From the NCBI GenBank assembly GCA_018655275.1, contig JABIJZ010000010.1, positions 9,274-73,273 on the forward strand: a DNA stretch of 64,000 bases, in the 5' to 3' direction. Shown piece after piece: positions 1-64,000 of this stretch. The DNA comes from Candidatus Peregrinibacteria bacterium. GTDB taxonomy: Bacteria; Patescibacteriota; Gracilibacteria; UBA1369; LOWO2-01-FULL-3. The notes under the pieces are model-generated. The model saw only the letters and a program-made list of their open reading frames with translations. It did no database searches and had not been told where the DNA came from. How positions within the stretch are numbered: the first letter of the stretch is position 1; the number at the start of each line of letters is the position of its first letter. The position numbers and the translations under genes were made by a program.

Positions 1-557
1 TAAACCTCGCCATTCTCAGGATCCTTGACTTCATATGCAGGAATGAACTTATCCAAAGCCTCAAAAATATCATCCGAAATTCGGTGTACATCCTCAATAG
101 GAATCTCCAATGCATTAATTGGTCTCAAAACAAAAGGAATCTCATGCCCCTCAACTGGCTCAGAAATATGAGCTGTCGCCGCAAGCAAGTCCTCACGGAA
201 TTTCTCTTTTGGAATCTCACTCGGCCATTCTCCACGATAAATCTCCTTAAAACTCCACTCACCTTCACCACCAGCAGAAGCATCATACTTATACCCAATC
301 GCCCCATTTTCTCCAAAGAAATAAAAATTCTCACGAGCCTTATGCGAAAGCTGCTCAACATGAGGCCCAAAACGTCGTTGAAAAGACTCCAACTGCCGAC
401 CAGTACACACAGCAATCGGCACTCCGTTCTCAGCCAAATCATTCAACACAGCCACCAATTCATCAGACGGCACAAACTCACTTCTCATAGTGAGAGTCCC
501 ATCATAATCAAACATAGCAGCCTTTATTTTCGACAAAATTGAAAAATCAGATTTCAT
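1..557 (-). CDS. HAD-superfamily (Cof/IIB-like) hydrolase, partial; C-terminus runs off the window edge
   Basis: Absent from the ORF track because no stop lies in the window. Manual reverse-complement translation from the ATG at 557-555 gives MKSDFSILSKIKAAMFDYDGTLTMRSEFVPSDELVAVLNDLAENGVPIAVCTGRQ... It has HAD motif I (DYDGT) and a TGR motif II. The + strand ORF 84..542 is a low-complexity shadow. Confidence 0.6.
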   Translation of the reverse strand, partial: MKSDFSILSKIKAAMFDYDGTLTMRSEFVPSDELVAVLNDLAENGVPIAVCTGRQLESFQRRFGPHVEQLSHKARENFYFFGENGAIGYKYDASAGGEGEWSFKEIYRGEWPSEIPKEKFREDLLAATAHISEPVEGHEIPFVLRPINALEIPIEDVHRISDDIFEALDKFIPAYEVKDPENGEV

Positions 558-661
558 GATCCGTAGATTATCACATCTAATAAACTCGCACCAGTCGAGT
601 CAAAGGAGACTTGACAAAAAAGCAGCAAAATGTTAAAAAACTCTCTAATTAATTCTACCAA

Positions 662-1540
662 ATGGGAGAAGCACCACAAAAAGAAGTTTGGATCACAGCA
701 GGTTTGCCGGGTAGCGGTAAGTCTACTGTAAGTAAGCAAATTACAGCAAATAGAAGCTATGAAGCTTTTTCTCAAGATAAAGAAGCTGAAATCGCAAGAC
801 CAGAAATGTTGACATGGGACATGCATAGACTGGGACAAAGCATAGTAGAATTAAACGATGCTGCAGTACAAGCTGGAAGAGTTGATTTTCGTTTAGAAGA
901 ACAGGCGCGTGTATTAATAAAGCAAGCAGCCGTTCATATCCCGCATATTAGGCAATGGATAAGTGAACAAATCCAATACCTGCAAGACATGGCTGTGTTT
1001 GAGTCACCTGCTCAACACAAAACAACGCAAGGAGTGCTCCAATTTCTACATCGCCTGTATCACACAGATAATCCAATACAGCTAATTGCCGTAGGTTTAG
1101 GGGAAATGGATTATTTGATGTTAGCAGTTAAAACAATTTCTGAGAGGAATGCTGTAAACAAAACAGTCGCTTCACAAAGAGATGTTTTATTTGAATATCA
1201 TCGGAATAACTTCAGGGACGACAGGGCCAAATTTCAGAGATTTTTCAGGTTTGAAGGCATAAAGCCATGTTTACTTCTAGTTCAAAATACAAAAGAACAC
1301 TTGCAAAGAGTTCTAAAGGAAAGGACAAGGGCAACTCCAGCACATGCGGAAATCTTCGAAGAAGACTATGTTGAACAAATAATTTTACAAACAGATCCAA
1401 TCTCCCCAGATGAAGGCTTCGACAAAGTCGTAGTAGTGGACAATTCACAAAGACTTCCAATCCAAGAAATCATCCGAAGGATGCAAGGATCAACAACGCA
1501 ACAAATCACTGAAGAAATTCCTTTCGTAATCTCAGCCTAA
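662..1540 (+). CDS. P-loop NTPase / kinase-like protein, function unknown
   Basis: Walker A motif GLPGSGKST lies near the N-terminus (WITAGLPGSGKSTVSKQI). I do not recognise the rest of the protein. Confidence 0.5.
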   Translation: MGEAPQKEVWITAGLPGSGKSTVSKQITANRSYEAFSQDKEAEIARPEMLTWDMHRLGQSIVELNDAAVQAGRVDFRLEEQARVLIKQAAVHIPHIRQWISEQIQYLQDMAVFESPAQHKTTQGVLQFLHRLYHTDNPIQLIAVGLGEMDYLMLAVKTISERNAVNKTVASQRDVLFEYHRNNFRDDRAKFQRFFRFEGIKPCLLLVQNTKEHLQRVLKERTRATPAHAEIFEEDYVEQIILQTDPISPDEGFDKVVVVDNSQRLPIQEIIRRMQGSTTQQITEEIPFVISA

Positions 1541-3120
1541 AACGGCCTCACAACCTTAGGGAAGTTTCTCCAAACAGGAATCCCACACCAATGTGCTCCC
1601 TCAGGGCACGGCCCTTCACGACGCATCTCACCACTTTCATCACCACGAACACCTCCTCGATGCATAGTCAAACAAGGCGGCCCAAGATGCCGCGCAATTC
1701 TGGGATGAACCTCAGCAACTTGCTGAACCTCATCCATCGAAGCATTGTAGATTTCCAACTGTGCATTGAAACACGTTCGCAACCGCCACTTGTGCAGATG
1801 CCCAAGCAAATTCCCACTTTGTGTAAATCGCAGATTTAAAGCATTCGGCAAAATATAAACAGCAAACTCAGGCGAAACGCCCATTTCAATTAAATCATTC
1901 TTAGTCTTCCAAAGCATATCCATCGTCTCACGATACAACTCAGCCGCAGCAGGATTTTTCTCAACCACAGACGGAATATGATAATCCGGCATCTCAGTAT
2001 GCACACGCGATAGCATCGGTTTCGACGTCGGAGTCATTCTGTGACGTTGGTCCTGGCTATCCGCTGTATGTGTAATTTTTTTCTTAAAAGTATAAGAAAC
2101 GTGCTGCATCGCCCGCATAAGAGGGGAGTGCACAGAACTATTCAAAGTATCGACATGATAAGGATTCCGCGCAGGGTCCATCACAAGATCGATCGCATCA
2201 TCATCAGACAACTTCTCGTTAGAAACTCCCAAAACATCTCGCACAGCTCCAGCCAAAAGCAATTCTCCATTTCCCTGAAAAGACGCCAATTTCGAAACAT
2301 GTTCTCCCAAATCTTTATCGAATCTTTCCGCAAAATCGCCACCAACCCCATCCCCAGCCTCAATCCCCGCAACCTCTTTCCCGTACTCCAAAGTTTCTTC
2401 TTTATAAAGAGGTGTCTCGCCAATCATTTTCAAAAACTCAGGCGCAGCCTCTTTCAAAGCCCCCATCATCCTATCAACAATAATCTTCGCCTCATAAGGC
2501 ACATCGCAAGCATTCACCAGCCGAATATATCGAAGCAACGTAACTCCCGACACAGTGTGATAAAGCGTCGTCGCCGAACCAACCGGTAAGACATAACGCG
2601 CATTCTCAATAGCTTTCTTTTCAGAGTCGACCTTTACCTGTTTTTCGGTCTGTCCCTTTATCTTCCCAAGCTGACTCATTAATCGAAAATTATCTTCAAT
2701 CAACATCTCACCCAATTTCTCATATGCTTTGTACGCTTCCAAAAATGCTTTCTTATAAAGATTCTCCGCTTTCAAATTACCTTCAAAAGGCGGCACGAAA
2801 ACTTCTGGTTCATCGAAATACACATACCGCTGGCTTTGTTGCTCAGAATTATAAAAAGGATGACTATGCAAAAACGCCCAAACAAAATGCCGGCTCACTC
2901 CACTCAACCCAAAAACAAAAGTCGGATGTTGGAAAGGCGTATGATGCCCAGCATCATAAATCAAACCACCGATTCGTTCGCGTTGGCCTTCGTTCACTTC
3001 CATCGGCTTGATCAATCTCGAACTATAACAAGTCCGCGCACTCGCCACAGCGATATCATAAGGATCGCTTGTGTAAGAGATCAGCTCAACTTTCGGATTT
3101 AATGGTTTCAATGTCGACAT
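1537..3120 (-). CDS. thyX: FAD-dependent thymidylate synthase ThyX-like, long (527 aa) form
   Basis: ThyX signature elements are present: HHTPFQHPTFVF, SRHFVWAFLHSHPFYNSEQQSQRY (the SxxxxSQRY part of the ThyX motif) and a later ADSQDQRHRM segment. The protein is about twice normal ThyX length and has a Cys-containing C-terminal tail. Confidence 0.65.
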   Translation of the reverse strand: MSTLKPLNPKVELISYTSDPYDIAVASARTCYSSRLIKPMEVNEGQRERIGGLIYDAGHHTPFQHPTFVFGLSGVSRHFVWAFLHSHPFYNSEQQSQRYVYFDEPEVFVPPFEGNLKAENLYKKAFLEAYKAYEKLGEMLIEDNFRLMSQLGKIKGQTEKQVKVDSEKKAIENARYVLPVGSATTLYHTVSGVTLLRYIRLVNACDVPYEAKIIVDRMMGALKEAAPEFLKMIGETPLYKEETLEYGKEVAGIEAGDGVGGDFAERFDKDLGEHVSKLASFQGNGELLLAGAVRDVLGVSNEKLSDDDAIDLVMDPARNPYHVDTLNSSVHSPLMRAMQHVSYTFKKKITHTADSQDQRHRMTPTSKPMLSRVHTEMPDYHIPSVVEKNPAAAELYRETMDMLWKTKNDLIEMGVSPEFAVYILPNALNLRFTQSGNLLGHLHKWRLRTCFNAQLEIYNASMDEVQQVAEVHPRIARHLGPPCLTMHRGGVRGDESGEMRREGPCPEGAHWCGIPVWRNFPKVVRPF

Positions 3121-3171
3121 ACTCAGAATCTAAGAAATATCCCGAGCTTTGGCAATAGACCGAACGGAATC

Positions 3172-4593
3172 TCAGGCCTTTTTCGCTTGCGAACGTTTCT
3201 CCGATAGTGTCTTGTCGATAAATAAAAATGCCAAAAACATCCAGAACATAATGGTGTTTTCGGGGAGACTATAAGGAAGGTCAAGGAACCCGTGCCCCAA
3301 GAAATAAATCAAAACCAAAACAAACCCACTCCGTTTTTTTCTAAAAAATTCAACAAACGCCATCACATAAATCAGAAGCATCCCCACCATTCCAAAAATC
3401 CCAAGATCACTCCACCATCCAGTCAGAAGATTATGAGGATGTGGCGGAATCTCCAATTCCGGAATAACAGGATCCAAAAATCGTTCCTGATTCTCACGAA
3501 AATAACTTTGGTAATTTCCCGGCCCAATCCCAACAAATACATTCTCCTTCAATGCCTCATAATTAAATGTGTAAATTTGAGCACGCCGATGAAGCGACGT
3601 CTCCTGCGTATCATTCCCAATCAAGATCTGAAACTTCCTAGTATTGTACTGACTCGCAATCCCAACCATCAACAACACTACAAACCCAATCACCAAATAC
3701 TTCCGTGTTTTCTTCGGAACCGAAATGAAAACATAAAGCCCAAGGATCAAAGCCGTAATCCCAATTCCCGTATATGACTTAGTCAAAAGCAAAACCACCA
3801 ATGACACAACAATACATAAGCCCTCCAAAAAATAATCCTGCGGCTTCTTAAGCTGTTCAAAAAACTTATTCAACCATTTGCCCAATCCTTTACCAAGCTT
3901 CTCTCGCAAACTCACAACTCCCAATATCAATCCAGGCCCAAAAATATAAGACAGCCAATTCGCACTCTCATATTTCATATCAACAAAAGGGTCTATATAC
4001 GGCCAAACCAACCTCCCGAGGAAATCCAAATTGTCCCCAGGCAAAGCCCCCGAAAAATATTCATAAATCGCCAGCATCCCAAACAAACTCAAAACCCCCA
4101 TCAACGAGATTTGCAATTGACGAAAAACAACCCGGTCCTTAACAGCAAAAGCCAAAACAAAAAACAACGCCACAGGCGTCACATACAAATGATAAATCTC
4201 AAACCAAAAAGATTTGATGACAGGCTCAGAAGGATTATAAGAAACCCCAGCCACAATCAACCCAAGTACCACAAAAGCAATACTCAAGTATTGCCATCGC
4301 CACTTAAGCCGAGGCACAAAAATCTGCAATCCCAAAACGCCCAAAATATACAGCCCAAAAACAATCAACAAATAAAAATCCAAAATACTAAAAAAATCAA
4401 ACATCGCTAGCCCCGGATGCAGCCGAAAAAACAATTCGCCAGTCGCCCCACCCCCGCCGGCCTCTCCAGGCCAAAAATAATTGTGGAACCTGTAATCAAA
4501 AATCCCCAACACCACAAAAACCGGCAACAAATACAAAAACACATTGAAAATCGATGTGTAAGCCTTCCGGATCGTAGCGATAGCACCAGCCAT
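3172..4593 (-). CDS. Polytopic membrane protein, O-antigen ligase/polymerase (Wzy_C)-like
   Basis: Has 10 or more hydrophobic segments and a large loop followed by VGIGPGNYQSYF, as in the O-antigen ligase family. Assigned by pattern only. Confidence 0.55.
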   Translation of the reverse strand: MAGAIATIRKAYTSIFNVFLYLLPVFVVLGIFDYRFHNYFWPGEAGGGGATGELFFRLHPGLAMFDFFSILDFYLLIVFGLYILGVLGLQIFVPRLKWRWQYLSIAFVVLGLIVAGVSYNPSEPVIKSFWFEIYHLYVTPVALFFVLAFAVKDRVVFRQLQISLMGVLSLFGMLAIYEYFSGALPGDNLDFLGRLVWPYIDPFVDMKYESANWLSYIFGPGLILGVVSLREKLGKGLGKWLNKFFEQLKKPQDYFLEGLCIVVSLVVLLLTKSYTGIGITALILGLYVFISVPKKTRKYLVIGFVVLLMVGIASQYNTRKFQILIGNDTQETSLHRRAQIYTFNYEALKENVFVGIGPGNYQSYFRENQERFLDPVIPELEIPPHPHNLLTGWWSDLGIFGMVGMLLIYVMAFVEFFRKKRSGFVLVLIYFLGHGFLDLPYSLPENTIMFWMFLAFLFIDKTLSEKRSQAKKA

Positions 4594-4595
4594 AT

Positions 4596-5444
4596 TTATT
4601 CAGTTAACAAAACTTTAAAGCCCTCCTTTTCTAACATTTTTTTGATTTTTTGAATAGACTTTGGCGTCGGCGGTTTCATGTCTTTCAGTCGATATTTTAA
4701 TCCCAATTTTTTCCATTTATAAACGCCATAAGTGTGGTAGGGGAGCAATTCAATCAGCTCAAACTTCACCTCGTGCAGAAACTCAACCAACGCGTGCAGA
4801 TTTTCTTTAGTATCGGTCACCCCAGGCATAACAACATATCGGAAACGGATTTTTGTTCTACTCTTCGCCCCACGCTTTTGTTGTGCAACTTTTTTGTTCG
4901 ACGCGTCTGACGCGCTCAACGCGCGGCTCAAAAATCGCACATTAGAAAGGATCCTTTCATTTGGCACACCAGTCATGCATTTGTGAGTATCCGAATCAAA
5001 ATGCTTCAAACTAATCATAAACAAATCCGTATACGGCAACACAGACTCAATAACTTTTTCACTTGTAAACAGGGAAGTGTCCAACGCAACGTGAATCCCT
5101 TCTTTCTTGCACAACTTCAAAAACTCAACCAAAAACTTCGGCTGGAAAACAGGATCCCCTCCACTAACCGTAACTCCGCCACTCTTCCCAAAATACGCTT
5201 TGTATTTGTGAACCTCCTCAATCAAAGCTTTCGGAGACATCTTTAAATAGTTCTTCATGTCGAGCATATCCCGATTATGACAATACGCACATCGCAACGG
5301 ACATCCTTCAAAGAAAACAACAAATCTCACCCCAGGCCCGTCCAACGCACCAAAAGTTTCAAACGAATGAATCATCCCAGTAGCACGATTGATCGGGCGA
5401 ACTTTAGCTTTGTCGGTTTTTGTAAGATTTTTGCATTGTGCCAT
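4596..5444 (-). CDS. pflA: Pyruvate formate-lyase activating enzyme (radical SAM)
   Basis: IHSFETFGALDGPGVRFVVFFEGCPLRCAYCHNRD carries the CxxxCxxC radical-SAM cluster motif typical of PflA. It lies directly downstream of pflB. An alternative start at Met24 (about 5375) is possible. Confidence 0.85.
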   Translation of the reverse strand: MAQCKNLTKTDKAKVRPINRATGMIHSFETFGALDGPGVRFVVFFEGCPLRCAYCHNRDMLDMKNYLKMSPKALIEEVHKYKAYFGKSGGVTVSGGDPVFQPKFLVEFLKLCKKEGIHVALDTSLFTSEKVIESVLPYTDLFMISLKHFDSDTHKCMTGVPNERILSNVRFLSRALSASDASNKKVAQQKRGAKSRTKIRFRYVVMPGVTDTKENLHALVEFLHEVKFELIELLPYHTYGVYKWKKLGLKYRLKDMKPPTPKSIQKIKKMLEKEGFKVLLTE

Positions 5445-5445
5445 A

Positions 5446-7740
5446 CTAATAAAACTTCTTATGAAATGTTCTAGAAATAACTTCCTTCTGCTGCTCCTTC
5501 GTCAATTTAATAAAATTCACCGCATATCCAGAAACACGAATCGTAAGCTGCGGATATTTTTCAGGATTCTTCATCGCATCTTCCAAGGTCTCCCGATCCA
5601 AAACATTCACATTTATATGGTGGCCACCATTTTCGAAATATCCATCCAGCATGTTCGCCAGATTGTCAGTCCGCATCTCCGAAGTCTTTCCGAGGGTCTG
5701 AGGGGCTATAGAGAATGTGTTCGAAATCCCATCTCGGCAATATGCATAAGGGAGCTTTGCTATTGAATTTAATGATGCTAACGCCCCTTTGGTGTCGCGA
5801 TTGTGCATTGGGTTTGCACCAGGAGCAAAAGGCTCATGAGCTTTCCTGCCATCGGGCGTAGCTCCAGTGTATTTTCCATAAACCACATTCGCAGTAATGG
5901 TCAAAAGAGACAAAGAATGTTCAGCCCCACGATATGTTGGATATTTTTTCAAAGCAGTTGTGAATTTTTTGCAAAGTTCAATTGCAATATTATCGACTCG
6001 TTTATCGTCGTTCCCAAACGCCGGATAAGCCCCCGTGATTTTGAAATCCACAGCGATCCCACGCTTGTCATAGACAGGCCGAACTTTGGCATGTTTCATA
6101 GCACTTAACGAATCCGCAACAATACTCATCCCCGCCATCCCAAACGCCATAAATCTATGAATCTCAGGATCATGCAAAGCCATTTGGCTGTTTTCATAAT
6201 GATGTCGATCGTGCATGTAGTGAATCACATTCATTGTTTCGACATATTTTTTCGCCAACCAATCCATCAATTTATAAAACCTCTCACTTACCTCCTTGTA
6301 TTCCAAAACTTTTCGATTTTTCAAAGGCTTCAAGCCATCAACAACCAAATCTCCAGTCAGCTCATTACGACCACCGTTAATCAAAAGCAGCAAGAGCTTA
6401 GGCAAATTACATCGAGCTCCAAAAAACTGCATCTCCTCACCAATAGTCATCGCCGAAACACAACAAGCAATTCCATAATCATCGCCATGGTACTTCCTCA
6501 TCAAATCATCGTTCTCAAACTGCAACGATGAAGAGGCCACAGCAACTTTAGACGAATATTTTTTGAAAGCTTCAGGCAGTTTGTCAGCCCAAAGCACAGT
6601 AAGATTCGGTTCAGGCGCAGGCCCAAGATTCGTCAACGTATGAAGCAAACGATACGCCGTTTTCGTCACCATGTGGCGACCGGCTTTTCCCCCACGACCG
6701 CCGGCACCACCAACAGCCCGCATTCCACCAAGCACACAAGTCACCCAAGTCGGATCCCCAGCAAACAAAGCATCGTATTCAGGATGTCTCAAATGTCTCA
6801 CAATCCTCAATTTAATAACAAAATCATCAACAAATTGCTGCACCTCTTTTTCAGAATACTTCCCGCTCTTCAAATCCCTCTCAGCATAAATATCTATAAA
6901 AGCATCGATTCGACCCATACTCATCGCAGCTCCATCTTGCTCTTTGACCGCAGCCAAATACGCAAAATAAATCCACTGAATAGCCTCGCGAACATCGCCA
7001 GCTGGACGACCAATATCATGGCCATAAGACGCAGCCATCTCCTTCATGTCCTTTAATGCCTTTATCTGGCGGTGAAACTCAACACGCTTGTTCAAATTCT
7101 CTTCATTCATATACGCACCACAAATACGAGCCTCATCAGCCTGACGCTCAGCGATCAATTTATCTAGCCCATACAAAGCAACTCGTCGATAATCCCCAAT
7201 GATTCTTCCTCGCGAATAGTTATCTGGTAATCCAGTGATGATCCCTTCCGAACGGAAAAATTTCCCCGCAGGCGTCCGGAATTCGTCCCAACTAGAATAA
7301 ATATCAAACACAGAATCATTGTGAGTCGTCACATATTTAGTAAAAATATCATGTAGCTTAGGGTCGGGTTTGTGTCCGAGCAGTTCACATGTCTTCTCTG
7401 CAAGACGAATCCCTCCTCCAGGTTTTAATCCACGCACAAGAGGTTTGTCAGTCTGTACACCGACAATCGATTCGTTGGTCTTGTCGATGTATCCAGGCTT
7501 GTGACTCGTGATGGTCGACGCAGTCTTCGTATCGACACCCAGCACTCCACCTTTTTTGAATTCTCGATTCAACAATTGTTTCGTTTTACCCCAGACTTTG
7601 ACTGTTTTGCGAGTAGGTTTTTCCAAAAACGACTCATCGCCGCTATAAGAAGTGTAATTTTTTAAAATAAAATCGCGAACATCTATAGACGTCTGCCATT
7701 TGCCCTTTTTGAAGCCTCTGTGAGGTAGAAGTTTAGCCAT
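5446..7740 (-). CDS. pflB: Formate C-acetyltransferase (pyruvate formate-lyase)
   Basis: PFL-like along its full length, with the glycyl-radical motif [11 protein letters not shown] near the C-terminus and the active-site CCVS. The tracked ORF 5446..7992 has an 84-aa hydrophobic junk extension. [15 protein letters not shown] at 7740 matches PFL N-termini. Confidence 0.9.
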
Positions 7741-7875
7741 ATTGGAAGGAATTAGGAATGAGAAACAAAATAAGAAAGAAAAGACTGAAAGAATTATATC
7801 AAAATCTAATCTAAAAAACATTGCCAAATAGGCATATTTTGTGGTAATTCTATATCTCAATAAACCTAAAAGCCG

Positions 7876-10800
7876 ATGGGCAGTGAAGACCAACAAGATG
7901 GTGATCCAAAGATACCTCCAGTAGAGCAGGTTGCAGATCCACGCGCGATCGGGGAAACTCCTTTTGGAAATGAGGAGGTTGACCGAGTACAAGGCCTCGA
8001 TATGGAAAGCGCTTTGGATGACCTGTACGATACAGAAAACGGGTCAATAACAGCAGTACTGGGAATAGAAAAAGACAATATAATAAAAACATTCCCAAAA
8101 GGCTCAGCTGTTTTAGAGGTGTCTTACTACGGAGATATAGAAAGTTCAATCAGTCAACTTTGTAAAATCTTTGGAGGAGAGTCCCTGCCCAAAAATTGGG
8201 AAAGTAACGGAGACAAGAGCTCAACACAATTTGTGTTCAGAAACAAAGATCAAGCAGTAGCGGCAGCGGCAAAAATAAACCAAAACATAGGGAACATAAT
8301 GAGCTTTGGTATAGGTTTGGGGTCAGGAGGGATAACAACCTCTGGAGGTGTGGCCATAAAACTTGGACCGATTTTCGATAATGTAAGAACAGCAATACAA
8401 AATCCTCAGGACGGAATGGTGAGTGTGCATTCTGGACTAGGAGTGGCTGAAAATATCCCAATGAATGAAGAGGCATCACAAATAACAGAATTTAAAAAAT
8501 TTGATTTCAACGCTGTCACAGAACAATCAATAATACATTCGTTGAGTTTAGGGTTAATGGAGCCTTTGCCAACAAAAGAAGGTGTTGTCGCGACAGTAAT
8601 ATTTCCAGAATACGAGGTTCATCGATCTTCTGCTCCAACAATGAGAAGAATCAAGGGATTGGTAAATGTGTTTAGAAACAAAAACACAAGAGTTACGCAT
8701 GCAGGTCGACAAATGCAAATAGCAATAGGTGGAGAAGGTACTCCAGGCGAAGCATTGAAAACCTTACAAAAAGTTTACAGCTATATTAAACCCTACGGCC
8801 TAACAGTTTATTTAGATTATGGTGAAGTAGATATTTCCCAAAAAAAAGAAGATGGACGGTTTGAGCTTGCAAGTGGGTTGATAGATATATTTAAAATATC
8901 TGCATTAAAACCAGGATGTTTTGCGTCGGACAGATTCGTGGCGGTTAGTGGCCATGTTCGTAATGAAGAATTGGCACAAGCACAATACACCCAACACCAT
9001 CAAGATGTGCACGAAATAGATAGCATAAAAAGAATACTTTACCCAGACCCATCTGACATAGACGGTTGTAGAGTCACCGTTGGTAGATATACAGAATTGA
9101 AAGCAGTTCAAGACAACTTAGAGGCTTTCCAAGAAAATCAAACTGCCAGCGTAATAGTTTTCAAAGGTACTGGAGGTATAGGTAAAACAAAAATTGGAAG
9201 AGATGAAACAATGAAAAGAGCTGAAGATCTTGGTCTTTCAACTGTTTACTTTAAGCAATTTGAAAAGGAGAGGAACAATCAAGGATTTGTGCTCAAAGCA
9301 TTTATGAAAGAAATATTTGACGAAAACCCTCAATTCAAATCAACATTTGGAGATCTTTATTTGTTCGCAAACGGAATATCAACCCCTGAATACGAAGGAC
9401 ACATAAGGATGCTTAAACAAAACAAAGCCCACATGCTGAAGCGCTTTCATGCACTAATGCAAGAAACATCAGTAGTAATAAGTTTGGACGATTTGCATTG
9501 GGTCGATGCGTATTCATTGGATGTTTTAGTGGAAGGTTGGTTGCAATATTTTGATGAAAATAGTAAACAAATGCTAGTCTTAGCAGGAAGAACAGGCGAA
9601 GAAAGCATCCCTTATAGAATAATAGCTGTATTAAAGAAAAGATGCCCTGCACTTCTGAAAGAATTCAATCTTCAACCATTGGATTTCCAAGAAGAAGAGA
9701 AAGGTTTGAAAAAAATAGATGCGTTAGTTAGAAACACATTGCCAGAAGAATGGGTAGGATGGGAAACAGCCACAATTCCAGTCTCATTTTTAAGAACAAT
9801 CGCTGCAAAATCAGAAGGTATGCCATTGATAGCCGAAGAATTAACATTATTCCTAACAAGAGGAGACAACCCAAAAGTCACATACGATCCAGCTAAAAAA
9901 GAAGTCATAGCCCCAGCAGGAATCATAGACAAATCAATAGAAGGCAAGGGAGTGAGTGCCGTAGTAAACACAATACTTCAAGCAAAATTCAGCAGATTGA
10001 CAGACGAAGAAGAACGAATGGCTGACTACATAATAGCAACAGGAGAAATCTCTCTAGATTTGTTTGTAGTGCTTTTGGAGCATTTTGGAATGGACCCAGC
10101 AAAGGTTGATGAAGTTTTAAAAAGCTTAAAAGATAAAAAAATAATAAATCTTCAACCAGTTGTGGGATTTTCCCATGACCTCATGAGGGCTGCACGAGAA
10201 TCTCATCTAAAAGAACAGACAGGACGATTGGCCCAAATAGCAATTGAATGTCACAAAACTCTAGAAAACACATCAGCGGAAATAAAAGAAGTTACTCCCG
10301 CAAAATTATTTGAATTGTTGCTAAAAGCGTATGAAGGTCTAGCTCATATAGACCAAGAAGAAGCAATCGGTGTAAGAAAAATAATAGTGGAAAAAGGATT
10401 GGCAGCTGCACAACATCAGAAAAAACATCACGACAACGATGCAGCTTTAGCCACAATCAAAAAACTTTTTGAAATAATAATGCCACAAGAAGGCGTCGTA
10501 AATTGGAGTGTGGTTCCAGAACGTGAAGGAAAGGATGGGCTGGATAAAAAAATACCACTAGCAGAGATTCAATATGAGTTAAATAAACTTGCTGCAGAAG
10601 TGCATACAAGAAACGGTGACCACAAAAAAGCATTAAGCTGTATTAAAGAAATGGAAAAATTAGTGGTCGCTTACACAGAAGAAGGAGGGGGCGGTGAAGC
10701 AAATTTCCTGGATACAAGAGAGTTTCTAAGAAGGGGGATCTTGAAATTAATAGCAGCATTATCTTCAGCAGATAAAACAGTTATATTGCCAGCCAAGGCT

Positions 10801-12006
10801 GCATTAAGCGTTGCAATAGGACTGGCTCAAAAAGAAGGAGTTCAAGATATTAGTGTTGTGTTGGCTATCGGGGAATTGGCTATATTCAAAATACGTAGAT
10901 TAGCCAAAGTATCTGATATTGAAACCGAAGCAAGAAAGACAATATTAGCAATTCAAAAAATAGAAAGAAGCATCAAAGCTTCAAGCGGAAGCATGGAGCA
11001 GCTATACGACATTGAAGCTTTAAAATACAACATAAAGCGTACAGCAGCAGTAAGCATTGCAGATTGTATAGTAGACCAATCCAGCAAATTGGATAGAGAA
11101 GCAGCTTACCTGCAACGTCCATTATTGGAAGGGGAGACAGCATCTCAAGCGAGACAAGCTATCGCAGACTTAGCCCAGCTCAAAGAAAACTACAATAGAA
11201 ATCAAGATCTGATAAAAGATCCACAAGCCTTAGCAACATTATACGAGCAGTTGGCGAAACTTCATTTTCTAGTAGGCAACCAAGAATTGTCAGAAACCAC
11301 AATGGAAGAAGGTCTAAGAGCAATCAGAAATCTAAAAATTGTTCAGCCTTTAGCAAGATTAAAGAGAGTCAAGGTGGAACTCTCAATAGCAAAAGAACTC
11401 AGAAAAAGCATGAAAGATCAAAAAAAATGGGACGTAGGTGAGCTTGAAAAAACAATCGGACTTTGCAAACAAGCTGCAGTTGAAACGAAGAGGAATAATC
11501 CAGAAGATATCTTCGTAGCAATTAACACCCTGTACCAAGTCCATCCTACAGCAATGTATGCGCTTGCTAAATTAAAACAATTTGAACGAAGTTTAGATGA
11601 CCCGACAGTAGGTCCAGAAGTGATAGCAGATGTAAAAGAAAAAATTGAAAGCGCATGGGCAATAATAGCAGAATCATTTAACAAAGTGAGGGACTTTGTA
11701 AGATTGGCTTCAGATAGACCTGCCAACGCTACAGTTGACCCAGAAGAAGACAAAGATTACCTGATAGAGCTTCCTTGGGTAGGCTTACTCTTAGAGGCAG
11801 CAAAACATCCAAAAATAAATCTTGATTTAGAACTTCCAGAAGGAACTGTGAGCATATTAGATATACATGCCATAGAATCAATTCTTCACCAATTTAGAGT
11901 AGATACGCGAAAAATAGAGAAAGACACCTCTCTAGAAGACGAAAGATGGGTAGATCTAATGGAAAGAGGACTTCAAAATCTTGAAGCCCTCTACGGAATT
12001 GAATAA
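7876..12006 (+). CDS. STAND / AAA_16-type NTPase with N-terminal tandem cyclase-homology-like domains and a C-terminal helical (TPR-like) region
   Basis: Walker A is [11 protein letters not shown] (about 9166-9189). Walker B is [18 protein letters not shown] (about 9483-9510), typical of AAA_16. The roughly 700-aa C-terminus is alpha-helical and repeat-like. The N-terminal 400 aa aligns by eye twice to the class III cyclase fold pattern. Confidence 0.6.
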
Positions 12007-12026
12007 GTGAACTCTAAAAACAAAGT

Positions 12027-12242
12027 CTAATATCCTTTTGGATCAGGCATTGCAATATTTGTCACAGGCATTTGCATAGAGTAACTAGAATACATAGGCA
12101 TTCTATAAACTCTAAACACATCCGCTGACATGTCAGGAGTGTACGCTTTGTATAAGAACAAAAGCGATGTCACAAGTACACCAGTAAGCAATCCAAGCCA
12201 GAAAAGCATGAATTTGTGGTTTTGTGCTTTCTTTTCAGCCAT
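12027..12242 (-). CDS. Small single-pass membrane protein, hypothetical
   Basis: A 71-aa ORF with one clear TM segment (FMLFWLGLLTGVLVTSLLFLY). No homology recognised. Confidence 0.35.
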   Translation of the reverse strand: MAEKKAQNHKFMLFWLGLLTGVLVTSLLFLYKAYTPDMSADVFRVYRMPMYSSYSMQMPVTNIAMPDPKGY

Positions 12243-12553
12243 TTTTGTTTTGGTTAAATTTATTTTTATCTAACAATGTTATTATACAACAAAACGACTC
12301 AAGAAGCAACCCCTCAAGCTACTTAAAAAACACAACCCTGTATATAATTACAAACCTAATTTGGTCTTTGACAACTTACGTTTTTAAAATATCTCGCAGG
12401 GAGAAATTTGTTTGCTCGAGTATGGCATAAACCCCTTTAACCAGGAGGTTTGGGCCTCATTGATCTCAACAGATCAGAGAGTGGACAGACCGCTCTCTGT
12501 GAGAATATACAACTCAATCGAAACTTTAATTTAACCATTGGAAGGAGGAGCTC

Positions 12554-13879
12554 ATGCAGAGCCGACGCTTGTCGCGCCTGGGGCTCCTCGGAGCCCTTTA
12601 CTTCAGTCAGGGAGCCTCGCTTGGCTTCCTAACTGTTGCCATGATCGATTACCTCACTCGTGGTGGGGTACCGAAGGCAGAAATAGGGATGATGATTGGG
12701 CTCCTAACGATGCCCTTCGTCCTGAAGCTGTTTTTGTCCCCTGTACTGGGGCCAATCATGGATGCCAAACAAAACCACAAGAGATGGTTTATCGTCTGTA
12801 CGGTAGCGATGTCCGCTACCATCTTGGCGATAATACCAGCGATCGAGGGCCTGGCCCTCGGGTGGATCATCCTAGTGGGATGGATTCACAACCTGAGCAA
12901 GATGACCCAAGACGTCGCAACCGACGGCTGGGCCATCAAGTCCCTCGAAGATTCCGAGAAAGGTCTTGGCCAGACAGTCATGAACATGGCCAAACCACTC
13001 GGAAAGATCATTGGAGGCTCTTGGGTGCTGTACGTAACAGGTGTCTTGGACCTCAAGGAGGCTGGATACATCGTTGCCGGCGTAATATTGCTTCCCAGCA
13101 TTGTTGCGCTAAGCCTTCCTCGTGAGAAATCCGGGGAGAGCAAGGTACTCGAAGGCCTGAAAGAGATCCTTAGAGGTCTCAAGAAAGGCCCGTTCGCAAT
13201 CGCGTTCACAATGACCCTGTTGTCATTCGTGTATGCGATGGTGAGCCTTCCACACTCGGCTGGCCGTGTAGAAATACTTGGCCTGAACGAGGGAGACGTT
13301 GCGTTGCTTGAAACTCTCGAGGACGTGTTCGAGATCATCGGCACAATACTTGGAGGGATCCTTGCGGCTGTGATGGTGAAGAAGCTGAAAAAAGCTTTTG
13401 CCTACACTGTCGTAAGTCTCGCGGTAGCCTATGGCTCATTCGGAGTCATATGGTCAACCGTGGCCGCGACGTCCACATGGAAGATGTGTGGAATGGTCGC
13501 TATTTCCACCGGTGCGGGACTGGTGGATGGCATTTACAATATATTGTTCCTGACACTGTTGATGCTTGCTGCAGAGCAGATCAACAAGAAGAGCGTGGCG
13601 ACCGTGTTCGCCATCCTGATGTCGGGGATAAACATTTCACTGCTATCCATCTTCTACCCGCTAGGAGGATGGCTGGCGTCGAGTGGGAAAGTAACCTTTA
13701 CCGTACGGATGTTGAACCCCTTCGGTACATGGATAGACTTCCCGTACTCGACGACTCCGCTCATTGGTCAGTTGAGCATCACTGCTCCTGCAATGAGTCC
13801 AGGGGAAGTATTTGTTCTAGCAGCTGCATTGCAGCTCCTGATACTCCTCCCACTTCGGTGGTTCAAGCTCGGACGTTAG
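12554..13879 (+). CDS. MFS transporter, AmpG/PAT- or folate-biopterin-transporter-like
   Basis: Has 12 or so hydrophobic segments. LGALYFSQGASLGF and MTQDVATDGWAI resemble AmpG/PAT family motifs. A strong SD (GGAAGGAGGAGCTC) sits just before the ATG. GC is much higher than in the flanks. Confidence 0.75.
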   Translation: MQSRRLSRLGLLGALYFSQGASLGFLTVAMIDYLTRGGVPKAEIGMMIGLLTMPFVLKLFLSPVLGPIMDAKQNHKRWFIVCTVAMSATILAIIPAIEGLALGWIILVGWIHNLSKMTQDVATDGWAIKSLEDSEKGLGQTVMNMAKPLGKIIGGSWVLYVTGVLDLKEAGYIVAGVILLPSIVALSLPREKSGESKVLEGLKEILRGLKKGPFAIAFTMTLLSFVYAMVSLPHSAGRVEILGLNEGDVALLETLEDVFEIIGTILGGILAAVMVKKLKKAFAYTVVSLAVAYGSFGVIWSTVAATSTWKMCGMVAISTGAGLVDGIYNILFLTLLMLAAEQINKKSVATVFAILMSGINISLLSIFYPLGGWLASSGKVTFTVRMLNPFGTWIDFPYSTTPLIGQLSITAPAMSPGEVFVLAAALQLLILLPLRWFKLGR

Positions 13880-13905
13880 AGTCTGGGTACATATATAGAG
13901 TTTGT

Positions 13906-13940
13906 GGTGCGCGGGGGTAGCAAAAAAGCTCCCGCGCACC
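13906..13940. terminator. GC-rich hairpin between convergent genes, a candidate bidirectional terminator
   Basis: GGTGCGCGGG (13906-13915) pairs with CCCGCGCACC (13931-13940), giving a 10-bp stem. It lies between the MFS stop and the rubrerythrin stop. Confidence 0.5.
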
Positions 13941-13996
13941 TTCTGATTGTAGTGAAACTTTTTACAGAGAGCGGGATTCCTTTTTTTGTCGTACGA

Positions 13997-14572
13997 CTAA
14001 TAATTATCTTCTTTTATTTGAAAGTGAGCTTGCGGATGCAAACAAGCAGGACATTCTTCTGGAGCAGAACTTCCCTCATGCAGATAACCACAATTCAAAC
14101 ATTTCCAAGTGATTTTGTCCTCTTTCACAAAAACATTCCCCTCATCAAGATTTTTATATAATTTTTTGTATCTTTCCTCATGAGCCTTCTCAACTTTCGC
14201 AATAAGAGTAAACACAGCCGAAATTTCCAAAAACCCCTCCTCTTTGGCAATTCGTGCAAATTCAGGATATAGATCTGTCCATTCTTCATTTTCTCCCTCA
14301 GCAGATTCCTTTAAATTCTCAAGAGTTGTTCCAATTTTTCCAGCAGGATAAGTAGCAGTTACTTCAACTGGGCCACCCTCCAAAAACTTAAAGAATCTTT
14401 TAGCATGTTCTTTTTCATTCAATGCAGTTTCCGCAAAAATAGCCGAAATTTGCTCCAATCCTTCTTTTTTTGCTTGTTTAGCAAAATAATCATAACGCAT
14501 TCTCGCTTGAGATTCTCCAGCAAAAGACTTTAATAAATTTTGTTCAGTTTTTGTGTCTTTTAAGGTTGGCAT
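13997..14572 (-). CDS. rbr: Rubrerythrin
   Basis: The N-terminal ferritin-like di-iron domain (EQNLLKSFAGESQARMRYDYFA...EKEHAKRF) is joined to a C-terminal rubredoxin-like CxxC...CxxC (KCLNCGY...ECPACLHP). Confidence 0.9.
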   Translation of the reverse strand: MPTLKDTKTEQNLLKSFAGESQARMRYDYFAKQAKKEGLEQISAIFAETALNEKEHAKRFFKFLEGGPVEVTATYPAGKIGTTLENLKESAEGENEEWTDLYPEFARIAKEEGFLEISAVFTLIAKVEKAHEERYKKLYKNLDEGNVFVKEDKITWKCLNCGYLHEGSSAPEECPACLHPQAHFQIKEDNY

Positions 14573-14679
14573 ATGATTTGTATTAATTATTTATTAGACT
14601 TTGGTCTTGATTTTATGAGCCTATACATCATACAATATACATGTATCAACATGAAAAAGGGTGCAAACGGGGTTAGTCC

Positions 14680-15186
14680 CTAAGCCACCTTTTTCTTTTT
14701 GTATTCAATTTTGCTCTTGATGTTATCAACATCTAAGGATACACAGTACTTATTCCCAAGACTTTTATAAAGCGATGATGCAAATTTTTTATTTGGGAAT
14801 AATATTTTCTCAAAACGATTTTTCTTGATTAAATAGTCGACAACTTTTTTATAATCCCCATCACCAGAAACAAGGAGCACTCTATCGAACTCCACATCAA
14901 TCAGAGCTCTCATTATTTCAAAAACAACATCAGTATCAACATTTCCTTTTTTCTTTCCCATTAATGATTTTGTATGCTCCTTAAAAACAACAATAAATCC
15001 GGCTTTTTGCAGTTCATTGTATAATTCTTGTTGTTCCTCAGAAAGATATCCAAAAAAGTAATAAGCCTCTACAACTTTATACTTATCTCTCAAATACACT
15101 CGAAATCGCTTGTAATTAACGCTCCAGTTACTTTCATTAGTTCCAAGGTGCAAATTTTGCCCATCAATAAAGGCTATATTTTTCAT
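14680..15186 (-). CDS. NYN-domain (LabA-like) protein
   Basis: The start IAFIDGQNLHLG and the later LLVSGDGDYKKVVDYL are characteristic NYN/LabA acidic motifs. Confidence 0.7.
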   Translation of the reverse strand: MKNIAFIDGQNLHLGTNESNWSVNYKRFRVYLRDKYKVVEAYYFFGYLSEEQQELYNELQKAGFIVVFKEHTKSLMGKKKGNVDTDVVFEIMRALIDVEFDRVLLVSGDGDYKKVVDYLIKKNRFEKILFPNKKFASSLYKSLGNKYCVSLDVDNIKSKIEYKKKKVA

Positions 15187-15207
15187 TACTATTTTAAATA
15201 ATTAATT

Positions 15208-15283
15208 TGGTGGGCCTGGAAGGATTTGAACCTTCGACCAATCGGTTATGAGCCGACTGCTCTAACCCCTGAGCTACAGGCCC
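15208..15283 (-). tRNA. tRNA with CAU anticodon, either elongator Met or lysidine-modified Ile2; not an initiator
   Basis: The reverse complement folds as a cloverleaf: GGGCCTG TA GCTC AGGGGTTA GAGC A GTCGG CTCATAA CCGAT TGGTC GAAGG TTCAAAT CCTTC CAGGCCC A CCA. CCA is encoded. The anticodon stem lacks the 3 G-C pairs of initiators. The anticodon arm and variable region resemble E. coli tRNA-Ile2 as I recall it. Confidence 0.9.
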
Positions 15284-15431
15284 GAGAGAGCAACAAGAGA
15301 AAAGTTATTTTCTCTTGGAGGCGAACGAGGGCATAGTGTCGCAAGACACAGGCCCAAATTTTGAAAGAACAAATAAACAACGAATATCGCCAAATAGATT
15401 AGCAAATTCTCTCCCGAATAAAAAGAAAAAT

Positions 15432-15800
15432 TTATTCCTTAGTCTCCTCAGCAACCTCTTTAACAGGTGTTTCCTTCACTTCAGGCTCAGCTTTTGCAGC
15501 TGTAGGTGCCTCTGCAGGAGCAGATTTTCCTCCTTTTTTCTCCAACTCATTTAAAGCTTGTGCAATCCGCGATTTCTTGTGAGCAGCATTCTTAGGATGA
15601 ATGATGTTTTTCTTTGCAGCCATGTCGATGATCTTGTAAGCAAAAGGCAAAAATTTCTGCGCTTCCGCAAGTTTCCCCTCCTTTACAAGTGTCAAAGCTT
15701 TTTTAACAGTAGTTTTCAATTCTGCACGAACAGGGAAATTTCGAGCTCGATTTCTCTTATTTTGTTTGAGCTGTTTCTTGGCTGATTTGATAATTGGCAT
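15432..15800 (-). CDS. rpsT: 30S ribosomal protein S20 with an Ala/Glu/Lys-rich C-terminal extension
   Basis: MPIIKSAKKQLKQNKRNRARNFPVRAELKTTVKKA is a classic S20 N-terminus. Confidence 0.85.
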   Translation of the reverse strand: MPIIKSAKKQLKQNKRNRARNFPVRAELKTTVKKALTLVKEGKLAEAQKFLPFAYKIIDMAAKKNIIHPKNAAHKKSRIAQALNELEKKGGKSAPAEAPTAAKAEPEVKETPVKEVAEETKE

Positions 15801-15895
15801 TGAATTTTCGTTAAAATAAATAAACTAAATAAACGCGAGATGAGTTTATGCAAATGAAACTCCCAAGTCAACCTATTATATGATAAAATCTCGGC

Positions 15896-16483
15896 ATGTA
15901 TCAGTTAGTTTTAGCCTCAAAAAGCCCTCGAAGAATAGAACTCCTAAAAGAACTAGGAGCCAATTTCACCACATACAGCTCAAATTTCGAAGAAATAACA
16001 GGAGAAACCGCGCCAGAAGGCCATACAGCCGAACAAATAGCCATCCACAACTCCCTGGGCAAGGCCAAAGAGGCATCAAACCACTTCAAAAACGCCCTAA
16101 TAATAGGAGTAGACACTGTAGGAGAGTCCCACGGCCACATCCTAGGCAAACCAAAAGACCGAGAAGACGCAAAACGCCTCATCAGGTTGATTTCAGGCAC
16201 AACCCACAAAGTGGTCTCAGCAATCACAATCATCAATACCGTTTCCGGCAAATCCACCTCCACCGTCACAGAAACCCTCGTCACAATGGAAAAAATGGAC
16301 GAAAAAGACATCGAAGCCTACGTCCAATCAGGAGAAGGCGACGACAAAGCCGCTTCATACGCTATTCAAGGAAAAGGCGCATTATTCGTCCAAAAGATAG
16401 AAGGGGACTACTTCAACGTGGTTGGCCTGCCAATCTACACCTTAAAAAAACTTTTGAGGGAATTTGGGGTTGAATTGATCTGA
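15896..16483 (+). CDS. maf: Maf-like nucleoside triphosphate pyrophosphatase
   Basis: LVLASKSPRRIELLKELG, GKAASYAIQG and VVGLP are Maf family motifs. Confidence 0.85.
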   Translation: MYQLVLASKSPRRIELLKELGANFTTYSSNFEEITGETAPEGHTAEQIAIHNSLGKAKEASNHFKNALIIGVDTVGESHGHILGKPKDREDAKRLIRLISGTTHKVVSAITIINTVSGKSTSTVTETLVTMEKMDEKDIEAYVQSGEGDDKAASYAIQGKGALFVQKIEGDYFNVVGLPIYTLKKLLREFGVELI

Positions 16484-16504
16484 GTTGGAAATCCAAGTTT
16501 TGCC

Positions 16505-16590
16505 TCCCGGACAAGGGGGTTTTTTAAGTATTGTCCGGTACATGACCCCGGACAACACCTAGGAAAACGGGTCTTCCGGGACAAACACCA
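16505..16590 (+). promoter_or_regulatory. Conserved CCGGACAA-repeat element, copy A (second copy at 30176..30254)
   Basis: The core CCGGACAAGGGGGTTTTTTAAGTATTGTCCGGTACATGACCCCGGACAACACCTA matches copy B at 50 of 55 positions. It contains CCGGACAA-N16-TTGTCCGG (inverted) plus one or two further direct CCGG(G)ACAA copies. It sits just upstream of a TTGACA-17-TAGAAT promoter. Confidence 0.55.
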
Positions 16591-16610
16591 CAATTCCACC
16601 CCCAAACCCC

Positions 16611-16639
16611 TTGACAAAATCCACAAAAGAGTATAGAAT
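16611..16639 (+). promoter_or_regulatory. Candidate sigma70-type promoter for the SLH surface protein gene
   Basis: TTGACA (16611-16616), a 17-nt spacer, then TAGAAT (16634-16639), about 55 nt upstream of the ATG at 16693. Confidence 0.45.
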
Positions 16640-16692
16640 CGCCTCTTAATTTTAGTGCCTTTATTTCGTCAACACTCATAACCCTAAAAATT

Positions 16693-18396
16693 ATGAAACG
16701 AATAATATCAACAGTAATTGGGCTAGCAGTAATGCTCAGCTCAACAATCACAGCTTCAGCATTCGAGCTGATAGAGCTGTATTACAACGGTAGTTTGGAC
16801 AACATTATCCAAGTTCAACCAAACATACCAACAACAAACCCAATCATTACCCAAAATTCGAATCGAATCGTATTAAAAAACGTCGAGGCGAATCCATCGA
16901 AATTCGACCCATACGACGATGAAGAAACTGAAATCCAATTCAAGCTAAGAGAAAAAGCTAGAGTAAGCGTAAAAGTCTACGACGAAAGTTGGGACTACAT
17001 TACTTCACTAGCTAGAAACAAAAATCTAGGTGCCGGAACTCACGACTATGAGTGGGACGGACTTGATAACAACGATGATATAGTGGATGATGACACGTAT
17101 TACGTGAAAGTAATCGCAAAAACAACTGATGGCTACGAAGAGGATAGTTACATTGAAGTAGACGTAAAAGAAGGTTCAAGCCATTCAACAGTTGAACCAA
17201 GACTTCAGGATGTTTTTGTATCAAAAAAATCATTCGACCCAGGAAGAAACGAAGTAACTTTCTTCGGATTTACAGTTACAGCTGAATCTGACATAGAGGT
17301 TTCAGTATACGACGGAGGCAACAAAATCCGTGAGATTTATTACAAAAAAGACTACGACGAAGGAACATACGTAATAGCTTGGGATGGTAAAGACGACGAA
17401 GGAAACAAAGTAAAAGAAGACGAAAACTACAAGATCAAAATCGCTGTAGAAAACGACGAAGGCTCAGATAATGCGTCAGCAACAGTAAGAGTTGAAGATG
17501 ACTCAGAATACTCTACAAAACACCCAAACATCTACAACGACACAACACACCCTATAGCCTACACTCCAGACGAGGAAGACTATATGGAATTCGCATTCAA
17601 AACTTCAAAAGATGCATACGCAACAGTCATGATTTATGACGATGGCGAAAAGATTGCAGAGGTTTTTGAAGGCAACGTAGACCAAGGAAAAAGCGAAATA
17701 AAATGGTACGGTAACGACGAAGACGGTAACCAAATCACAGATGGTGTTTACGACTACAAAATCATCGCTGAAAACACAGCAGGAGACAGTACTGAATGGG
17801 GAAAATTCATGGTTGTAGACGGTTACAAAAACAACTACTCAAAGAAGTGTGGCGGATTCACAGATATCTACGAAGACGATGACTATTGTGAAGCTGTTAA
17901 ATGGGCTGCCGACGAAGGTATTTTCGAAGGATACGACGACGGATCTTTCCAATCATACAGAGGAATTAGCCGAACAGAAGCACTAAAAGTAGTTCTCGAA
18001 GCTCTAGACTACAAGATCTACGACTCAGACGGTTCAAGCCTTGGATTCTCAGACGTAAACAAGAACCAATGGTACATGAGATACATCCGTTCAGGGATGA
18101 GACAAGGTATCGTAGAAGGATTCAAAGACGGATCTTTCCGACCAAACAAACAAGTTTCAAAATCAGAAGCTATCAAGATGGTTGTAAACGCAGCTCGAAT
18201 AGCTATCCCAACTTGTACAGAGGCTCCATACTTCGATGTTCCTATGTTCAAATGGTTCACAAACGAAGCATGTTTCGTCAAAGATTTCGAATTAACAGAC
18301 GATGAATATTGGTTTAATCCAAAAGGATTGTATACTAGAGGCGAAATGGCGGAATTGCTCTACAACTTTTACAAAGAAGGTTTACTTGCGAAATAA
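16693..18396 (+). CDS. Secreted cell-surface protein: signal peptide, four FlgD-Ig-like repeats, two C-terminal SLH domains
   Basis: Signal peptide is VIGLAVMLSSTITASA. Repeats have the pattern VxVYD...G.H.Y.WDG.D..G..V.DG.Y.(K)I.A. The SLH motifs are FTDIYEDDDYCEAVKWAADEGIFEGYDDGSFQSYRGISRTEALKVV and FSDVNKNQWYMRYIRSGMRQGIVEGFKDGSFRPNKQVSKSEAIKMV. Confidence 0.8.
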   Translation: MKRIISTVIGLAVMLSSTITASAFELIELYYNGSLDNIIQVQPNIPTTNPIITQNSNRIVLKNVEANPSKFDPYDDEETEIQFKLREKARVSVKVYDESWDYITSLARNKNLGAGTHDYEWDGLDNNDDIVDDDTYYVKVIAKTTDGYEEDSYIEVDVKEGSSHSTVEPRLQDVFVSKKSFDPGRNEVTFFGFTVTAESDIEVSVYDGGNKIREIYYKKDYDEGTYVIAWDGKDDEGNKVKEDENYKIKIAVENDEGSDNASATVRVEDDSEYSTKHPNIYNDTTHPIAYTPDEEDYMEFAFKTSKDAYATVMIYDDGEKIAEVFEGNVDQGKSEIKWYGNDEDGNQITDGVYDYKIIAENTAGDSTEWGKFMVVDGYKNNYSKKCGGFTDIYEDDDYCEAVKWAADEGIFEGYDDGSFQSYRGISRTEALKVVLEALDYKIYDSDGSSLGFSDVNKNQWYMRYIRSGMRQGIVEGFKDGSFRPNKQVSKSEAIKMVVNAARIAIPTCTEAPYFDVPMFKWFTNEACFVKDFELTDDEYWFNPKGLYTRGEMAELLYNFYKEGLLAK

Positions 18397-18455
18397 TCGC
18401 ATCGCGCACAATGTGCGCACCGCGCGTTAACCACACGCACGAATACTGGAGGAAG

Positions 18456-18483
18456 AAAAAGACCCCTGAAAAGGGGTTTTTTT
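18456..18483 (+). terminator. Rho-independent terminator
   Basis: AAAAAGACCCCT-GAAA-AGGGGTTTTTTT: a stem with a GAAA loop followed by a T7 run, 60 nt after the stop at 18396. Confidence 0.7.
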
Positions 18484-18544
18484 CTAGCTCAATTCTATGG
18501 TACATTACGAGTTGATCAATAACCTCAACCTAACCTCACTCATT

Positions 18545-18973
18545 ATGGGAAAATTAAAAGGCTTATTCACAGGAGTAGTCCTTGGCGGAATCGCTGGGAT
18601 TTTATTTGCACCTAAAAAAGGTAAAGAACTCCGAAAAAACATCAAAAAAGACCTCGACGATGGAAACTACGGGCTCAATGTCCTAAAAGGCGCATTCGTC
18701 TCAATGGGCAAAGACGTAGGAAACTTCACAAGCGAAGTTGCAAAACACGAAGACGTAAAAGAATACCTAGAAAAGGGTAAAAAAAGCGCAAAAGATGTCC
18801 AAGACCGAGCAACACTTTGGCTAGAAGCAAACTACGGAATTACTAGAGAAGATGTTGAAGAAGTAAAATCTCAACTAAAAGACAAATCGAAAAAAGCAAA
18901 AACGAAAGCGAAAAAGACAATCAAGAAAGCCGAGAAAGTAGCAAAAAAAGCAGTAAAGAAAGCGAGGAAGTAG
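18545..18973 (+). CDS. YtxH-domain protein
   Basis: MGKLKGLFTGVVLGGIAGILFAPKKGKELRKNIKKDL is the canonical YtxH N-terminus. I chose the ATG at 18545 rather than the tracked 18497. Confidence 0.7.
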   Translation: MGKLKGLFTGVVLGGIAGILFAPKKGKELRKNIKKDLDDGNYGLNVLKGAFVSMGKDVGNFTSEVAKHEDVKEYLEKGKKSAKDVQDRATLWLEANYGITREDVEEVKSQLKDKSKKAKTKAKKTIKKAEKVAKKAVKKARK

Positions 18974-18976
18974 CCA

Positions 18977-20290
18977 CTACCCACGCACCTCCTTCATATG
19001 ATCAATCCTCTTCTGGATCAGCTCTGCTGTCCCGATATCTTCTCTGTAGAAGACAGGCCCGCTCACAGAACCAACCGCACTCTGGGCCAGTTTTTCAGCC
19101 TCCTCCAGGGTATCTGCAATCCCCACAAAAGCGATAGCCCTAGACCCGCTCAAATACAATCCATCTTCACGCTCATCGACTGAAGCATAATATGCCTTCA
19201 CGCCCTCAGGAACCTCTCCGACCTCAATCTTATCTCCTTTACAAGGATTATCAGGATATCCTTCCGGTACGACGTATTTGCAAACAGTAGCCTTCTTCTC
19301 AAATTCCACCTCCACCTCGTCCAACTTCCCAGAAATCTGCGCTTCACAAATCGCAACAAAATCCGACGTAAGCAAAGGCAAAGCATTCATCGCCTCAGGA
19401 TCGCCAAATCGTGCATTATATTCAATCAGCTTAACGCCACGCGAAGTCACAATAAATCCACCATACATAATTCCTTTAAATTCAACACCAGTCTCCTCCT
19501 TCAACGCAACAAGAACCCGGCTAGTAATCTCACGCGCATCCTCAACGTCCTTCTCTACCAAAAACGGCAACAAATGATCAGCATCACTATATGTCCCCAT
19601 TCCACCTGTATTTGGGCCTGTATCTCCTTCGTAAGCACGTTTGTGATCCTGGATAGAAGGCATTTCCACAGTATGAGAACCATCGGCAAAACTCATCAAA
19701 CTAAATTCTTCCCCAACTAATTTTTCCTCAACAACAACGCGATCACCATCTGCCAAACATTCTCGTGCATAAGCCAACCCTTCCTCACGACCATTCAAAT
19801 GATCGCCAGAAACCTTCACACCTTTTCCACCCTTCAAACCATCAGCCTTCACAACAAAATCATCTCCCAATTCATCAAAAATTTCCTCCAAACCATCTTC
19901 GGAATAAAAAATCTTAAACATAGGATTTCCAGGAATATCGTATTTTGCCAAAAGATCACGGGTAAAAGACTTCGACGACTCAAGCCGAGCAACAGTCTGC
20001 AAAGGTGCACAAGAATGCACGCCAATTTCCAAAAGCATGTCCACAACTCCAGCTGCAATAGGAGCCTCCGGCCCAGGAATTGCAAAGTCCGGTCGAATCT
20101 TCTCAGCGTATTCACGAACAACCTCAAGATCGCAAGGATCTTCAACCAAATAATCAGTCGCCAAATCCCGAAGAGCAGGATTCAACGCTCCGCCAACAAC
20201 ATAAATCTCAGTTTCCTGCGGAGATCGTTTCAAAGTCTCAGCAACGACATGCTCACGAGCACCATTACCAAGTAAGAGTATTTTTTTCAT
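18977..20290 (-). CDS. purD: Phosphoribosylamine--glycine ligase
   Basis: MKKILLLGNGAREHVVAETL, an ATP-grasp core and GDTGPNTGGMGTYS. Confidence 0.9.
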   Translation of the reverse strand: MKKILLLGNGAREHVVAETLKRSPQETEIYVVGGALNPALRDLATDYLVEDPCDLEVVREYAEKIRPDFAIPGPEAPIAAGVVDMLLEIGVHSCAPLQTVARLESSKSFTRDLLAKYDIPGNPMFKIFYSEDGLEEIFDELGDDFVVKADGLKGGKGVKVSGDHLNGREEGLAYARECLADGDRVVVEEKLVGEEFSLMSFADGSHTVEMPSIQDHKRAYEGDTGPNTGGMGTYSDADHLLPFLVEKDVEDAREITSRVLVALKEETGVEFKGIMYGGFIVTSRGVKLIEYNARFGDPEAMNALPLLTSDFVAICEAQISGKLDEVEVEFEKKATVCKYVVPEGYPDNPCKGDKIEVGEVPEGVKAYYASVDEREDGLYLSGSRAIAFVGIADTLEEAEKLAQSAVGSVSGPVFYREDIGTAELIQKRIDHMKEVRG

Positions 20291-20333
20291 AAGAATTTTT
20301 ATTTATAAAGGTGCTCACCATGGGCTCGCACTG

Positions 20334-21836
20334 TTAAACTAAACTCAATTGATCCTCGCCCATATCCTCTTCAATTTGCCCACACGCCTTCTCACACAAT
20401 CTACTTTCAGCAACTTTCTTCAGGGTATCGTCATCAACATCGCCAGTCTTATATTTCCCATCAAAACACGCCATACACATATCCTTCAGCTCTGGATTCC
20501 CCACAATACAAGCCTCAAAAACATCTTTCAAATCACCATAAAACAATTTATCAACACCAATATATTTCCCAATTTCCTCAACAGTATTTGCAGAAGCAAT
20601 CAGCTCCTCATGAGTTGGGATATCGATCCCGTAAACACAAGGATTTATTACCGGAGGTGAATAAGAAGCAAAATAAATTTTCTTAGCTCCAGCTTTGCGA
20701 CACATTTGAACAATTTGTTTTGATGTGTTTCCACGAACAATCGAATCATCTATCAATAAAACATTTTTCCCCTCAAATTCGAGAGGCATCGCATTTAATT
20801 TATACTTGATTGATTTTTTTCGAACGGCCTGGCCAGGCATAATAAAAGTCCGACCGATATATCGATTTTTGATCAATCCTTCACGATAGGGGAGCTTCAA
20901 TGCTTGAGCCAACGCAATTGCTGAAGTTCTGCTGGAATCCGGCACAGGCATAACAACATCTACTTTGACACCAGAAGCTTTGATTTGTTTTGTCATAGCT
21001 TCACCCATCCTCAATCGAGCTTTGTGCACAGAGATTTTGTCTATAACAGAATCTGGTCTCGCAAAATAAATATATTCAAAGATACAAGGGATATGTTTTT
21101 TGTTAGTCAAAACTTTACTGTGAACTTTTCGGTCCTCATCTATCCAAATTACTTCACCAGGAGCAACATCACGCACAACTTCAAATCCCAAAATATCCAA
21201 AGTAACTTGCTCAGACGAGAAAATATATTCATCGACCAAGCCAGCTTTTCGTTTACCAAAAATTAACGGACGAATCCCGTGAGGATCACGGAAAGCAACC
21301 ATGCCGTGTTTCGCTACATACGAAACAACACTGTAAGCACCTTGAGATCTATCAAAAACACTTTTAACAGCCTTACAAAAATGATCGAATTTAACATCTC
21401 CATCAACATTTTGTTTCGTCAAAGCCTTAGTGAAAACATTCAAAATAACTTCAGCATCACAATCTGAATTAACCAAACGATGATCTTTCTCAAAAAGTTC
21501 TTTTTTTAATTCATGAGCATTAAACAAATTTCCATTATGGGCTAAAGCGACTCCAAAAAACGCATTAGACAAAAACGGTTGAGCATCGAGAGCGCCGCCA
21601 GAACCAATAGTAGAATAACGAGTATGTCCAATCCCAACTTGCCCCTGCAATCTCATCATATTCTTTGTTCGGAAAACATCTTTTACCAATCCCATGCCCT
21701 TCTTCATCTGAAAAGCATTTCCATCATAAGTGATCATCCCAGTAGCATCTTGTCCACGATGCTGCAAAGTCGTCAAACCATCATATAAGTCCTGAGCTAC
21801 GTATTTACTTCCGAATATTCCTAGAACGCCACACAT
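20334..21836 (-). CDS. purF: Amidophosphoribosyltransferase
   Basis: MCGVLGIFG carries the Ntn Cys2. HRGQDATGM, the GHTRYST motifs and the PRTase loop LLIDDSIVRGNTS are present. Confidence 0.9.
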   Translation of the reverse strand: MCGVLGIFGSKYVAQDLYDGLTTLQHRGQDATGMITYDGNAFQMKKGMGLVKDVFRTKNMMRLQGQVGIGHTRYSTIGSGGALDAQPFLSNAFFGVALAHNGNLFNAHELKKELFEKDHRLVNSDCDAEVILNVFTKALTKQNVDGDVKFDHFCKAVKSVFDRSQGAYSVVSYVAKHGMVAFRDPHGIRPLIFGKRKAGLVDEYIFSSEQVTLDILGFEVVRDVAPGEVIWIDEDRKVHSKVLTNKKHIPCIFEYIYFARPDSVIDKISVHKARLRMGEAMTKQIKASGVKVDVVMPVPDSSRTSAIALAQALKLPYREGLIKNRYIGRTFIMPGQAVRKKSIKYKLNAMPLEFEGKNVLLIDDSIVRGNTSKQIVQMCRKAGAKKIYFASYSPPVINPCVYGIDIPTHEELIASANTVEEIGKYIGVDKLFYGDLKDVFEACIVGNPELKDMCMACFDGKYKTGDVDDDTLKKVAESRLCEKACGQIEEDMGEDQLSLV

Positions 21837-21851
21837 ATGGATTTGGTTAGA

Positions 21852-22721
21852 TTATTCTTTATATCCACTCAAACGTTTTGCTGCTTTCACAACATTCAAC
21901 ATGAGACAAGCAACAGTCATAGGGCCCGCTCCTCCAGGAACAGGCGTAATATAAGACGCTTTTTCACTTACACTCGCAAAATCACAATCTCCCACCAATT
22001 TCCCTTCATCAGTACGATTCACCCCAATATCTATCACAACAGCACCATCAGCAACCATGTCAGCCGAGATCAATCCAGCTTTCCCAACACCCACACACAA
22101 AATATCAGCACGCTTAGTATGGAAAGCCAAATCCTTCGTATCTATATGACAAGTCGTAACAGTCGCATTCCTATTCAGAAGCATAGTCGACAATGGTTTC
22201 CCCACAATATTACTGTGCCCAACGACAACAGCTTCCTTCCCCTTCATATTGATATCGTAATATTCCAGCATCTTGATCACTCCCAAAGGAGTGCAAGGCG
22301 CCAAATCCTCAAAATCCGCGCTAGTAAACATCTTCCCGAGATTGTATGCCGTAAACCCGTCCACATCCTTTTTCGGATCGATCGCCCGAATCACCAAAGG
22401 CACACTAATATGCTTCGGCAACGGCAACTGAACCAAAATTCCATGCACCAACGGATCCGCATTCAATTCCTCTATTTTCCCAACCAGCTCCTCTGTTGTC
22501 ACACTTTCATCGTAGTCGAACTGATCCCACTCAATCCCAGTTTTCGCACACGCTTTCTGTTTTTGCTTAATATAAGAAAGACTTGCTGGATCTTGCCCAA
22601 CAAGCATCACGACCAGTTTTGGTTTAACCTTAGCCCTTACCTCGAGTTTGCTTACCTCCCTTTCGAGGTCCGCATACATTTCTTCAGCGATTTTCCTCCC
22701 TTCTATTAGCTTTGCAGTCAT
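21852..22721 (-). CDS. folD: Bifunctional methylene-THF dehydrogenase / methenyl-THF cyclohydrolase
   Basis: MTAKLIEGRKIAEEM..., PASLSYIKQKQKAC, VQLPLPKHI, VVVGHSNIVGKPL and ITPVPGGAGPMTVA. The start is moved to 22721; the tracked 22805 start adds 28 implausible residues. Confidence 0.9.
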   Translation of the reverse strand: MTAKLIEGRKIAEEMYADLEREVSKLEVRAKVKPKLVVMLVGQDPASLSYIKQKQKACAKTGIEWDQFDYDESVTTEELVGKIEELNADPLVHGILVQLPLPKHISVPLVIRAIDPKKDVDGFTAYNLGKMFTSADFEDLAPCTPLGVIKMLEYYDINMKGKEAVVVGHSNIVGKPLSTMLLNRNATVTTCHIDTKDLAFHTKRADILCVGVGKAGLISADMVADGAVVIDIGVNRTDEGKLVGDCDFASVSEKASYITPVPGGAGPMTVACLMLNVVKAAKRLSGYKE

Positions 22722-22820
22722 CTTGATGCGTTTTAAAAAGAAAAAAGAAACGCCAACCAATTTCCACTTAACCGGAACTGCTGGTTGACAACTCAAACTT
22801 ACCAAAATTGGTGAAAAAGA

Positions 22821-23420
22821 TCAATGTTCACCTTGATCTAAATACCCCCACACCTCATCCCAAAGCAACTTTGCTGTATCCGTAACCTCTTCCTGCATTT
22901 CGACACGCTTCCATCCATATCTCTCAGCCAGCTCATCATGAATCAGCCGACACTTTTCCGCCAACTCATCATTTTGTTCATGTATATGTTTTTCTTCCTT
23001 GGCACTAGTATGTCTTTGGCCAACCAACATCACAGAAAAATCCTCTTTTAACAAAGGTTCATTTATAGATTCAAGCCATTCTCGCGAAAGACCTTTCGCC
23101 ATTCCCCAAGCAATCCCAGTCCCAATGTAATCTTCCACAATAAGAATTTTCCCATCAGCTAATTTTTTCTCAATCTCAGTTTGGAACTGAAATCGATTCA
23201 AAACAAACCACAATTGCAACTCATCTTCCGAAAGCTTCTGCTCTTCATGTCCACGCAACGCATGATCAAGAAAAGGCCCGGTCGGTTCCACGGAATAATT
23301 AGGATACTTCAGAAACTCAGCCTCATGTCCCTCACCGATCAACCTTTCAGTCAAAATCTGGGCATGAGTAGACTTCCCAATGTTATTAATCCCATAAATT
23401 GTAATAAATTTCCCTTTCAT
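22821..23420 (-). CDS. Thymidylate kinase-like P-loop kinase
   Basis: The P-loop is FITIYGINNIGKST, and length and layout are Tmk-like (VEDYIGTGIAWG). It sits between folD and dut. Sequence is divergent, so assignment is at family level only. Confidence 0.55.
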   Translation of the reverse strand: MKGKFITIYGINNIGKSTHAQILTERLIGEGHEAEFLKYPNYSVEPTGPFLDHALRGHEEQKLSEDELQLWFVLNRFQFQTEIEKKLADGKILIVEDYIGTGIAWGMAKGLSREWLESINEPLLKEDFSVMLVGQRHTSAKEEKHIHEQNDELAEKCRLIHDELAERYGWKRVEMQEEVTDTAKLLWDEVWGYLDQGEH

Positions 23421-23439
23421 CCAAAAAATGCATTAAAAA

Positions 23440-23868
23440 CTACCCCGTACTTCCAAATCCTCCTCGACTTTCTTCACGAATTTCATCTACCTCCTCCCAT
23501 TCAAATTTATCAACGCGAACAAAAACTCCCTGCGCGATTTTCTCACCACGCTCAATCGAAACATCTGAACCAGAAAAATTATAAACCTGGATTTTCACCT
23601 CGTCCTCAGGCCCACAATAATCATGATCAATAATCCCGAATCCATGAGGGGGAGTGAGCCCCTTCTTGCGAGGGGTAGAAGACCTAGAAGCAACAATCAA
23701 CATGTAGCCAACAGGAACTTCCACAACCACATTTCCAGGAATTAATTCGATCTCACCATCACTCACAACTACATTCTCACGAGCAAGAACATCAAAACCA
23801 ACAGACCCTTCCGTTTCATAAACTGGAAGAGGTAATTCTTTGTCGATTCTTTTAATTTTGACTTTCAT
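23440..23868 (-). CDS. dut: dUTP diphosphatase
   Basis: YETEGSVGFDVLA, VASRSS and the C-terminal RGGFGSTG are trimeric dUTPase motifs. Confidence 0.85.
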   Translation of the reverse strand: MKVKIKRIDKELPLPVYETEGSVGFDVLARENVVVSDGEIELIPGNVVVEVPVGYMLIVASRSSTPRKKGLTPPHGFGIIDHDYCGPEDEVKIQVYNFSGSDVSIERGEKIAQGVFVRVDKFEWEEVDEIREESRGGFGSTG

Positions 23869-23933
23869 AGTGAACCTAAGATAAAGTAAACCGGCTCAAC
23901 AATCAAACTGAAATTTCCTCGAAAATTCCCACA

Positions 23934-24884
23934 ATGACACCCTCAAAAGACCCAAAAAAAATAGACTTTGCCGTAGGTGGCCAAGCCGTAATTGAAGGCG
24001 TAATGATGCGTTCACCAAACAGCATCGTGATCTCTGTACGCAAATCCGACAAGACAATAAAAACCCAAGAAAAATTCTACAGAACCCTGACCCAAAGATT
24101 CCGAGCAATCAACATTCCGATCCTCAGAGGTATGGTGAATTTATTTGAAATGATGATAGTAGGTTTCGGCGCAATCAACTTTTCAGCAAACGAATTCATA
24201 GACGAAGAACCAACCACTACCAAAGAAGACAAACCAAAATCACTCACAGCAAAAATAGGGGAGGTGGTGATGTTCGCAATCTCAATAATCATCGCCATCG
24301 CATTCTCGATATTCCTGTTCAAATTTCTTCCACTCTGGATAACAACTTTCCTAGAAACAAAATTCGAAGCAATCAGTAGCAACTACATCCTATTCAACAT
24401 AATTGACGGCATTCTCAAAACAACAATTTTTATTCTCTATATATACATCCTGTCACTTTTTCCAAGTTTCAAAAGTATATTCGAATACCACGGGGCAGAG
24501 CACAAAGCAGTCTTCACATACGAAGCTTCACTTCCCCTAACAGTAGAAAACGCACGCAAACAATCACGATTCCATCCACGATGCGGAACGAGTTTCGTCC
24601 TCATCGTGTTTGTGATCAGCATCCTTGTTTATACACTCATCCCACGCCAACCAGACTTCACAACGAATCTTTTGATAAGACTCGCATTCCTTCCATTCAT
24701 CGCAGGTGTCTCATATGAATATCTGAAAATCTCAGCGCGCTATTGCCACAAATCATGGACACACCTTTTCGTAGCTCCAGGCCTTTGGTTGCAACGTCTC
24801 ACCACAAAAGAACCCAGAGACGACCAAATAGAAGTGGCACTCTACTCATTACAAAAAGCGTTGGACAAAGAAGAGAAAGCTTAA
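23934..24884 (+). CDS. DUF1385 family membrane protein (YqhQ-like)
   Basis: GGQAVIEGVMMRSPN, YHGAEHKAV and RFHPRCGTSF are hallmark DUF1385 motifs. Confidence 0.75.
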   Translation: MTPSKDPKKIDFAVGGQAVIEGVMMRSPNSIVISVRKSDKTIKTQEKFYRTLTQRFRAINIPILRGMVNLFEMMIVGFGAINFSANEFIDEEPTTTKEDKPKSLTAKIGEVVMFAISIIIAIAFSIFLFKFLPLWITTFLETKFEAISSNYILFNIIDGILKTTIFILYIYILSLFPSFKSIFEYHGAEHKAVFTYEASLPLTVENARKQSRFHPRCGTSFVLIVFVISILVYTLIPRQPDFTTNLLIRLAFLPFIAGVSYEYLKISARYCHKSWTHLFVAPGLWLQRLTTKEPRDDQIEVALYSLQKALDKEEKA

Positions 24885-25579
24885 ACAGCCTCCAATGTCG
24901 AACTATTCTCCAATCTGATTCCAGGCCCCATGCTTGTCGTCAAAGTGATCGATTTCACATAAACACCTTTTACAGTCGAAGGTTTCGCCTCCTTGATAGC
25001 TTTCACAACGGCCAACAAATTTTCTTTCAAAGCAGCTTCCTCAAAAGAAACTTTCCCGAAAGAACAGTGAACGTTACCAAGCTTATCAATTCTGAACTCA
25101 AGACGTCCTTTTTTAATCTCTTCGATAGTTTTCGCAACATCAGGAGTTACAGTTCCAGCTTTTGGATTAGGCATAAGACCTTTTGTTCCAAGAATCTTAG
25201 CAATTTTACCAAGACTTCTCATTTGAGAAGGATCAGCTACCGCTACATCGAATTCAAGCCAACCTCCTTCGATTTTCTCAATCAAATCATTGGTGCCAGC
25301 CTCTGAAGCTCCAGCTGTCTTCGCATCCTTTACCCCACCATCATCGACAAAAGCAATAACACGAACGTCATTACCAGTACCATGTGGAAGAGCAACAGTC
25401 CCACGAATATTTTCTTCAGCTTGTTTCGGATCCAGTCCTAGGTTGAAATGAACTTCACAAGTCGCATCGAACTTAACTTTTGAAGTTTGCTTAAGAAGAG
25501 TAACCGCTTCTTCAAAGCCATAATTCTCCTTCTCGATCAGCGCAACGGCCTCACGATAATTTTTTCCATGTTTAGACAT
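24881..25579 (-). CDS. rplA: 50S ribosomal protein L1
   Basis: MSKHGKNYREA..., FDATCEVHFNLGLDPK and VALPHGTG. Confidence 0.9.
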   Translation of the reverse strand: MSKHGKNYREAVALIEKENYGFEEAVTLLKQTSKVKFDATCEVHFNLGLDPKQAEENIRGTVALPHGTGNDVRVIAFVDDGGVKDAKTAGASEAGTNDLIEKIEGGWLEFDVAVADPSQMRSLGKIAKILGTKGLMPNPKAGTVTPDVAKTIEEIKKGRLEFRIDKLGNVHCSFGKVSFEEAALKENLLAVVKAIKEAKPSTVKGVYVKSITLTTSMGPGIRLENSSTLEAV

Positions 25580-25611
25580 GATTTTTTGGGTTAAGTGGTA
25601 AATGGCGGCAG

Positions 25612-25641
25612 GTCACTGGATCGCCTTCGGCTTCCTGTGAC
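25612..25641. repeat. GC-rich hairpin in the rplK-rplA spacer, related to the hairpin at 29117..29144
   Basis: GTCACTGGATCGCCTTCGGCTTCCTGTGAC has an outer stem GTCAC(T)GGA/TCC(T)GTGAC and an inner GCC-TTC-GGC. On the transcribed (-) strand it is preceded by GGGAGGCCA. Confidence 0.5.
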
Positions 25642-25664
25642 TGGCCTCCCACTAATAAATAAAT

Positions 25665-26090
25665 TTAATCTTTAACAACAACTCCCATACTTCTGCATGT
25701 GCCAGCGATAATATTGACTGCGTGATCCATATCATTCGCATTCAAATCTTTCATTTTCGCTTCAGCAATCTCCTCAAGTTGTTTCCGAGTAATTGTCCCA
25801 ACTTTTTCTTTGTGAGGGACACCAGAACCTTTCGCAAGATTGATAGCTTTTTTGATCAAAAAAGCCGCAGGTGGAGTTTTAGTAATAAACGTAAAAGAAC
25901 GATCTTCATAAACAGTGATAATCACAGGGACGATTGCGTCGCCCATCTCCTTTGTTCCGTTATTAAACTGAGTACAAAAATCTTGAATTGCAACTCCATG
26001 CTGACCCAAAGCCGAACCTACTGGAGGTGCGGGATTTGCCTTACCAGCTGGGATTTGTAATTTGATGACTGCTATAACTGCTTTTGCCAT
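25665..26090 (-). CDS. rplK: 50S ribosomal protein L11
   Basis: [33 protein letters not shown] is the canonical L11 N-terminus. Confidence 0.9.
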
Positions 26091-26184
26091 TTTTTTTGTT
26101 TAGTAAATAGCGAGTGCGTAACGCGCGTCATTCTACCTCAAAAAAAGGAAAAGTCAACGGAATTCAAGGTGTAAAAACAAAAAT

Positions 26185-26212
26185 TTGACAAAACACTCCA
26201 GACCTTCATAAT
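26185..26212 (+). promoter_or_regulatory. Candidate sigma70-type promoter for the 26237 orphan gene pair
   Basis: TTGACA (26185-26190), a 16-nt spacer, then CATAAT (26207-26212). Confidence 0.4.
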
Positions 26213-26236
26213 GACTTCCAAATTTAACCCCAGGCA

Positions 26237-26608
26237 ATGGTGGTAGACTTCGAGGAAATCAAAGGCTTAGAACTCAGCGCACCAGAAATAGAAAGAGCTG
26301 ACGTAGACACTCAGCTCGATATCTTTCGGCTAGTTTCAGCTACAAAAGAAGAAATTGCAAAAGTATACGCCACAGTAAAGGACAAAGATGACGACACAAG
26401 CAAACTCCTGACATCTTTACTTTCAAAATACTATCATATGAAGGGTGAAGTCAGCAGCAGATCAATGCCAAAAGACGACATCACCGCCCAGCTTTCCAAA
26501 GAAGACCTTCCAGAGGACATCTTGGACCAGTTCAACGCTTTAGCCTGTAGCGGAATCAGAATCATTAGCATTAAAGGTAGTCGAACACCAAAGAAAGGAC
26601 ATGTCTGA
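26237..26608 (+). CDS. Hypothetical acidic protein carrying one copy of the repeat module found in the next gene
   Basis: A 123-aa ORF whose stop overlaps the next start (ATGTCTGA). Its C-terminus DILDQFNALACSGIRIISIKGSRTPKK resembles the repeat ends of the 553-aa protein. Confidence 0.5.
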   Translation: MVVDFEEIKGLELSAPEIERADVDTQLDIFRLVSATKEEIAKVYATVKDKDDDTSKLLTSLLSKYYHMKGEVSSRSMPKDDITAQLSKEDLPEDILDQFNALACSGIRIISIKGSRTPKKGHV

Positions 26609-28262
26609 CGTCTTGAACTGGACAGTAGTAAATCCAAACGTAAAGGTCGTAAGCTATGTGCCAGAAGAAGTAGAAGCACTTCACAGACGAATAAGAACCC
26701 AAATAGATGCCCCAGAAAACAGATCAAATCAAATATGGCAAAAAGCCGAACATTTAGTAGGTAAATTTTCAGCTACATCATTAGATGAGTTAGAGGACGC
26801 ATTAGGCGCAGACGATATACAGAAGCTGTTGGCAAATATAAATAAATACGCTCTAAACAAAATAGGAGCAGAAATACACATCCGCAACGACATGGCAGTC
26901 CTAAGCGAAATGGGGCAAGCCCCAGTCGTAGTACTAGGTCACCACAAGCCGGCACCAGCTCCAGCAGAAGAAAGCGAAGATCCAGTGACTCACGAACTTT
27001 CCCCAAAAGAATACGAAAAAGCAGAAAATATAGCGGCTGCTTTAGTCGCAGAATCAAAAGCAGATCCAAGAGCAACAACAACTAAAAGAAGAGGAAAGCG
27101 AGACCACGCAGAATACACAAGAGAAACCGCCAGAGAAAGGCGATTAAAAATAGCAAGCAGATTCATAGAAGCAATGATCAAACACAAAGAAGGGGTGCCA
27201 ACAGCAGCGTTAACAAAACATTTAAATTATGTAGGCCTAACAGCAGAAGATCTAATGGGTAAGCCATTAAAAGAAGCGAACAAAGCTCTTAAAACAGTTG
27301 GATTACAAATAGAAGTCAGAGACGGTAAACTTCTCATCCTCACAAAAAAAGAAGAGAAACTGGAAACTCCAAAAAGACCACGTGGCTCACGTAAAAAAGA
27401 AGTTGAAGGCATACAAGGCGTAGAAATTCCTCTACGTGAAGGCCTAAAAAACCTCCCGGAAGAGTTCCTAATACTATTAGATCGAATGGGAAGAGTTTAT
27501 CCTCATTTGAAAAGAAACTATAAACGAGTCGGCGCAATAATGAGAGTAATGTCTCAATTTCACAAGGGGATTCATATAGAAGACATTCCTGTTCTTTTGA
27601 AAGAGCAATACAAAGTCAGGTCAACAAAAGAGCAAGCATTTAATGCACTAACGAATATAGTTGACAACCTTTTAAGGGATTTCGGAATAAGCTTGCAAGT
27701 CGAAGATGGATCTGAAAAAGCCCGATTAGTATTAGATTTAGAAGGAAACAAAGAGCTCAAGGTGGTATTTGAGGCATTTGCAAGAAATCTCAAGGAAAAA
27801 GAAGCAGCCCTGAAACTAAGGGCGGAAAGGGCAGCAACTTTAGCAGAAAGGCTTCAAGAAAAAAACACAGCTGCCATGTTGGAACGCCACGAAAAAAGAG
27901 CTGCCTACCTAGAATCAATAAAAATTGAAGGAACCAAACGTGAAGAAGTTTTAGCCTTCGCAGAAGAGAAACTAGCAAAGGGAAATTACAGGGGTGGAGG
28001 TTCATATAAATATGGAGCCATAATAAAAGAAATCGCAAGCCCCACCCGGAAGCCAATAACGCGAATGGGACTCATTTCAATCCTATCTCTTAGATACCAA
28101 ATAGAAATCACAAAAGCTGACCTAGCAAAAATGATAAATAATATAAATTTAAACGAGCTAAAACCAAAACTAAATGTCAAAATTTTAGCCCACCAAGACA
28201 AACTAAGGATGGTCAACGTAATAGAGGGTGATAAAGACGATGACGAAGATTCAGAAGACTAA
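26601..28262 (+). CDS. Hypothetical protein with four internal repeats, possibly winged-helix-like modules
   Basis: The repeats end in ALNKIGAEIHIRNDMAVL (aa 84-101), ALKTVGLQIEVRDGKLLIL (229-247), LLRDFGISLQVEDGSEKARLVL (357-378) and LNELKPKLNVKILAHQDKLRMV (517-538). Linkers are basic or coiled-coil and the tail is acidic. No known family recognised. Confidence 0.55.
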   Translation: MSDVLNWTVVNPNVKVVSYVPEEVEALHRRIRTQIDAPENRSNQIWQKAEHLVGKFSATSLDELEDALGADDIQKLLANINKYALNKIGAEIHIRNDMAVLSEMGQAPVVVLGHHKPAPAPAEESEDPVTHELSPKEYEKAENIAAALVAESKADPRATTTKRRGKRDHAEYTRETARERRLKIASRFIEAMIKHKEGVPTAALTKHLNYVGLTAEDLMGKPLKEANKALKTVGLQIEVRDGKLLILTKKEEKLETPKRPRGSRKKEVEGIQGVEIPLREGLKNLPEEFLILLDRMGRVYPHLKRNYKRVGAIMRVMSQFHKGIHIEDIPVLLKEQYKVRSTKEQAFNALTNIVDNLLRDFGISLQVEDGSEKARLVLDLEGNKELKVVFEAFARNLKEKEAALKLRAERAATLAERLQEKNTAAMLERHEKRAAYLESIKIEGTKREEVLAFAEEKLAKGNYRGGGSYKYGAIIKEIASPTRKPITRMGLISILSLRYQIEITKADLAKMINNINLNELKPKLNVKILAHQDKLRMVNVIEGDKDDDEDSED

Positions 28263-29080
28263 TTCAAAAGCTTAACCAGATTCTGTACCTGCAGATGATA
28301 ATCTTTTGCATAAGCAAAACCGTACATAGTTGCTCCCATTCTCACAGTCAAAAAGGCGACATGCTGCCTTCGCAAATCATTCATATAAAAACTAGCATCC
28401 CCAAATGTATTAGTTTCATTCACCTCAACTTCAAGTCCTTCCGAAGCTCTCACTTTCAAAACACTATAAAGCTCCCCAACAGTCCCAATATCCTGAGGAC
28501 GAATCACGTAGACTTTTGCATACGATTGCTGGCCATTCGTTATTGAATATTTATCAACATTAATCCCATACAAATCCCCAACAGTCACGGTCTTATACAA
28601 GAATCCATCGAAATCTTCAGGCTCAAGGTACGCTCCAGTAAATCCACTATTCTGAATTTGTTCATTGGTCAAATAAACCTTTGTAGCAGCATGATCGTAA
28701 CTACTAGAAAAATCCTCCAAATCAAAAGTAGAATCACCAAGTGAACCTCCACTCAACTCTCCAGTCGGCTCCAAAAACCCATCATTCTCAAAAACAAAAG
28801 TATCCAAAGAGTTTGAATCAAAACCAGTTCCAACAGGCGTTTCTTCTACAACTTCTCTTACAATTTCATTTGGGACATTAGTAAATTCATCAGCACCCAA
28901 AACATTCGCATTTATCGCTGCAGAAATATCCAACTCATTCGGCAAATTATACCCACCATCATCATTAGCATTCTCCGTTCCGCCCTGAACCTCAGGCAAA
29001 TATTCATTAACAAACATCTCAGCCGCAACGACCACAACGATTATTGTAAGTATGACTGTGAAGACAGTGAACTTTTGCAT
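28259..29080 (-). CDS. Hypothetical N-terminally anchored extracytoplasmic protein
   Basis: Has an N-terminal TM segment (FTVFTVILTIIVVVVAAEMF) followed by a 240-aa acidic, Asn/Gly-rich domain. No homology recognised. Confidence 0.5.
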   Translation of the reverse strand: MQKFTVFTVILTIIVVVVAAEMFVNEYLPEVQGGTENANDDGGYNLPNELDISAAINANVLGADEFTNVPNEIVREVVEETPVGTGFDSNSLDTFVFENDGFLEPTGELSGGSLGDSTFDLEDFSSSYDHAATKVYLTNEQIQNSGFTGAYLEPEDFDGFLYKTVTVGDLYGINVDKYSITNGQQSYAKVYVIRPQDIGTVGELYSVLKVRASEGLEVEVNETNTFGDASFYMNDLRRQHVAFLTVRMGATMYGFAYAKDYHLQVQNLVKLLN

Positions 29081-29116
29081 GAGGCTATTTTATATTGCTC
29101 GATAAAAAAGTGCAAT

Positions 29117-29144
29117 AGTCACAGGAAGCGAAGCGATCCTGTGA
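29117..29144. repeat. GC-rich hairpin downstream of nusG, related to 25612..25641 in inverted orientation
   Basis: GTCACAGGAAGCGAAGCGATCCTGTGAC has a 9-bp stem GTCACAGGA/TCCTGTGAC. A second hairpin, GCTTGCC-GCATA-GGCAAGC, follows at 29149-29167. Confidence 0.5.
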
Positions 29145-29176
29145 CAGAAGCTTGCCGCATAGGCAAGCGCAAAAAG

Positions 29177-29722
29177 CTATTTAGTCTTAACCTGAGTGAA
29201 GTCCAATTCAACAGGAGTCTCTCGTCCAAAGATTGTTATCAATACTTTGACTTTACCCTTGTCTTCATCAACAGTGCTGACCACACCATCGTAATTTGCG
29301 AAAGGTCCGTCCAAAACAGTGACAGGATCTTCAACTTTGAATTCGATTTTGAATTTAGGCTCAGCTTTACCCATAGTTTTCTTCACAACATGCCATTCTT
29401 CAGCTGAAACAGGCACAGGAATAGTTCCACTTCCCACAAATCCAGTGACATTTGGAGTATTTCGTACGGCATACCAACTATCATCATTCACAATCATATC
29501 TACCAAAACATACCCAGGAAAAATTTTCTTCTCCTCAGTAACGGGCTCACCCTTTTTGATTACAATCTGAGTTTCTTTTGGCACAACAACATCAAAAATC
29601 AAATCTTGCATTCCAAGAGATTCGATACGTTGTAGAAGAGCTTCACGCACAGCGTCTTCATATCCACTATAAGTGTGGATAACGTACCAATTCCTACCTG
29701 TTCCTTCGACTTGTCGAGCCAT
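29177..29722 (-). CDS. nusG: Transcription termination/antitermination factor NusG
   Basis: NWYVIHTYSGYEDAV forms the NGN domain. The C-terminal KOW is GDPVTVLDGPFANYDGVV. Confidence 0.9.
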   Translation of the reverse strand: MARQVEGTGRNWYVIHTYSGYEDAVREALLQRIESLGMQDLIFDVVVPKETQIVIKKGEPVTEEKKIFPGYVLVDMIVNDDSWYAVRNTPNVTGFVGSGTIPVPVSAEEWHVVKKTMGKAEPKFKIEFKVEDPVTVLDGPFANYDGVVSTVDEDKGKVKVLITIFGRETPVELDFTQVKTK

Positions 29723-29764
29723 AAATTAAGGGGTTAAACACGCCCAGCGCTAGAGCGCCAGTCA

Positions 29765-29986
29765 TTATTTTGCAGCGTACTCCAATAAAGATAAATATCC
29801 TTTGTTCGCAAGATAATCAACCAATGTCAAAAAGATCGCAAAAACAAATGTGAATCCCAAAACAATTGCGGTCAGTCTCACAGCCTGATTCTTGGTCGGC
29901 CAAGTGACTTTAGTCAACTCTTGGATACTACTTTTCACGTAGTTCACGAATTTGTTATTTTTTGCAGCGCTTTTTATATCAGCCAT
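29765..29986 (-). CDS. secE: Preprotein translocase subunit SecE
   Basis: A 73-aa protein with VKSSIQELTKVTWPTKNQAVRLTAIVLGFTFVFAIFL, lying immediately upstream of nusG in the conserved arrangement. Confidence 0.8.
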   Translation of the reverse strand: MADIKSAAKNNKFVNYVKSSIQELTKVTWPTKNQAVRLTAIVLGFTFVFAIFLTLVDYLANKGYLSLLEYAAK

Positions 29987-30175
29987 GGTTTTATTATTAA
30001 TAATTTCCGATTAATTCCAATTACTGCGATTTTAGACGCGATATCCTTTTTTTTCAACCATTTTAACCAAAAAAAGCCCCCGAGAACTTTATCTACGCAT
30101 CTGAAATACAAACAAAGTGTACAACCTTTGGAGAAAAAACGCAAGAAAATTCAAGTGGTGGTGTGGAATGGTGTA

Positions 30176-30254
30176 TTCCGGACAAAGGGGATTCTTAAGT
30201 ATTGTCCGGTATATCACCCCGGACAACACCTAAAAACACAAGCCTTCCGGGGCC
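30176..30254 (+). promoter_or_regulatory. Conserved CCGGACAA-repeat element, copy B
   Basis: CCGGACAAAGGGGATTCTTAAGTATTGTCCGGTATATCACCCCGGACAACACCTA matches copy A (16505..16590) at 50 of 55 positions. It lies about 170 nt upstream of the first pilin-module gene. Confidence 0.55.
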
Positions 30255-30292
30255 TTCTTTGCAAATTCTCACCCTCCACCATCACCTAACCC

Positions 30293-30321
30293 TTTACCCA
30301 AACCTAAAAAAATGATATAAT
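30293..30321 (+). promoter_or_regulatory. Candidate promoter with extended -10 for the pilin-module/PKD locus
   Basis: TTTACC (30293-30298), a 17-nt spacer, then TGATATAAT (TATAAT at 30316-30321). Confidence 0.4.
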
Positions 30322-30345
30322 AATACGATAAATAAAAACACAAAA

Positions 30346-31401
30346 ATGCTAAAAAAGATTTTCAAATTCCTTCTGGAGGCCGGAGTAATAACAGGCCTAA
30401 TCTTAATGTTTATCCAAGTTCCAATCACATTGGCGGCAACAGCTCATTCCGCAACAACTGCGGCAATCGCAACAGAAACAGAAGTTCAAGACTCAATGCT
30501 TCTGGCGGCAACAACTTCAAAAACTTCAATCCCGTTGCCAGACGGCTCAAGGTACGAATACATTCCAACACCTGCCGCAGGGCAAACAGCCAAGCAAACA
30601 ATATCAGTAGTAATAGAGCAAGCGATAGGTTATTTCAAAATTCTGATAGGAGGTGTGGCGATAGGATTTATAATCTTTTCGGGAACAAGACTAGTGGTAT
30701 CAGGAGGGGACGAAGAGGCAATCAAAAAAGGAACAAAAGGACTTTTATTTAGTATAGCGGCCCTCGCGATAATTTCATTATCCGAAGAGGTCGGAGTTTT
30801 GGTCGGATTTTTCCAAGGGGAAACCCCGACAGGAGGTATAATCAAAAGCCCAGGAGAAATCTTGAGACGAGTACACATTTTCGATAGACAGGTGGAAATC
30901 GTAATGACATTTATAAAATACTTAATAGGATCGTTGGCAGTACTCATGATTGTAGTCAACGGAGTGAAGTTGGTGGTAGGTGGCGGTGAAGAAGAAAATA
31001 CAAAAAAGGCGAGGAACGGAGTTGTATACTCACTTCTTGGATTAGTTTTATTGGTTTTCGGAAGCACTTTGATCAATGACGTTTTCTACAAAGTGGACAA
31101 AAACGTCTACTCTGGAATGGAATCAGTTACGCCAACAGTAGACCTAGCAAGAGGTGTGAACGAAATAGTCGGTATCACGAACTTCATAGTAAGTTATGTA
31201 GGTCCGGTGCTCCTATTGTTATTGTTAATTGGAGGGGTTCTATACCTGACTTCGGGAGGGGAAGAAGAGAATATGAATAGAGCAAAAAGATTGATAATCG
31301 CGGCACTAATAGGTGTGGTCGTAATATATGGGGCGTTTGCTGTCGTGAGTACGATAGTCTCAGGCTCATTTTCTGCAACCGCAAATGAATTAATAACTTA
31401 G
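30346..31401 (+). CDS. Membrane protein with three tandem VirB2/TrbC-like (CPR T4SS-pilin-type) two-TM modules
   Basis: The modules lie at aa 93-147, 185-243 and 276-336. Each is hydrophobic helix - GG(D/E)EE..(K/R)KA(K/R) loop - hydrophobic helix, for example FIKYLIGSLAVLMIVVNGVKLVVGGGEEENTKKARNGVVYSLLGLVLLVF. Confidence 0.7.
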   Translation: MLKKIFKFLLEAGVITGLILMFIQVPITLAATAHSATTAAIATETEVQDSMLLAATTSKTSIPLPDGSRYEYIPTPAAGQTAKQTISVVIEQAIGYFKILIGGVAIGFIIFSGTRLVVSGGDEEAIKKGTKGLLFSIAALAIISLSEEVGVLVGFFQGETPTGGIIKSPGEILRRVHIFDRQVEIVMTFIKYLIGSLAVLMIVVNGVKLVVGGGEEENTKKARNGVVYSLLGLVLLVFGSTLINDVFYKVDKNVYSGMESVTPTVDLARGVNEIVGITNFIVSYVGPVLLLLLLIGGVLYLTSGGEEENMNRAKRLIIAALIGVVVIYGAFAVVSTIVSGSFSATANELIT

Positions 31402-31408
31402 CAGCCTA

Positions 31409-32452
31409 ATGAAAAACCAAATTAAAAAATGGACAAAAAGATTCGTAATAGCGTTTTTGCTAATAAATTTGGGCCTAACAACTTACACAACATATGCGGC
31501 AGATGATGAAGCAAATCCCGCGGACGCACCTCAAAGCATGGGAGAAATAGACCCAAGAATGGCGCCATCGGGACAATTGCTGGAAGTCGGAGGGAGTACA
31601 GGATTACCTGATTTTAATCTCGGTAGTGGGCAGCACCCGGATGCACCGACAGACGCTGAGTACGCAGGTGCGGGAACAATAGGAAGTGTGATTTATTTCT
31701 TGTTAGATTTGTTCAAATATCTGATGAGCGGTGTCGCGATAGTGATGATTATTGTGTATGCGATACGATTCATTGTTCAAGGAAGCAACGAAGAGGACAT
31801 AAAGAAAGTTCAGAAAGGGCTGGGAGTTTCGATCGCTGGATTGATAGTGATTCAGTTGGCAGACATATTGGTGAAACAGGTCTTCTTTGGAGATTACGGA
31901 GAAGTTTTGGAAGATAAAACGAGCGCTCAGATGTTTGCTGAAGCAGGAAGTGATCAAATCAGAGGCATCATAGGGTTCATCCAATTTGGACTCGGTGCAA
32001 TTGCGGTACTTATGATAATTATAAACGGACTCAGGATAATGGTTACAGGTATGAATGAAGAAGGAAGGAAAAAAGCTTTGAAAAACATCGGATTTGCTGT
32101 TGGAGGATTGATACTAATAGCATTGTCAGAGGTTGTAGTGAGAGCATTCGTATTTCCGGACCAAGGAGATTCACTGCCTTCAGTTGATGCTGGCCAGTCA
32201 TTGATAATGATGCTTACCAACTTTATATCCGGATTTGTGGCAGTACTTTCATTCGTGATGTTACTATACGCAGGATACCTATATGTAGTTGCGGGAACAG
32301 ACGACACAACAAAGGACAAAGTAAAAAAAATACTAACAGGCGCAATTATAGGAATTGTTTTATCATTGAGCGCCTATGCAATAACAAACACGCTGGTCAG
32401 GTTTGAAGAACCAAACGAATACATACCAGCCGGAGAAAATATTGTGAATTAA
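31409..32452 (+). CDS. Paralogous membrane protein with three tandem VirB2/TrbC-like two-TM modules
   Basis: Has a signal/anchor, then three modules: LFKYLMSGVAIVMIIVYAIRFIVQGSNEEDIKKVQKGLGVSIAGLIVI, FIQFGLGAIAVLMIIINGLRIMVTGMNEEGRKKALKNIGFAVGGLILI and FISGFVAVLSFVMLLYAGYLYVVAGTDDTTKDKVKKILTGAIIGIVLS. Confidence 0.7.
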   Translation: MKNQIKKWTKRFVIAFLLINLGLTTYTTYAADDEANPADAPQSMGEIDPRMAPSGQLLEVGGSTGLPDFNLGSGQHPDAPTDAEYAGAGTIGSVIYFLLDLFKYLMSGVAIVMIIVYAIRFIVQGSNEEDIKKVQKGLGVSIAGLIVIQLADILVKQVFFGDYGEVLEDKTSAQMFAEAGSDQIRGIIGFIQFGLGAIAVLMIIINGLRIMVTGMNEEGRKKALKNIGFAVGGLILIALSEVVVRAFVFPDQGDSLPSVDAGQSLIMMLTNFISGFVAVLSFVMLLYAGYLYVVAGTDDTTKDKVKKILTGAIIGIVLSLSAYAITNTLVRFEEPNEYIPAGENIVN

Positions 32453-32512
32453 TTTTGAAAATATCACTTAGGAATATATAATTAACAATTGAAATAAATA
32501 GCCTCATATACT

Positions 32513-35500
32513 ATGAAAAAAATCAAGAAACTCTTACTAGCCTTAGGAATCAGTTCAATGCTGCTAGCTGGGTCATCTTTGGTGTTAGAACAAGTCCCAA
32601 ACACAGCACATGCTGGAGACGATATCTGCTCAGATATCAGCTCAGGATTTTTCCAATGTCCTACAGATGAAATTTCCTTCACAAAATACACAGGAGAATT
32701 GGTAAAAATTAGCCCAGAAGGCTACGACCCAGGTTTAACCAGAACTGGAAGTGTCCGAGAATTCATCCAGAAAATCGTGAATTATGCTCTGTCCTTCCTA
32801 GGATTAGTGGCAGTACTCTTGATTATATACGCTGGTGCAATGTATTTGACGGCAGGAAGTAATCAAGAAAATTCAGACAAAGCAAAGAAGACAATAGGAT
32901 ACACAGCGGCAGGATTACTTTTGATAATGGCTTCATATGCCATCGTCAACACCATCCTCACAGGCCCATTCGAAGGTGATAGGGCTACAGAGGGGGCAGT
33001 AGGAGGGTTGGCAGCAGAAGGCTTCAATGTCCACACAAAAGACATCATAGCTTCTGCGGAAAACGTAGTAAAAAGCTACAAATACCTAATAGACGGAGCT
33101 GAAACATTGAAAGTTTTGACAGAAGATGCACAAAAATCGAGTTTGGGCGGCTCACAAGTCTACGATAGTGGAAGTGAATCAGCCAAGATTTTTGGGGAAA
33201 CTAGTTCTATACCAAAAGTATCAAGATCATCAGTTTTGCAATACCTTAACGGAGCAAAAACAAAACTTCAAAATCTAAGATACCAAGCTCCAACATTCTC
33301 AAGCATACCAGTAAAAATCAATTTTATTACAAGATACATCGACCAAAAAATCGATGAAATCGAAAGTTTAAACAAAGTCGAGTATTTCAACGCAGATGGG
33401 CTAACAGCAACTGCGGACAAAGAAAACGACGCCTTTCTATGGATCGACAAACAAATCGACAAATCCGGCAAAGACATCGTTCTATACAAAGACGATCCAG
33501 GTAGCGCGAAACATCCACATGGAATGTATGACTACAACGGTGACAAAAAAGCAAATCTATACGAAATTTGGGACCACATAAGAAAAGAATTAATAGATGG
33601 ATCTCTCGTAGACGGAGAAAATTATTCAATTGCAACTATCATGGGCGAAATGAAAAAAGAATTCGCAGGTCCAAGCGACAAATTAGAAGCAGGCGGCTAT
33701 TTCGACACAGTAAGTTGTTCAGCTGCAGGGACACCAAAAGTAGACTCAGAAGGCAAGGTTGTTCTTGACGCAAATGGCAACGTCACATGGGAAAAAGGAG
33801 GAGAACCTGCGGAAGGAATGTTAGCTAAACAATATTGTGTACTTAAGAATGTATATACAGAAATAAGCCGGTTGGATATTTTCCAAAACACAGTAATCCC
33901 ACAGCTATACAATACATTGAGTGCCTCATTTGATTTACTGGGACAAGAAGTGTGGAATGAGAATTTTATAGAAAATCCATCATTTGCAAACGAGCATTTG
34001 GTATCAATTATCCAGACCGAAGACGAGCTGGTAAAATCGATAAAAGACATCAAGTTTGTACAAACAAAACTTGTTGCAAGTACAGTAGAGGGTACATCTC
34101 CATTGATCGTGCATTTCGACGTATTGAACTCACAAGATCCGTCAGGGGAAGCAGTCACAGAAGAACGAATTGCTTGGGATTTAATGGGCGATGGATTTAA
34201 CACAGCAGACACAAGATGTTACTCAACTTTCAAGACTCCAGCTGAGGCAGATGAGTCAGACGGATTCCTGAATTATTGCGTGTACGACAGGCCGGGATTA
34301 TACAGAGCTACAGCCAAAATCCTTTCAAGCAATCCAGCAGAATACGCAGCTGGAATAAGCACAATTGATATCAAAGTCCGACCTCCTGACACATTGATCG
34401 CGCTTAGCGCATCTCACAACGGAGTGGCCGAGCCAATTTGGCTAATAGACTACGGAAAAGAAGGCGAGGATGGATACGAAGGAGTTTTGAGAACTTCAAA
34501 AGACTCAATCAAACTCCCACTAAAATTCGCAGAAGACCCCGGAATAACATTTAGTGCTAAAAGAACAGCGGATCTTGGAGGCCAAGGCGACGGACAAACA
34601 ATCATAAACTACAAATGGGATTTCGGAGATGGAACTTCGGAAGAAGGCCCAACAAAAATAGAAGTGGAAGACAAAGAATATGACAACGAAGGCGTCTACA
34701 CAGTGACTCTTGAAGTTGTCGAAGCAGACGGTAGCAGCGCAAGAAAGATGTTCAACGTAGTTGTTGGATCGCCAGCTGCACACATCAAAATGTCTCCAGG
34801 CAAAAAGACATTCAATCTTGGAGAGACAGCCTCATTCGACGCTTCACGATCATCAACTGACGAAGGAAAAATCACTTCATACGAGTGGGAGTTAACAAAA
34901 AAAGCAGTAACTTTGGACTCAAATGGCGATGCCATCGTTCCAAACGATAACGACACAGTGGAAACATATAATGAAGAAGCAGAGAAATCTTCAGAAAAAG
35001 TATTTAATCACAAATTCACAGAAACCGGTCTCTACAAAATAGAGCTTAAAGTAACTGATTCATTGGACAATACAGACGACATAGATGTCTCAGAAATACT
35101 TGTTGTTTCTCAGCCACCAGTGCCTCTGTTCTCATATACTGTGCCGGACAAAAACACTCCATCTGAGTACCATTTTGACTCTTCAAAAACATATGATCCA
35201 GACGGAGATATCGATACGGATAGTGTGATCAAATACAAATGGACAATCGAACCAAACACCGAAGACAAAGTCACAGTAGAAGGCGGAGAGACCTCTCTCT
35301 TAAAAGAAAATCCAATAGTAACTTTCGAAGAAGCAGGTGATTATAAAGTCACTTTGACAGTTTCAAACGACGAACCAAACTCAGAAGAAGTTTCACTAGA
35401 AAAAACACTCACAATCGAAAACGTCCTCGACGTAAAGTGGTCGAAACAATCAGGCGAAGAGCTTACAACTTCTACAATAATGCTGGACGAAGAAGGCAAA

Positions 35501-37540
35501 GCTGAAGTCACAGTCGCTTTCGAAAGCAAAAGAGCAATCGCCTACGAAGTTAATTTCGGAGACGGCGAAACATCTACAGGCGAGATCGAAAAAAACGGCG
35601 GCCCAACAAAAGCTTTCCACACATACAGAGAGTCAGGAAAATTCAACATAAAAGTTACAGTCTACGATGAGACTGACGCCTCAAATGACATAATCAGGAA
35701 AGTATTCGTGGGGAACGGAAAAAGCCCAGTGGCTAAGATAAAAGTATTTATAAATGGAGAGGAATACGTTGGATACGAAGAGCCTCTAATGATCAGCAGA
35801 GCGGACGTTATAACATTCGATTCTTCTGACTCAAAAAACACAGACGGAACAGGCAGAGACTTGAAATACGTTTGGGATTTCGGAGACGGGGACAAAAGTA
35901 CAAAAAGAACAGTCTTCCACAAATTCGACGAAGTCAGCCCAACTCCTCCAGGATTTTATTGGGTAAAATTAATCATTTACGACAAAGACGATCCAACTCC
36001 AAGTCTAGACGACCTTGAGGAAGGAAAAACAGAAAAAGGCGACCTAGCCAAATTGAAGATAAACGTGGAACCAAAAGACCCACAATTCTCTTCACTACAA
36101 GCAATTCCAGCAATGGGAGAAGACTTGGTAACGCCAGTGGGAGTTAACCTTTCTGTATACGGTGCAAAAGACCCAGACGGGAAAATCACCCAATACAAAT
36201 GGTGGTACTACGACATCGAAAATGCTGACGAAGAGCTAGGACTTCAAGTTACACAGTCACCAACAGCAGCCATAACAATAGGTACAAACGGTGAAGAAGG
36301 AGAGCCAAAAACATACAGATTTGGTGTCGCAATTACAGATAACGAAAACAACACAGTAATGTCAGAAGGTGCAGACGACGAAGACAAGAATCAGCTTCCA
36401 CAAAACATGATTCCGGAGCAAGACGTGACGAACGGACCAAATTCAGTGCCTCTTGCGAAATTCTCAGTAGACAGAACAAAAGTCTTCGCGGGCGATCCAG
36501 TTAACTTCTCATCAAGCTCAAAAGACAAAGACGGTAAAATCGCAGAATACATTTGGGATTTCAAAGGAGACGGATTCTTCAATGACGCAGGGAAGCCAGA
36601 ATACAACAAAGCAACAGTCTCATACACATACGACGAGAAAAATCTAAACGGATACAAAGTTCGACTGAAAATTGTGGATAACGAAGGCGCAGAAGCTGTA
36701 TCTCAGCCAATTAGCGTGTTCATAGACTCAAATGCAAATCCACCAAAAGCGGCGTTCAAACACGAAGTCATAGGTGGTAAAACAGTCCAATTCACAAACA
36801 ATTCAGAAGCTGACTCAGAAGCCGACGCATCAATAAAAGAATACAAATGGGATTTCGACATCGCTTCTCAGTTCGATTCAGCCGATGCAGATGGCGACGG
36901 AACAAAAGACAACGATTTCGAATCTGATGAGAAAAATCCGACATTCACATACGATGAATTCGGAATCTATCAAGTAAAATTGACAGTCAAAGACGACAAA
37001 GGAAACGTTGAGTCAGTTACCAATATGGTGAACGTAACAGCCCTCTCAGGACCTGGAAGTGCAAGCGGCGGAACAATGGGCGACAGCCTACTTGGCACAC
37101 CAGCAGGCGGAACATCAACGCAAGATCCTCTGACACTAACAGGAGGAACTACATTAGGAGGTCTAGACGCTGAGCCAGGCGCAGGAATTGGCACATCAGC
37201 TGGCGCAGGAACAACTTTGTCAGGACTTCAAGCAATATTGATTTCAAACCCACTTCCAAATAATCAAGGAGTGGTAGCTCTTCCAGGAGACGCAGGCGAA
37301 ATCACTTTCGATTTCTCTCAATCAAACGGAAATATCGCATACTATATATTAGATAAAAATATTTATTTCGACACAAACGGTGACGGAATGAAAAACAATG
37401 ACGCAGATTTCAAAACTAGTCTTCCCGGACAATGGACTACCAATTTTGAGGAAGAATGGGGTAAGATCGTAGTAAAGTTAACCGTGACTGATTTGGATGG
37501 AAATTCTCATTCAACAGTACAAGAAGTCACATTTAAATAA
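32513..37540 (+). CDS. Giant (1675 aa) surface protein: signal peptide, one VirB2/TrbC-like two-TM module, then about 10 PKD-type Ig repeats
   Basis: The N-terminal module is at aa 83-150 (IVNYALSFLGLVAVLLIIYAGAMYLTAGSNQENSDKAKKTIGYTAAGLLLIMASYAIV). PKD signatures recur: WDLMGDGF, WDFGDGTSEEG, VNFGDGETS, WDFGDGDKS, WDFKGDGFF, YKWDFD, each followed by Y.V.L.V.D. Confidence 0.8.
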   Translation: MKKIKKLLLALGISSMLLAGSSLVLEQVPNTAHAGDDICSDISSGFFQCPTDEISFTKYTGELVKISPEGYDPGLTRTGSVREFIQKIVNYALSFLGLVAVLLIIYAGAMYLTAGSNQENSDKAKKTIGYTAAGLLLIMASYAIVNTILTGPFEGDRATEGAVGGLAAEGFNVHTKDIIASAENVVKSYKYLIDGAETLKVLTEDAQKSSLGGSQVYDSGSESAKIFGETSSIPKVSRSSVLQYLNGAKTKLQNLRYQAPTFSSIPVKINFITRYIDQKIDEIESLNKVEYFNADGLTATADKENDAFLWIDKQIDKSGKDIVLYKDDPGSAKHPHGMYDYNGDKKANLYEIWDHIRKELIDGSLVDGENYSIATIMGEMKKEFAGPSDKLEAGGYFDTVSCSAAGTPKVDSEGKVVLDANGNVTWEKGGEPAEGMLAKQYCVLKNVYTEISRLDIFQNTVIPQLYNTLSASFDLLGQEVWNENFIENPSFANEHLVSIIQTEDELVKSIKDIKFVQTKLVASTVEGTSPLIVHFDVLNSQDPSGEAVTEERIAWDLMGDGFNTADTRCYSTFKTPAEADESDGFLNYCVYDRPGLYRATAKILSSNPAEYAAGISTIDIKVRPPDTLIALSASHNGVAEPIWLIDYGKEGEDGYEGVLRTSKDSIKLPLKFAEDPGITFSAKRTADLGGQGDGQTIINYKWDFGDGTSEEGPTKIEVEDKEYDNEGVYTVTLEVVEADGSSARKMFNVVVGSPAAHIKMSPGKKTFNLGETASFDASRSSTDEGKITSYEWELTKKAVTLDSNGDAIVPNDNDTVETYNEEAEKSSEKVFNHKFTETGLYKIELKVTDSLDNTDDIDVSEILVVSQPPVPLFSYTVPDKNTPSEYHFDSSKTYDPDGDIDTDSVIKYKWTIEPNTEDKVTVEGGETSLLKENPIVTFEEAGDYKVTLTVSNDEPNSEEVSLEKTLTIENVLDVKWSKQSGEELTTSTIMLDEEGKAEVTVAFESKRAIAYEVNFGDGETSTGEIEKNGGPTKAFHTYRESGKFNIKVTVYDETDASNDIIRKVFVGNGKSPVAKIKVFINGEEYVGYEEPLMISRADVITFDSSDSKNTDGTGRDLKYVWDFGDGDKSTKRTVFHKFDEVSPTPPGFYWVKLIIYDKDDPTPSLDDLEEGKTEKGDLAKLKINVEPKDPQFSSLQAIPAMGEDLVTPVGVNLSVYGAKDPDGKITQYKWWYYDIENADEELGLQVTQSPTAAITIGTNGEEGEPKTYRFGVAITDNENNTVMSEGADDEDKNQLPQNMIPEQDVTNGPNSVPLAKFSVDRTKVFAGDPVNFSSSSKDKDGKIAEYIWDFKGDGFFNDAGKPEYNKATVSYTYDEKNLNGYKVRLKIVDNEGAEAVSQPISVFIDSNANPPKAAFKHEVIGGKTVQFTNNSEADSEADASIKEYKWDFDIASQFDSADADGDGTKDNDFESDEKNPTFTYDEFGIYQVKLTVKDDKGNVESVTNMVNVTALSGPGSASGGTMGDSLLGTPAGGTSTQDPLTLTGGTTLGGLDAEPGAGIGTSAGAGTTLSGLQAILISNPLPNNQGVVALPGDAGEITFDFSQSNGNIAYYILDKNIYFDTNGDGMKNNDADFKTSLPGQWTTNFEEEWGKIVVKLTVTDLDGNSHSTVQEVTFK

Positions 37541-37554
37541 ATAACCTTATTTCT

Positions 37555-39711
37555 ATGTTCAGTTTGCCTGACAAAAAACCAGTCAAGGCCTCTGAGAAAT
37601 TAGCGGCAAAGCCGCAAGCGCAAGAAGCGGCGAAACCGCAAGAAGCGCCACTTCTCAAGCCCCAAGAACAAGCAAAACCAAAATCAAAATTCAAAGAAAC
37701 TTTAACATTAGTAGGCGCAATATTAGGCGGACTTTCTGCCCTATACCTAGCCTTTACTTTTTATGTGATCGGAACCGCTAAAGAGGGCACAGAGCTCTCA
37801 ATCATCGGAGCTGGAACTCCAGCCTTCCTGAACGGATTAGTTGTTGGAGTATACATCGTATTATTCTTGGCAGCATTGGTCACATGTGTATGGGTTATCA
37901 TACCACTTTTCAAGATGCTTTTGGCGAAGAAAGAAGAAGTTGATAAGAAGAAAAAAGCAAAAAAACACGTGATAATCGCTGGAATCTTGTTGGGAGTACT
38001 TTTGATCGCATGGGGAACTGCATTTGTTTATTTGGAAAATAGAAGAGATGTTTTGAAAATAAACGTAGTTCATGCACCGATCGAAACTGAACCTTCAGAC
38101 ACACTTCAATTATCAGCTCCAGTTACAATAAAATTTGACGCAACTCACGCTGAAATAGATCCACAAAACTATAGAGTAGTTCTATATAATTGGGATTTTG
38201 GCGACGAAGAATCAGAAATCGGAGACGCGATAGTAACCCACGAATTCACACAAAAAGGAAGTTACATCGTCACATTAACAATCGAAAAAAGAAACGTCCA
38301 CACAGGAGAAACAGCAAAAGACACCCACACAAAAGAAGTCTCAATCACAAACCAATCTCTAACGGCAGCATTCACAGTCGAGCCACAAGCCGGGGAAGCA
38401 CCATTAGAAGCCATTTTTGACGCTTCTGATTCGATAGACCCAGACGGGAGAATCGGGAAATACGAATGGGACATCGACGGAGACGGCCAATTCGAAGAAG
38501 AATACGAAAACCAAATCACGGTTGAACACACTTTCGAAAAAATTGGAAACTACGAAGTTTTCCTAAGGATTACTTCATTAACAGGTGAAGATTACGAAAC
38601 AACAAAGAAGCAAGTTATCGTCACAAAAGGCGAAACACCCGCCGCAATAATCGAAGTACAAGGTGAACCTGCAACATACGAAACAGGCGTATCTTATATA
38701 TTTAAAGGCGGCGAATCAGTTTCCCCAAACGGAGACATCCTAGCTTATTCATGGGATTTCGATGATGGCTCAGCAATAGAAGATACAAAAACTGTTAGCC
38801 ACACATTCGACACAGAAGGTGTATACAACGTAATCCTGACCGTCACAGACGAGGAAGACAAAGAAGGAGAATCATTACTCGAGATAGTGATAGGAACAAA
38901 GCCTGGTACACCTCAAGCAAAAATGACTACAGATCCGGCTTTGGAGGACGGAGCACTAGCAATAGTAGGAGATTCTCCACTCACAATTTCCTTTGATGGA
39001 AGCGTATCAACAGACTCAGACGAAAATATCCTCGAATATGAATGGGATTTTGATAACGATGGTGAGGTCGATGAGTATGGCAAAAAATCAAGCCATACAT
39101 ATATAAAGGAGGGGACACACACCGCAAGACTTACAGTCACAGATGCTGACAACAACGTAGGAACAACAACAATTGGAATACAAGTATCAACTCCAGGAAT
39201 CAAAGCAAAATTAACAGCTGAACCAATCAACGGAGAAGTTCCATTAACAGTTAAATTTGACTCTACCGGGTCATCTCATCCAGGAGCTGAGATATCTAGC
39301 TACAAATGGGATTTCGGAGATGGAACAAGCCCAACCTTGGGTTCAGGCAAAATCAGCCACAAATACATAGAAATCGGAGAATATACAGCGATCGTCACAG
39401 CAATCGGTAGTGACAACACAAAAGCAACTGAAGAAGTTTATATAACTGTAAGGGCAGTCCAGGTTTCAGCTTGTTTCGATGCTTCACCCAAAACAGGTGT
39501 AGCACCTCTAAAAGTAAGTCTAGATCCAGATTGTAGTACAGGTACAATTACAGGTTATAACTGGGCATTTGGAGACGGTTCAAGTGCAGCAGAAGTCAAA
39601 CCTGAACACGAGTTCGACAAACCAGGAGTTTACCCTGTCACACTCGAGGTATCAGACAACGACAACAACGTATCGAGCACAACAATGAATGTCACAGTTA
39701 CAGCAGAATAG
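37555..39711 (+). CDS. Membrane-anchored protein with about 7 PKD domains
   Basis: A Lys/Pro/Gln/Ala-rich N-terminus is followed by three TM segments. PKD motifs then follow: WDFGDEESE, WDIDGDGQFE, WDFDDGSA, WDFDNDGE, WDFGDGTSP and WAFGDGSSA. Confidence 0.8.
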   Translation: MFSLPDKKPVKASEKLAAKPQAQEAAKPQEAPLLKPQEQAKPKSKFKETLTLVGAILGGLSALYLAFTFYVIGTAKEGTELSIIGAGTPAFLNGLVVGVYIVLFLAALVTCVWVIIPLFKMLLAKKEEVDKKKKAKKHVIIAGILLGVLLIAWGTAFVYLENRRDVLKINVVHAPIETEPSDTLQLSAPVTIKFDATHAEIDPQNYRVVLYNWDFGDEESEIGDAIVTHEFTQKGSYIVTLTIEKRNVHTGETAKDTHTKEVSITNQSLTAAFTVEPQAGEAPLEAIFDASDSIDPDGRIGKYEWDIDGDGQFEEEYENQITVEHTFEKIGNYEVFLRITSLTGEDYETTKKQVIVTKGETPAAIIEVQGEPATYETGVSYIFKGGESVSPNGDILAYSWDFDDGSAIEDTKTVSHTFDTEGVYNVILTVTDEEDKEGESLLEIVIGTKPGTPQAKMTTDPALEDGALAIVGDSPLTISFDGSVSTDSDENILEYEWDFDNDGEVDEYGKKSSHTYIKEGTHTARLTVTDADNNVGTTTIGIQVSTPGIKAKLTAEPINGEVPLTVKFDSTGSSHPGAEISSYKWDFGDGTSPTLGSGKISHKYIEIGEYTAIVTAIGSDNTKATEEVYITVRAVQVSACFDASPKTGVAPLKVSLDPDCSTGTITGYNWAFGDGSSAAEVKPEHEFDKPGVYPVTLEVSDNDNNVSSTTMNVTVTAE

Positions 39712-39724
39712 TCCCACTCAGGGA

Positions 39725-39753
39725 TTGATAAAAAACCTTAGATATGTTATAAT
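39725..39753 (+). promoter_or_regulatory. Candidate strong sigma70-type promoter
   Basis: TTGATA (39725-39730), a 17-nt spacer, then TATAAT (39748-39753), upstream of the 39811 gene. Confidence 0.5.
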
Positions 39754-39810
39754 TTAAGGATTAAGAAAGGATAAAAACAGGTTTAAAAACCAAAAAACAA
39801 AAACAAAAAA

Positions 39811-42800
39811 ATGGAGGAAAAGATATACCCTTTACAGGTAGCTCAATCCAAGGAAATCAAATCCTTGATGACCAAAAAGGCCAAAAAGCCTGGCTTCAAG
39901 GACTGGATAAAAGGCCGAAAAAGCATGGTCATTGCAGTATCTGTAGTGGCACTTTTGGCTTTAGGAACAGTAATGTACGCAAGTGGATTGGGAGGGAGCT
40001 TGATGGGTTTGTTAGGGGATGATGCAGCTTCATTAACTGCTGTGCCAGAACAATTTAAACCATCATCTAACCAAAGTGTCGAAATCCAATACACTCTTCC
40101 AGCTGAATTCGGCACAGCATATGGCCTTCCAACAGAAGAAGCAACAGTAACTCTAAAAATATTAGATCCAGATGGCACCGAAATTAAAAAATTTGAGAAA
40201 TTGCAAGCTACAAACACAGGCAGTTTTATATGGGGTGAGTCAGGCGAGCTAGAGTCTCTCTCTTCTGGGGAATACACATTATTCTTGAACGCATATGGAG
40301 GTCAAGGTACAGGTGTTGCTATAACTGCTTTCGAGACAATAACGGTTTTAGAAAAGACGGCAATAGAAGGTACAGCAGGAACAGCAGACCCAAAAACAAC
40401 TATTTCAGTAAATGTGGTGCCGGAGGAGTTTACACCATCAGAAGACGAAGAAGTTGAAATCCAATACTCACTTCCAGATGGATTTGGTGAGGCATCGGGT
40501 CCTTTAACATCAACAGTAACAGTAACTCTGGAAATATTAGGTCCAAGTGATAACAACATCTTAACTACATCGGAACCTTCAAGCCCAGGTATCTTCACAT
40601 GGGCTGGCTCAATTGGGGCAAATTATGTCTCACCTGGGGAATATTCAGTAAACTTAACCGCAACTGCAAACACAGGTGGTTTTGCATATGGTTCAACAAC
40701 TATGACAGTACTGGCAGCGGCGGAAACAGCAACAGCAGCTATTGAGCCACTAGCCTTAAATCTAGAGCTGGACAAAGCTACAATTTTAGAAGGAGAAGGA
40801 ATGGGCATAAATATAAATCCAACTCAATCTCTGTCTTTACATGAGATTCTTATAAAAAACAGTTCTGGGGCTTTAGTATTTTCTATACTAAAAAATAATT
40901 CAGAAGAGAACACCACAGGTAGTTATGCCTGGGATGGGAAAGATAGAAATGGGGAGTTTCTAGAAGTAGGTGTTTATAAAGTGGTCGTCACAGGAAAAGC
41001 TGCAGCAGGAGGTGAAGAAAAAACAGAAGAAAAAGCATTCACTATAACGGAACCAACACCAGGCTCAATCACAGTCTGGACAGAACCAGACACCATATGG
41101 CTCCCTGGGGAGATAACTGTCAAATGGGAAACAGAAGGGGACGTAAAACCAATAACCAATATAGAAATTTGGCATAGATACGGGATAGGAGGTCAAACAA
41201 TGGTAGCAAATCCAGGCTATCCTATTGAATGTTCAGAAAACATTTGTTCAAAAACATGGTTATGGGAAGAAACTGATGACACTGCGATTGAAACAGGGGC
41301 ATATTTTGTAGTAGTTGAAGATGAAAATGGAGTTAAAGGCCAAAGTGAAGATTTTCAAGTAAAAAAAACTTTAACCATAAATCTAAGCAAATACCAAGTA
41401 GAAGAAGGTGAAGGTTTCGAAATACAATTATCAACAGCTCCAAGGGGAACAATAACAGTATATGATCTAGCAATCGTAAGAGAGGATGGGTCTTTAGTTA
41501 ACAACCTAGTTCCAGGCACAGGGTCAATAACAGTGTCAGGAGAAACAACAGAGACAGTAATCTGGGATGGAACGATAGACCAAAGGGAACAGGGAACAGA
41601 TCCAGTAATAGCGGCTCCAGGCAATTATAAAGTTAGATACAAGCTAACATCAAAAGGTGATACTTATGAATACATTCCTTTCACAATCGTAGAAGAAGTA
41701 GTAATGGGGGTAACCATTGAGCCTTCAGGTTCAATAGAAATTTATGAAAGTGAAACAGTTTTTTTCATAGCTTTCATAAAAAACGGACAGAGCCCTTTGA
41801 CATTCGATATAAACTATGGAGATGGAGAGGAGGAGTCAATATCTTCAAACCAGGGAATGATAGACTTCTTTCACGAATTTTCATTACCTCCTAATACAAC
41901 CACAGAAACTTATACAGTCACAGTGGAAGTTACAGATGTTGAAGGGAAAATAGCCTCAATAGAAAAGCAAGTAACAGTAAACAAAAACGATTACCAAATC
42001 ACTATCAATTCAACTCCTCTTGCTCAACAATATCAAGATCAACCAGTAAATATAGCAGTTGCAGTGACAGACGGTCAAACACCGTACAACCTGTTAGTTG
42101 ATTATGGTGATGGCAGCCAAAAGGAAGCAAGAATGAATGTAGGTTCTGGTGTAGAATCTCATGATTTTACACACACATACGCAGAACCAGAAGTTTATAC
42201 ACAAACATTCACAGTAAATAAAGATGGTATAGGTGAAAAAGTAGCAACAAGAACATACACAATCCTAGAATCAAATGAAAATAAAACAGATCCTTTATTG
42301 TTCGATAAACTCACAATAGATCCTCCATTTCAACAAACAGTAGGCGGAGATGTAAGTATCACCGCAAAAGTAATAGGAGGCTCAGGAGAATACAATTACA
42401 CTTACTACAGCTCAGTTGCACCTGATCCATTTGCATTGGGGGCGAATTCATACGTTAAGGCCAAAGAAGACTTATTTGTAGTTAATGATTTCCCGATTGG
42501 AAACTATTCTATCTATGTAGAAGTTCAAGACGTAAACAACCCAGATACAATAGTAAAGTCCATCATATCAGCATACAAAATAGTATCCGTCGAAGAAAAT
42601 CCTTTAACATCAGTAGCCATTACAGCAGCCCCTCCAGGCCAACAAACATTAAATGGAGACGTCACAGTAACTGCAACTGCTACAGGAGGTTCAGGTAAAT
42701 ACAACTACACATACAAAGACGAAATGCCTAACGCAGTAGGTTTAATTCATCAAAATGTTGAAAACAATACAGATTCAAATATATTCCAACCTTTAAATGC

Positions 42801-43683
42801 AGGGGTTCATACTTTTTCTGTAACCGTAAGAGATGTAGAAACAGAAATAGAAATAAAAGAAACCATTACCTATACAATGGTGGAAGCAGACAACACAGCC
42901 AAAGCTTGCGCGAACGGAGTAGACGATGATGGTGACGGAAAAATCGATGCATACGACCCAGGTTGCGATTCCGACCAAGATGACGACGAACACAATACCG
43001 TTGACGACAACAACAATAACAATAACTATAACAACAACAACGACTACGAAATCTGCTCAAATGGAAAAGACGACGACGGAGACGGCAAAGTCGATTACCT
43101 CGACTCAGACTGTAAACTCCCAAAGAGTGCAGTGATGGACGTATACAACGCGACAGCTTCACCAAAATCATTCAACCCACACGTATACTCAAGCAAGATA
43201 AGTTGGTGGATGGACAAAGACGCATACGTTGACGTTGTAATAGAAGATCCACAAAGCAGCCTAGTTATTCAATTAGTAGACAATAAACTTCTAGACGATG
43301 GCTTCAACGAAGTTTGGTGGGAAGGAACAAAAGACAATAAAACAACAGGAACAATAGTTCCAGACGGAACATACAACTACGTAATAACAGCTACAAACAA
43401 AAAATACGAAACAGTCTCAGACACTCAAGAAGGAGTTATCACAGTTAGCACCTCAGACGGAGCTACTGGCGCACAAACTCAAGACATCGAAGACGTAAAC
43501 ACCGGCGGTGGAACAAGCGGTGTTGCTAGTGGAACAACAGGCGGTCAAACAACATTTGACCAAATCGCCCAAGCTTCAATGCAAAATGCACAAGCCGGCG
43601 AAACTGCAGGCACAGGTCCTGGAATCTTAGTATACTTCTTATTCCCATTATTTGCTTTCGCATTTAATCGGATTAAATCTTAA
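39811..43683 (+). CDS. Large (1290 aa) surface protein: N-terminal anchor, Ig-like/FlgD-Ig-like/PKD-like repeats, two Cys-bounded DDDGDG motifs, poly-Asn, C-terminal TM plus basic tail
   Basis: N-terminal TM is MVIAVSVVALLALGTVMYA. Repeats have the pattern VEIQY(T/S)LP..FG. Also present are YGDGEEES/YGDGSQKE PKD-like cores and CANGVDDDGDGKIDAYDPGC plus CSNGKDDDGDGKVDYLDSDC. A FlgD-Ig-like domain (FNEVWWEGTKDN..VPDGTYNYVITA) follows. The protein ends in GTGPGILVYFLFPLFAFAFNRIKS. Confidence 0.75.
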   Translation: MEEKIYPLQVAQSKEIKSLMTKKAKKPGFKDWIKGRKSMVIAVSVVALLALGTVMYASGLGGSLMGLLGDDAASLTAVPEQFKPSSNQSVEIQYTLPAEFGTAYGLPTEEATVTLKILDPDGTEIKKFEKLQATNTGSFIWGESGELESLSSGEYTLFLNAYGGQGTGVAITAFETITVLEKTAIEGTAGTADPKTTISVNVVPEEFTPSEDEEVEIQYSLPDGFGEASGPLTSTVTVTLEILGPSDNNILTTSEPSSPGIFTWAGSIGANYVSPGEYSVNLTATANTGGFAYGSTTMTVLAAAETATAAIEPLALNLELDKATILEGEGMGININPTQSLSLHEILIKNSSGALVFSILKNNSEENTTGSYAWDGKDRNGEFLEVGVYKVVVTGKAAAGGEEKTEEKAFTITEPTPGSITVWTEPDTIWLPGEITVKWETEGDVKPITNIEIWHRYGIGGQTMVANPGYPIECSENICSKTWLWEETDDTAIETGAYFVVVEDENGVKGQSEDFQVKKTLTINLSKYQVEEGEGFEIQLSTAPRGTITVYDLAIVREDGSLVNNLVPGTGSITVSGETTETVIWDGTIDQREQGTDPVIAAPGNYKVRYKLTSKGDTYEYIPFTIVEEVVMGVTIEPSGSIEIYESETVFFIAFIKNGQSPLTFDINYGDGEEESISSNQGMIDFFHEFSLPPNTTTETYTVTVEVTDVEGKIASIEKQVTVNKNDYQITINSTPLAQQYQDQPVNIAVAVTDGQTPYNLLVDYGDGSQKEARMNVGSGVESHDFTHTYAEPEVYTQTFTVNKDGIGEKVATRTYTILESNENKTDPLLFDKLTIDPPFQQTVGGDVSITAKVIGGSGEYNYTYYSSVAPDPFALGANSYVKAKEDLFVVNDFPIGNYSIYVEVQDVNNPDTIVKSIISAYKIVSVEENPLTSVAITAAPPGQQTLNGDVTVTATATGGSGKYNYTYKDEMPNAVGLIHQNVENNTDSNIFQPLNAGVHTFSVTVRDVETEIEIKETITYTMVEADNTAKACANGVDDDGDGKIDAYDPGCDSDQDDDEHNTVDDNNNNNNYNNNNDYEICSNGKDDDGDGKVDYLDSDCKLPKSAVMDVYNATASPKSFNPHVYSSKISWWMDKDAYVDVVIEDPQSSLVIQLVDNKLLDDGFNEVWWEGTKDNKTTGTIVPDGTYNYVITATNKKYETVSDTQEGVITVSTSDGATGAQTQDIEDVNTGGGTSGVASGTTGGQTTFDQIAQASMQNAQAGETAGTGPGILVYFLFPLFAFAFNRIKS

Positions 43684-43706
43684 AAATATTTTTAAACACA
43701 TTTATC

Positions 43707-44372
43707 ATGACTGATGAAAATACAACATTGCCACCAGAAGACCTAAATAAAGGTACTGAAGGCGAGGCACCAAAAACTGAAGCTCCAGCGGAAACACCCG
43801 TGGAAGCACCTGCTACACCAGCTGAAGCTCCGGTTGAAGCTCCAACAGCAACTGTCGAAACACCAGCAGAAACACCTGCTGCAGAACCAGCAGCTGACAT
43901 CGAAGTAAAACCAGCTGAGCCAGAAGTGCCAGCTGTCGAACCAGCGGCAACTCCAGAGGCACCTGCTGTGGAAGCGCCAGCTAAACCAGCTGAAGCACCA
44001 GCTCCAACTCCGGAAGCACCTGCTGCGGCAACTCCAGTCGAAACTGAAGCATCTGTTGACGCTCCTGCGCCAACTCCAGATGCTCCAGCAGTCGAAAGCT
44101 TGCTAGAACCAACAGAAGAACAAAAAGAAGAAGAAAGTTTCTTCAAGAAAAACAAACTTCTTTTAATAGGCGGAGTAATCGGGATTATCCTGATCGCAGT
44201 CACTGTAGGTGTTCTCTTGAGCTACAAAGATTCTGAAAATCTTGAAGGAATGATCAACAAGGTTATGCAGGAACAAGAAGCAGAGCAGATGACAGCACAA
44301 TCAGAAGCTGCTATTCAAGAAGCATTGGAGGAAGAAGCACCGAGAGGAAAAGTTAAAGTGAATATCAACTAA
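43707..44372 (+). CDS. Pro/Ala/Glu/Thr-rich low-complexity protein with a single TM segment
   Basis: About 130 aa of (P-A-E/T-x) repeats (APAETPVEAPATPAEAPVEAP...), then LLLIGGVIGIILIAVTVGVLL and a short charged tail. The antisense ORF 43673..44203 is a compositional shadow. Confidence 0.55.
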   Translation: MTDENTTLPPEDLNKGTEGEAPKTEAPAETPVEAPATPAEAPVEAPTATVETPAETPAAEPAADIEVKPAEPEVPAVEPAATPEAPAVEAPAKPAEAPAPTPEAPAAATPVETEASVDAPAPTPDAPAVESLLEPTEEQKEEESFFKKNKLLLIGGVIGIILIAVTVGVLLSYKDSENLEGMINKVMQEQEAEQMTAQSEAAIQEALEEEAPRGKVKVNIN

Positions 44373-44385
44373 ATCGCGCCCCGAA

Positions 44386-45471
44386 CTACTTCTCAACAAA
44401 AATTTTCTGAGTAGGATAAGCAAACTCGATCTTTTCTTTTGTGAAAGCGTCAAACAAACGATTATTCAGCTCCTGCTGAATATCCATGTACTCTTTGTAG
44501 TCATTCGAAAGGACGTAATATACGATCTCAAAATCCAAACTATGAGGGCCAAAACTCTCAAAATGAGCTCTATCAAACTCAGCTCCTTTTAGCTTTTTGA
44601 AAGCTCCCTCTATAATAGTAGGCACTTTTTTAACTTTGGCAGGCTTAGTCTCATAAGTTACACCCAGGTGGAACTCGACCCTTCTTTTCTTCATTCTCTT
44701 GTAATTCTTGATGACGGTGCTGACTAGCTTGTGATTTGGCATAATTAGCTCCTCTCCACTCAAAGAAGTGATACGAGTGGTCTTGATCCCAATATTTTTC
44801 ACCGTTCCTTGTTGATCGTCCACAATGATAAAATCACCAATCTTAAAAGGTTTGTCCAAATAGATAGTAAAAGAACTGAATAAATCTCCCAAAATATTCT
44901 GCACAGCCAAAGCCACAGCGATACCTCCAATCCCAAGGCCAGTCACAAGGGGAGTAACTTCAACCCCAAAATGCGAAAGCAAAATCACAACACCAACAAT
45001 CCAAACCACAGACTTAACAATCTTTGAAAAAACAGGTAGCAAAGCAGCTCCACCTTTTTCTTCTCGTTTTTTAGAAATCTTATCGAACCCATATTGAACA
45101 AAAGTGTTCGCAGCCTTGATTACTTCATACGTAACAAACAGTAACAAAATAATTTTCAAAGCAGCATCAGCCGTATCAGGAAGCTGGGGAAGGAAAGAAA
45201 TAGAGTAGATCACAATAATAAAAAAGATAGGCCATCTGGCCGCAAGAACCACATCAACAAAAACTTCATCAAAGTCATTCTTAGTCTTCAACGTCAAATC
45301 ATGCAGCTGTCTCAAAAACAGCGGAATGATAAGCCAAAAGAAGATGAAAACCACAAGAACCCCAATTCCAATAGCTACATAAACAGGGAAATTAGGACTA
45401 TTCACAATGCTAAAATATAAATCGTAGAAATATGTGGGAACGCCACCTACTTTTGCTAGCAAATTATTCAT
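44386..45471 (-). CDS. Small-conductance mechanosensitive channel (MscS family)
   Basis: N-terminal TM helices are followed by GIGGIAVALAVQNILGDLFSSFTIYLDKPFKIGDFI and GTVKNIGIKTTRITSLSGEELIMPN, the MscS pore-helix and beta-domain signature. Confidence 0.85.
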   Translation of the reverse strand: MNNLLAKVGGVPTYFYDLYFSIVNSPNFPVYVAIGIGVLVVFIFFWLIIPLFLRQLHDLTLKTKNDFDEVFVDVVLAARWPIFFIIVIYSISFLPQLPDTADAALKIILLLFVTYEVIKAANTFVQYGFDKISKKREEKGGAALLPVFSKIVKSVVWIVGVVILLSHFGVEVTPLVTGLGIGGIAVALAVQNILGDLFSSFTIYLDKPFKIGDFIIVDDQQGTVKNIGIKTTRITSLSGEELIMPNHKLVSTVIKNYKRMKKRRVEFHLGVTYETKPAKVKKVPTIIEGAFKKLKGAEFDRAHFESFGPHSLDFEIVYYVLSNDYKEYMDIQQELNNRLFDAFTKEKIEFAYPTQKIFVEK

Positions 45472-45591
45472 ACTATTATAAAACCATAATTCCCCTGATC
45501 AAAAAAGCCCAAGATTCTCCAAATACCCTCTTCTCATTGATAAAAAGAAAATAGGTTATATAATTCAACCTTATAAAGTTAAAAAAACAAA

Positions 45592-46593
45592 ATGCCAGAT
45601 CTTCAGGATAAAGATACAGAAGCAGGTAAAAGAGATGGGTACGATTTGGTAGATGCTTTAGATACCGCAGGTAAGAGGGACTACACAGGAAGTCTTCATC
45701 ACAGATTTGTGCCTCTCGACACAATGGCGGGAGATATGCGAGAAACAAGAGCTGAATACATGGGCACAGACGCAGATTTGGTAGAAAGACTCATAGAAGG
45801 TAAAGCTACACCAGCAGAGGTAGATGGGCTAGTCGGACAACATCAAGCAGCACTAGATCAAATAGATGTGACGTCTGTTATGAGTGGAAAGTTGCAATTG
45901 GAAAACTTAGAAGATCTTGGGCTGATGTATTTGCAAAAAATATGTCTCAATTCTGCAGGCAGGATAAGGAGAAAGAACCAACCAGAGCTAACAAGTGGCG
46001 ATCCAGGCAGCGCAGGCGCGCCCATAAGACAGGCAGAAATGGCAAAAATGGCAGAGATAAAAGCCGACAAATCATTTCCAGCTACAGAAAAAAAAGAACA
46101 TCTAACAAGGCTAGGTTTTAAAGCATTGAAGACACTTGTGGAAAAAAGCACAACTCCACCTGCTTTTCTGGCTACTGCAGTCCTGAACGGATCCTATGAC
46201 AAAAAACTTGGGGATATATGTCCGGGAGAATTCACAGAATTATTAGAGGTATGCGTGAAACGTTGCAACGATGTCGCATTTTTCGATGCATATTGCAGAT
46301 TTAGATTGGAGAGAGGTGAAACTTCCCAAGTTCAAAAATTTATAAGAGAAAATGCCAGCAGTTTGATAAATCTACCATTGCACCTCTCAAGAACATTCAG
46401 AGAATGTGGAGACAAAAGCGACAAAACCAGACTAGAGTGGGTAAAACAAGTTGCGAAAAAAAGAAGAGGATTTACGGATTTAGTAGAATACTATTTTACA
46501 TATCTGATCCAATACAAAGGCGACTACAAGGGTGCAAAAAAAAATCCTAAAAAGACTAAAAGAAAAACATGTTCCAGATGCAAGAACACATGA
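45592..46593 (+). CDS. Hypothetical protein (333 aa), orphan
   Basis: A long ORF with normal coding composition and no recognisable motifs. Its lysine-rich 3' end overlaps the next ORF across an A9 tract. Confidence 0.5.
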   Translation: MPDLQDKDTEAGKRDGYDLVDALDTAGKRDYTGSLHHRFVPLDTMAGDMRETRAEYMGTDADLVERLIEGKATPAEVDGLVGQHQAALDQIDVTSVMSGKLQLENLEDLGLMYLQKICLNSAGRIRRKNQPELTSGDPGSAGAPIRQAEMAKMAEIKADKSFPATEKKEHLTRLGFKALKTLVEKSTTPPAFLATAVLNGSYDKKLGDICPGEFTELLEVCVKRCNDVAFFDAYCRFRLERGETSQVQKFIRENASSLINLPLHLSRTFRECGDKSDKTRLEWVKQVAKKRRGFTDLVEYYFTYLIQYKGDYKGAKKNPKKTKRKTCSRCKNT

Positions 46594-46603
46594 AGGAAAA
46601 AGC

Positions 46604-49600
46604 ATGGGCAGGATAAAAGACAAAGCAGAAGAAGTTGGCAATGAATTAATTCCACCGTTCTTGCTAGATGCAGGGATAAACTTCGCAGCTGGAGAGGACG
46701 CTGACATAGACGCATCACGAAGTAAGTACGGAAGCAACATCAAAATTGTATTAGATAAACTGGGGGACTCTCCAGAAGAAGCTGCGGCCCTACTAAAAGA
46801 AATATACGATGATCCTCAAATGGGATTTTGGGAGTATCAACCGATAGTGGCAGCTTGTTTTGATAAATCTTTGGAAAAGAAAAATGGCCTTTTTGAGTTT
46901 AGAAATGCATTGACCGCACAAGAATTACCAATGCCAGCAGAATTACAGAATGTGTATTGGGCTAGAATGGTTGAGGATTGCTATACAACTGGTCAATACG
47001 ACTTGGCCATATACATGTATGATTCTGCAAAAGCCTCAGGAAATCCTGTATTGAGAGGAATGAGCTACTACGCAATGAAAAGTTACTTAGAGCTCCAAGA
47101 CAAAGATCCAGAGAATTTGGGCAAAGCAATAGATGTGGTTGTAGACAATATTGAACAATTCGAAGGAACAAAGTGGGAAGAGGAACTGTGGGAAAAAATC
47201 TTGCCATTATATAGAGAACACAGAGCAAGATTCGACGAACATCCAAATCTAGCCAAAATAGACGTACCAAAAAGAATATTTAAAAAAGCTTTGGCAGAGA
47301 ATCCAGGAGATATAGATGCACACCTTACGTTCATTTATCTCTTGTGGCCAAAGAAAAAGGAAAAGAGGGGAAAAGGCCGGGAACTTTTTCCATTAGCAGA
47401 ATTCAAAACAGCTCTAGGAGCAGTAGATCCAGAATCAATCAACGCAAAGGCCAAGAGAGAACTCACAGAACTTCACAAAGAAGCTCTAAATTACCTGATG
47501 GCTTCAAACAGACTCAAAGAAGCCTCAGAATTAATGACAGAACTTCCTTGGTTCGACCAAGATCCGGAACTGTTAGGAATATATTTCAAATTACTGACTC
47601 ACAAAGCAATAAGTACACAGGGGACAGTCACCACAGCTTCAGCATTGAGAGTCCCCGGCATGGATGAAGAGGAAAGAGATGCTGTAATCCTTGAGGCAAG
47701 ACAAAGGCACAGAATGGAAACACATCAAAACGCACACATAGGAGAGGTGCTTGCGACACACTTGCAAGATCATGGAGTTATAAGAGAAAAATTAAATGCA
47801 GTAAACTCAAGAAAAGCTTTCCTATCAAAAGAGCTCCACGAATTGATTAACGATATGGGTGCGGTCCTTAGTGATAACCACCTCAGGTCACAAATAGAAG
47901 CAAATTCAAATGAAGAATATCCCATAAGAAGCCAACTCCTAAGATCTCTTGGTGTAAGCAGTATGAGATTTGGAGTTACCGAAAGGGGGATACACGTCTA
48001 CCTCACAACATGTGTTAGCGAAACAAGAAAAACCAACTTCGTATCAGAGCTACGTTTTGACAAAAACTTCAACTTAGTCGAACCAGATGAAACAATGCTT
48101 ATGAACGCTGGAGACGTGAACCAAAGAATGGCATTTTTAATGTTGAGAGCAGGGGCATATCAAGAGCTCCTCAATATATGCATGGACACAGAGGATACAG
48201 CATTGGATAACATATTTTACGAAGACAATCCGGCCTTCACAGAGTTTACAAGAAGGTTCGAAAGTTACGGTGACGCTATGTCATGTCCAAGAGAAGATGT
48301 TCTATCATTAGTTGAACAAAACACCGCGACAAAAGAACTCGTAGAAGAACTTCTAGGAGGTTCTTACATGGAGTGGGCAGAAGCGTACGAGATAGACTTC
48401 ATGGGATTAATCGAAAGATACAAAGAAGAAATCGATTCAAAAAGAGACCTGGATGATCCAGCATATCAATATATAATGAGAGTTGACCCAGATTCCCCAC
48501 TGGCTTATTCAGCTGGCGCAAAAACTGTAACAATGTTCAACTCACAAAAAGGAGCAGAAATCTTAGCAGAAAAAGGAGTTTCCCCCGACATGATTGCAAA
48601 ACTTGGATTCCCAAAAACAGAAAAAAACAATTTTGTAGGTTATTTCGAAATAATGTTGGAAATAGACGGAGAACAAAAAATAATCTCAGTAGTTTTGGAC
48701 AAAAACGGAAACGCTGTGATTTTTGGAATAGGAGAAGAAGATCCATTATACAAAACATTGCATTGCGCAGTACTTGAAGCCTTTGCATTAAAAGTTGTTC
48801 CGGAATATAGGCCTTTTACAAGATTGTTCCTAGGAATGACAGACGAGGAACTCGCAGCCGACTCAGAAGTATCCGATCTAGAACGTGCCACAACGTTTAC
48901 AAAAAGATCTCCTGAAATAGCGAGTCAGAGAGTAGCGAGAACGAAGAGGCGAGCTGCAGCTTCCGCAGTGGCAGGTGGAGAAGGTCGAAAAAGAAGAAGA
49001 ACCCCAAAAACAAAGCTAGCATTGCTTGATGAAACCCAAGGAATGTTTAGCAGATTGGAACTTGCAGAAAGAGATATAAGTAAATGGAAGCTTTGCTTTG
49101 TAGTAAAAGGAGGTGAAGAAAAAGGACGATACGTGGATGTCCAAGGAATATTTGAGAGTATTAACGGGGCAAACCACGTAGATATAGAGATCTTGAAAAT
49201 GCTATACGGCAAAGAATTAAGTGGTCTAGAAAAGGAGGCTATCATAAAAAAAGGAGGCAAACAGTTGTACCCTACATTTGATTTACCTGAAGAACTTCAC
49301 AATTTCTTAAGGAAAAAACTGAGAGTACGTTTGAACAAAGGTGGAGTTTTGTATCGGTTGCCATTGGAAGCAAAACGTACAGAAAAGGAAGGAATAATTG
49401 TAGAAGAGAGAGAGGATGGATTCTACGAACTAAGACCTCTCATGGAAAGCAAAGGTAAAAAGATAAGAGGACGAAAGCCAAAAAATTCACGAAGAATAGA
49501 AAGAGACGGAAAGAAATACAACGAAAAAAAGATCCCAGTAGAAGCAAAAATTAAAATTGGTGGAAAGACATATTTCCTAGTTGTTTGGAAGATGTCAGGA

Positions 49601-50491
49601 CGTAACAGGAAATTTTTCGACGAAGATTCAACAATAAAATTAAACAAAGAATCTCAAGAATTTCTACATGCAATAATCTATGACAAAAAAACAGGAGTTA
49701 TCGTCCAACTAACAACAGCTGGCCCAACAGCAAAGCAACCAAACGGTGAATATCTTGATCTTCATTCAAGAGCATTTGCAAACATGAGTAAAAAGAAGGC
49801 TCCACCTGCTGCATTTTTGGATGCACGGGGTGCAAAAAAATTGAGAGAGTTGGTGAAGGAGGGAAAAGTTGTCCCAGAGGATTTGGCGGTTGAATTTTTG
49901 GAAATGGTTGTGCACACAGGATACAGGCAAGGTGAATTTGCAACACTAGGTGTCATGTTAGACACCCCAGGCAAAATAGAGAAATTTATAGTTACCAAAA
50001 TGGTAAATGGAGTGACAGGTCAGCCTAGAAATCTCAAAGAAAGATTAAAGGAAATATTATCAGCCACAAGTGAAGAAGAACTTCCAGATGACACAGAAGA
50101 GGTAATAGATGCATTAGGTAAGGGCACAGAAACCACAACTCCAGTTTCAGATCCAGCGCCAGTAGACGACGATGATGCAGATGATGATGAAGCAGACTTT
50201 GATGCTGATTCGGATTCAGACTCAGAAGTAGATGAACCAGCACCAGATGACGATGAGGTTGATGACGATGAGGTTGATGACGAAGAAGAACCAGAAGCAG
50301 ACGAACTTGATTTCGAACCAGATTCAAAACCAGCGCCAAAAGATGAAGAAGAGCCAGACACATCACCAAGATTAGAACCAAAACGACCACCACCTCGCAG
50401 AAAGGCCTCTCCACCACAAAGCACAACTGTTCTCGAAAGAGGTAAAACACCTGATTTCTTCAGGCAAATGATGGAAGATACGGATGACTAA
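46604..50491 (+). CDS. Hypothetical giant protein (about 1295 aa from ATG 46604, or 1319 aa from GTG 46532) with a basic region and a long poly-acidic C-terminal tail
   Basis: The reading frame is uninterrupted and shows no recognisable catalytic motifs. The C-terminus is DDDDADDDEADFDADSDSDSEVDEPAPDDDEVDDDEVDDEEEPEADELDFEPD followed by RPPPRRKASPPQ. The start is uncertain: ATG 46604 has AAGGA 8 nt upstream. Confidence 0.55.
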   Translation: MGRIKDKAEEVGNELIPPFLLDAGINFAAGEDADIDASRSKYGSNIKIVLDKLGDSPEEAAALLKEIYDDPQMGFWEYQPIVAACFDKSLEKKNGLFEFRNALTAQELPMPAELQNVYWARMVEDCYTTGQYDLAIYMYDSAKASGNPVLRGMSYYAMKSYLELQDKDPENLGKAIDVVVDNIEQFEGTKWEEELWEKILPLYREHRARFDEHPNLAKIDVPKRIFKKALAENPGDIDAHLTFIYLLWPKKKEKRGKGRELFPLAEFKTALGAVDPESINAKAKRELTELHKEALNYLMASNRLKEASELMTELPWFDQDPELLGIYFKLLTHKAISTQGTVTTASALRVPGMDEEERDAVILEARQRHRMETHQNAHIGEVLATHLQDHGVIREKLNAVNSRKAFLSKELHELINDMGAVLSDNHLRSQIEANSNEEYPIRSQLLRSLGVSSMRFGVTERGIHVYLTTCVSETRKTNFVSELRFDKNFNLVEPDETMLMNAGDVNQRMAFLMLRAGAYQELLNICMDTEDTALDNIFYEDNPAFTEFTRRFESYGDAMSCPREDVLSLVEQNTATKELVEELLGGSYMEWAEAYEIDFMGLIERYKEEIDSKRDLDDPAYQYIMRVDPDSPLAYSAGAKTVTMFNSQKGAEILAEKGVSPDMIAKLGFPKTEKNNFVGYFEIMLEIDGEQKIISVVLDKNGNAVIFGIGEEDPLYKTLHCAVLEAFALKVVPEYRPFTRLFLGMTDEELAADSEVSDLERATTFTKRSPEIASQRVARTKRRAAASAVAGGEGRKRRRTPKTKLALLDETQGMFSRLELAERDISKWKLCFVVKGGEEKGRYVDVQGIFESINGANHVDIEILKMLYGKELSGLEKEAIIKKGGKQLYPTFDLPEELHNFLRKKLRVRLNKGGVLYRLPLEAKRTEKEGIIVEEREDGFYELRPLMESKGKKIRGRKPKNSRRIERDGKKYNEKKIPVEAKIKIGGKTYFLVVWKMSGRNRKFFDEDSTIKLNKESQEFLHAIIYDKKTGVIVQLTTAGPTAKQPNGEYLDLHSRAFANMSKKKAPPAAFLDARGAKKLRELVKEGKVVPEDLAVEFLEMVVHTGYRQGEFATLGVMLDTPGKIEKFIVTKMVNGVTGQPRNLKERLKEILSATSEEELPDDTEEVIDALGKGTETTTPVSDPAPVDDDDADDDEADFDADSDSDSEVDEPAPDDDEVDDDEVDDEEEPEADELDFEPDSKPAPKDEEEPDTSPRLEPKRPPPRRKASPPQSTTVLERGKTPDFFRQMMEDTDD

Positions 50492-50496
50492 TAAAA

Positions 50497-51792
50497 CTAA
50501 TCCCCAAACCTCTCTATAGCCTTCGCCAACTCAGGCCTTGTCTTTGCATATTGAGCGATCGTCTTTTTCTTCTGCCAAGCCTCACAAGCCTGGACCAAAG
50601 CCATGGCTCCGGCACGAGTTCCATCAGGATGAGAATGACATCCCGCCCCCATAGTAGTGATAAAATCAGTCGAACCAAAAGCATCGATCAGACGAGCCAG
50701 TTTCGTAGGGTTTAGTCCACCAGAAGCGATAGGAGCACAAGGTTTCATTCCTTTCCAATCTTGTTCATAGAAGAATCCTTGAGATTTCTTATCAAAAGCT
50801 GAATGAACAGCAGTGATATCCTCACGAACATCGCCTTTCATTTTGCCAATACCAGCGGTTCCCGTATGAATTCCAGAAGAACCAGCCAACCTACCAAATT
50901 TAGTCAAAATCGGCACAGAATACCCAAACGCATTTTCAGGTCTAGTATAAGCACCGTGTCCAGCACGATGGAAATGCAAGAACACATCCGGAAATTTCCG
51001 ACGAATAGTCTGCACCGCAGTCCAACCCGCAGTAACCCCATCAACCAAGAAAGCATAGCTTCCGCGCTTCATAGTCTTTCGAACAAACTTCGCCCTTTCA
51101 ATCATAGTATCCAAATCCGAAGCTGAAATATTTATAGAAAAAACCTTTTTATGACCCGTCTCCTTCACAACTTTTCTCATTTGTTTATTGACCTCACGAA
51201 TCACATCCTTGAAGGGAGCAAAAACCTGATCAGCCTGAGGTTCATCAAATTTCACAAAATCACCACCACCTGCCCAAAATTCATAACACACCTTCGCAAA
51301 TTCAACAGGTTTCAATCCAATCTTAGGTTTAACAATAGTTCCAAGAATAGGGCGATTCCCAATCCCCAAATATTTTTTCAAATCTCTCAAAGTATAAGCA
51401 GGTCCGTCAAACTGATCCAAAAACCGTTTAGGAAACCAAACATCCTCCAGCCTCAAACCGTTCAACGTAGACATCCCGTAAACATTCCCCGCAATATAAG
51501 TCATCACATTCTGCACATTCCCACCCCGATCAAAAATCTCCAATGGATAAGCCAAAAACGCCAATTTCTTCTTTGGATCGATCTTGTACACACGCGCATT
51601 CAAATCATCAGAAAAAGAAGTCGCCGTAGAAACACGCATATTCGATCCAGTACTAGATTCAGCCGCGACCTCAGTCGCCAGCCCTTTGAAATCTTCACCT
51701 TTCGCCGGCAGCATAGTAAAAGCCGCGAGCAAATATTTACCTGAATAAAGTTCTTTTTTTGTTAGGCGTAAGCCAAGATACTGTTTTTGCAT
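50497..51792 (-). CDS. rbcL: Ribulose-1,5-bisphosphate carboxylase large-subunit homolog, form III or II/III type
   Basis: Catalytic motifs are AAESSTGSN, GNVYGM, GTIVKPKIGL, GGDFVKFDE (K-x-D-E, with Phe where canonical KDDE has Asp), HFHRAGHG, SGIHTGTAGIGKMKG, ASGGLNP and GAGCHSHPDG. At 431 aa with no small-subunit gene nearby. Confidence 0.85.
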   Translation of the reverse strand: MQKQYLGLRLTKKELYSGKYLLAAFTMLPAKGEDFKGLATEVAAESSTGSNMRVSTATSFSDDLNARVYKIDPKKKLAFLAYPLEIFDRGGNVQNVMTYIAGNVYGMSTLNGLRLEDVWFPKRFLDQFDGPAYTLRDLKKYLGIGNRPILGTIVKPKIGLKPVEFAKVCYEFWAGGGDFVKFDEPQADQVFAPFKDVIREVNKQMRKVVKETGHKKVFSINISASDLDTMIERAKFVRKTMKRGSYAFLVDGVTAGWTAVQTIRRKFPDVFLHFHRAGHGAYTRPENAFGYSVPILTKFGRLAGSSGIHTGTAGIGKMKGDVREDITAVHSAFDKKSQGFFYEQDWKGMKPCAPIASGGLNPTKLARLIDAFGSTDFITTMGAGCHSHPDGTRAGAMALVQACEAWQKKKTIAQYAKTRPELAKAIERFGD

Positions 51793-51828
51793 AGGAGGGG
51801 AGGGTTAGTTCGAAAAAGATTATAGCAC

Positions 51829-51864
51829 AAAAAAACAGCGATTGAATCGAAATCCAACCGCTGT
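51829..51864 (-). terminator. Rho-independent terminator after the RRM gene
   Basis: The minus strand reads ACAGCGGTTGGAT-TTCG-ATTCAATCGCTGT followed by T7. Immediately downstream, TGCTATAAT (-10 hexamer at 51819-51824) is a candidate extended -10 for rbcL. Confidence 0.7.
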
Positions 51865-51884
51865 CTTTTATTTTTAGAAAAGGA

Positions 51885-52139
51885 TTACTCTTCTCTTGGT
51901 CTAGCAACGTTAACTTTGATCTCACGACCATCAAGTTCTTTACCATCCCACATTTCAATCGCAGCTTGAGCTTCTTCTTCAGAAGCCATAGTTACGAACC
52001 CGAAACCTTTTGAACGTCCACTAGCTCTATCAGTGATGATAACAGCTTCTTCAACGGTTCCAGCTTGTCCGAAAGCCTCTGTGAGACTTTCTTGAGTAGT
52101 TGCCCATGCAATTCCACCCACGAATAATTTGTTGTCCAT
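51885..52139 (-). CDS. RRM-type RNA-binding protein
   Basis: RNP-2 is KLFVGGI and RNP-1 is KGFGFVTM. At 84 aa it is like bacterial Rbp proteins. Confidence 0.85.
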   Translation of the reverse strand: MDNKLFVGGIAWATTQESLTEAFGQAGTVEEAVIITDRASGRSKGFGFVTMASEEEAQAAIEMWDGKELDGREIKVNVARPREE

Positions 52140-52302
52140 CTAATGTACTGGTTAAAAAATAGATGAAGTGTAAAACAATCTATTTTCACCATACACTAGC
52201 ACAGGAAAACACTAGTTTTACGCAAGTTTAATACAGCAAATAAAGTAATAGCGCAAGGGGAAATTGTATTTTTGGCAAATTTGCCGAAAATTCCGAACTT
52301 GA

Positions 52303-52707
52303 TTAAGCCCGTCTTTTCTCCTCTTTTCCATTAACATATACCCTCATATCAGGTACGATTTGCACTCTCGCAGGCCCAGCCTCCATCTCAACATTCAGAT
52401 CAAAAGGCTTTGGCGGTAGTTTTCCAAGCGATTCAAAAAGCTTCTGATTTGCATGCGCAATATCTTCCTCAGCCTTCATTTTCATCTCTTTTAATTTTAG
52501 GTAAGATTCCTGATCCGTCAGGTCCCGCAGCGCATCATCCTCGAAATCTTTGACCTGGGCTTTCATTTCTTTAGCCCCTCTTTTGAGGTCTTCGTAGCGA
52601 TCGTCCTCGATTTTTTCTTCGTATTTAATGTCTTTTTTTATCTCTTTCAACTTTTCTTTAAGCTTCTCAATATCTTTGATAATAAGGGCAATTGTATCTT
52701 CGATCAT
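52303..52707 (-). CDS. Hypothetical coiled-coil protein
   Basis: A 134-aa Lys/Glu-rich ORF with heptad-like pattern. No family recognised. Confidence 0.45.
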   Translation of the reverse strand: MIEDTIALIIKDIEKLKEKLKEIKKDIKYEEKIEDDRYEDLKRGAKEMKAQVKDFEDDALRDLTDQESYLKLKEMKMKAEEDIAHANQKLFESLGKLPPKPFDLNVEMEAGPARVQIVPDMRVYVNGKEEKRRA

Positions 52708-52815
52708 AGGTGTAGGGGGTAAATGGGGTAAATAAAAAGGCCCAATGGGCCAGAAGTTGGAAATAAATTAACACAAACTGCGCACGATTTCAAAATCATA
52801 TGCTATCATTAAGCC

Positions 52816-54558
52816 ATGACAAAAATAACATCCATATTAGCATTTTTCATACTTTCGCTAGTAGCTGTGCAAAGCTCATTTCAGAGCTCATTCGCTTTTA
52901 CCGACGTCTCAGGAAATTCAAAATATTACGAGGCAATCTCAGGTCTAGAATCTTCAGACATCGTCGATGGAAACCCAGACGGTACTTTCGAACCAGCCGA
53001 ATCAATAAACAGAGCCGAGTTTCTGAAAATAATTGTCGAAGCCCAATACAACAACATCCAAGGCTCAGGATGTTTCCCCGATGTCCCAGCAAAATGGTTT
53101 GAGAAATACATATGTTTCGCAAAATCAGAAGGCATAGTGGACGGCTACGACGACAATACTTTCCGCCCAGGAGACACCATCTCTCTGGCAGAAGGAACCA
53201 AAATCTTACTAGAAAGCTTAAACATGAAGGTCTCTCCTGTACAAAACACAAAATGGTACACACCATACATGCAAGTAGCAGAGTCAATGTATCTGATCGG
53301 AAACCTAACCAACGATCCAAAAAAAGAACTAACAAGAGAAGAGGCCGCCCAATTGATATACAATTCTCAGGAAGAAACCATGCCTTCCACTCCGACCCCG
53401 GTCGAACCTCCAACCCCGACCGAAACCCCGACCGAAACCCCGACCTCAGGCCTATTCGATGAAGAATACACACATCTCCCACCAGGAAAATGGGATTGGA
53501 ACAACGCTGACAACGATTTCGCAAACTACAGAAACTTCGAAACAAACATCGGAAAATTCAACCCACTCAAAAACAACGATGGAGAGCAATACGGCTGGGA
53601 ACTCATCGGCAACAATCCAGATGCAATAGAATTCGACGGTCCAGCTATGTATTTCTACGGATCTAGCGGCACAGACCTCATAAATCTTGGAGCAAGAGGT
53701 TCAATCCACAGTTTTGGAGATGGAAACCTAGCAGGCGGTGATGACGTACTGGTTTTCGAAGAATCATACAGCCTCGATTTCAGGACAGGGTCAAGCCTAG
53801 ACAATTCCGACCAAGACGACGACTTAGTAATAGGAGGATGCACCCCAAACACAGACACAAGCTTCGATATAGAAACAACCACAATCCACACAGGTCCGGG
53901 ATCAGACACAGTATTCATCAGAGACATGGAGCGAGCAGCAATAGACGCTGGAAATGGGTCAAATGGAAGGACGGACTCAATCGATCCAAACGATGGAGAC
54001 GACGTCGTTGTATTCAGAGGCAACATGCTGGACTTCAGGTTTTTTGGAGGCAATGGAGATGACACAGCAGTATGGTACGTAGATGAACCAAACCAAGACA
54101 CAACTTGGCTAGGTCCAAATTTCTTTGGAGGAGGTGGTGATGGAGATGCGTTGTGGGAAGACGAAGGCACTGACACTCTGGTATTAGTAATCCCAACCGA
54201 CACAACCATCACAACCACAACTCCAACACAACCAGGCGAAGTATTGGTACGCACATTGGCAGGATATCCCACAGAGCCAGATATAGACGCACCAGTCGAC
54301 CACGACTCATACGCAAGATACTGTATGACTTGTGGAATAAGCCCAGAAGGCAAAAAAACAATCACAGTAGAATACAACAACAAAGAAGGCACAGTCCGTA
54401 CCGGATATTTCTGGCTCACAGATATGGAGCGCCTCCAAATAGGAGTAGGCTCAAATGCAAAAGTCTACGAGCTAGATTCAGTAAACGGAACAGCAACACT
54501 AAACACATCTCTTCCAAAATTCACACCTCCGGAAGTCCCAGAAGGGTATTGTAAATAA
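52816..54558 (+). CDS. Secreted protein with two N-terminal SLH domains, a PT-rich linker and a Gly/Asp-rich C-terminal domain
   Basis: Has a signal peptide. SLH motifs are FTDVSGNSKYYEAISGLESSDIVDGNPDGTFEPAESINRAEFLKII and FPDVPAKWFEKYICFAKSEGIVDGYDDNTFRPGDTISLAEGTKIL. The linker is PTPVEPPTPTETPTETPT. GGNGDD, GGGGDGD and GPGSD motifs suggest calcium binding. Confidence 0.75.
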   Translation: MTKITSILAFFILSLVAVQSSFQSSFAFTDVSGNSKYYEAISGLESSDIVDGNPDGTFEPAESINRAEFLKIIVEAQYNNIQGSGCFPDVPAKWFEKYICFAKSEGIVDGYDDNTFRPGDTISLAEGTKILLESLNMKVSPVQNTKWYTPYMQVAESMYLIGNLTNDPKKELTREEAAQLIYNSQEETMPSTPTPVEPPTPTETPTETPTSGLFDEEYTHLPPGKWDWNNADNDFANYRNFETNIGKFNPLKNNDGEQYGWELIGNNPDAIEFDGPAMYFYGSSGTDLINLGARGSIHSFGDGNLAGGDDVLVFEESYSLDFRTGSSLDNSDQDDDLVIGGCTPNTDTSFDIETTTIHTGPGSDTVFIRDMERAAIDAGNGSNGRTDSIDPNDGDDVVVFRGNMLDFRFFGGNGDDTAVWYVDEPNQDTTWLGPNFFGGGGDGDALWEDEGTDTLVLVIPTDTTITTTTPTQPGEVLVRTLAGYPTEPDIDAPVDHDSYARYCMTCGISPEGKKTITVEYNNKEGTVRTGYFWLTDMERLQIGVGSNAKVYELDSVNGTATLNTSLPKFTPPEVPEGYCK

Positions 54559-54640
54559 GCTTCACTTCGAAGGCAAAAACCCCTTGACATTTCTTCGCCA
54601 CCTGTGTTAATGTTTTAGCACGTTAAAACACTAAGCGACA

Positions 54641-54928
54641 ATGAATAAAGCAAAAAACAACAACCAGGCGTCCAAAGAATTGTACGAAGCTATTCTCGAA
54701 TTACAGTCTGTTGATGAATGTAAAAAATTCTTCAGAGATCTTTGTACGCTCTCAGAATTAACTTCAATGGTTGAAAGATTCCAGGTCGCAAAAATGGTGG
54801 ACAACAAAACTCCATATCGAGAAATAAACAAAAAAACAGGTTCAAGTACAGCCACTATCACTCGTGTAGCCCATTGGTTGCATCATGGAAAGGGTGGTTA
54901 TAACCTTGTACTTGATAGGATGAAATAA
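54641..54928 (+). CDS. TrpR-related YerC/YecD family DNA-binding protein
   Basis: ELYEAILELQSVDECKKFFRDLCTLSELTSMVERFQVAKMV...TGSSTATITRVAHWL matches the YerC/YecD (Trp repressor fold) pattern. Confidence 0.75.
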   Translation: MNKAKNNNQASKELYEAILELQSVDECKKFFRDLCTLSELTSMVERFQVAKMVDNKTPYREINKKTGSSTATITRVAHWLHHGKGGYNLVLDRMK

Positions 54929-54952
54929 ATCCAAGACACAAAGTTTATAACG

Positions 54953-54979
54953 ACCCTCCAGACGACAGAGGGTTTTTTT
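54953..54979 (+). terminator. Rho-independent terminator
   Basis: ACCCTC-cagacgaca-GAGGGT followed by T7, 25 nt after the stop at 54928. Confidence 0.55.
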
Positions 54980-55010
54980 ATTAATAAATTCAAATTTAAC
55001 CAAAATTACA

Positions 55011-56312
55011 ATGAAAAAAAATGAATCAAAAATCGAACCAAAAATCCTAAAAGGTACGAGAGACTTCACGCCAGTAGAAATGGCAAAAAGAAATCTCGTT
55101 ATGGCCAAAATCCGAAAAGTTTTCGAAAAATTCGGATACGACGCCATCGAAACCCCAATCATCTGCCCAGCAGAAACGATCCTGGGGAAATATGGGGATG
55201 AAGGCAATCGCTTAACCTATAATTTTGATGACGCAGGTGGGAGACGTATTGCGCTGCCATTCGACTTAACAGTCCCATTTGCCAGATTTTTTGCAGCAAA
55301 TTGGAGAGAGCTAACTCTTCCATTCAAAAGATACCAAATCCAAAGAGTTTGGCGCGCAGAAAAACCGCAAAAAGGACGACTCAGGGAATTTTATCAATGC
55401 GATATCGATATAATAGGGACAAGAAATCTCACTGCAGAAAGTGAAATAGCCGCAGTCGTAGTCGAAGTATTCAAAGAGCTCGGTTTAGAATTCAGAATAA
55501 AAATAAATTCTAGACGGCTAATGAATACAGTTCTAGAGCGTTTCAATATCCCCGAAGAAAAACGTATAGGAGTGATAACAATCATAGATAAGATACTGAA
55601 AATAGGAGAAGAGGCCGTGATAGCAGAAATTAAAGCTTTAGGCGTAGAAAACCCAAAAGAAATTTTAGAACTTCTCAAGCCTGAGAAAAACACAAAAACA
55701 ACTTTAGAAAAATTCAAAGAATACGACCTAAAGGAAATAGAAGAATTCTTCGAAAATTGTGAGAATCTTGGAATCTCAGCAGAATATTTGGAATTCGATC
55801 CGTCCCTAGCCAGGGGATTGGACTACTACACAGGAATCATCTACGAAGTTGTAAGCAAAGACTCAGATTTTGGGACAATATGTGCAGGAGGCCGATACGA
55901 CAATCTATGCGGACTTTTTTGTAAGGAAGATTTCTCTGGACTTGGAGTGGCATTTGGATTTGAAAGAATAATGCTTCTTTTAGAAAAAACAGGTGCATTC
56001 AAAGACATCCAACTCAATTCAAAAGTTTTGGTAACTATTTTCGATGAAGAATCTAAAAAAGATTCCTTGAAAATCTACGCAGATTTAATAAAAGCAGGCA
56101 TAAATTCTGAAATCTATTTTGAGCCTGAAAAATTAGGAAAACAAATGAAATATGCCGACAAAAAACGCATTCCTTTTGTTGTCATAAGGGGCTCTGAGGA
56201 AATTGAAAAAGAAGAAGTCACCATAAAGTTCATGAACAGCGGAAAACAGAAAACAATTCCTCGTACTCAACTAACATCATATCTATCAAATTATTATGAA
56301 TCAAAAGAATAA
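55011..56312 (+). CDS. hisS: Histidine--tRNA ligase; may also serve as the HisZ partner of short HisG
   Basis: Motif 2 is VWRAEKPQKGRLREFYQCDIDIIG. The His-binding peptides RGLDYYTG and GGRYDNL are present. A full C-terminal anticodon-binding domain (VLVTIFDEE...IPFVVIRGSEEIEKEEVTIKFM) is also present. It overlaps hisG by 17 nt. Confidence 0.8.
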   Translation: MKKNESKIEPKILKGTRDFTPVEMAKRNLVMAKIRKVFEKFGYDAIETPIICPAETILGKYGDEGNRLTYNFDDAGGRRIALPFDLTVPFARFFAANWRELTLPFKRYQIQRVWRAEKPQKGRLREFYQCDIDIIGTRNLTAESEIAAVVVEVFKELGLEFRIKINSRRLMNTVLERFNIPEEKRIGVITIIDKILKIGEEAVIAEIKALGVENPKEILELLKPEKNTKTTLEKFKEYDLKEIEEFFENCENLGISAEYLEFDPSLARGLDYYTGIIYEVVSKDSDFGTICAGGRYDNLCGLFCKEDFSGLGVAFGFERIMLLLEKTGAFKDIQLNSKVLVTIFDEESKKDSLKIYADLIKAGINSEIYFEPEKLGKQMKYADKKRIPFVVIRGSEEIEKEEVTIKFMNSGKQKTIPRTQLTSYLSNYYESKE

Positions 56313-56916
56313 AAAAATCAGAATTGCCATACAAAAAAGGGGGAGACTCCAAGAACCAAGCTTAAATTTCCTGAAAAACTTAGGACTAAAATTCAAGCCA
56401 AACGGGAGTAAACTCATAACTCTTTGTACAAATGCAAACGTGGAAATATTGTACGTGAGAAACAGCGACATCCCTCAATATGTGAAATACGGCGTCGCGG
56501 ACTACGGCATAGTTGGTGAAAATGTTTTGATAGAAAAAAAAGCCAAACTCAAAATAATAAGAAGACTTGGGTTTGGAAAATGCAAACTAATAATAGCCGT
56601 TCCAAAAAAATCTAATATCAAAACCATAAATGACCTGAGCGAGGAGCGAATAGCAACGTCATATCTGAATACCCTCAAACAATATCTCAAAAACAAAAAG
56701 ATCAACGCTTCAACCATAGAGATTAATGGCTCGGTAGAAATTTGTCCGACTCTCAACATGGCGGATGCAATTTGTGACATAACCCAGACAGGAACAACTC
56801 TAAAAGAAAACAACCTTGAAATCATAGAGAAAATTCTGGATTCAGAGGCTGTGCTGATAGAAAGCCCTTTTACAAATCAAAATTTAACCCCAGAGCAATG
56901 GAAAAATATTACCTAG
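56296..56916 (+). CDS. hisG: ATP phosphoribosyltransferase, short (HisZ-dependent) form
   Basis: IRIAIQKRGRLQE, DIPQYVKYGVADYGIVGENVL and CDITQTGTTLKENNL. At 206 aa it lacks the C-terminal regulatory domain. Confidence 0.9.
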   Translation: MNQKNKKIRIAIQKRGRLQEPSLNFLKNLGLKFKPNGSKLITLCTNANVEILYVRNSDIPQYVKYGVADYGIVGENVLIEKKAKLKIIRRLGFGKCKLIIAVPKKSNIKTINDLSEERIATSYLNTLKQYLKNKKINASTIEINGSVEICPTLNMADAICDITQTGTTLKENNLEIIEKILDSEAVLIESPFTNQNLTPEQWKNIT

Positions 56917-58202
56917 AAAATTTAACCACAACCCAAGTAGACGAACTTACAAAACGTCCGGCAATCGATTTCAAATCTGTATTCGCCACCGTTCGCAAAG
57001 TCCTGGAAGACGTGAAAGAAAACGGCGACAAAGCCGTAAAAGCGTACACAAAAAGATTCGATGGGGTCGAGGTTGAAAATATCGAAGTAAGTAAAGAAGA
57101 AATTGCCGCAGCATGCAGCAAAATCGAACCAAAAACCAAAGAAGCTTTTGCAATAGCAGCATCAAACATCGAAAAATTTCACGAAACACAACTCACGGAC
57201 ACCCAACCTATAGAAACAAGCAAAGGCGTAAAGTGCTTCAGACAATCCAGACCAATCGAAAAAGTGGGGCTATACATCCCAGGAGGAACAGCACCATTGC
57301 CATCGACTGTCTTGATGCTGGCCATACCAGCAAAACTCGCCGGCTGCAAAGAAATCACAATGTGCACTCCACCCGACAAAAACGGCAAAGTTCCGGACAT
57401 TATATTATACGCAGCAAAACTCGCTGGCATCGACAAAATATACAAAATAGGCGGAGCACAAGCCATAGCTGCAATGGGCTATGGTACAGAATCAGTCCCA
57501 AAATCATACAAAATTTTTGGACCTGGAAACCAATACGTCACAGCAGCCAAGATGCTCCTGTCCATAGAACCAGGAGGCGCTGCCATGGACATGCCCGCAG
57601 GTCCATCAGAAGTCCTTGTAGTGGCAGACGAATCCGCAAACGCAGAATTCGTAGCGGCAGACTTGCTCTCACAAGCCGAACACGGAACAGATTCTCAAGC
57701 TGTTTTGGTATGTACAGACAAAGAAAAAACTGCAGAAATCCTAGAAGAAACAACAAAGCAATTAGCAAAGCTACCTCGTCGCGAAATAGCAGAAGCTGCA
57801 TTGAAAAACAGCTTTGCGCTCATAACAAAAACCATAGAAGAAGCGCTTGGTTTCTCAAACAAATACGCACCAGAACACCTGATCCTAAACACAAAAAATG
57901 CAAAAGAATACCTAGCACAAATCGAAAACGCAGGTTCAGTATTCATTGGCGCATATTCCTGTGAATCTGCAGGAGACTACGCGAGCGGAACCAATCACAC
58001 ACTACCAACATACGGTTACGCAAGATCGTATAGCGGAGTAAGCGCAGATAGTTTTATCAAAAAAATCACATTCCAAGAACTAAATGAAGATGGCATCCGG
58101 AATCTCGGACCAGTAGTCGAAAAGATGGCCGAGGTAGAACAATTGCAAGCTCACAAAAATGCGATGACCGTAAGGACGAAGTCACTAACCCAAATGAAAT
58201 GA
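56898..58202 (+). CDS. hisD: Histidinol dehydrogenase
   Basis: GLYIPGGTAPLPSTVLM, GGAQAIAAMGYGT, AGPSEVLVVAD, SQAEHG and DYASGTNHTLPT. Confidence 0.9.
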   Translation: MEKYYLENLTTTQVDELTKRPAIDFKSVFATVRKVLEDVKENGDKAVKAYTKRFDGVEVENIEVSKEEIAAACSKIEPKTKEAFAIAASNIEKFHETQLTDTQPIETSKGVKCFRQSRPIEKVGLYIPGGTAPLPSTVLMLAIPAKLAGCKEITMCTPPDKNGKVPDIILYAAKLAGIDKIYKIGGAQAIAAMGYGTESVPKSYKIFGPGNQYVTAAKMLLSIEPGGAAMDMPAGPSEVLVVADESANAEFVAADLLSQAEHGTDSQAVLVCTDKEKTAEILEETTKQLAKLPRREIAEAALKNSFALITKTIEEALGFSNKYAPEHLILNTKNAKEYLAQIENAGSVFIGAYSCESAGDYASGTNHTLPTYGYARSYSGVSADSFIKKITFQELNEDGIRNLGPVVEKMAEVEQLQAHKNAMTVRTKSLTQMK

Positions 58203-59242
58203 CTAATTTAGCCAACCTAAACATACAGGAAATGAAACCTTATTCTCCGCCACTAGAAGGACGGCGAAGTTACGAAGGCAAACTCCTCGATTTTAACGAA
58301 AGAACTGTCCCAATAAGCCGAAAAGTTATAAAGGCCTTGAAGGGTTTTATGAAAAAAGACAGGATGCAGATATATCCAGAATACGAGGATTTATGCGAAA
58401 AGATTGCTGAATATTCAGGCGTGGTTCCAAGTCAAGTCATGCTCACAAACGGCTCAGACCAAGGAATAGATTTGATTTTCCGTACATTCACAACAAAAGG
58501 CAGCAAAGTGGTGATCCCTTCCCCAAGTTTTGCTATGTTTTATCAATGTGCCCAAGTCGAACAAAACGAAATAATAAAACCAGCTTACCAAGACGATGGA
58601 TCTTTCCCGAAAACTGAAGTTTTGGAAGAAATTGAAAAAGGTGCAAAGCTCATAATAATCTGCAATCCAAACAATCCAACCGGAACAGCAATCTCACTAG
58701 AAGAAATAGAAGAAATTACCCAAAAAGCTCTAAGCAAAAAAGCAATGGTTTACGTAGATGAAGCCTATTTTGAATTTTGCAAAATCACAGCCGTAAACCT
58801 TACAAAACAATATCCAAATCTGATAGTAACAAGAACATTTTCAAAAGCATTCGGACTAGCAGCATTGAGAATTGGATACACCATTTCCTCACTACAAAAC
58901 ATAGAAGAAATGCTAAAAGTCAGAGGCCCATATGACATCAACATGTTTGCGACCAAAGCAGCGGAGGCCTCCCTCGACGATATAAATTCTCTGAACAAGT
59001 ATGTAGATGAGGTCATGAACAAGGCAAAGCCAATGGTCGAAGATTTCTTCAACAAAAACAGAATAGAATTCATTCCATCAAGGGCAAATTTTCTGTTATT
59101 CAAAACAGATAATCCTCCTGATGTAACTGAAAAGCTCAAAAAAATGGGGTTTCTTACACGGCCTCGTAACGGAGCAATTCGAGTGACAATCGGAACCGTT
59201 AAACAAATGAAAAATTTTATTAACCAATTCAAAAATGTCTAA
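58199..59242 (+). CDS. hisC: Histidinol-phosphate aminotransferase
   Basis: Class II aminotransferase layout with NPNNPTG and RTFSKAFGLAALRIGY (PLP lysine). Confidence 0.9.
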   Translation: MTNLANLNIQEMKPYSPPLEGRRSYEGKLLDFNERTVPISRKVIKALKGFMKKDRMQIYPEYEDLCEKIAEYSGVVPSQVMLTNGSDQGIDLIFRTFTTKGSKVVIPSPSFAMFYQCAQVEQNEIIKPAYQDDGSFPKTEVLEEIEKGAKLIIICNPNNPTGTAISLEEIEEITQKALSKKAMVYVDEAYFEFCKITAVNLTKQYPNLIVTRTFSKAFGLAALRIGYTISSLQNIEEMLKVRGPYDINMFATKAAEASLDDINSLNKYVDEVMNKAKPMVEDFFNKNRIEFIPSRANFLLFKTDNPPDVTEKLKKMGFLTRPRNGAIRVTIGTVKQMKNFINQFKNV

Positions 59243-60287
59243 AAACTCAACATCAAAATACGCATTTATAGACAGGGACGGAACCCTGATATATGAACCA
59301 CCGGAAGATTTTCAAATCGACAGCCTTGAAAAGCTCAATATATTCCCAGGCGTCATAGAAGGTCTCAAAAAGCTGCTCAAAGATGGGTTTCGTCTTATAT
59401 TAATCAGCAACCAAGACGGCCTTGGGACAAAATCATTTCCGAAAGAAGATTTTGAAAAACCACAAAATGAAATGCTCAGGATTTTAAAAGAAGAGGGCAT
59501 AGAATTCGAAGAAATTTTTATTTGCCCTCACCTTCCAGAAGATAACTGTGAATGTAGAAAACCAAAAACCGGGCTCACCGACGAATTCATAAGGTCGGCA
59601 AACATAAATACAAAAGAGTCATTTGTTTGTGGAGACAGAGATAGTGACAAAAAATTCGCGAACAACTTGGGGCTAAAATTTGTAGAACCACAATTATTAT
59701 TTGGTAGAAACGCTGTCGTGGTAAGAAACACAAACGAGACCAAGATAAAATTGCAATTGAACCTTGATGGCACAGGTCTATACGACATCGACACAGGGAT
59801 AGGATTTCTGGACCACATGCTGGAACTCTTTTCAAGACACTCATTAATTGATCTCAAAATAGAAGCCAAAGGTGATCTCAAAACAGACGAACACCACACA
59901 GTCGAAGACATAGGCATAACACTCGGACAAGCCCTGAAACTCGCTCTCGGAAACAAAAAAGGCATCCAAAGATACGGATTCCTGCTCCCGATGGACGAAA
60001 GCCTGGCCGAAATCGCAATGGACCTAGGAGGACGTTCGTACTTGGTGTGGAACGCCGAATTCAAAAGAGAACGCATAGGCGATATGCCGACCGAATTATT
60101 CGAAGACTTTTTCCAAGCTATTGCGGACAATCTAGAGGCAAACCTACATATCAACCTGAAATACGGAAGAAATGAACACCACATGGCAGAGGCGATCTTC
60201 AAAGCATTCGCAAAAACAATGAGATTCTCAGCAGAAAAAGATCCACGTACCCAAAATTTATTACCAACAACTAAAGGAAAATTATGA
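59235..60287 (+). CDS. hisB: Bifunctional histidinol-phosphatase / imidazoleglycerol-phosphate dehydratase
   Basis: The N-terminal HAD domain (FIDRDGTLI, CxC Zn motif EDNCECRKPKTG) is joined to C-terminal IGPD motifs (GIGFLDHML, DEHHTVEDIGI, NEHHMAEAIFKAF). Confidence 0.9.
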   Translation: MSKNSTSKYAFIDRDGTLIYEPPEDFQIDSLEKLNIFPGVIEGLKKLLKDGFRLILISNQDGLGTKSFPKEDFEKPQNEMLRILKEEGIEFEEIFICPHLPEDNCECRKPKTGLTDEFIRSANINTKESFVCGDRDSDKKFANNLGLKFVEPQLLFGRNAVVVRNTNETKIKLQLNLDGTGLYDIDTGIGFLDHMLELFSRHSLIDLKIEAKGDLKTDEHHTVEDIGITLGQALKLALGNKKGIQRYGFLLPMDESLAEIAMDLGGRSYLVWNAEFKRERIGDMPTELFEDFFQAIADNLEANLHINLKYGRNEHHMAEAIFKAFAKTMRFSAEKDPRTQNLLPTTKGKL

Positions 60288-60892
60288 TCCAAATCATCGA
60301 CTACGGAGCGGGCAATATAAAAAGTGTCCAAAACGCTCTAAAAAAACTAGGGATAGAATCAAAAATCATCAGTTCAGTAGAAGAACTGAGAACTGACTGC
60401 AAAACAATTTTCCCAGGAGTAGGGGCTGCAGGAAACGCAATGAGCGAACTCGAGAAAAGAGGCTTCGCCCAAACCATTCCCCAAATTCAAGCTCCATTCC
60501 TGGGGATTTGTCTCGGCATGCAGTTGTTGATGGAGTCCTCAGAAGAAAACGAGACGGAATGTCTAGGAATCATAAAAGGAAAAGTCCGCAAATTTCAAAA
60601 CAAACCGCCAACCCTCATCAAAATTCCACAAATAGGTTGGAACAAAGTTTCAACAAAATCCGCCGAGCCATTATTCAAAGATATTCCCGACCAAAGCTAT
60701 TTTTATTTCGTAAATTCCTATTACGTAAGTCCAGATTCAGACCAAGTCTCAACTCAGATTGGCGAGACCGCCTACGGGATCAATTTCGCATCAGCCATAA
60801 ACAAAGAAAATTTCTACGGCGTGCAATTTCACCCCGAAAAATCGGGAGAAATAGGCCTGAAATTACTCAATAACTTTTGTAAATTATGTTAA
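60284..60892 (+). CDS. hisH: Imidazole glycerol phosphate synthase, glutaminase subunit
   Basis: IDYGAGNIKSV, GICLGMQLL (catalytic Cys) and GVQFHPEKSG. Confidence 0.9.
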   Translation: MIQIIDYGAGNIKSVQNALKKLGIESKIISSVEELRTDCKTIFPGVGAAGNAMSELEKRGFAQTIPQIQAPFLGICLGMQLLMESSEENETECLGIIKGKVRKFQNKPPTLIKIPQIGWNKVSTKSAEPLFKDIPDQSYFYFVNSYYVSPDSDQVSTQIGETAYGINFASAINKENFYGVQFHPEKSGEIGLKLLNNFCKLC

Positions 60893-62352
60893 TCATACCT
60901 GCAATAGATCTCATAGATGGGAAATGTGTGCGCCTAAGCCAAGGCGATTATTCTCAAGTCAAAAATTACGACCAAGACCCAATTGAAGTTGCCCAAAAAT
61001 TCAAGAAACAAGGCATCAACTTCATACACATTATTGATTTGGAAGGAGCAAAAGAGGGAAAGCCGATAAACTTTCCCAAAACAGCTGAAGTTGCAGAGAC
61101 AACAGGTTTAGCAATCCAAACCGGAGGAGGAATCCGAACCTTCGAAGATGCTGAAAAAATCCTAAATAGCGGAATTAAAAGAGTGATCCTGGGCACTTCA
61201 GCCCTAGCCAACCCAAAATTAGTCAAAGACTTGGTCAGCAAATTCGGTGCAGATAGAATCGTCGTCTCAATAGACGCAAAAGACGGAATAGTAATGATAA
61301 AAGGATGGATTGAAAAAAGTGATCTAACCCTCGAAGAAGCTTTTGAAAAACTAAAAGATACTGGCTTAGAAATCATAATATTCACAGACGTAAAAAGAGA
61401 TGGAATGCTCAAAGGGATAAATCCAGAAAACATAAAAAAAGTCCTCAATAAAGGTTTCAAAATCATAGTAGCAGGAGGTGTAACAACACAGGAAGATATA
61501 GACCAACTCGAAACCCTCAACGTATACGGGTGCATCATCGGAAAAGCTTTGTACGAAGGGAAAATCAATCTCCCAAACCCAAACCCAAAACCAAACACTC
61601 TCTCGAAACGCATAATTCCATGCATGGATATAAAAGAAGGCAGAGTCGTAAAAGGCACAAATTTCATAAACCTAAAAGACGCAGGAGACCCTGTCGAATT
61701 AGGAAAGTTCTACAGCGATATGGGTGCAGATGAACTGATTTTCCTCGATATCATGGCAACAGTTGAAAAAAGAGATACTCTCTATGAATTAGTAAGAAGA
61801 ATTTCAGAAAACATAAATATCCCATTTACTGTTGGCGGAGGAATAAATACTTTAGAAGATATCAAAATACTTCTACAAAACGGTGCAGACAAGATCTCAA
61901 TTGGCTCGAAAGCAGCAAAAAATCCCAACTTCGTAAAAGAAGCCTCTCAAAAATTTGGTTCTCAATGCATAGTCATATCAGTCGACCCAAAAAAAATCGA
62001 TGGGAAGTGGAAGTTGTTCATAAAAGGTGGACGTGAAAACACAAATATAGACGCAATAGAATTTGCAAAGCAGATGGAACAATCAGGGGCGGGGGAGCTA
62101 CTTGTAAACTCATTAGATCGCGATGGAATGAAAAATGGATACGACATCCCTTTATTGAAAGCCATCACAAGCGCAGTAAACATTCCCGTCATTGCTTCAA
62201 GTGGCGCAGGCTCAAAAGAGGATTTCCTAGAAGCATTTGAGGAAGCAAACGTAGACGCAGCTCTAGCTGCAAGCTTATTTCACTATGGAGAAATCCAAAT
62301 CCCAGATCTCAAAAAATATCTGGCCAAAAAAAACATAACCATAAGAATATGA
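60886..62352 (+). CDS. hisAF: Fused HisA (ProFAR isomerase) :: HisF (IGP synthase cyclase subunit)
   Basis: aa 1-238 are HisA (IIPAIDLIDGKCVRLSQGDY, GGGIRT, AGGV). A Pro/Asn linker NLPNPNPKPNTLS follows. aa 250-488 are HisF (RIIPCMDIKEGRVVKG, LDIMAT, VGGGI, SVD, ASSGAG). It is a single uninterrupted ORF. Confidence 0.85.
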   Translation: MLIIPAIDLIDGKCVRLSQGDYSQVKNYDQDPIEVAQKFKKQGINFIHIIDLEGAKEGKPINFPKTAEVAETTGLAIQTGGGIRTFEDAEKILNSGIKRVILGTSALANPKLVKDLVSKFGADRIVVSIDAKDGIVMIKGWIEKSDLTLEEAFEKLKDTGLEIIIFTDVKRDGMLKGINPENIKKVLNKGFKIIVAGGVTTQEDIDQLETLNVYGCIIGKALYEGKINLPNPNPKPNTLSKRIIPCMDIKEGRVVKGTNFINLKDAGDPVELGKFYSDMGADELIFLDIMATVEKRDTLYELVRRISENINIPFTVGGGINTLEDIKILLQNGADKISIGSKAAKNPNFVKEASQKFGSQCIVISVDPKKIDGKWKLFIKGGRENTNIDAIEFAKQMEQSGAGELLVNSLDRDGMKNGYDIPLLKAITSAVNIPVIASSGAGSKEDFLEAFEEANVDAALAASLFHYGEIQIPDLKKYLAKKNITIRI

Positions 62353-62966
62353 AACCTACTAACAAATTAAATTTCGAAAAACTAGATGGACTAATCCCTG
62401 CGATCGTGCAGGATAGCTCAACCATGCAGGTCTTAATGCTAGGCTTCATGAACAAAGAAGCATACGAGCAAACTATAGAAACCAAGAAAGTGACTTTTTG
62501 GAGTAGAACAAAAAAACGTCTTTGGCAAAAAGGCGAAACTTCGGGGGATTATCTTGAAATTCTCGACATAAAAACAGACATAAAAATCGACTGCGACAAT
62601 GACACCCTCCTGATTCTCGCCAAACCACAAGGTCCAACTTGTCACAAAGGATCAGCTTCTTGTTTTGGAGAAAAAATTCCCAGAGAAAACACATTCTTCC
62701 TCAAGGAATTGGCCAATCTGATAAAAGATCGCAAAGAAAAACGACCGGAAAATTCATACACGACAACTCTATTCGAAAAAGGACTGAACGAGATCGTCAA
62801 TAAAGTTGGAGAGGAAAGTACAGAAGTCATAGTTGCGGCATTAAACGAAACAAAACAAAGACTGATCGAAGAATCTGGAGATCTTCTATATCACCTGATA
62901 GTTTTGTTGGCCGAAAAAGACATCGAACTGGATAAGGTGATTGAAGAATTAAGAGGAAGAAGTTGA
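62349..62966 (+). CDS. hisIE: Bifunctional phosphoribosyl-AMP cyclohydrolase / phosphoribosyl-ATP pyrophosphatase
   Basis: The HisI part has LIPAIVQD, WSRTKKRLWQKGETSG and CDNDTLL...GPTCH. The HisE part has SYTTTLFEKG, KVGEESTEV and ESGDLLYHLIVLL. Confidence 0.9.
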   Translation: MKPTNKLNFEKLDGLIPAIVQDSSTMQVLMLGFMNKEAYEQTIETKKVTFWSRTKKRLWQKGETSGDYLEILDIKTDIKIDCDNDTLLILAKPQGPTCHKGSASCFGEKIPRENTFFLKELANLIKDRKEKRPENSYTTTLFEKGLNEIVNKVGEESTEVIVAALNETKQRLIEESGDLLYHLIVLLAEKDIELDKVIEELRGRS

Positions 62967-63301
62967 CTTCCACCACCCAACAACATACCATGGACCTATA
63001 CCTAGGGTGTAGGTCCATTAAACCAAACAACCATGAAAGAGCCATTCAAAAAAACTCACTTGCTCATCTCAAGAAAGCGCAAGGGATGATAAAGAAAGTG
63101 ATCACCATGATTGAAGAAGATGCGTATTGCATGGATGTACTGCAGCAAAGTTTAGCCGCGACAGGTTTCATAAAGTCGGCAAACAAAGTGATCCTCGAAA
63201 ATCATTTGAACTCGTGTTTCAAAGCTGGGATGCAAAGTAAGAGCGATGCTAAACAGCAAGCCCTGATAGACGAAGTCTTAAGGATTATGGACAAGACATA
63301 A
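62963..63301 (+). CDS. CsoR/RcnR/FrmR-family metal-sensing transcriptional repressor
   Basis: LAHLKKAQGMIKKVITMIEEDAYCMDVLQQSLAATGFIKSANKVILENHLNSC shows the DUF156 pattern with the conserved Cys and a C-terminal H...C. The true start may be internal (for example Met10 at 62990). Confidence 0.75.
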   Translation: MTSTTQQHTMDLYLGCRSIKPNNHERAIQKNSLAHLKKAQGMIKKVITMIEEDAYCMDVLQQSLAATGFIKSANKVILENHLNSCFKAGMQSKSDAKQQALIDEVLRIMDKT

Positions 63302-63304
63302 ACT

Positions 63305-63613
63305 ATGAAATATTTAGCAACATTTTTAGGAGTTTTAATATCATGGAGCGTAATGTTTGCTCCTATTGTTCATGCTGAAGATGTAGCCGAAGATTCTTGC
63401 GAGACAGAGGACGAATCGCAGATTGATTGTTGTTTCTCAAGCAACATGGATAAGAGCGTCAATATCTCATTCAACTTCAAACACAATTTCAAGCACGTAC
63501 CACCACCTCAAAACTTCAATCAAAACCCATTCCCAACAAAATACTACAAACCATCTCTAGTAAATAAACCGATGCCCGCCATCAAGGAAGAAAGAACCGT
63601 AAGATTGGAATAG
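63305..63613 (+). CDS. Small secreted hypothetical protein
   Basis: A signal peptide (LATFLGVLISWSVMFAPIVHA) is followed by an acidic, Cys-containing segment (DSCETEDESQIDCC). It lies between the csoR-like and DUF411 genes. Confidence 0.45.
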   Translation: MKYLATFLGVLISWSVMFAPIVHAEDVAEDSCETEDESQIDCCFSSNMDKSVNISFNFKHNFKHVPPPQNFNQNPFPTKYYKPSLVNKPMPAIKEERTVRLE

Positions 63614-63668
63614 AAATGTTTGCATCAAATTTGCATCAATTTCTAATCAATTCTTAATAAAAATTCGC

Positions 63669-64000
63669 ATGAAATTTAAAAAGATAAAATCATTATCACT
63701 AATTATAATTGGCGCTTTGTTCTTGGCCGGATGTCACACATCAGAGCTATCCGAAAAATTCGAAACAGACGTCGTAGTCTACAAATCTCCAAATTGTGGG
63801 TGCTGCGGACAACATAGTGCATACATGGAAGACGAAGGATTCAATGTAGATATCCTCCTCACGGAAGATATGGAGGCGATAAAGCAAAAGTACAACATCC
63901 CAAGAGAAATGCAGAGCTGCCACACAGCCATAGTTGGAGATTACTTTGTGGAAGGGCACATGCCTATCGAAGCAATAGTTAAACTTTTGGAAGAAAAACC
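63669..64000 (+). CDS. DUF411 (CopG-like) metal-binding lipoprotein, partial at the window edge
   Basis: Absent from the ORF track. Manual translation from ATG 63669 gives MKFKKIKSLSLIIIGALFLAGCHTS...VVVYKSPNCGCCGQHSAYMEDEGF...MQSCHTAIVGDYFVEGHMP. It has a lipobox (LAGC) and the DUF411 CGCC and CHTA...EGH motifs. Confidence 0.7.
   Translation, partial: MKFKKIKSLSLIIIGALFLAGCHTSELSEKFETDVVVYKSPNCGCCGQHSAYMEDEGFNVDILLTEDMEAIKQKYNIPREMQSCHTAIVGDYFVEGHMPIEAIVKLLEEK

Follow-up and report, generated by a model that had tools for sequence, protein, structure and literature searches.

The window analysed here, a 64-kb stretch of DNA from a marine candidate-phyla-radiation (CPR) bacterium, encodes a surface protein of 1675 residues in which a pilin-like hairpin precedes a long array of PKD-like domains. 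Its gene (gene C, hereafter the fusion gene; ORF 32513-37540 on the forward strand) is the third of a four-gene cassette (genes A-D, Table 1) and runs uninterrupted from an ATG to a TAA, in line with a previous sequence-only reading of the locus that described a single polypeptide. TGA is used as a stop codon in the source genome, and translation with table 11 is therefore valid. From the N- to the C-terminus, the protein comprises a signal peptide, the hairpin, a middle domain, nine PKD-like domains, a spacer and a tenth PKD-like domain, with hydropathy peaks at aa 6-26, 84-116 and 127-153. The part beyond the hairpin is acidic, about 1,525 residues long and, by prediction, extracellular. The A-x-A-type site of the signal peptide falls in a shared alignment column among the orthologs, and the peptide is most likely cleaved. 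The following N-terminal segment harbors a cysteine pair (C39/C49) and the conserved motif FTKYxGELVxISPxGYDPG, with a net charge of -4 over aa 35-82.

Table 1. Features of the cassette and its surroundings (positions in the window).
Feature	Position	Strand	Basis
Gene A, 351 aa, signal peptide and three tandem T4SS_pilin hairpins	30346..31401	+	PF18895, 72.2 bits, 3 stretches
Gene B, 347 aa, three tandem T4SS_pilin hairpins	31409..32452	+	PF18895, 74.4 bits, 3 stretches
Sigma-70-like promoter match, TTGAAA-16-TATAAT	32455..32482	+	60 nt separating gene B from the fusion gene
Signal peptide of the fusion protein, aa 1-34	32513..32614	+	MKKIKK, hydrophobic core, AHA then G; hydropathy
Extracellular N-terminal segment, aa 35-77	32615..32743	+	7-ortholog alignment
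VirB2-like T4SS_pilin hairpin, aa 78-150 (helix, loop TAGSNQENSDKAKKT, helix)	32744..32962	+	PF18895, AlphaFold2, ortholog conservation
Middle domain, aa 151-509	32963..34039	+	non-PKD, mostly helical, variable inserted region
Nine PKD-like Ig domains, aa 510-1507	34040..37033	+	Pfam and iterated profile scan
Gly/Thr/Ala/Ser/Pro-rich flexible spacer, aa 1508-1590	37034..37282	+	composition
Tenth, terminal PKD-like domain, aa 1591-1675 and stop codon	37283..37540	+	profile scan, iE 2.6e-6
Gene D, 718 aa, divergent pilin-like hairpin and six PKD domains	37555..39711	+	PKD_4, E 7e-87
Gene E, 1290-aa surface protein, accessory neighbor	39811..43683	+	FlgD_ig, E 3e-14; NF033662, 42.9 bits, cutoff 41

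The sequence-only reading had assigned 1,500 residues to the PKD array, which proved too long: aa 151-509 are non-PKD, and the PKD part together with the linker spans about 1,160 residues. This middle domain has no sequence match in Pfam, NCBIfam or the PDB, and a PDB search with the N-terminal 530 residues returned nothing meaningful; its helical character derives from a low-confidence model only (AlphaFold2 on aa 1-752, two-sequence alignment, mean pLDDT 38). The unfused L048 PKD protein also has a helical N-terminal region, but the middle domain showed no similarity to it. PKD_4 (PF18911; E 1e-61, 205 bits) and PKD (PF00801; E 3e-49, 165 bits) each match the fusion protein in six stretches, and an iterated profile scan resolved ten PKD-like domains, the first one weak, in agreement with the earlier count of about ten repeats. 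The Gly/Thr/Ala-rich spacer formerly placed at aa ~1520-1570 was also recovered, as 46 of the 60 residues at aa 1509-1568 are G, T, A, S or P, and the terminal beta-domain described there corresponds to the tenth PKD-like domain (aa 1591-1673). Upstream of the fusion gene, the putative promoter matches 11 of the 12 consensus positions, and both hexamers have aligned counterparts in 5-6 of the 7 intergenic regions from orthologous loci; across the region, the total of sigma-70-like matches equals chance expectation. Metatranscriptomes of the same study gave only spurious low-complexity matches.

Profile scans located the hairpins of gene A at aa 79-158, 172-250 and 264-342 (three domains in the local scan) and those of gene B at aa 84-163, 173-252 and 256-333. 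The previous reading was thus right that both upstream genes carry the module, and missed that each holds three copies. Orthologs of gene A, 304-374 aa in length, occupy the equivalent position in eight other lineages; gene B has 69 orthologs at E<=1e-10, with identities down to 33% across the nine syntenic lineages. Gene D starts with a Lys/Pro/Gln-rich, cytoplasmic stretch and one extra TM helix, followed by a cryptic hairpin (aa 87-161; nt 37813-38037). Comparison of seven gene D ortholog N-termini against the pilin family by hhalign yielded a probability of 95.5% (E 1.5e-8), the match being in register over both helices and the loop. Its PKD count is six in 7/7 proteins examined (six orthologs including that of the window, plus the L048 counterpart). 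Neither this divergent copy nor the VirB2/TrbC-like identity of the module figured in the sequence-only reading. Further downstream, gene E encodes an N-terminal TM, FlgD-Ig and PKD-like domains, acidic double-disulfide repeats and a C-terminal TM. A large gene also follows the cassette in L051, L053 and L056 and is absent in L055, L057, L059 and L060; the PKD/FlgD_ig matches of gene E are shared only by the L056 product, not by the downstream genes of L051 and L053.

The hairpin and its family

Profile analysis assigned the hairpin to the T4SS_pilin family. In the full protein, PF18895 matches aa 79-148 at 34.6 bits (gathering score, 26.6), and aa 36-165 alone reach 40.3 bits over profile positions 3-71 of 71; the two-TM module drawn earlier at aa 83-150 (nt 32759-32962) is real. 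The TrbC/VirB2 profile PF04956 aligns in register (profile positions 35-98; 26.8 bits, E 6e-6), just below its gathering score of 27.9, and is matched by 25/73 family members. NCBIfam NF045849, a pilin-like conjugal transfer protein of Mycoplasma ICEs (Mbov_0395 family), is matched by the hairpins of genes A-D with E-values from 6e-8 (gene A) to 1e-5 (1.2e-5 at aa 101-156 of gene D), every score lying below the cutoff of 40 bits. The profile of this monoderm T4SS family has only 80 positions, consistent with small single-hairpin proteins, unlike the fusion protein. Four of the five nearly invariant T4SS_pilin residues are kept (G108, A124, K125 and G134), and AlphaFold2 with 73 sequences predicted a helical hairpin (aa 78-113 and 118-150) at pLDDT above 90. 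Smith-Waterman comparison with the upstream modules gave z = 10-19 over shuffles; together with the same Pfam and NCBIfam profiles and synteny in nine lineages, this bears out the proposal that the module is common to the two upstream genes, in the sense of homology.

By hhalign, the pilin family showed no similarity to the single R388 TrwL sequence (probability 0.7%), and a PDB profile search with the family returned nothing meaningful. Foldseek of the hairpin model against the PDB retrieved generic helical hairpins only (best E 1.6), with an archaeal conjugation pilus at rank 38 (E 5.8); no match was significant, since a fold as simple as a helical hairpin does not discriminate. Such generic hits, and the tendency of TM segments to inflate similarity scores, would fit an explanation that the sequence-only reading had itself entertained, namely that the hydrophobic pair is a generic signal-anchor merely tethering a PKD adhesin, its likeness to the upstream genes being compositional. 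We consider this very improbable: the profile match exceeds the curated Pfam threshold with the loop motif in register, the family's nearly invariant residues are mostly retained, and T4SS_pilin members recur in four consecutive genes across nine lineages. Furthermore, among eight orthologs the hairpin is the best-conserved segment of the protein, with 55% mean pairwise identity and no gaps, compared with 18-54% elsewhere, and is therefore not a generic anchor.

The two flanks of the hairpin carry charges of -4 and -3, and its loop +1. Acidic flanks around a net-positive loop indicate that both ends of the hairpin face outward (N-out, C-out), and this predicted topology places the PKD array outside the cell.

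The 77 T4SS_pilin relatives retrieved with the module profile are 67-154 aa long with one hairpin each, against 1675 aa for the fusion protein, in which the pilin is not nearly the whole chain as expected for this family. A library search with the same profile was dominated by multi-hairpin proteins (3-17 modules), and single-hairpin fusions were not countable in it; ten long matches from the representative-library search contained no other Pfam domain.

Conservation of the cassette

The cassette adjoins secE-nusG in 9/9 lineages examined (Peregrinibacteria/Gracilibacteria), in the order of two triple-hairpin pilins, a pilin::PKD protein of 1534-1680 aa, and a protein of 717-793 aa with a TM helix and a pilin-like hairpin fused to six PKD domains. 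As judged from these sequence comparisons, the cassette and its pilin::PKD layout are conserved across the clade. Pilin and PKD genes are also linked independently in another genome of the Gracilibacteria, where two PKD-array genes lie within an array of about 11 pilin genes. In databases, proteins of the fusion type are named only "PKD domain-containing", and a word-indexed homolog search with aa 1-522 found two relatives only; the orthologs were reached via the upstream gene. We set aside a metagenome contig scan keyed on a generic PKD motif, which mostly returned unrelated PKD proteins, and likewise L004, a BNR/PKD protein without the pilin module.

Conservation is uneven along the fusion protein. 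Variability is highest in the middle domain, where orthologs share 18-25% identity with 15-40% gaps, and the spacer shows 22% identity with 46% gaps. The tenth PKD-like domain retains 43% mean identity, rising to 57-70% for the closer orthologs, and the number of PKD domains is fixed at 10, with 11 in one ortholog. The distal PKD domains are better conserved than the membrane-proximal middle domain, which is the opposite of a simple adhesin with a variable distal tip. This pattern would be expected if the distal domains bind a conserved self component. The fusion protein might then be a terminator or basal anchor, that is, the last subunit on a filament of triple pilins, whose bulky extension halts elongation and fastens the filament to the wall or S-layer rather than binding a host; terminator-anchor subunits are known from other pili, and PamR has been proposed as one in the CPR Pam pilus (bioRxiv 10.64898/2026.03.03.709456). 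However, the fusion protein contains no SLH, LysM, LPXTG or other wall-binding motif (the one LPXTG-like motif is a chance VPNTA in the signal peptide) and no C-terminal TM segment, and the explanation relies on the same presumed co-assembly as a modular pilin would; we regard it as quite unlikely. A sortase-anchored Gram-positive T4SS adhesin of the PrgB type was also rejected, as there is no C-terminal LPXTG sorting signal.

Secretion machinery and genomic surroundings

VirB4, VirD4, VirB6 and other T4SS machinery were found neither among the approximately 25 window ORFs scanned (150 aa or longer), nor in the precomputed Pfam lists extending 10 kb beyond each window end (~84 kb in total), nor within 10 kb in eight related loci. 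The neighborhood of the cassette is housekeeping (secE, nusG, rplK and rplA), not a secretion locus, and the source genome encodes several further large Ig-like and SLH surface proteins. All these observations are compatible with a platform of VirB2-like hairpins that stays in the cytoplasmic membrane, forms no pilus and holds two Ig-like stalks as part of a fibrous coat or of a scaffold in the envelope, independently of a T4SS ATPase. In the same direction, 0/9 lineages have a gene for a T4SS ATPase or channel close to the cassette, and the fibrous surface of a related CPR predator has been attributed to giant proteins containing PKD and other domains (PMC8080830). Nevertheless, a plain anchor needs neither eight hairpins in four genes nor the strongest purifying selection on the hairpin. 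Within the Gracilibacteria as a class, T4SS components are reported to lie mostly dispersed, at a distance from virB4 (PMC12102498), and thus their local absence is weak evidence; VirB4 itself is present in 2,417 of 3,035 Patescibacteria assemblies. The supplementary tables of the T4SS survey do not list the related assemblies. We consider a platform of this kind possible, if rather doubtful.

A candidate modular pilin with an adhesin-like stalk

VirB2-like pilin arrays are known in Patescibacteria and are essential in one cultured species (PMC12102498, PMC10633639, PMC12857230). Their members (PF18895; Wang et al. 2023, PMC10633639; Quinonero-Coronel et al. 2025, PMC12102498) belong to the same hairpin family as the fusion hairpin, and the likeness extends to a signal peptide followed by two helices with a short charged loop, to divergent copies lying side by side, and to a monoderm CPR host. 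Unlike these arrays of separate pilin genes, the cassette loads one hairpin with the long extracellular extension, holds three hairpins per chain in two neighbors, and has no virB4 nearby. The Patescibacteria T4SS survey (PMC12102498) found no adhesin, and a pilin::PKD fusion is absent from both the survey and a review, in which pilin gene arrays are described; no pilus made of T4SS_pilin proteins is reported in the cited literature. With the VirB2/TrbC/TraA pilins (R388 TrwL, F TraA), the fusion hairpin shares the helix-loop-helix fold, the positive loop and, by prediction, both termini on the outer face, whereas at the sequence level the TrbC match is weak, though in register, and none was detected for TrwL. 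These Gram-negative pilins comprise about 70-120 aa and are encoded in operons with virB3-virB11, unlike the fusion protein. In canonical VirB/VirD4 systems, moreover, the tip or adhesin subunit is a separate protein, VirB5, which is soluble and helical, in contrast to the membrane hairpin described here.

The reading we favor, to which we give about an even chance, is that the fusion protein is a modular VirB2-type pilin of the T4SS_pilin family, which joins the triple pilins and displays an adhesin-like Ig stalk outside the cell. Co-assembly, pilus formation and a tip position are presumptive. In the proposed model, the fusion hairpin would pack among the cassette's eight hairpins (3 + 3 + 1 + 1 in genes A-D) in a membrane pilin pool, and this packing would persist if a pilus or short conduit were extruded. 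Pilin extraction is assumed to be powered by a T4SS ATPase encoded elsewhere in the genome. In the R388 pilus, the loop points into the lumen, and the two termini are exposed to solvent (10.1101/2024.03.04.583355). As solved VirB2-type pili share this arrangement, the extension would project from the exterior of the filament. An extension of 1,500 residues on every subunit could not be accommodated in a VirB2-type helical lattice, and the fusion protein would therefore be a rare subunit, located either at one end of the filament (tip or base) or at scattered sites on the shaft. The stalk of ten domains would measure about 35-40 nm if extended, as estimated from typical Ig-domain dimensions; together with the six-domain stalk of gene D, it would extend beyond both the wall and the S-layer to contact a host or partner cell and bind to its surface. 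A broader proposal would make the cassette a self-contained Peregrinibacteria surface organelle, namely a heteromeric filament or conduit of concatenated conjugation-type pilins with adhesin arms, assembled without a dedicated local T4SS and possibly without VirB4, which attaches to the host and exchanges material with it; this we deem unlikely.

A modular pilin of this type would resemble the tip adhesins of other pili in logic and not in homology, and the sequence-only reading had described the arrangement fairly in these terms. In the chaperone-usher adhesins FimH and PapG, as in VirB5/TraC, a part that enters the filament and a part that binds are combined in one minor subunit; the fusion protein is homologous to none of these, and chaperone-usher pilin domains are Ig-like and joined by donor-strand exchange. 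Class III signal peptides consist of a short basic leader with Gly at -1 and Glu at +5, ahead of a long hydrophobic N-terminal helix. A type IV pilin reading was rejected, since the fusion protein has a Sec-type signal with A-x-A and its ortholog alignment contains no conserved G/(F,M)xxxE motif. PilB of Streptococcus sanguinis, a minor type IV pilin with a direct adhesion role (PMC8179133), likewise joins a filament-entering pilin module to an adhesion module, but belongs to an unrelated filament superfamily; the fusion protein lacks its class III prepilin signal and bears a far larger extension of ten Ig-like domains. The Pam pilus is a CPR-specific surface filament built from Ig-like domains, and its PamR, an Ig/FnIII protein, is tethered to the membrane (Troman et al. 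2026, bioRxiv 10.64898/2026.03.03.709456), and the fusion protein is similarly a CPR surface protein with Ig-like domains. Pam pilins, however, assemble by donor-strand exchange with PapD-like chaperones, and chaperone-like genes are absent from the cassette. Membership in the Pam pilus was rejected, as the PamR matches of 36-46 bits against a cutoff of 300 reflect generic Ig-fold similarity; the fusion protein itself scores 35.7 bits with PamR NF058578 (cutoff 300), and no single stretch is significant by itself.

Patescibacteria depend on other cells, and VirB2-like pilin arrays are essential in the sole species tested genetically. The fusion protein may be the adhesin missing from the Patescibacteria pilin gene arrays, and its hairpin and ten-domain Ig-like stalk in one chain make it a concrete candidate, conserved in length and position across the whole clade with triple-hairpin pilins alongside. 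Its large extracellular part provides an experimental handle, by tagging, antibodies or imaging, on whether and where T4SS_pilin proteins leave the membrane. The locus shows that VirB2-like pilins can have a modular layout, in the manner of type IV pilins, and that three of them can be linked in one chain. Should the hairpin be only a membrane dock, the cassette would still represent a novel type of surface-fibril anchor in these bacteria.

The pilin hairpin of the fusion gene

Hydropathy analysis places two hydrophobic helices at about residues 84–116 and 127–153 of gene C, the fusion gene, in line with the two-TM module proposed by the sequence-only reading. In Pfam, T4SS_pilin (PF18895) matches residues 79–148 of the full protein with 34.6 bits (gathering score 26.6), and the module scanned alone with 40.3 bits. 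TrbC/VirB2 (PF04956) matches the same residues in the same register; the module alone scores 26.8 bits (E 6e-6), just below the threshold of 27.9, and 25 of 73 short relatives of the module also match this family. An independent link to monoderm conjugation comes from the NCBIfam model NF045849, a pilin-like conjugal transfer protein of Mycoplasma ICEs, which matches the hairpins of C and its three neighbors A, B and D at E 6e-8 to 1e-5, with all four scores below the model's cutoff. Given an alignment of 73 sequences, AlphaFold2 predicts a confident helical hairpin at residues 78–113 and 118–150 (pLDDT >90). PDB profile search, Foldseek and hhalign against R388 TrwL did not show the module to be directly similar to any solved VirB2 pilin.

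Compared with the six modules of the two upstream genes, the gene C module yields z = 10–19 against shuffles, well beyond composition, so the earlier claim that these genes share it holds; among the six, it most resembles the third one in each protein. Moreover, of the five residues that are almost invariant in the family, the gene C module retains four (G108, A124, K125 and G134). Taken together, the profile, fold, shuffle and invariant-residue evidence indicates that the module is, as judged from its sequence, a VirB2-like T4SS pilin hairpin and not a generic anchor. That the hydrophobic pair is a generic signal-anchor is very improbable, given the profile match and the finding that the hairpin is the best-conserved part of the protein, with 55% mean pairwise identity and no gaps among eight full-length orthologs. 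The hairpin loop, TAGSNQENSDKAKKT, has a net charge of +1 and the flanks of the hairpin −4 and −3, giving an N-out, C-out topology.

Domain layout and the surrounding cassette

The genetic code matters here, since the closest relatives carry the label Gracilibacteria, a group in which TGA is recoded in some members. TGA is a stop in the source genome, including at ATGA gene overlaps; thus the table 11 reading is valid, and the 1675-aa ORF assigned from sequence alone is upheld. An iterated profile scan revealed ten PKD-like domains (PKD1–10 from the N-terminus), nine before the spacer and one after it, matching the predicted count of about ten. The Gly/Thr/Ala-rich spacer was likewise correctly recognized, and the terminal beta-domain does exist but proved to be the tenth PKD-like domain. 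The supposed 1,500-aa PKD array is in fact about 1,160 residues of PKD domains plus linker, preceded by a middle domain with no match in Pfam, NCBIfam or PDB sequences. The extracellular part is strongly acidic (263 D/E versus 144 K/R), and a search of the protein for an LPXTG signal found none.

Features of the fusion gene, its cassette and the rest of the window (nt, window positions)
Feature	Position	Description
Gene C	32513–37540 (+)	ATG to TAA, 1675 aa
Signal peptide of C	aa 1–34	Signal-like by hydropathy; cleavage inferred, ending AHA then G
Acidic outside segment of C	after signal peptide	Cys pair and conserved FTKYxGELVxISPxGYDPG motif (ortholog alignment)
Two-TM module of C	32759–32962	aa 83–150
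Middle domain of C	aa 151–509	About 360 aa, non-PKD, mostly helical in an unreliable structure model
Spacer of C	aa 1509–1568	46/60 residues Gly/Thr/Ala/Ser/Pro
Gene A	30346–31401	Three tandem VirB2-like hairpins in one chain
Gene B	31409–32452	Three tandem VirB2-like hairpins in one chain
Gene D	37555–39711	718 aa; six PKD domains; divergent hairpin at 37813–38037
Gene E	39811–43683	1290-aa Ig-like surface protein; N-terminal TM helix, FlgD-Ig and PKD-like domains
Promoter-like match	32455–32482	TTGAAA-16-TATAAT, sigma-70-like
273-aa protein	28259–29080 (−)	N-terminal TM helix, no family match
FlgD-Ig and SLH proteins	16693–18396, 52816–54558
Large ORF	46532–50491	1319 aa, no match
Large ORF	7876–12006	1376 aa, weak AAA_16
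Large ORF	26601–28262	553 aa, Lys/Glu-rich
RuBisCO large-subunit homolog	50497–51792
Pyruvate formate-lyase and activase	4596–7992
Purine biosynthesis genes	18977–21836
Histidine operon	55011–62966	Near-complete

The cassette, genes A–D, totals eight hairpins, of which two are fused to Ig-like stalks. In the gene D protein, a cytoplasmic stretch rich in Lys, Pro and Gln comes first, then one additional TM helix and the divergent pilin-like hairpin. Pfam gives no match for this hairpin; aligning seven ortholog N-termini with the pilin family by hhalign gave a probability of 95.5% (E 1.5e-8), in register across the loop and both helices. NF045849 matches residues 101–156 (E 1.2e-5, below its cutoff), and the gene D counterpart in L048, a Gracilibacteria locus, scores 39.9 bits against the pilin profile.

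The promoter-like match directly upstream of gene C is the best on the plus strand and aligns in most orthologous intergenic regions (L050, L051, L053 and L056 among the loci compared), which hints that C and D may be transcribed separately from A and B. No clear GGAGG ribosome-binding site precedes any cassette gene; the leaders of A and E are A-rich, and those of B, C and D carry a CCT(C/T)A motif 8–14 nt ahead of the ATG. The source organism is from marine metagenomes, with gene C on a 1.2-Mb contig, and no transcript support for the locus was found in the metatranscriptomes of the same study.

Downstream, gene E is retained in some related lineages but not all. Its product carries two acidic double-disulfide repeats (NF033662 scores 42.9 bits, with the cutoff at 41) and a poly-Asn run. 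At the C-terminus, a stretch rich in Gly and Thr leads into TGPG, a hydrophobic helix and the basic tail NRIKS, an ending that resembles a sorting signal of unspecified type.

Conservation across lineages

The cassette of concatenated pilins around gene C extends across the clade. Searching with the triple-pilin alignment returned 69 gene B orthologs, and gene context was compared in eight further lineages, among them assemblies named Candidatus Peregrinibacteria, Gracilibacteria and 'Patescibacteria group'. All have two triple-pilin genes, a pilin::PKD gene (1534–1680 aa) and a TM-plus-PKD gene (717–793 aa) in this order, adjoining secE-nusG-rplK-rplA, and the order is maintained even at gene B identities of just 33–39%. 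Gene C orthologs, named only 'PKD domain-containing protein', 'PKD repeat protein' or 'hypothetical protein' in source databases, have ten PKD-like domains in five of the six full-length examples examined and 11 in the sixth; gene D orthologs always have six. Among the eight full-length gene C orthologs, the middle domain is most variable (18–25% identity, many indels), with 32–40% identity in PKD1–5, 45–54% in PKD6–9, 22% in the spacer and 43% in PKD10.

At L048 (GCA_028704165.1, 9577–20160), away from secE-nusG, about eleven T4SS_pilin genes, including a triple, enclose two PKD-array genes of 987 and 706 aa, one with a signal peptide and helical region and the other with a pilin-like hairpin. 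The pilin–PKD association thus recurs in another gene arrangement. A 143-aa pilin gene stops 2 nt ahead of the 987-aa PKD gene, and this pair may be the unfused counterpart of the fusion. More widely, running the module profile against 1.84 billion representative proteins gave 74,033 matches at E ≤ 0.001; the best 150 all have 2–17 hairpins, mostly three in about 320 aa, with 17 in one 1775-aa protein.

A putative modular pilin

Patescibacteria are known to carry VirB2-like pilin arrays, and in one cultured species these are essential (PMC10633639, PMC12102498, PMC12857230). A Patescibacteria T4SS survey describes arrays of separate pilin genes, leaves pilin fusions and concatenated pilins unmentioned, and sought an adhesin but found none (PMC12102498). 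Large surface proteins, but not the gene C architecture, are mentioned in the genome paper on Peribacteria and in that on Vampirococcus (PMC8080830). The design logic comes closest to that of PilB, a modular type IV pilin from Streptococcus sanguinis (PMC8179133), which is not homologous; the tip adhesins FimH and VirB5 are likewise analogous only. The CPR Pam pilus is a different system using donor-strand exchange, and weak PamR matches reflect shared Ig-like folds.

Hairpin family membership, topology, domain layout, conserved synteny and the conservation pattern are established at the sequence level; the model that follows is putative. We read the gene C protein as a VirB2-type pilin to which a giant Ig-like extension gives a modular form. 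The sequence-only interpretation of it as a minor pilin or tip adhesin is partly supported; that it acts as a minor subunit whose stalk binds a partner cell has, in our estimate, an even chance. Its hairpin would pack with the seven other cassette hairpins. VirB2-type pili have a lumen lined by the loop and expose both termini to solvent (10.1101/2024.03.04.583355), and by analogy the C-terminal extension would emerge at the outer face. Since 1,500 extra residues could not be borne by every lattice subunit, the protein would occur as a minor subunit, placed at the tip, at the base or sparsely along the sides. C and D would then extend their Ig-like stalks past the wall and S-layer, several SLH proteins being encoded in the source genome, and bind a partner cell.

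A tip position in particular is much less certain. The variable proximal and conserved distal domains argue against a simple variable-tip adhesin, and this gradient leaves room for a basal anchor. That the protein terminates a filament or anchors its base seems distinctly unlikely. It is possible but doubtful that the hairpins form a platform that stays in the membrane and anchors a fibrous coat, no pilus being made. VirB4, VirD4, VirB6 and other T4SS machinery were absent from about 25 scanned ORFs of at least 150 aa in the 64-kb window, and from precomputed Pfam lists covering 10 kb beyond each window end and 10 kb flanking each relative's locus. The survey found VirB4 in 2,417 of 3,035 Patescibacteria assemblies, with components in class Gracilibacteria mostly unclustered with virB4 and VirB6 undetectable (PMC12102498); absence near the cassette is thus weak evidence.

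Elsewhere, several large proteins in which FlgD-Ig domains are combined with SLH domains, two of them encoded shortly before the window begins, point to an S-layer or wall-anchored surface coat, which any pilus or stalk would need to cross. The 273-aa protein adjoins the cassette, and every related locus encodes a counterpart (220–299 aa) between nusG and rplK; the Lys/Glu-rich protein is found in only some of these loci. The metabolic genes give the window a biosynthetic capacity above that of most CPR bacteria, presumably consistent with the Peregrinibacteria labels of related assemblies.
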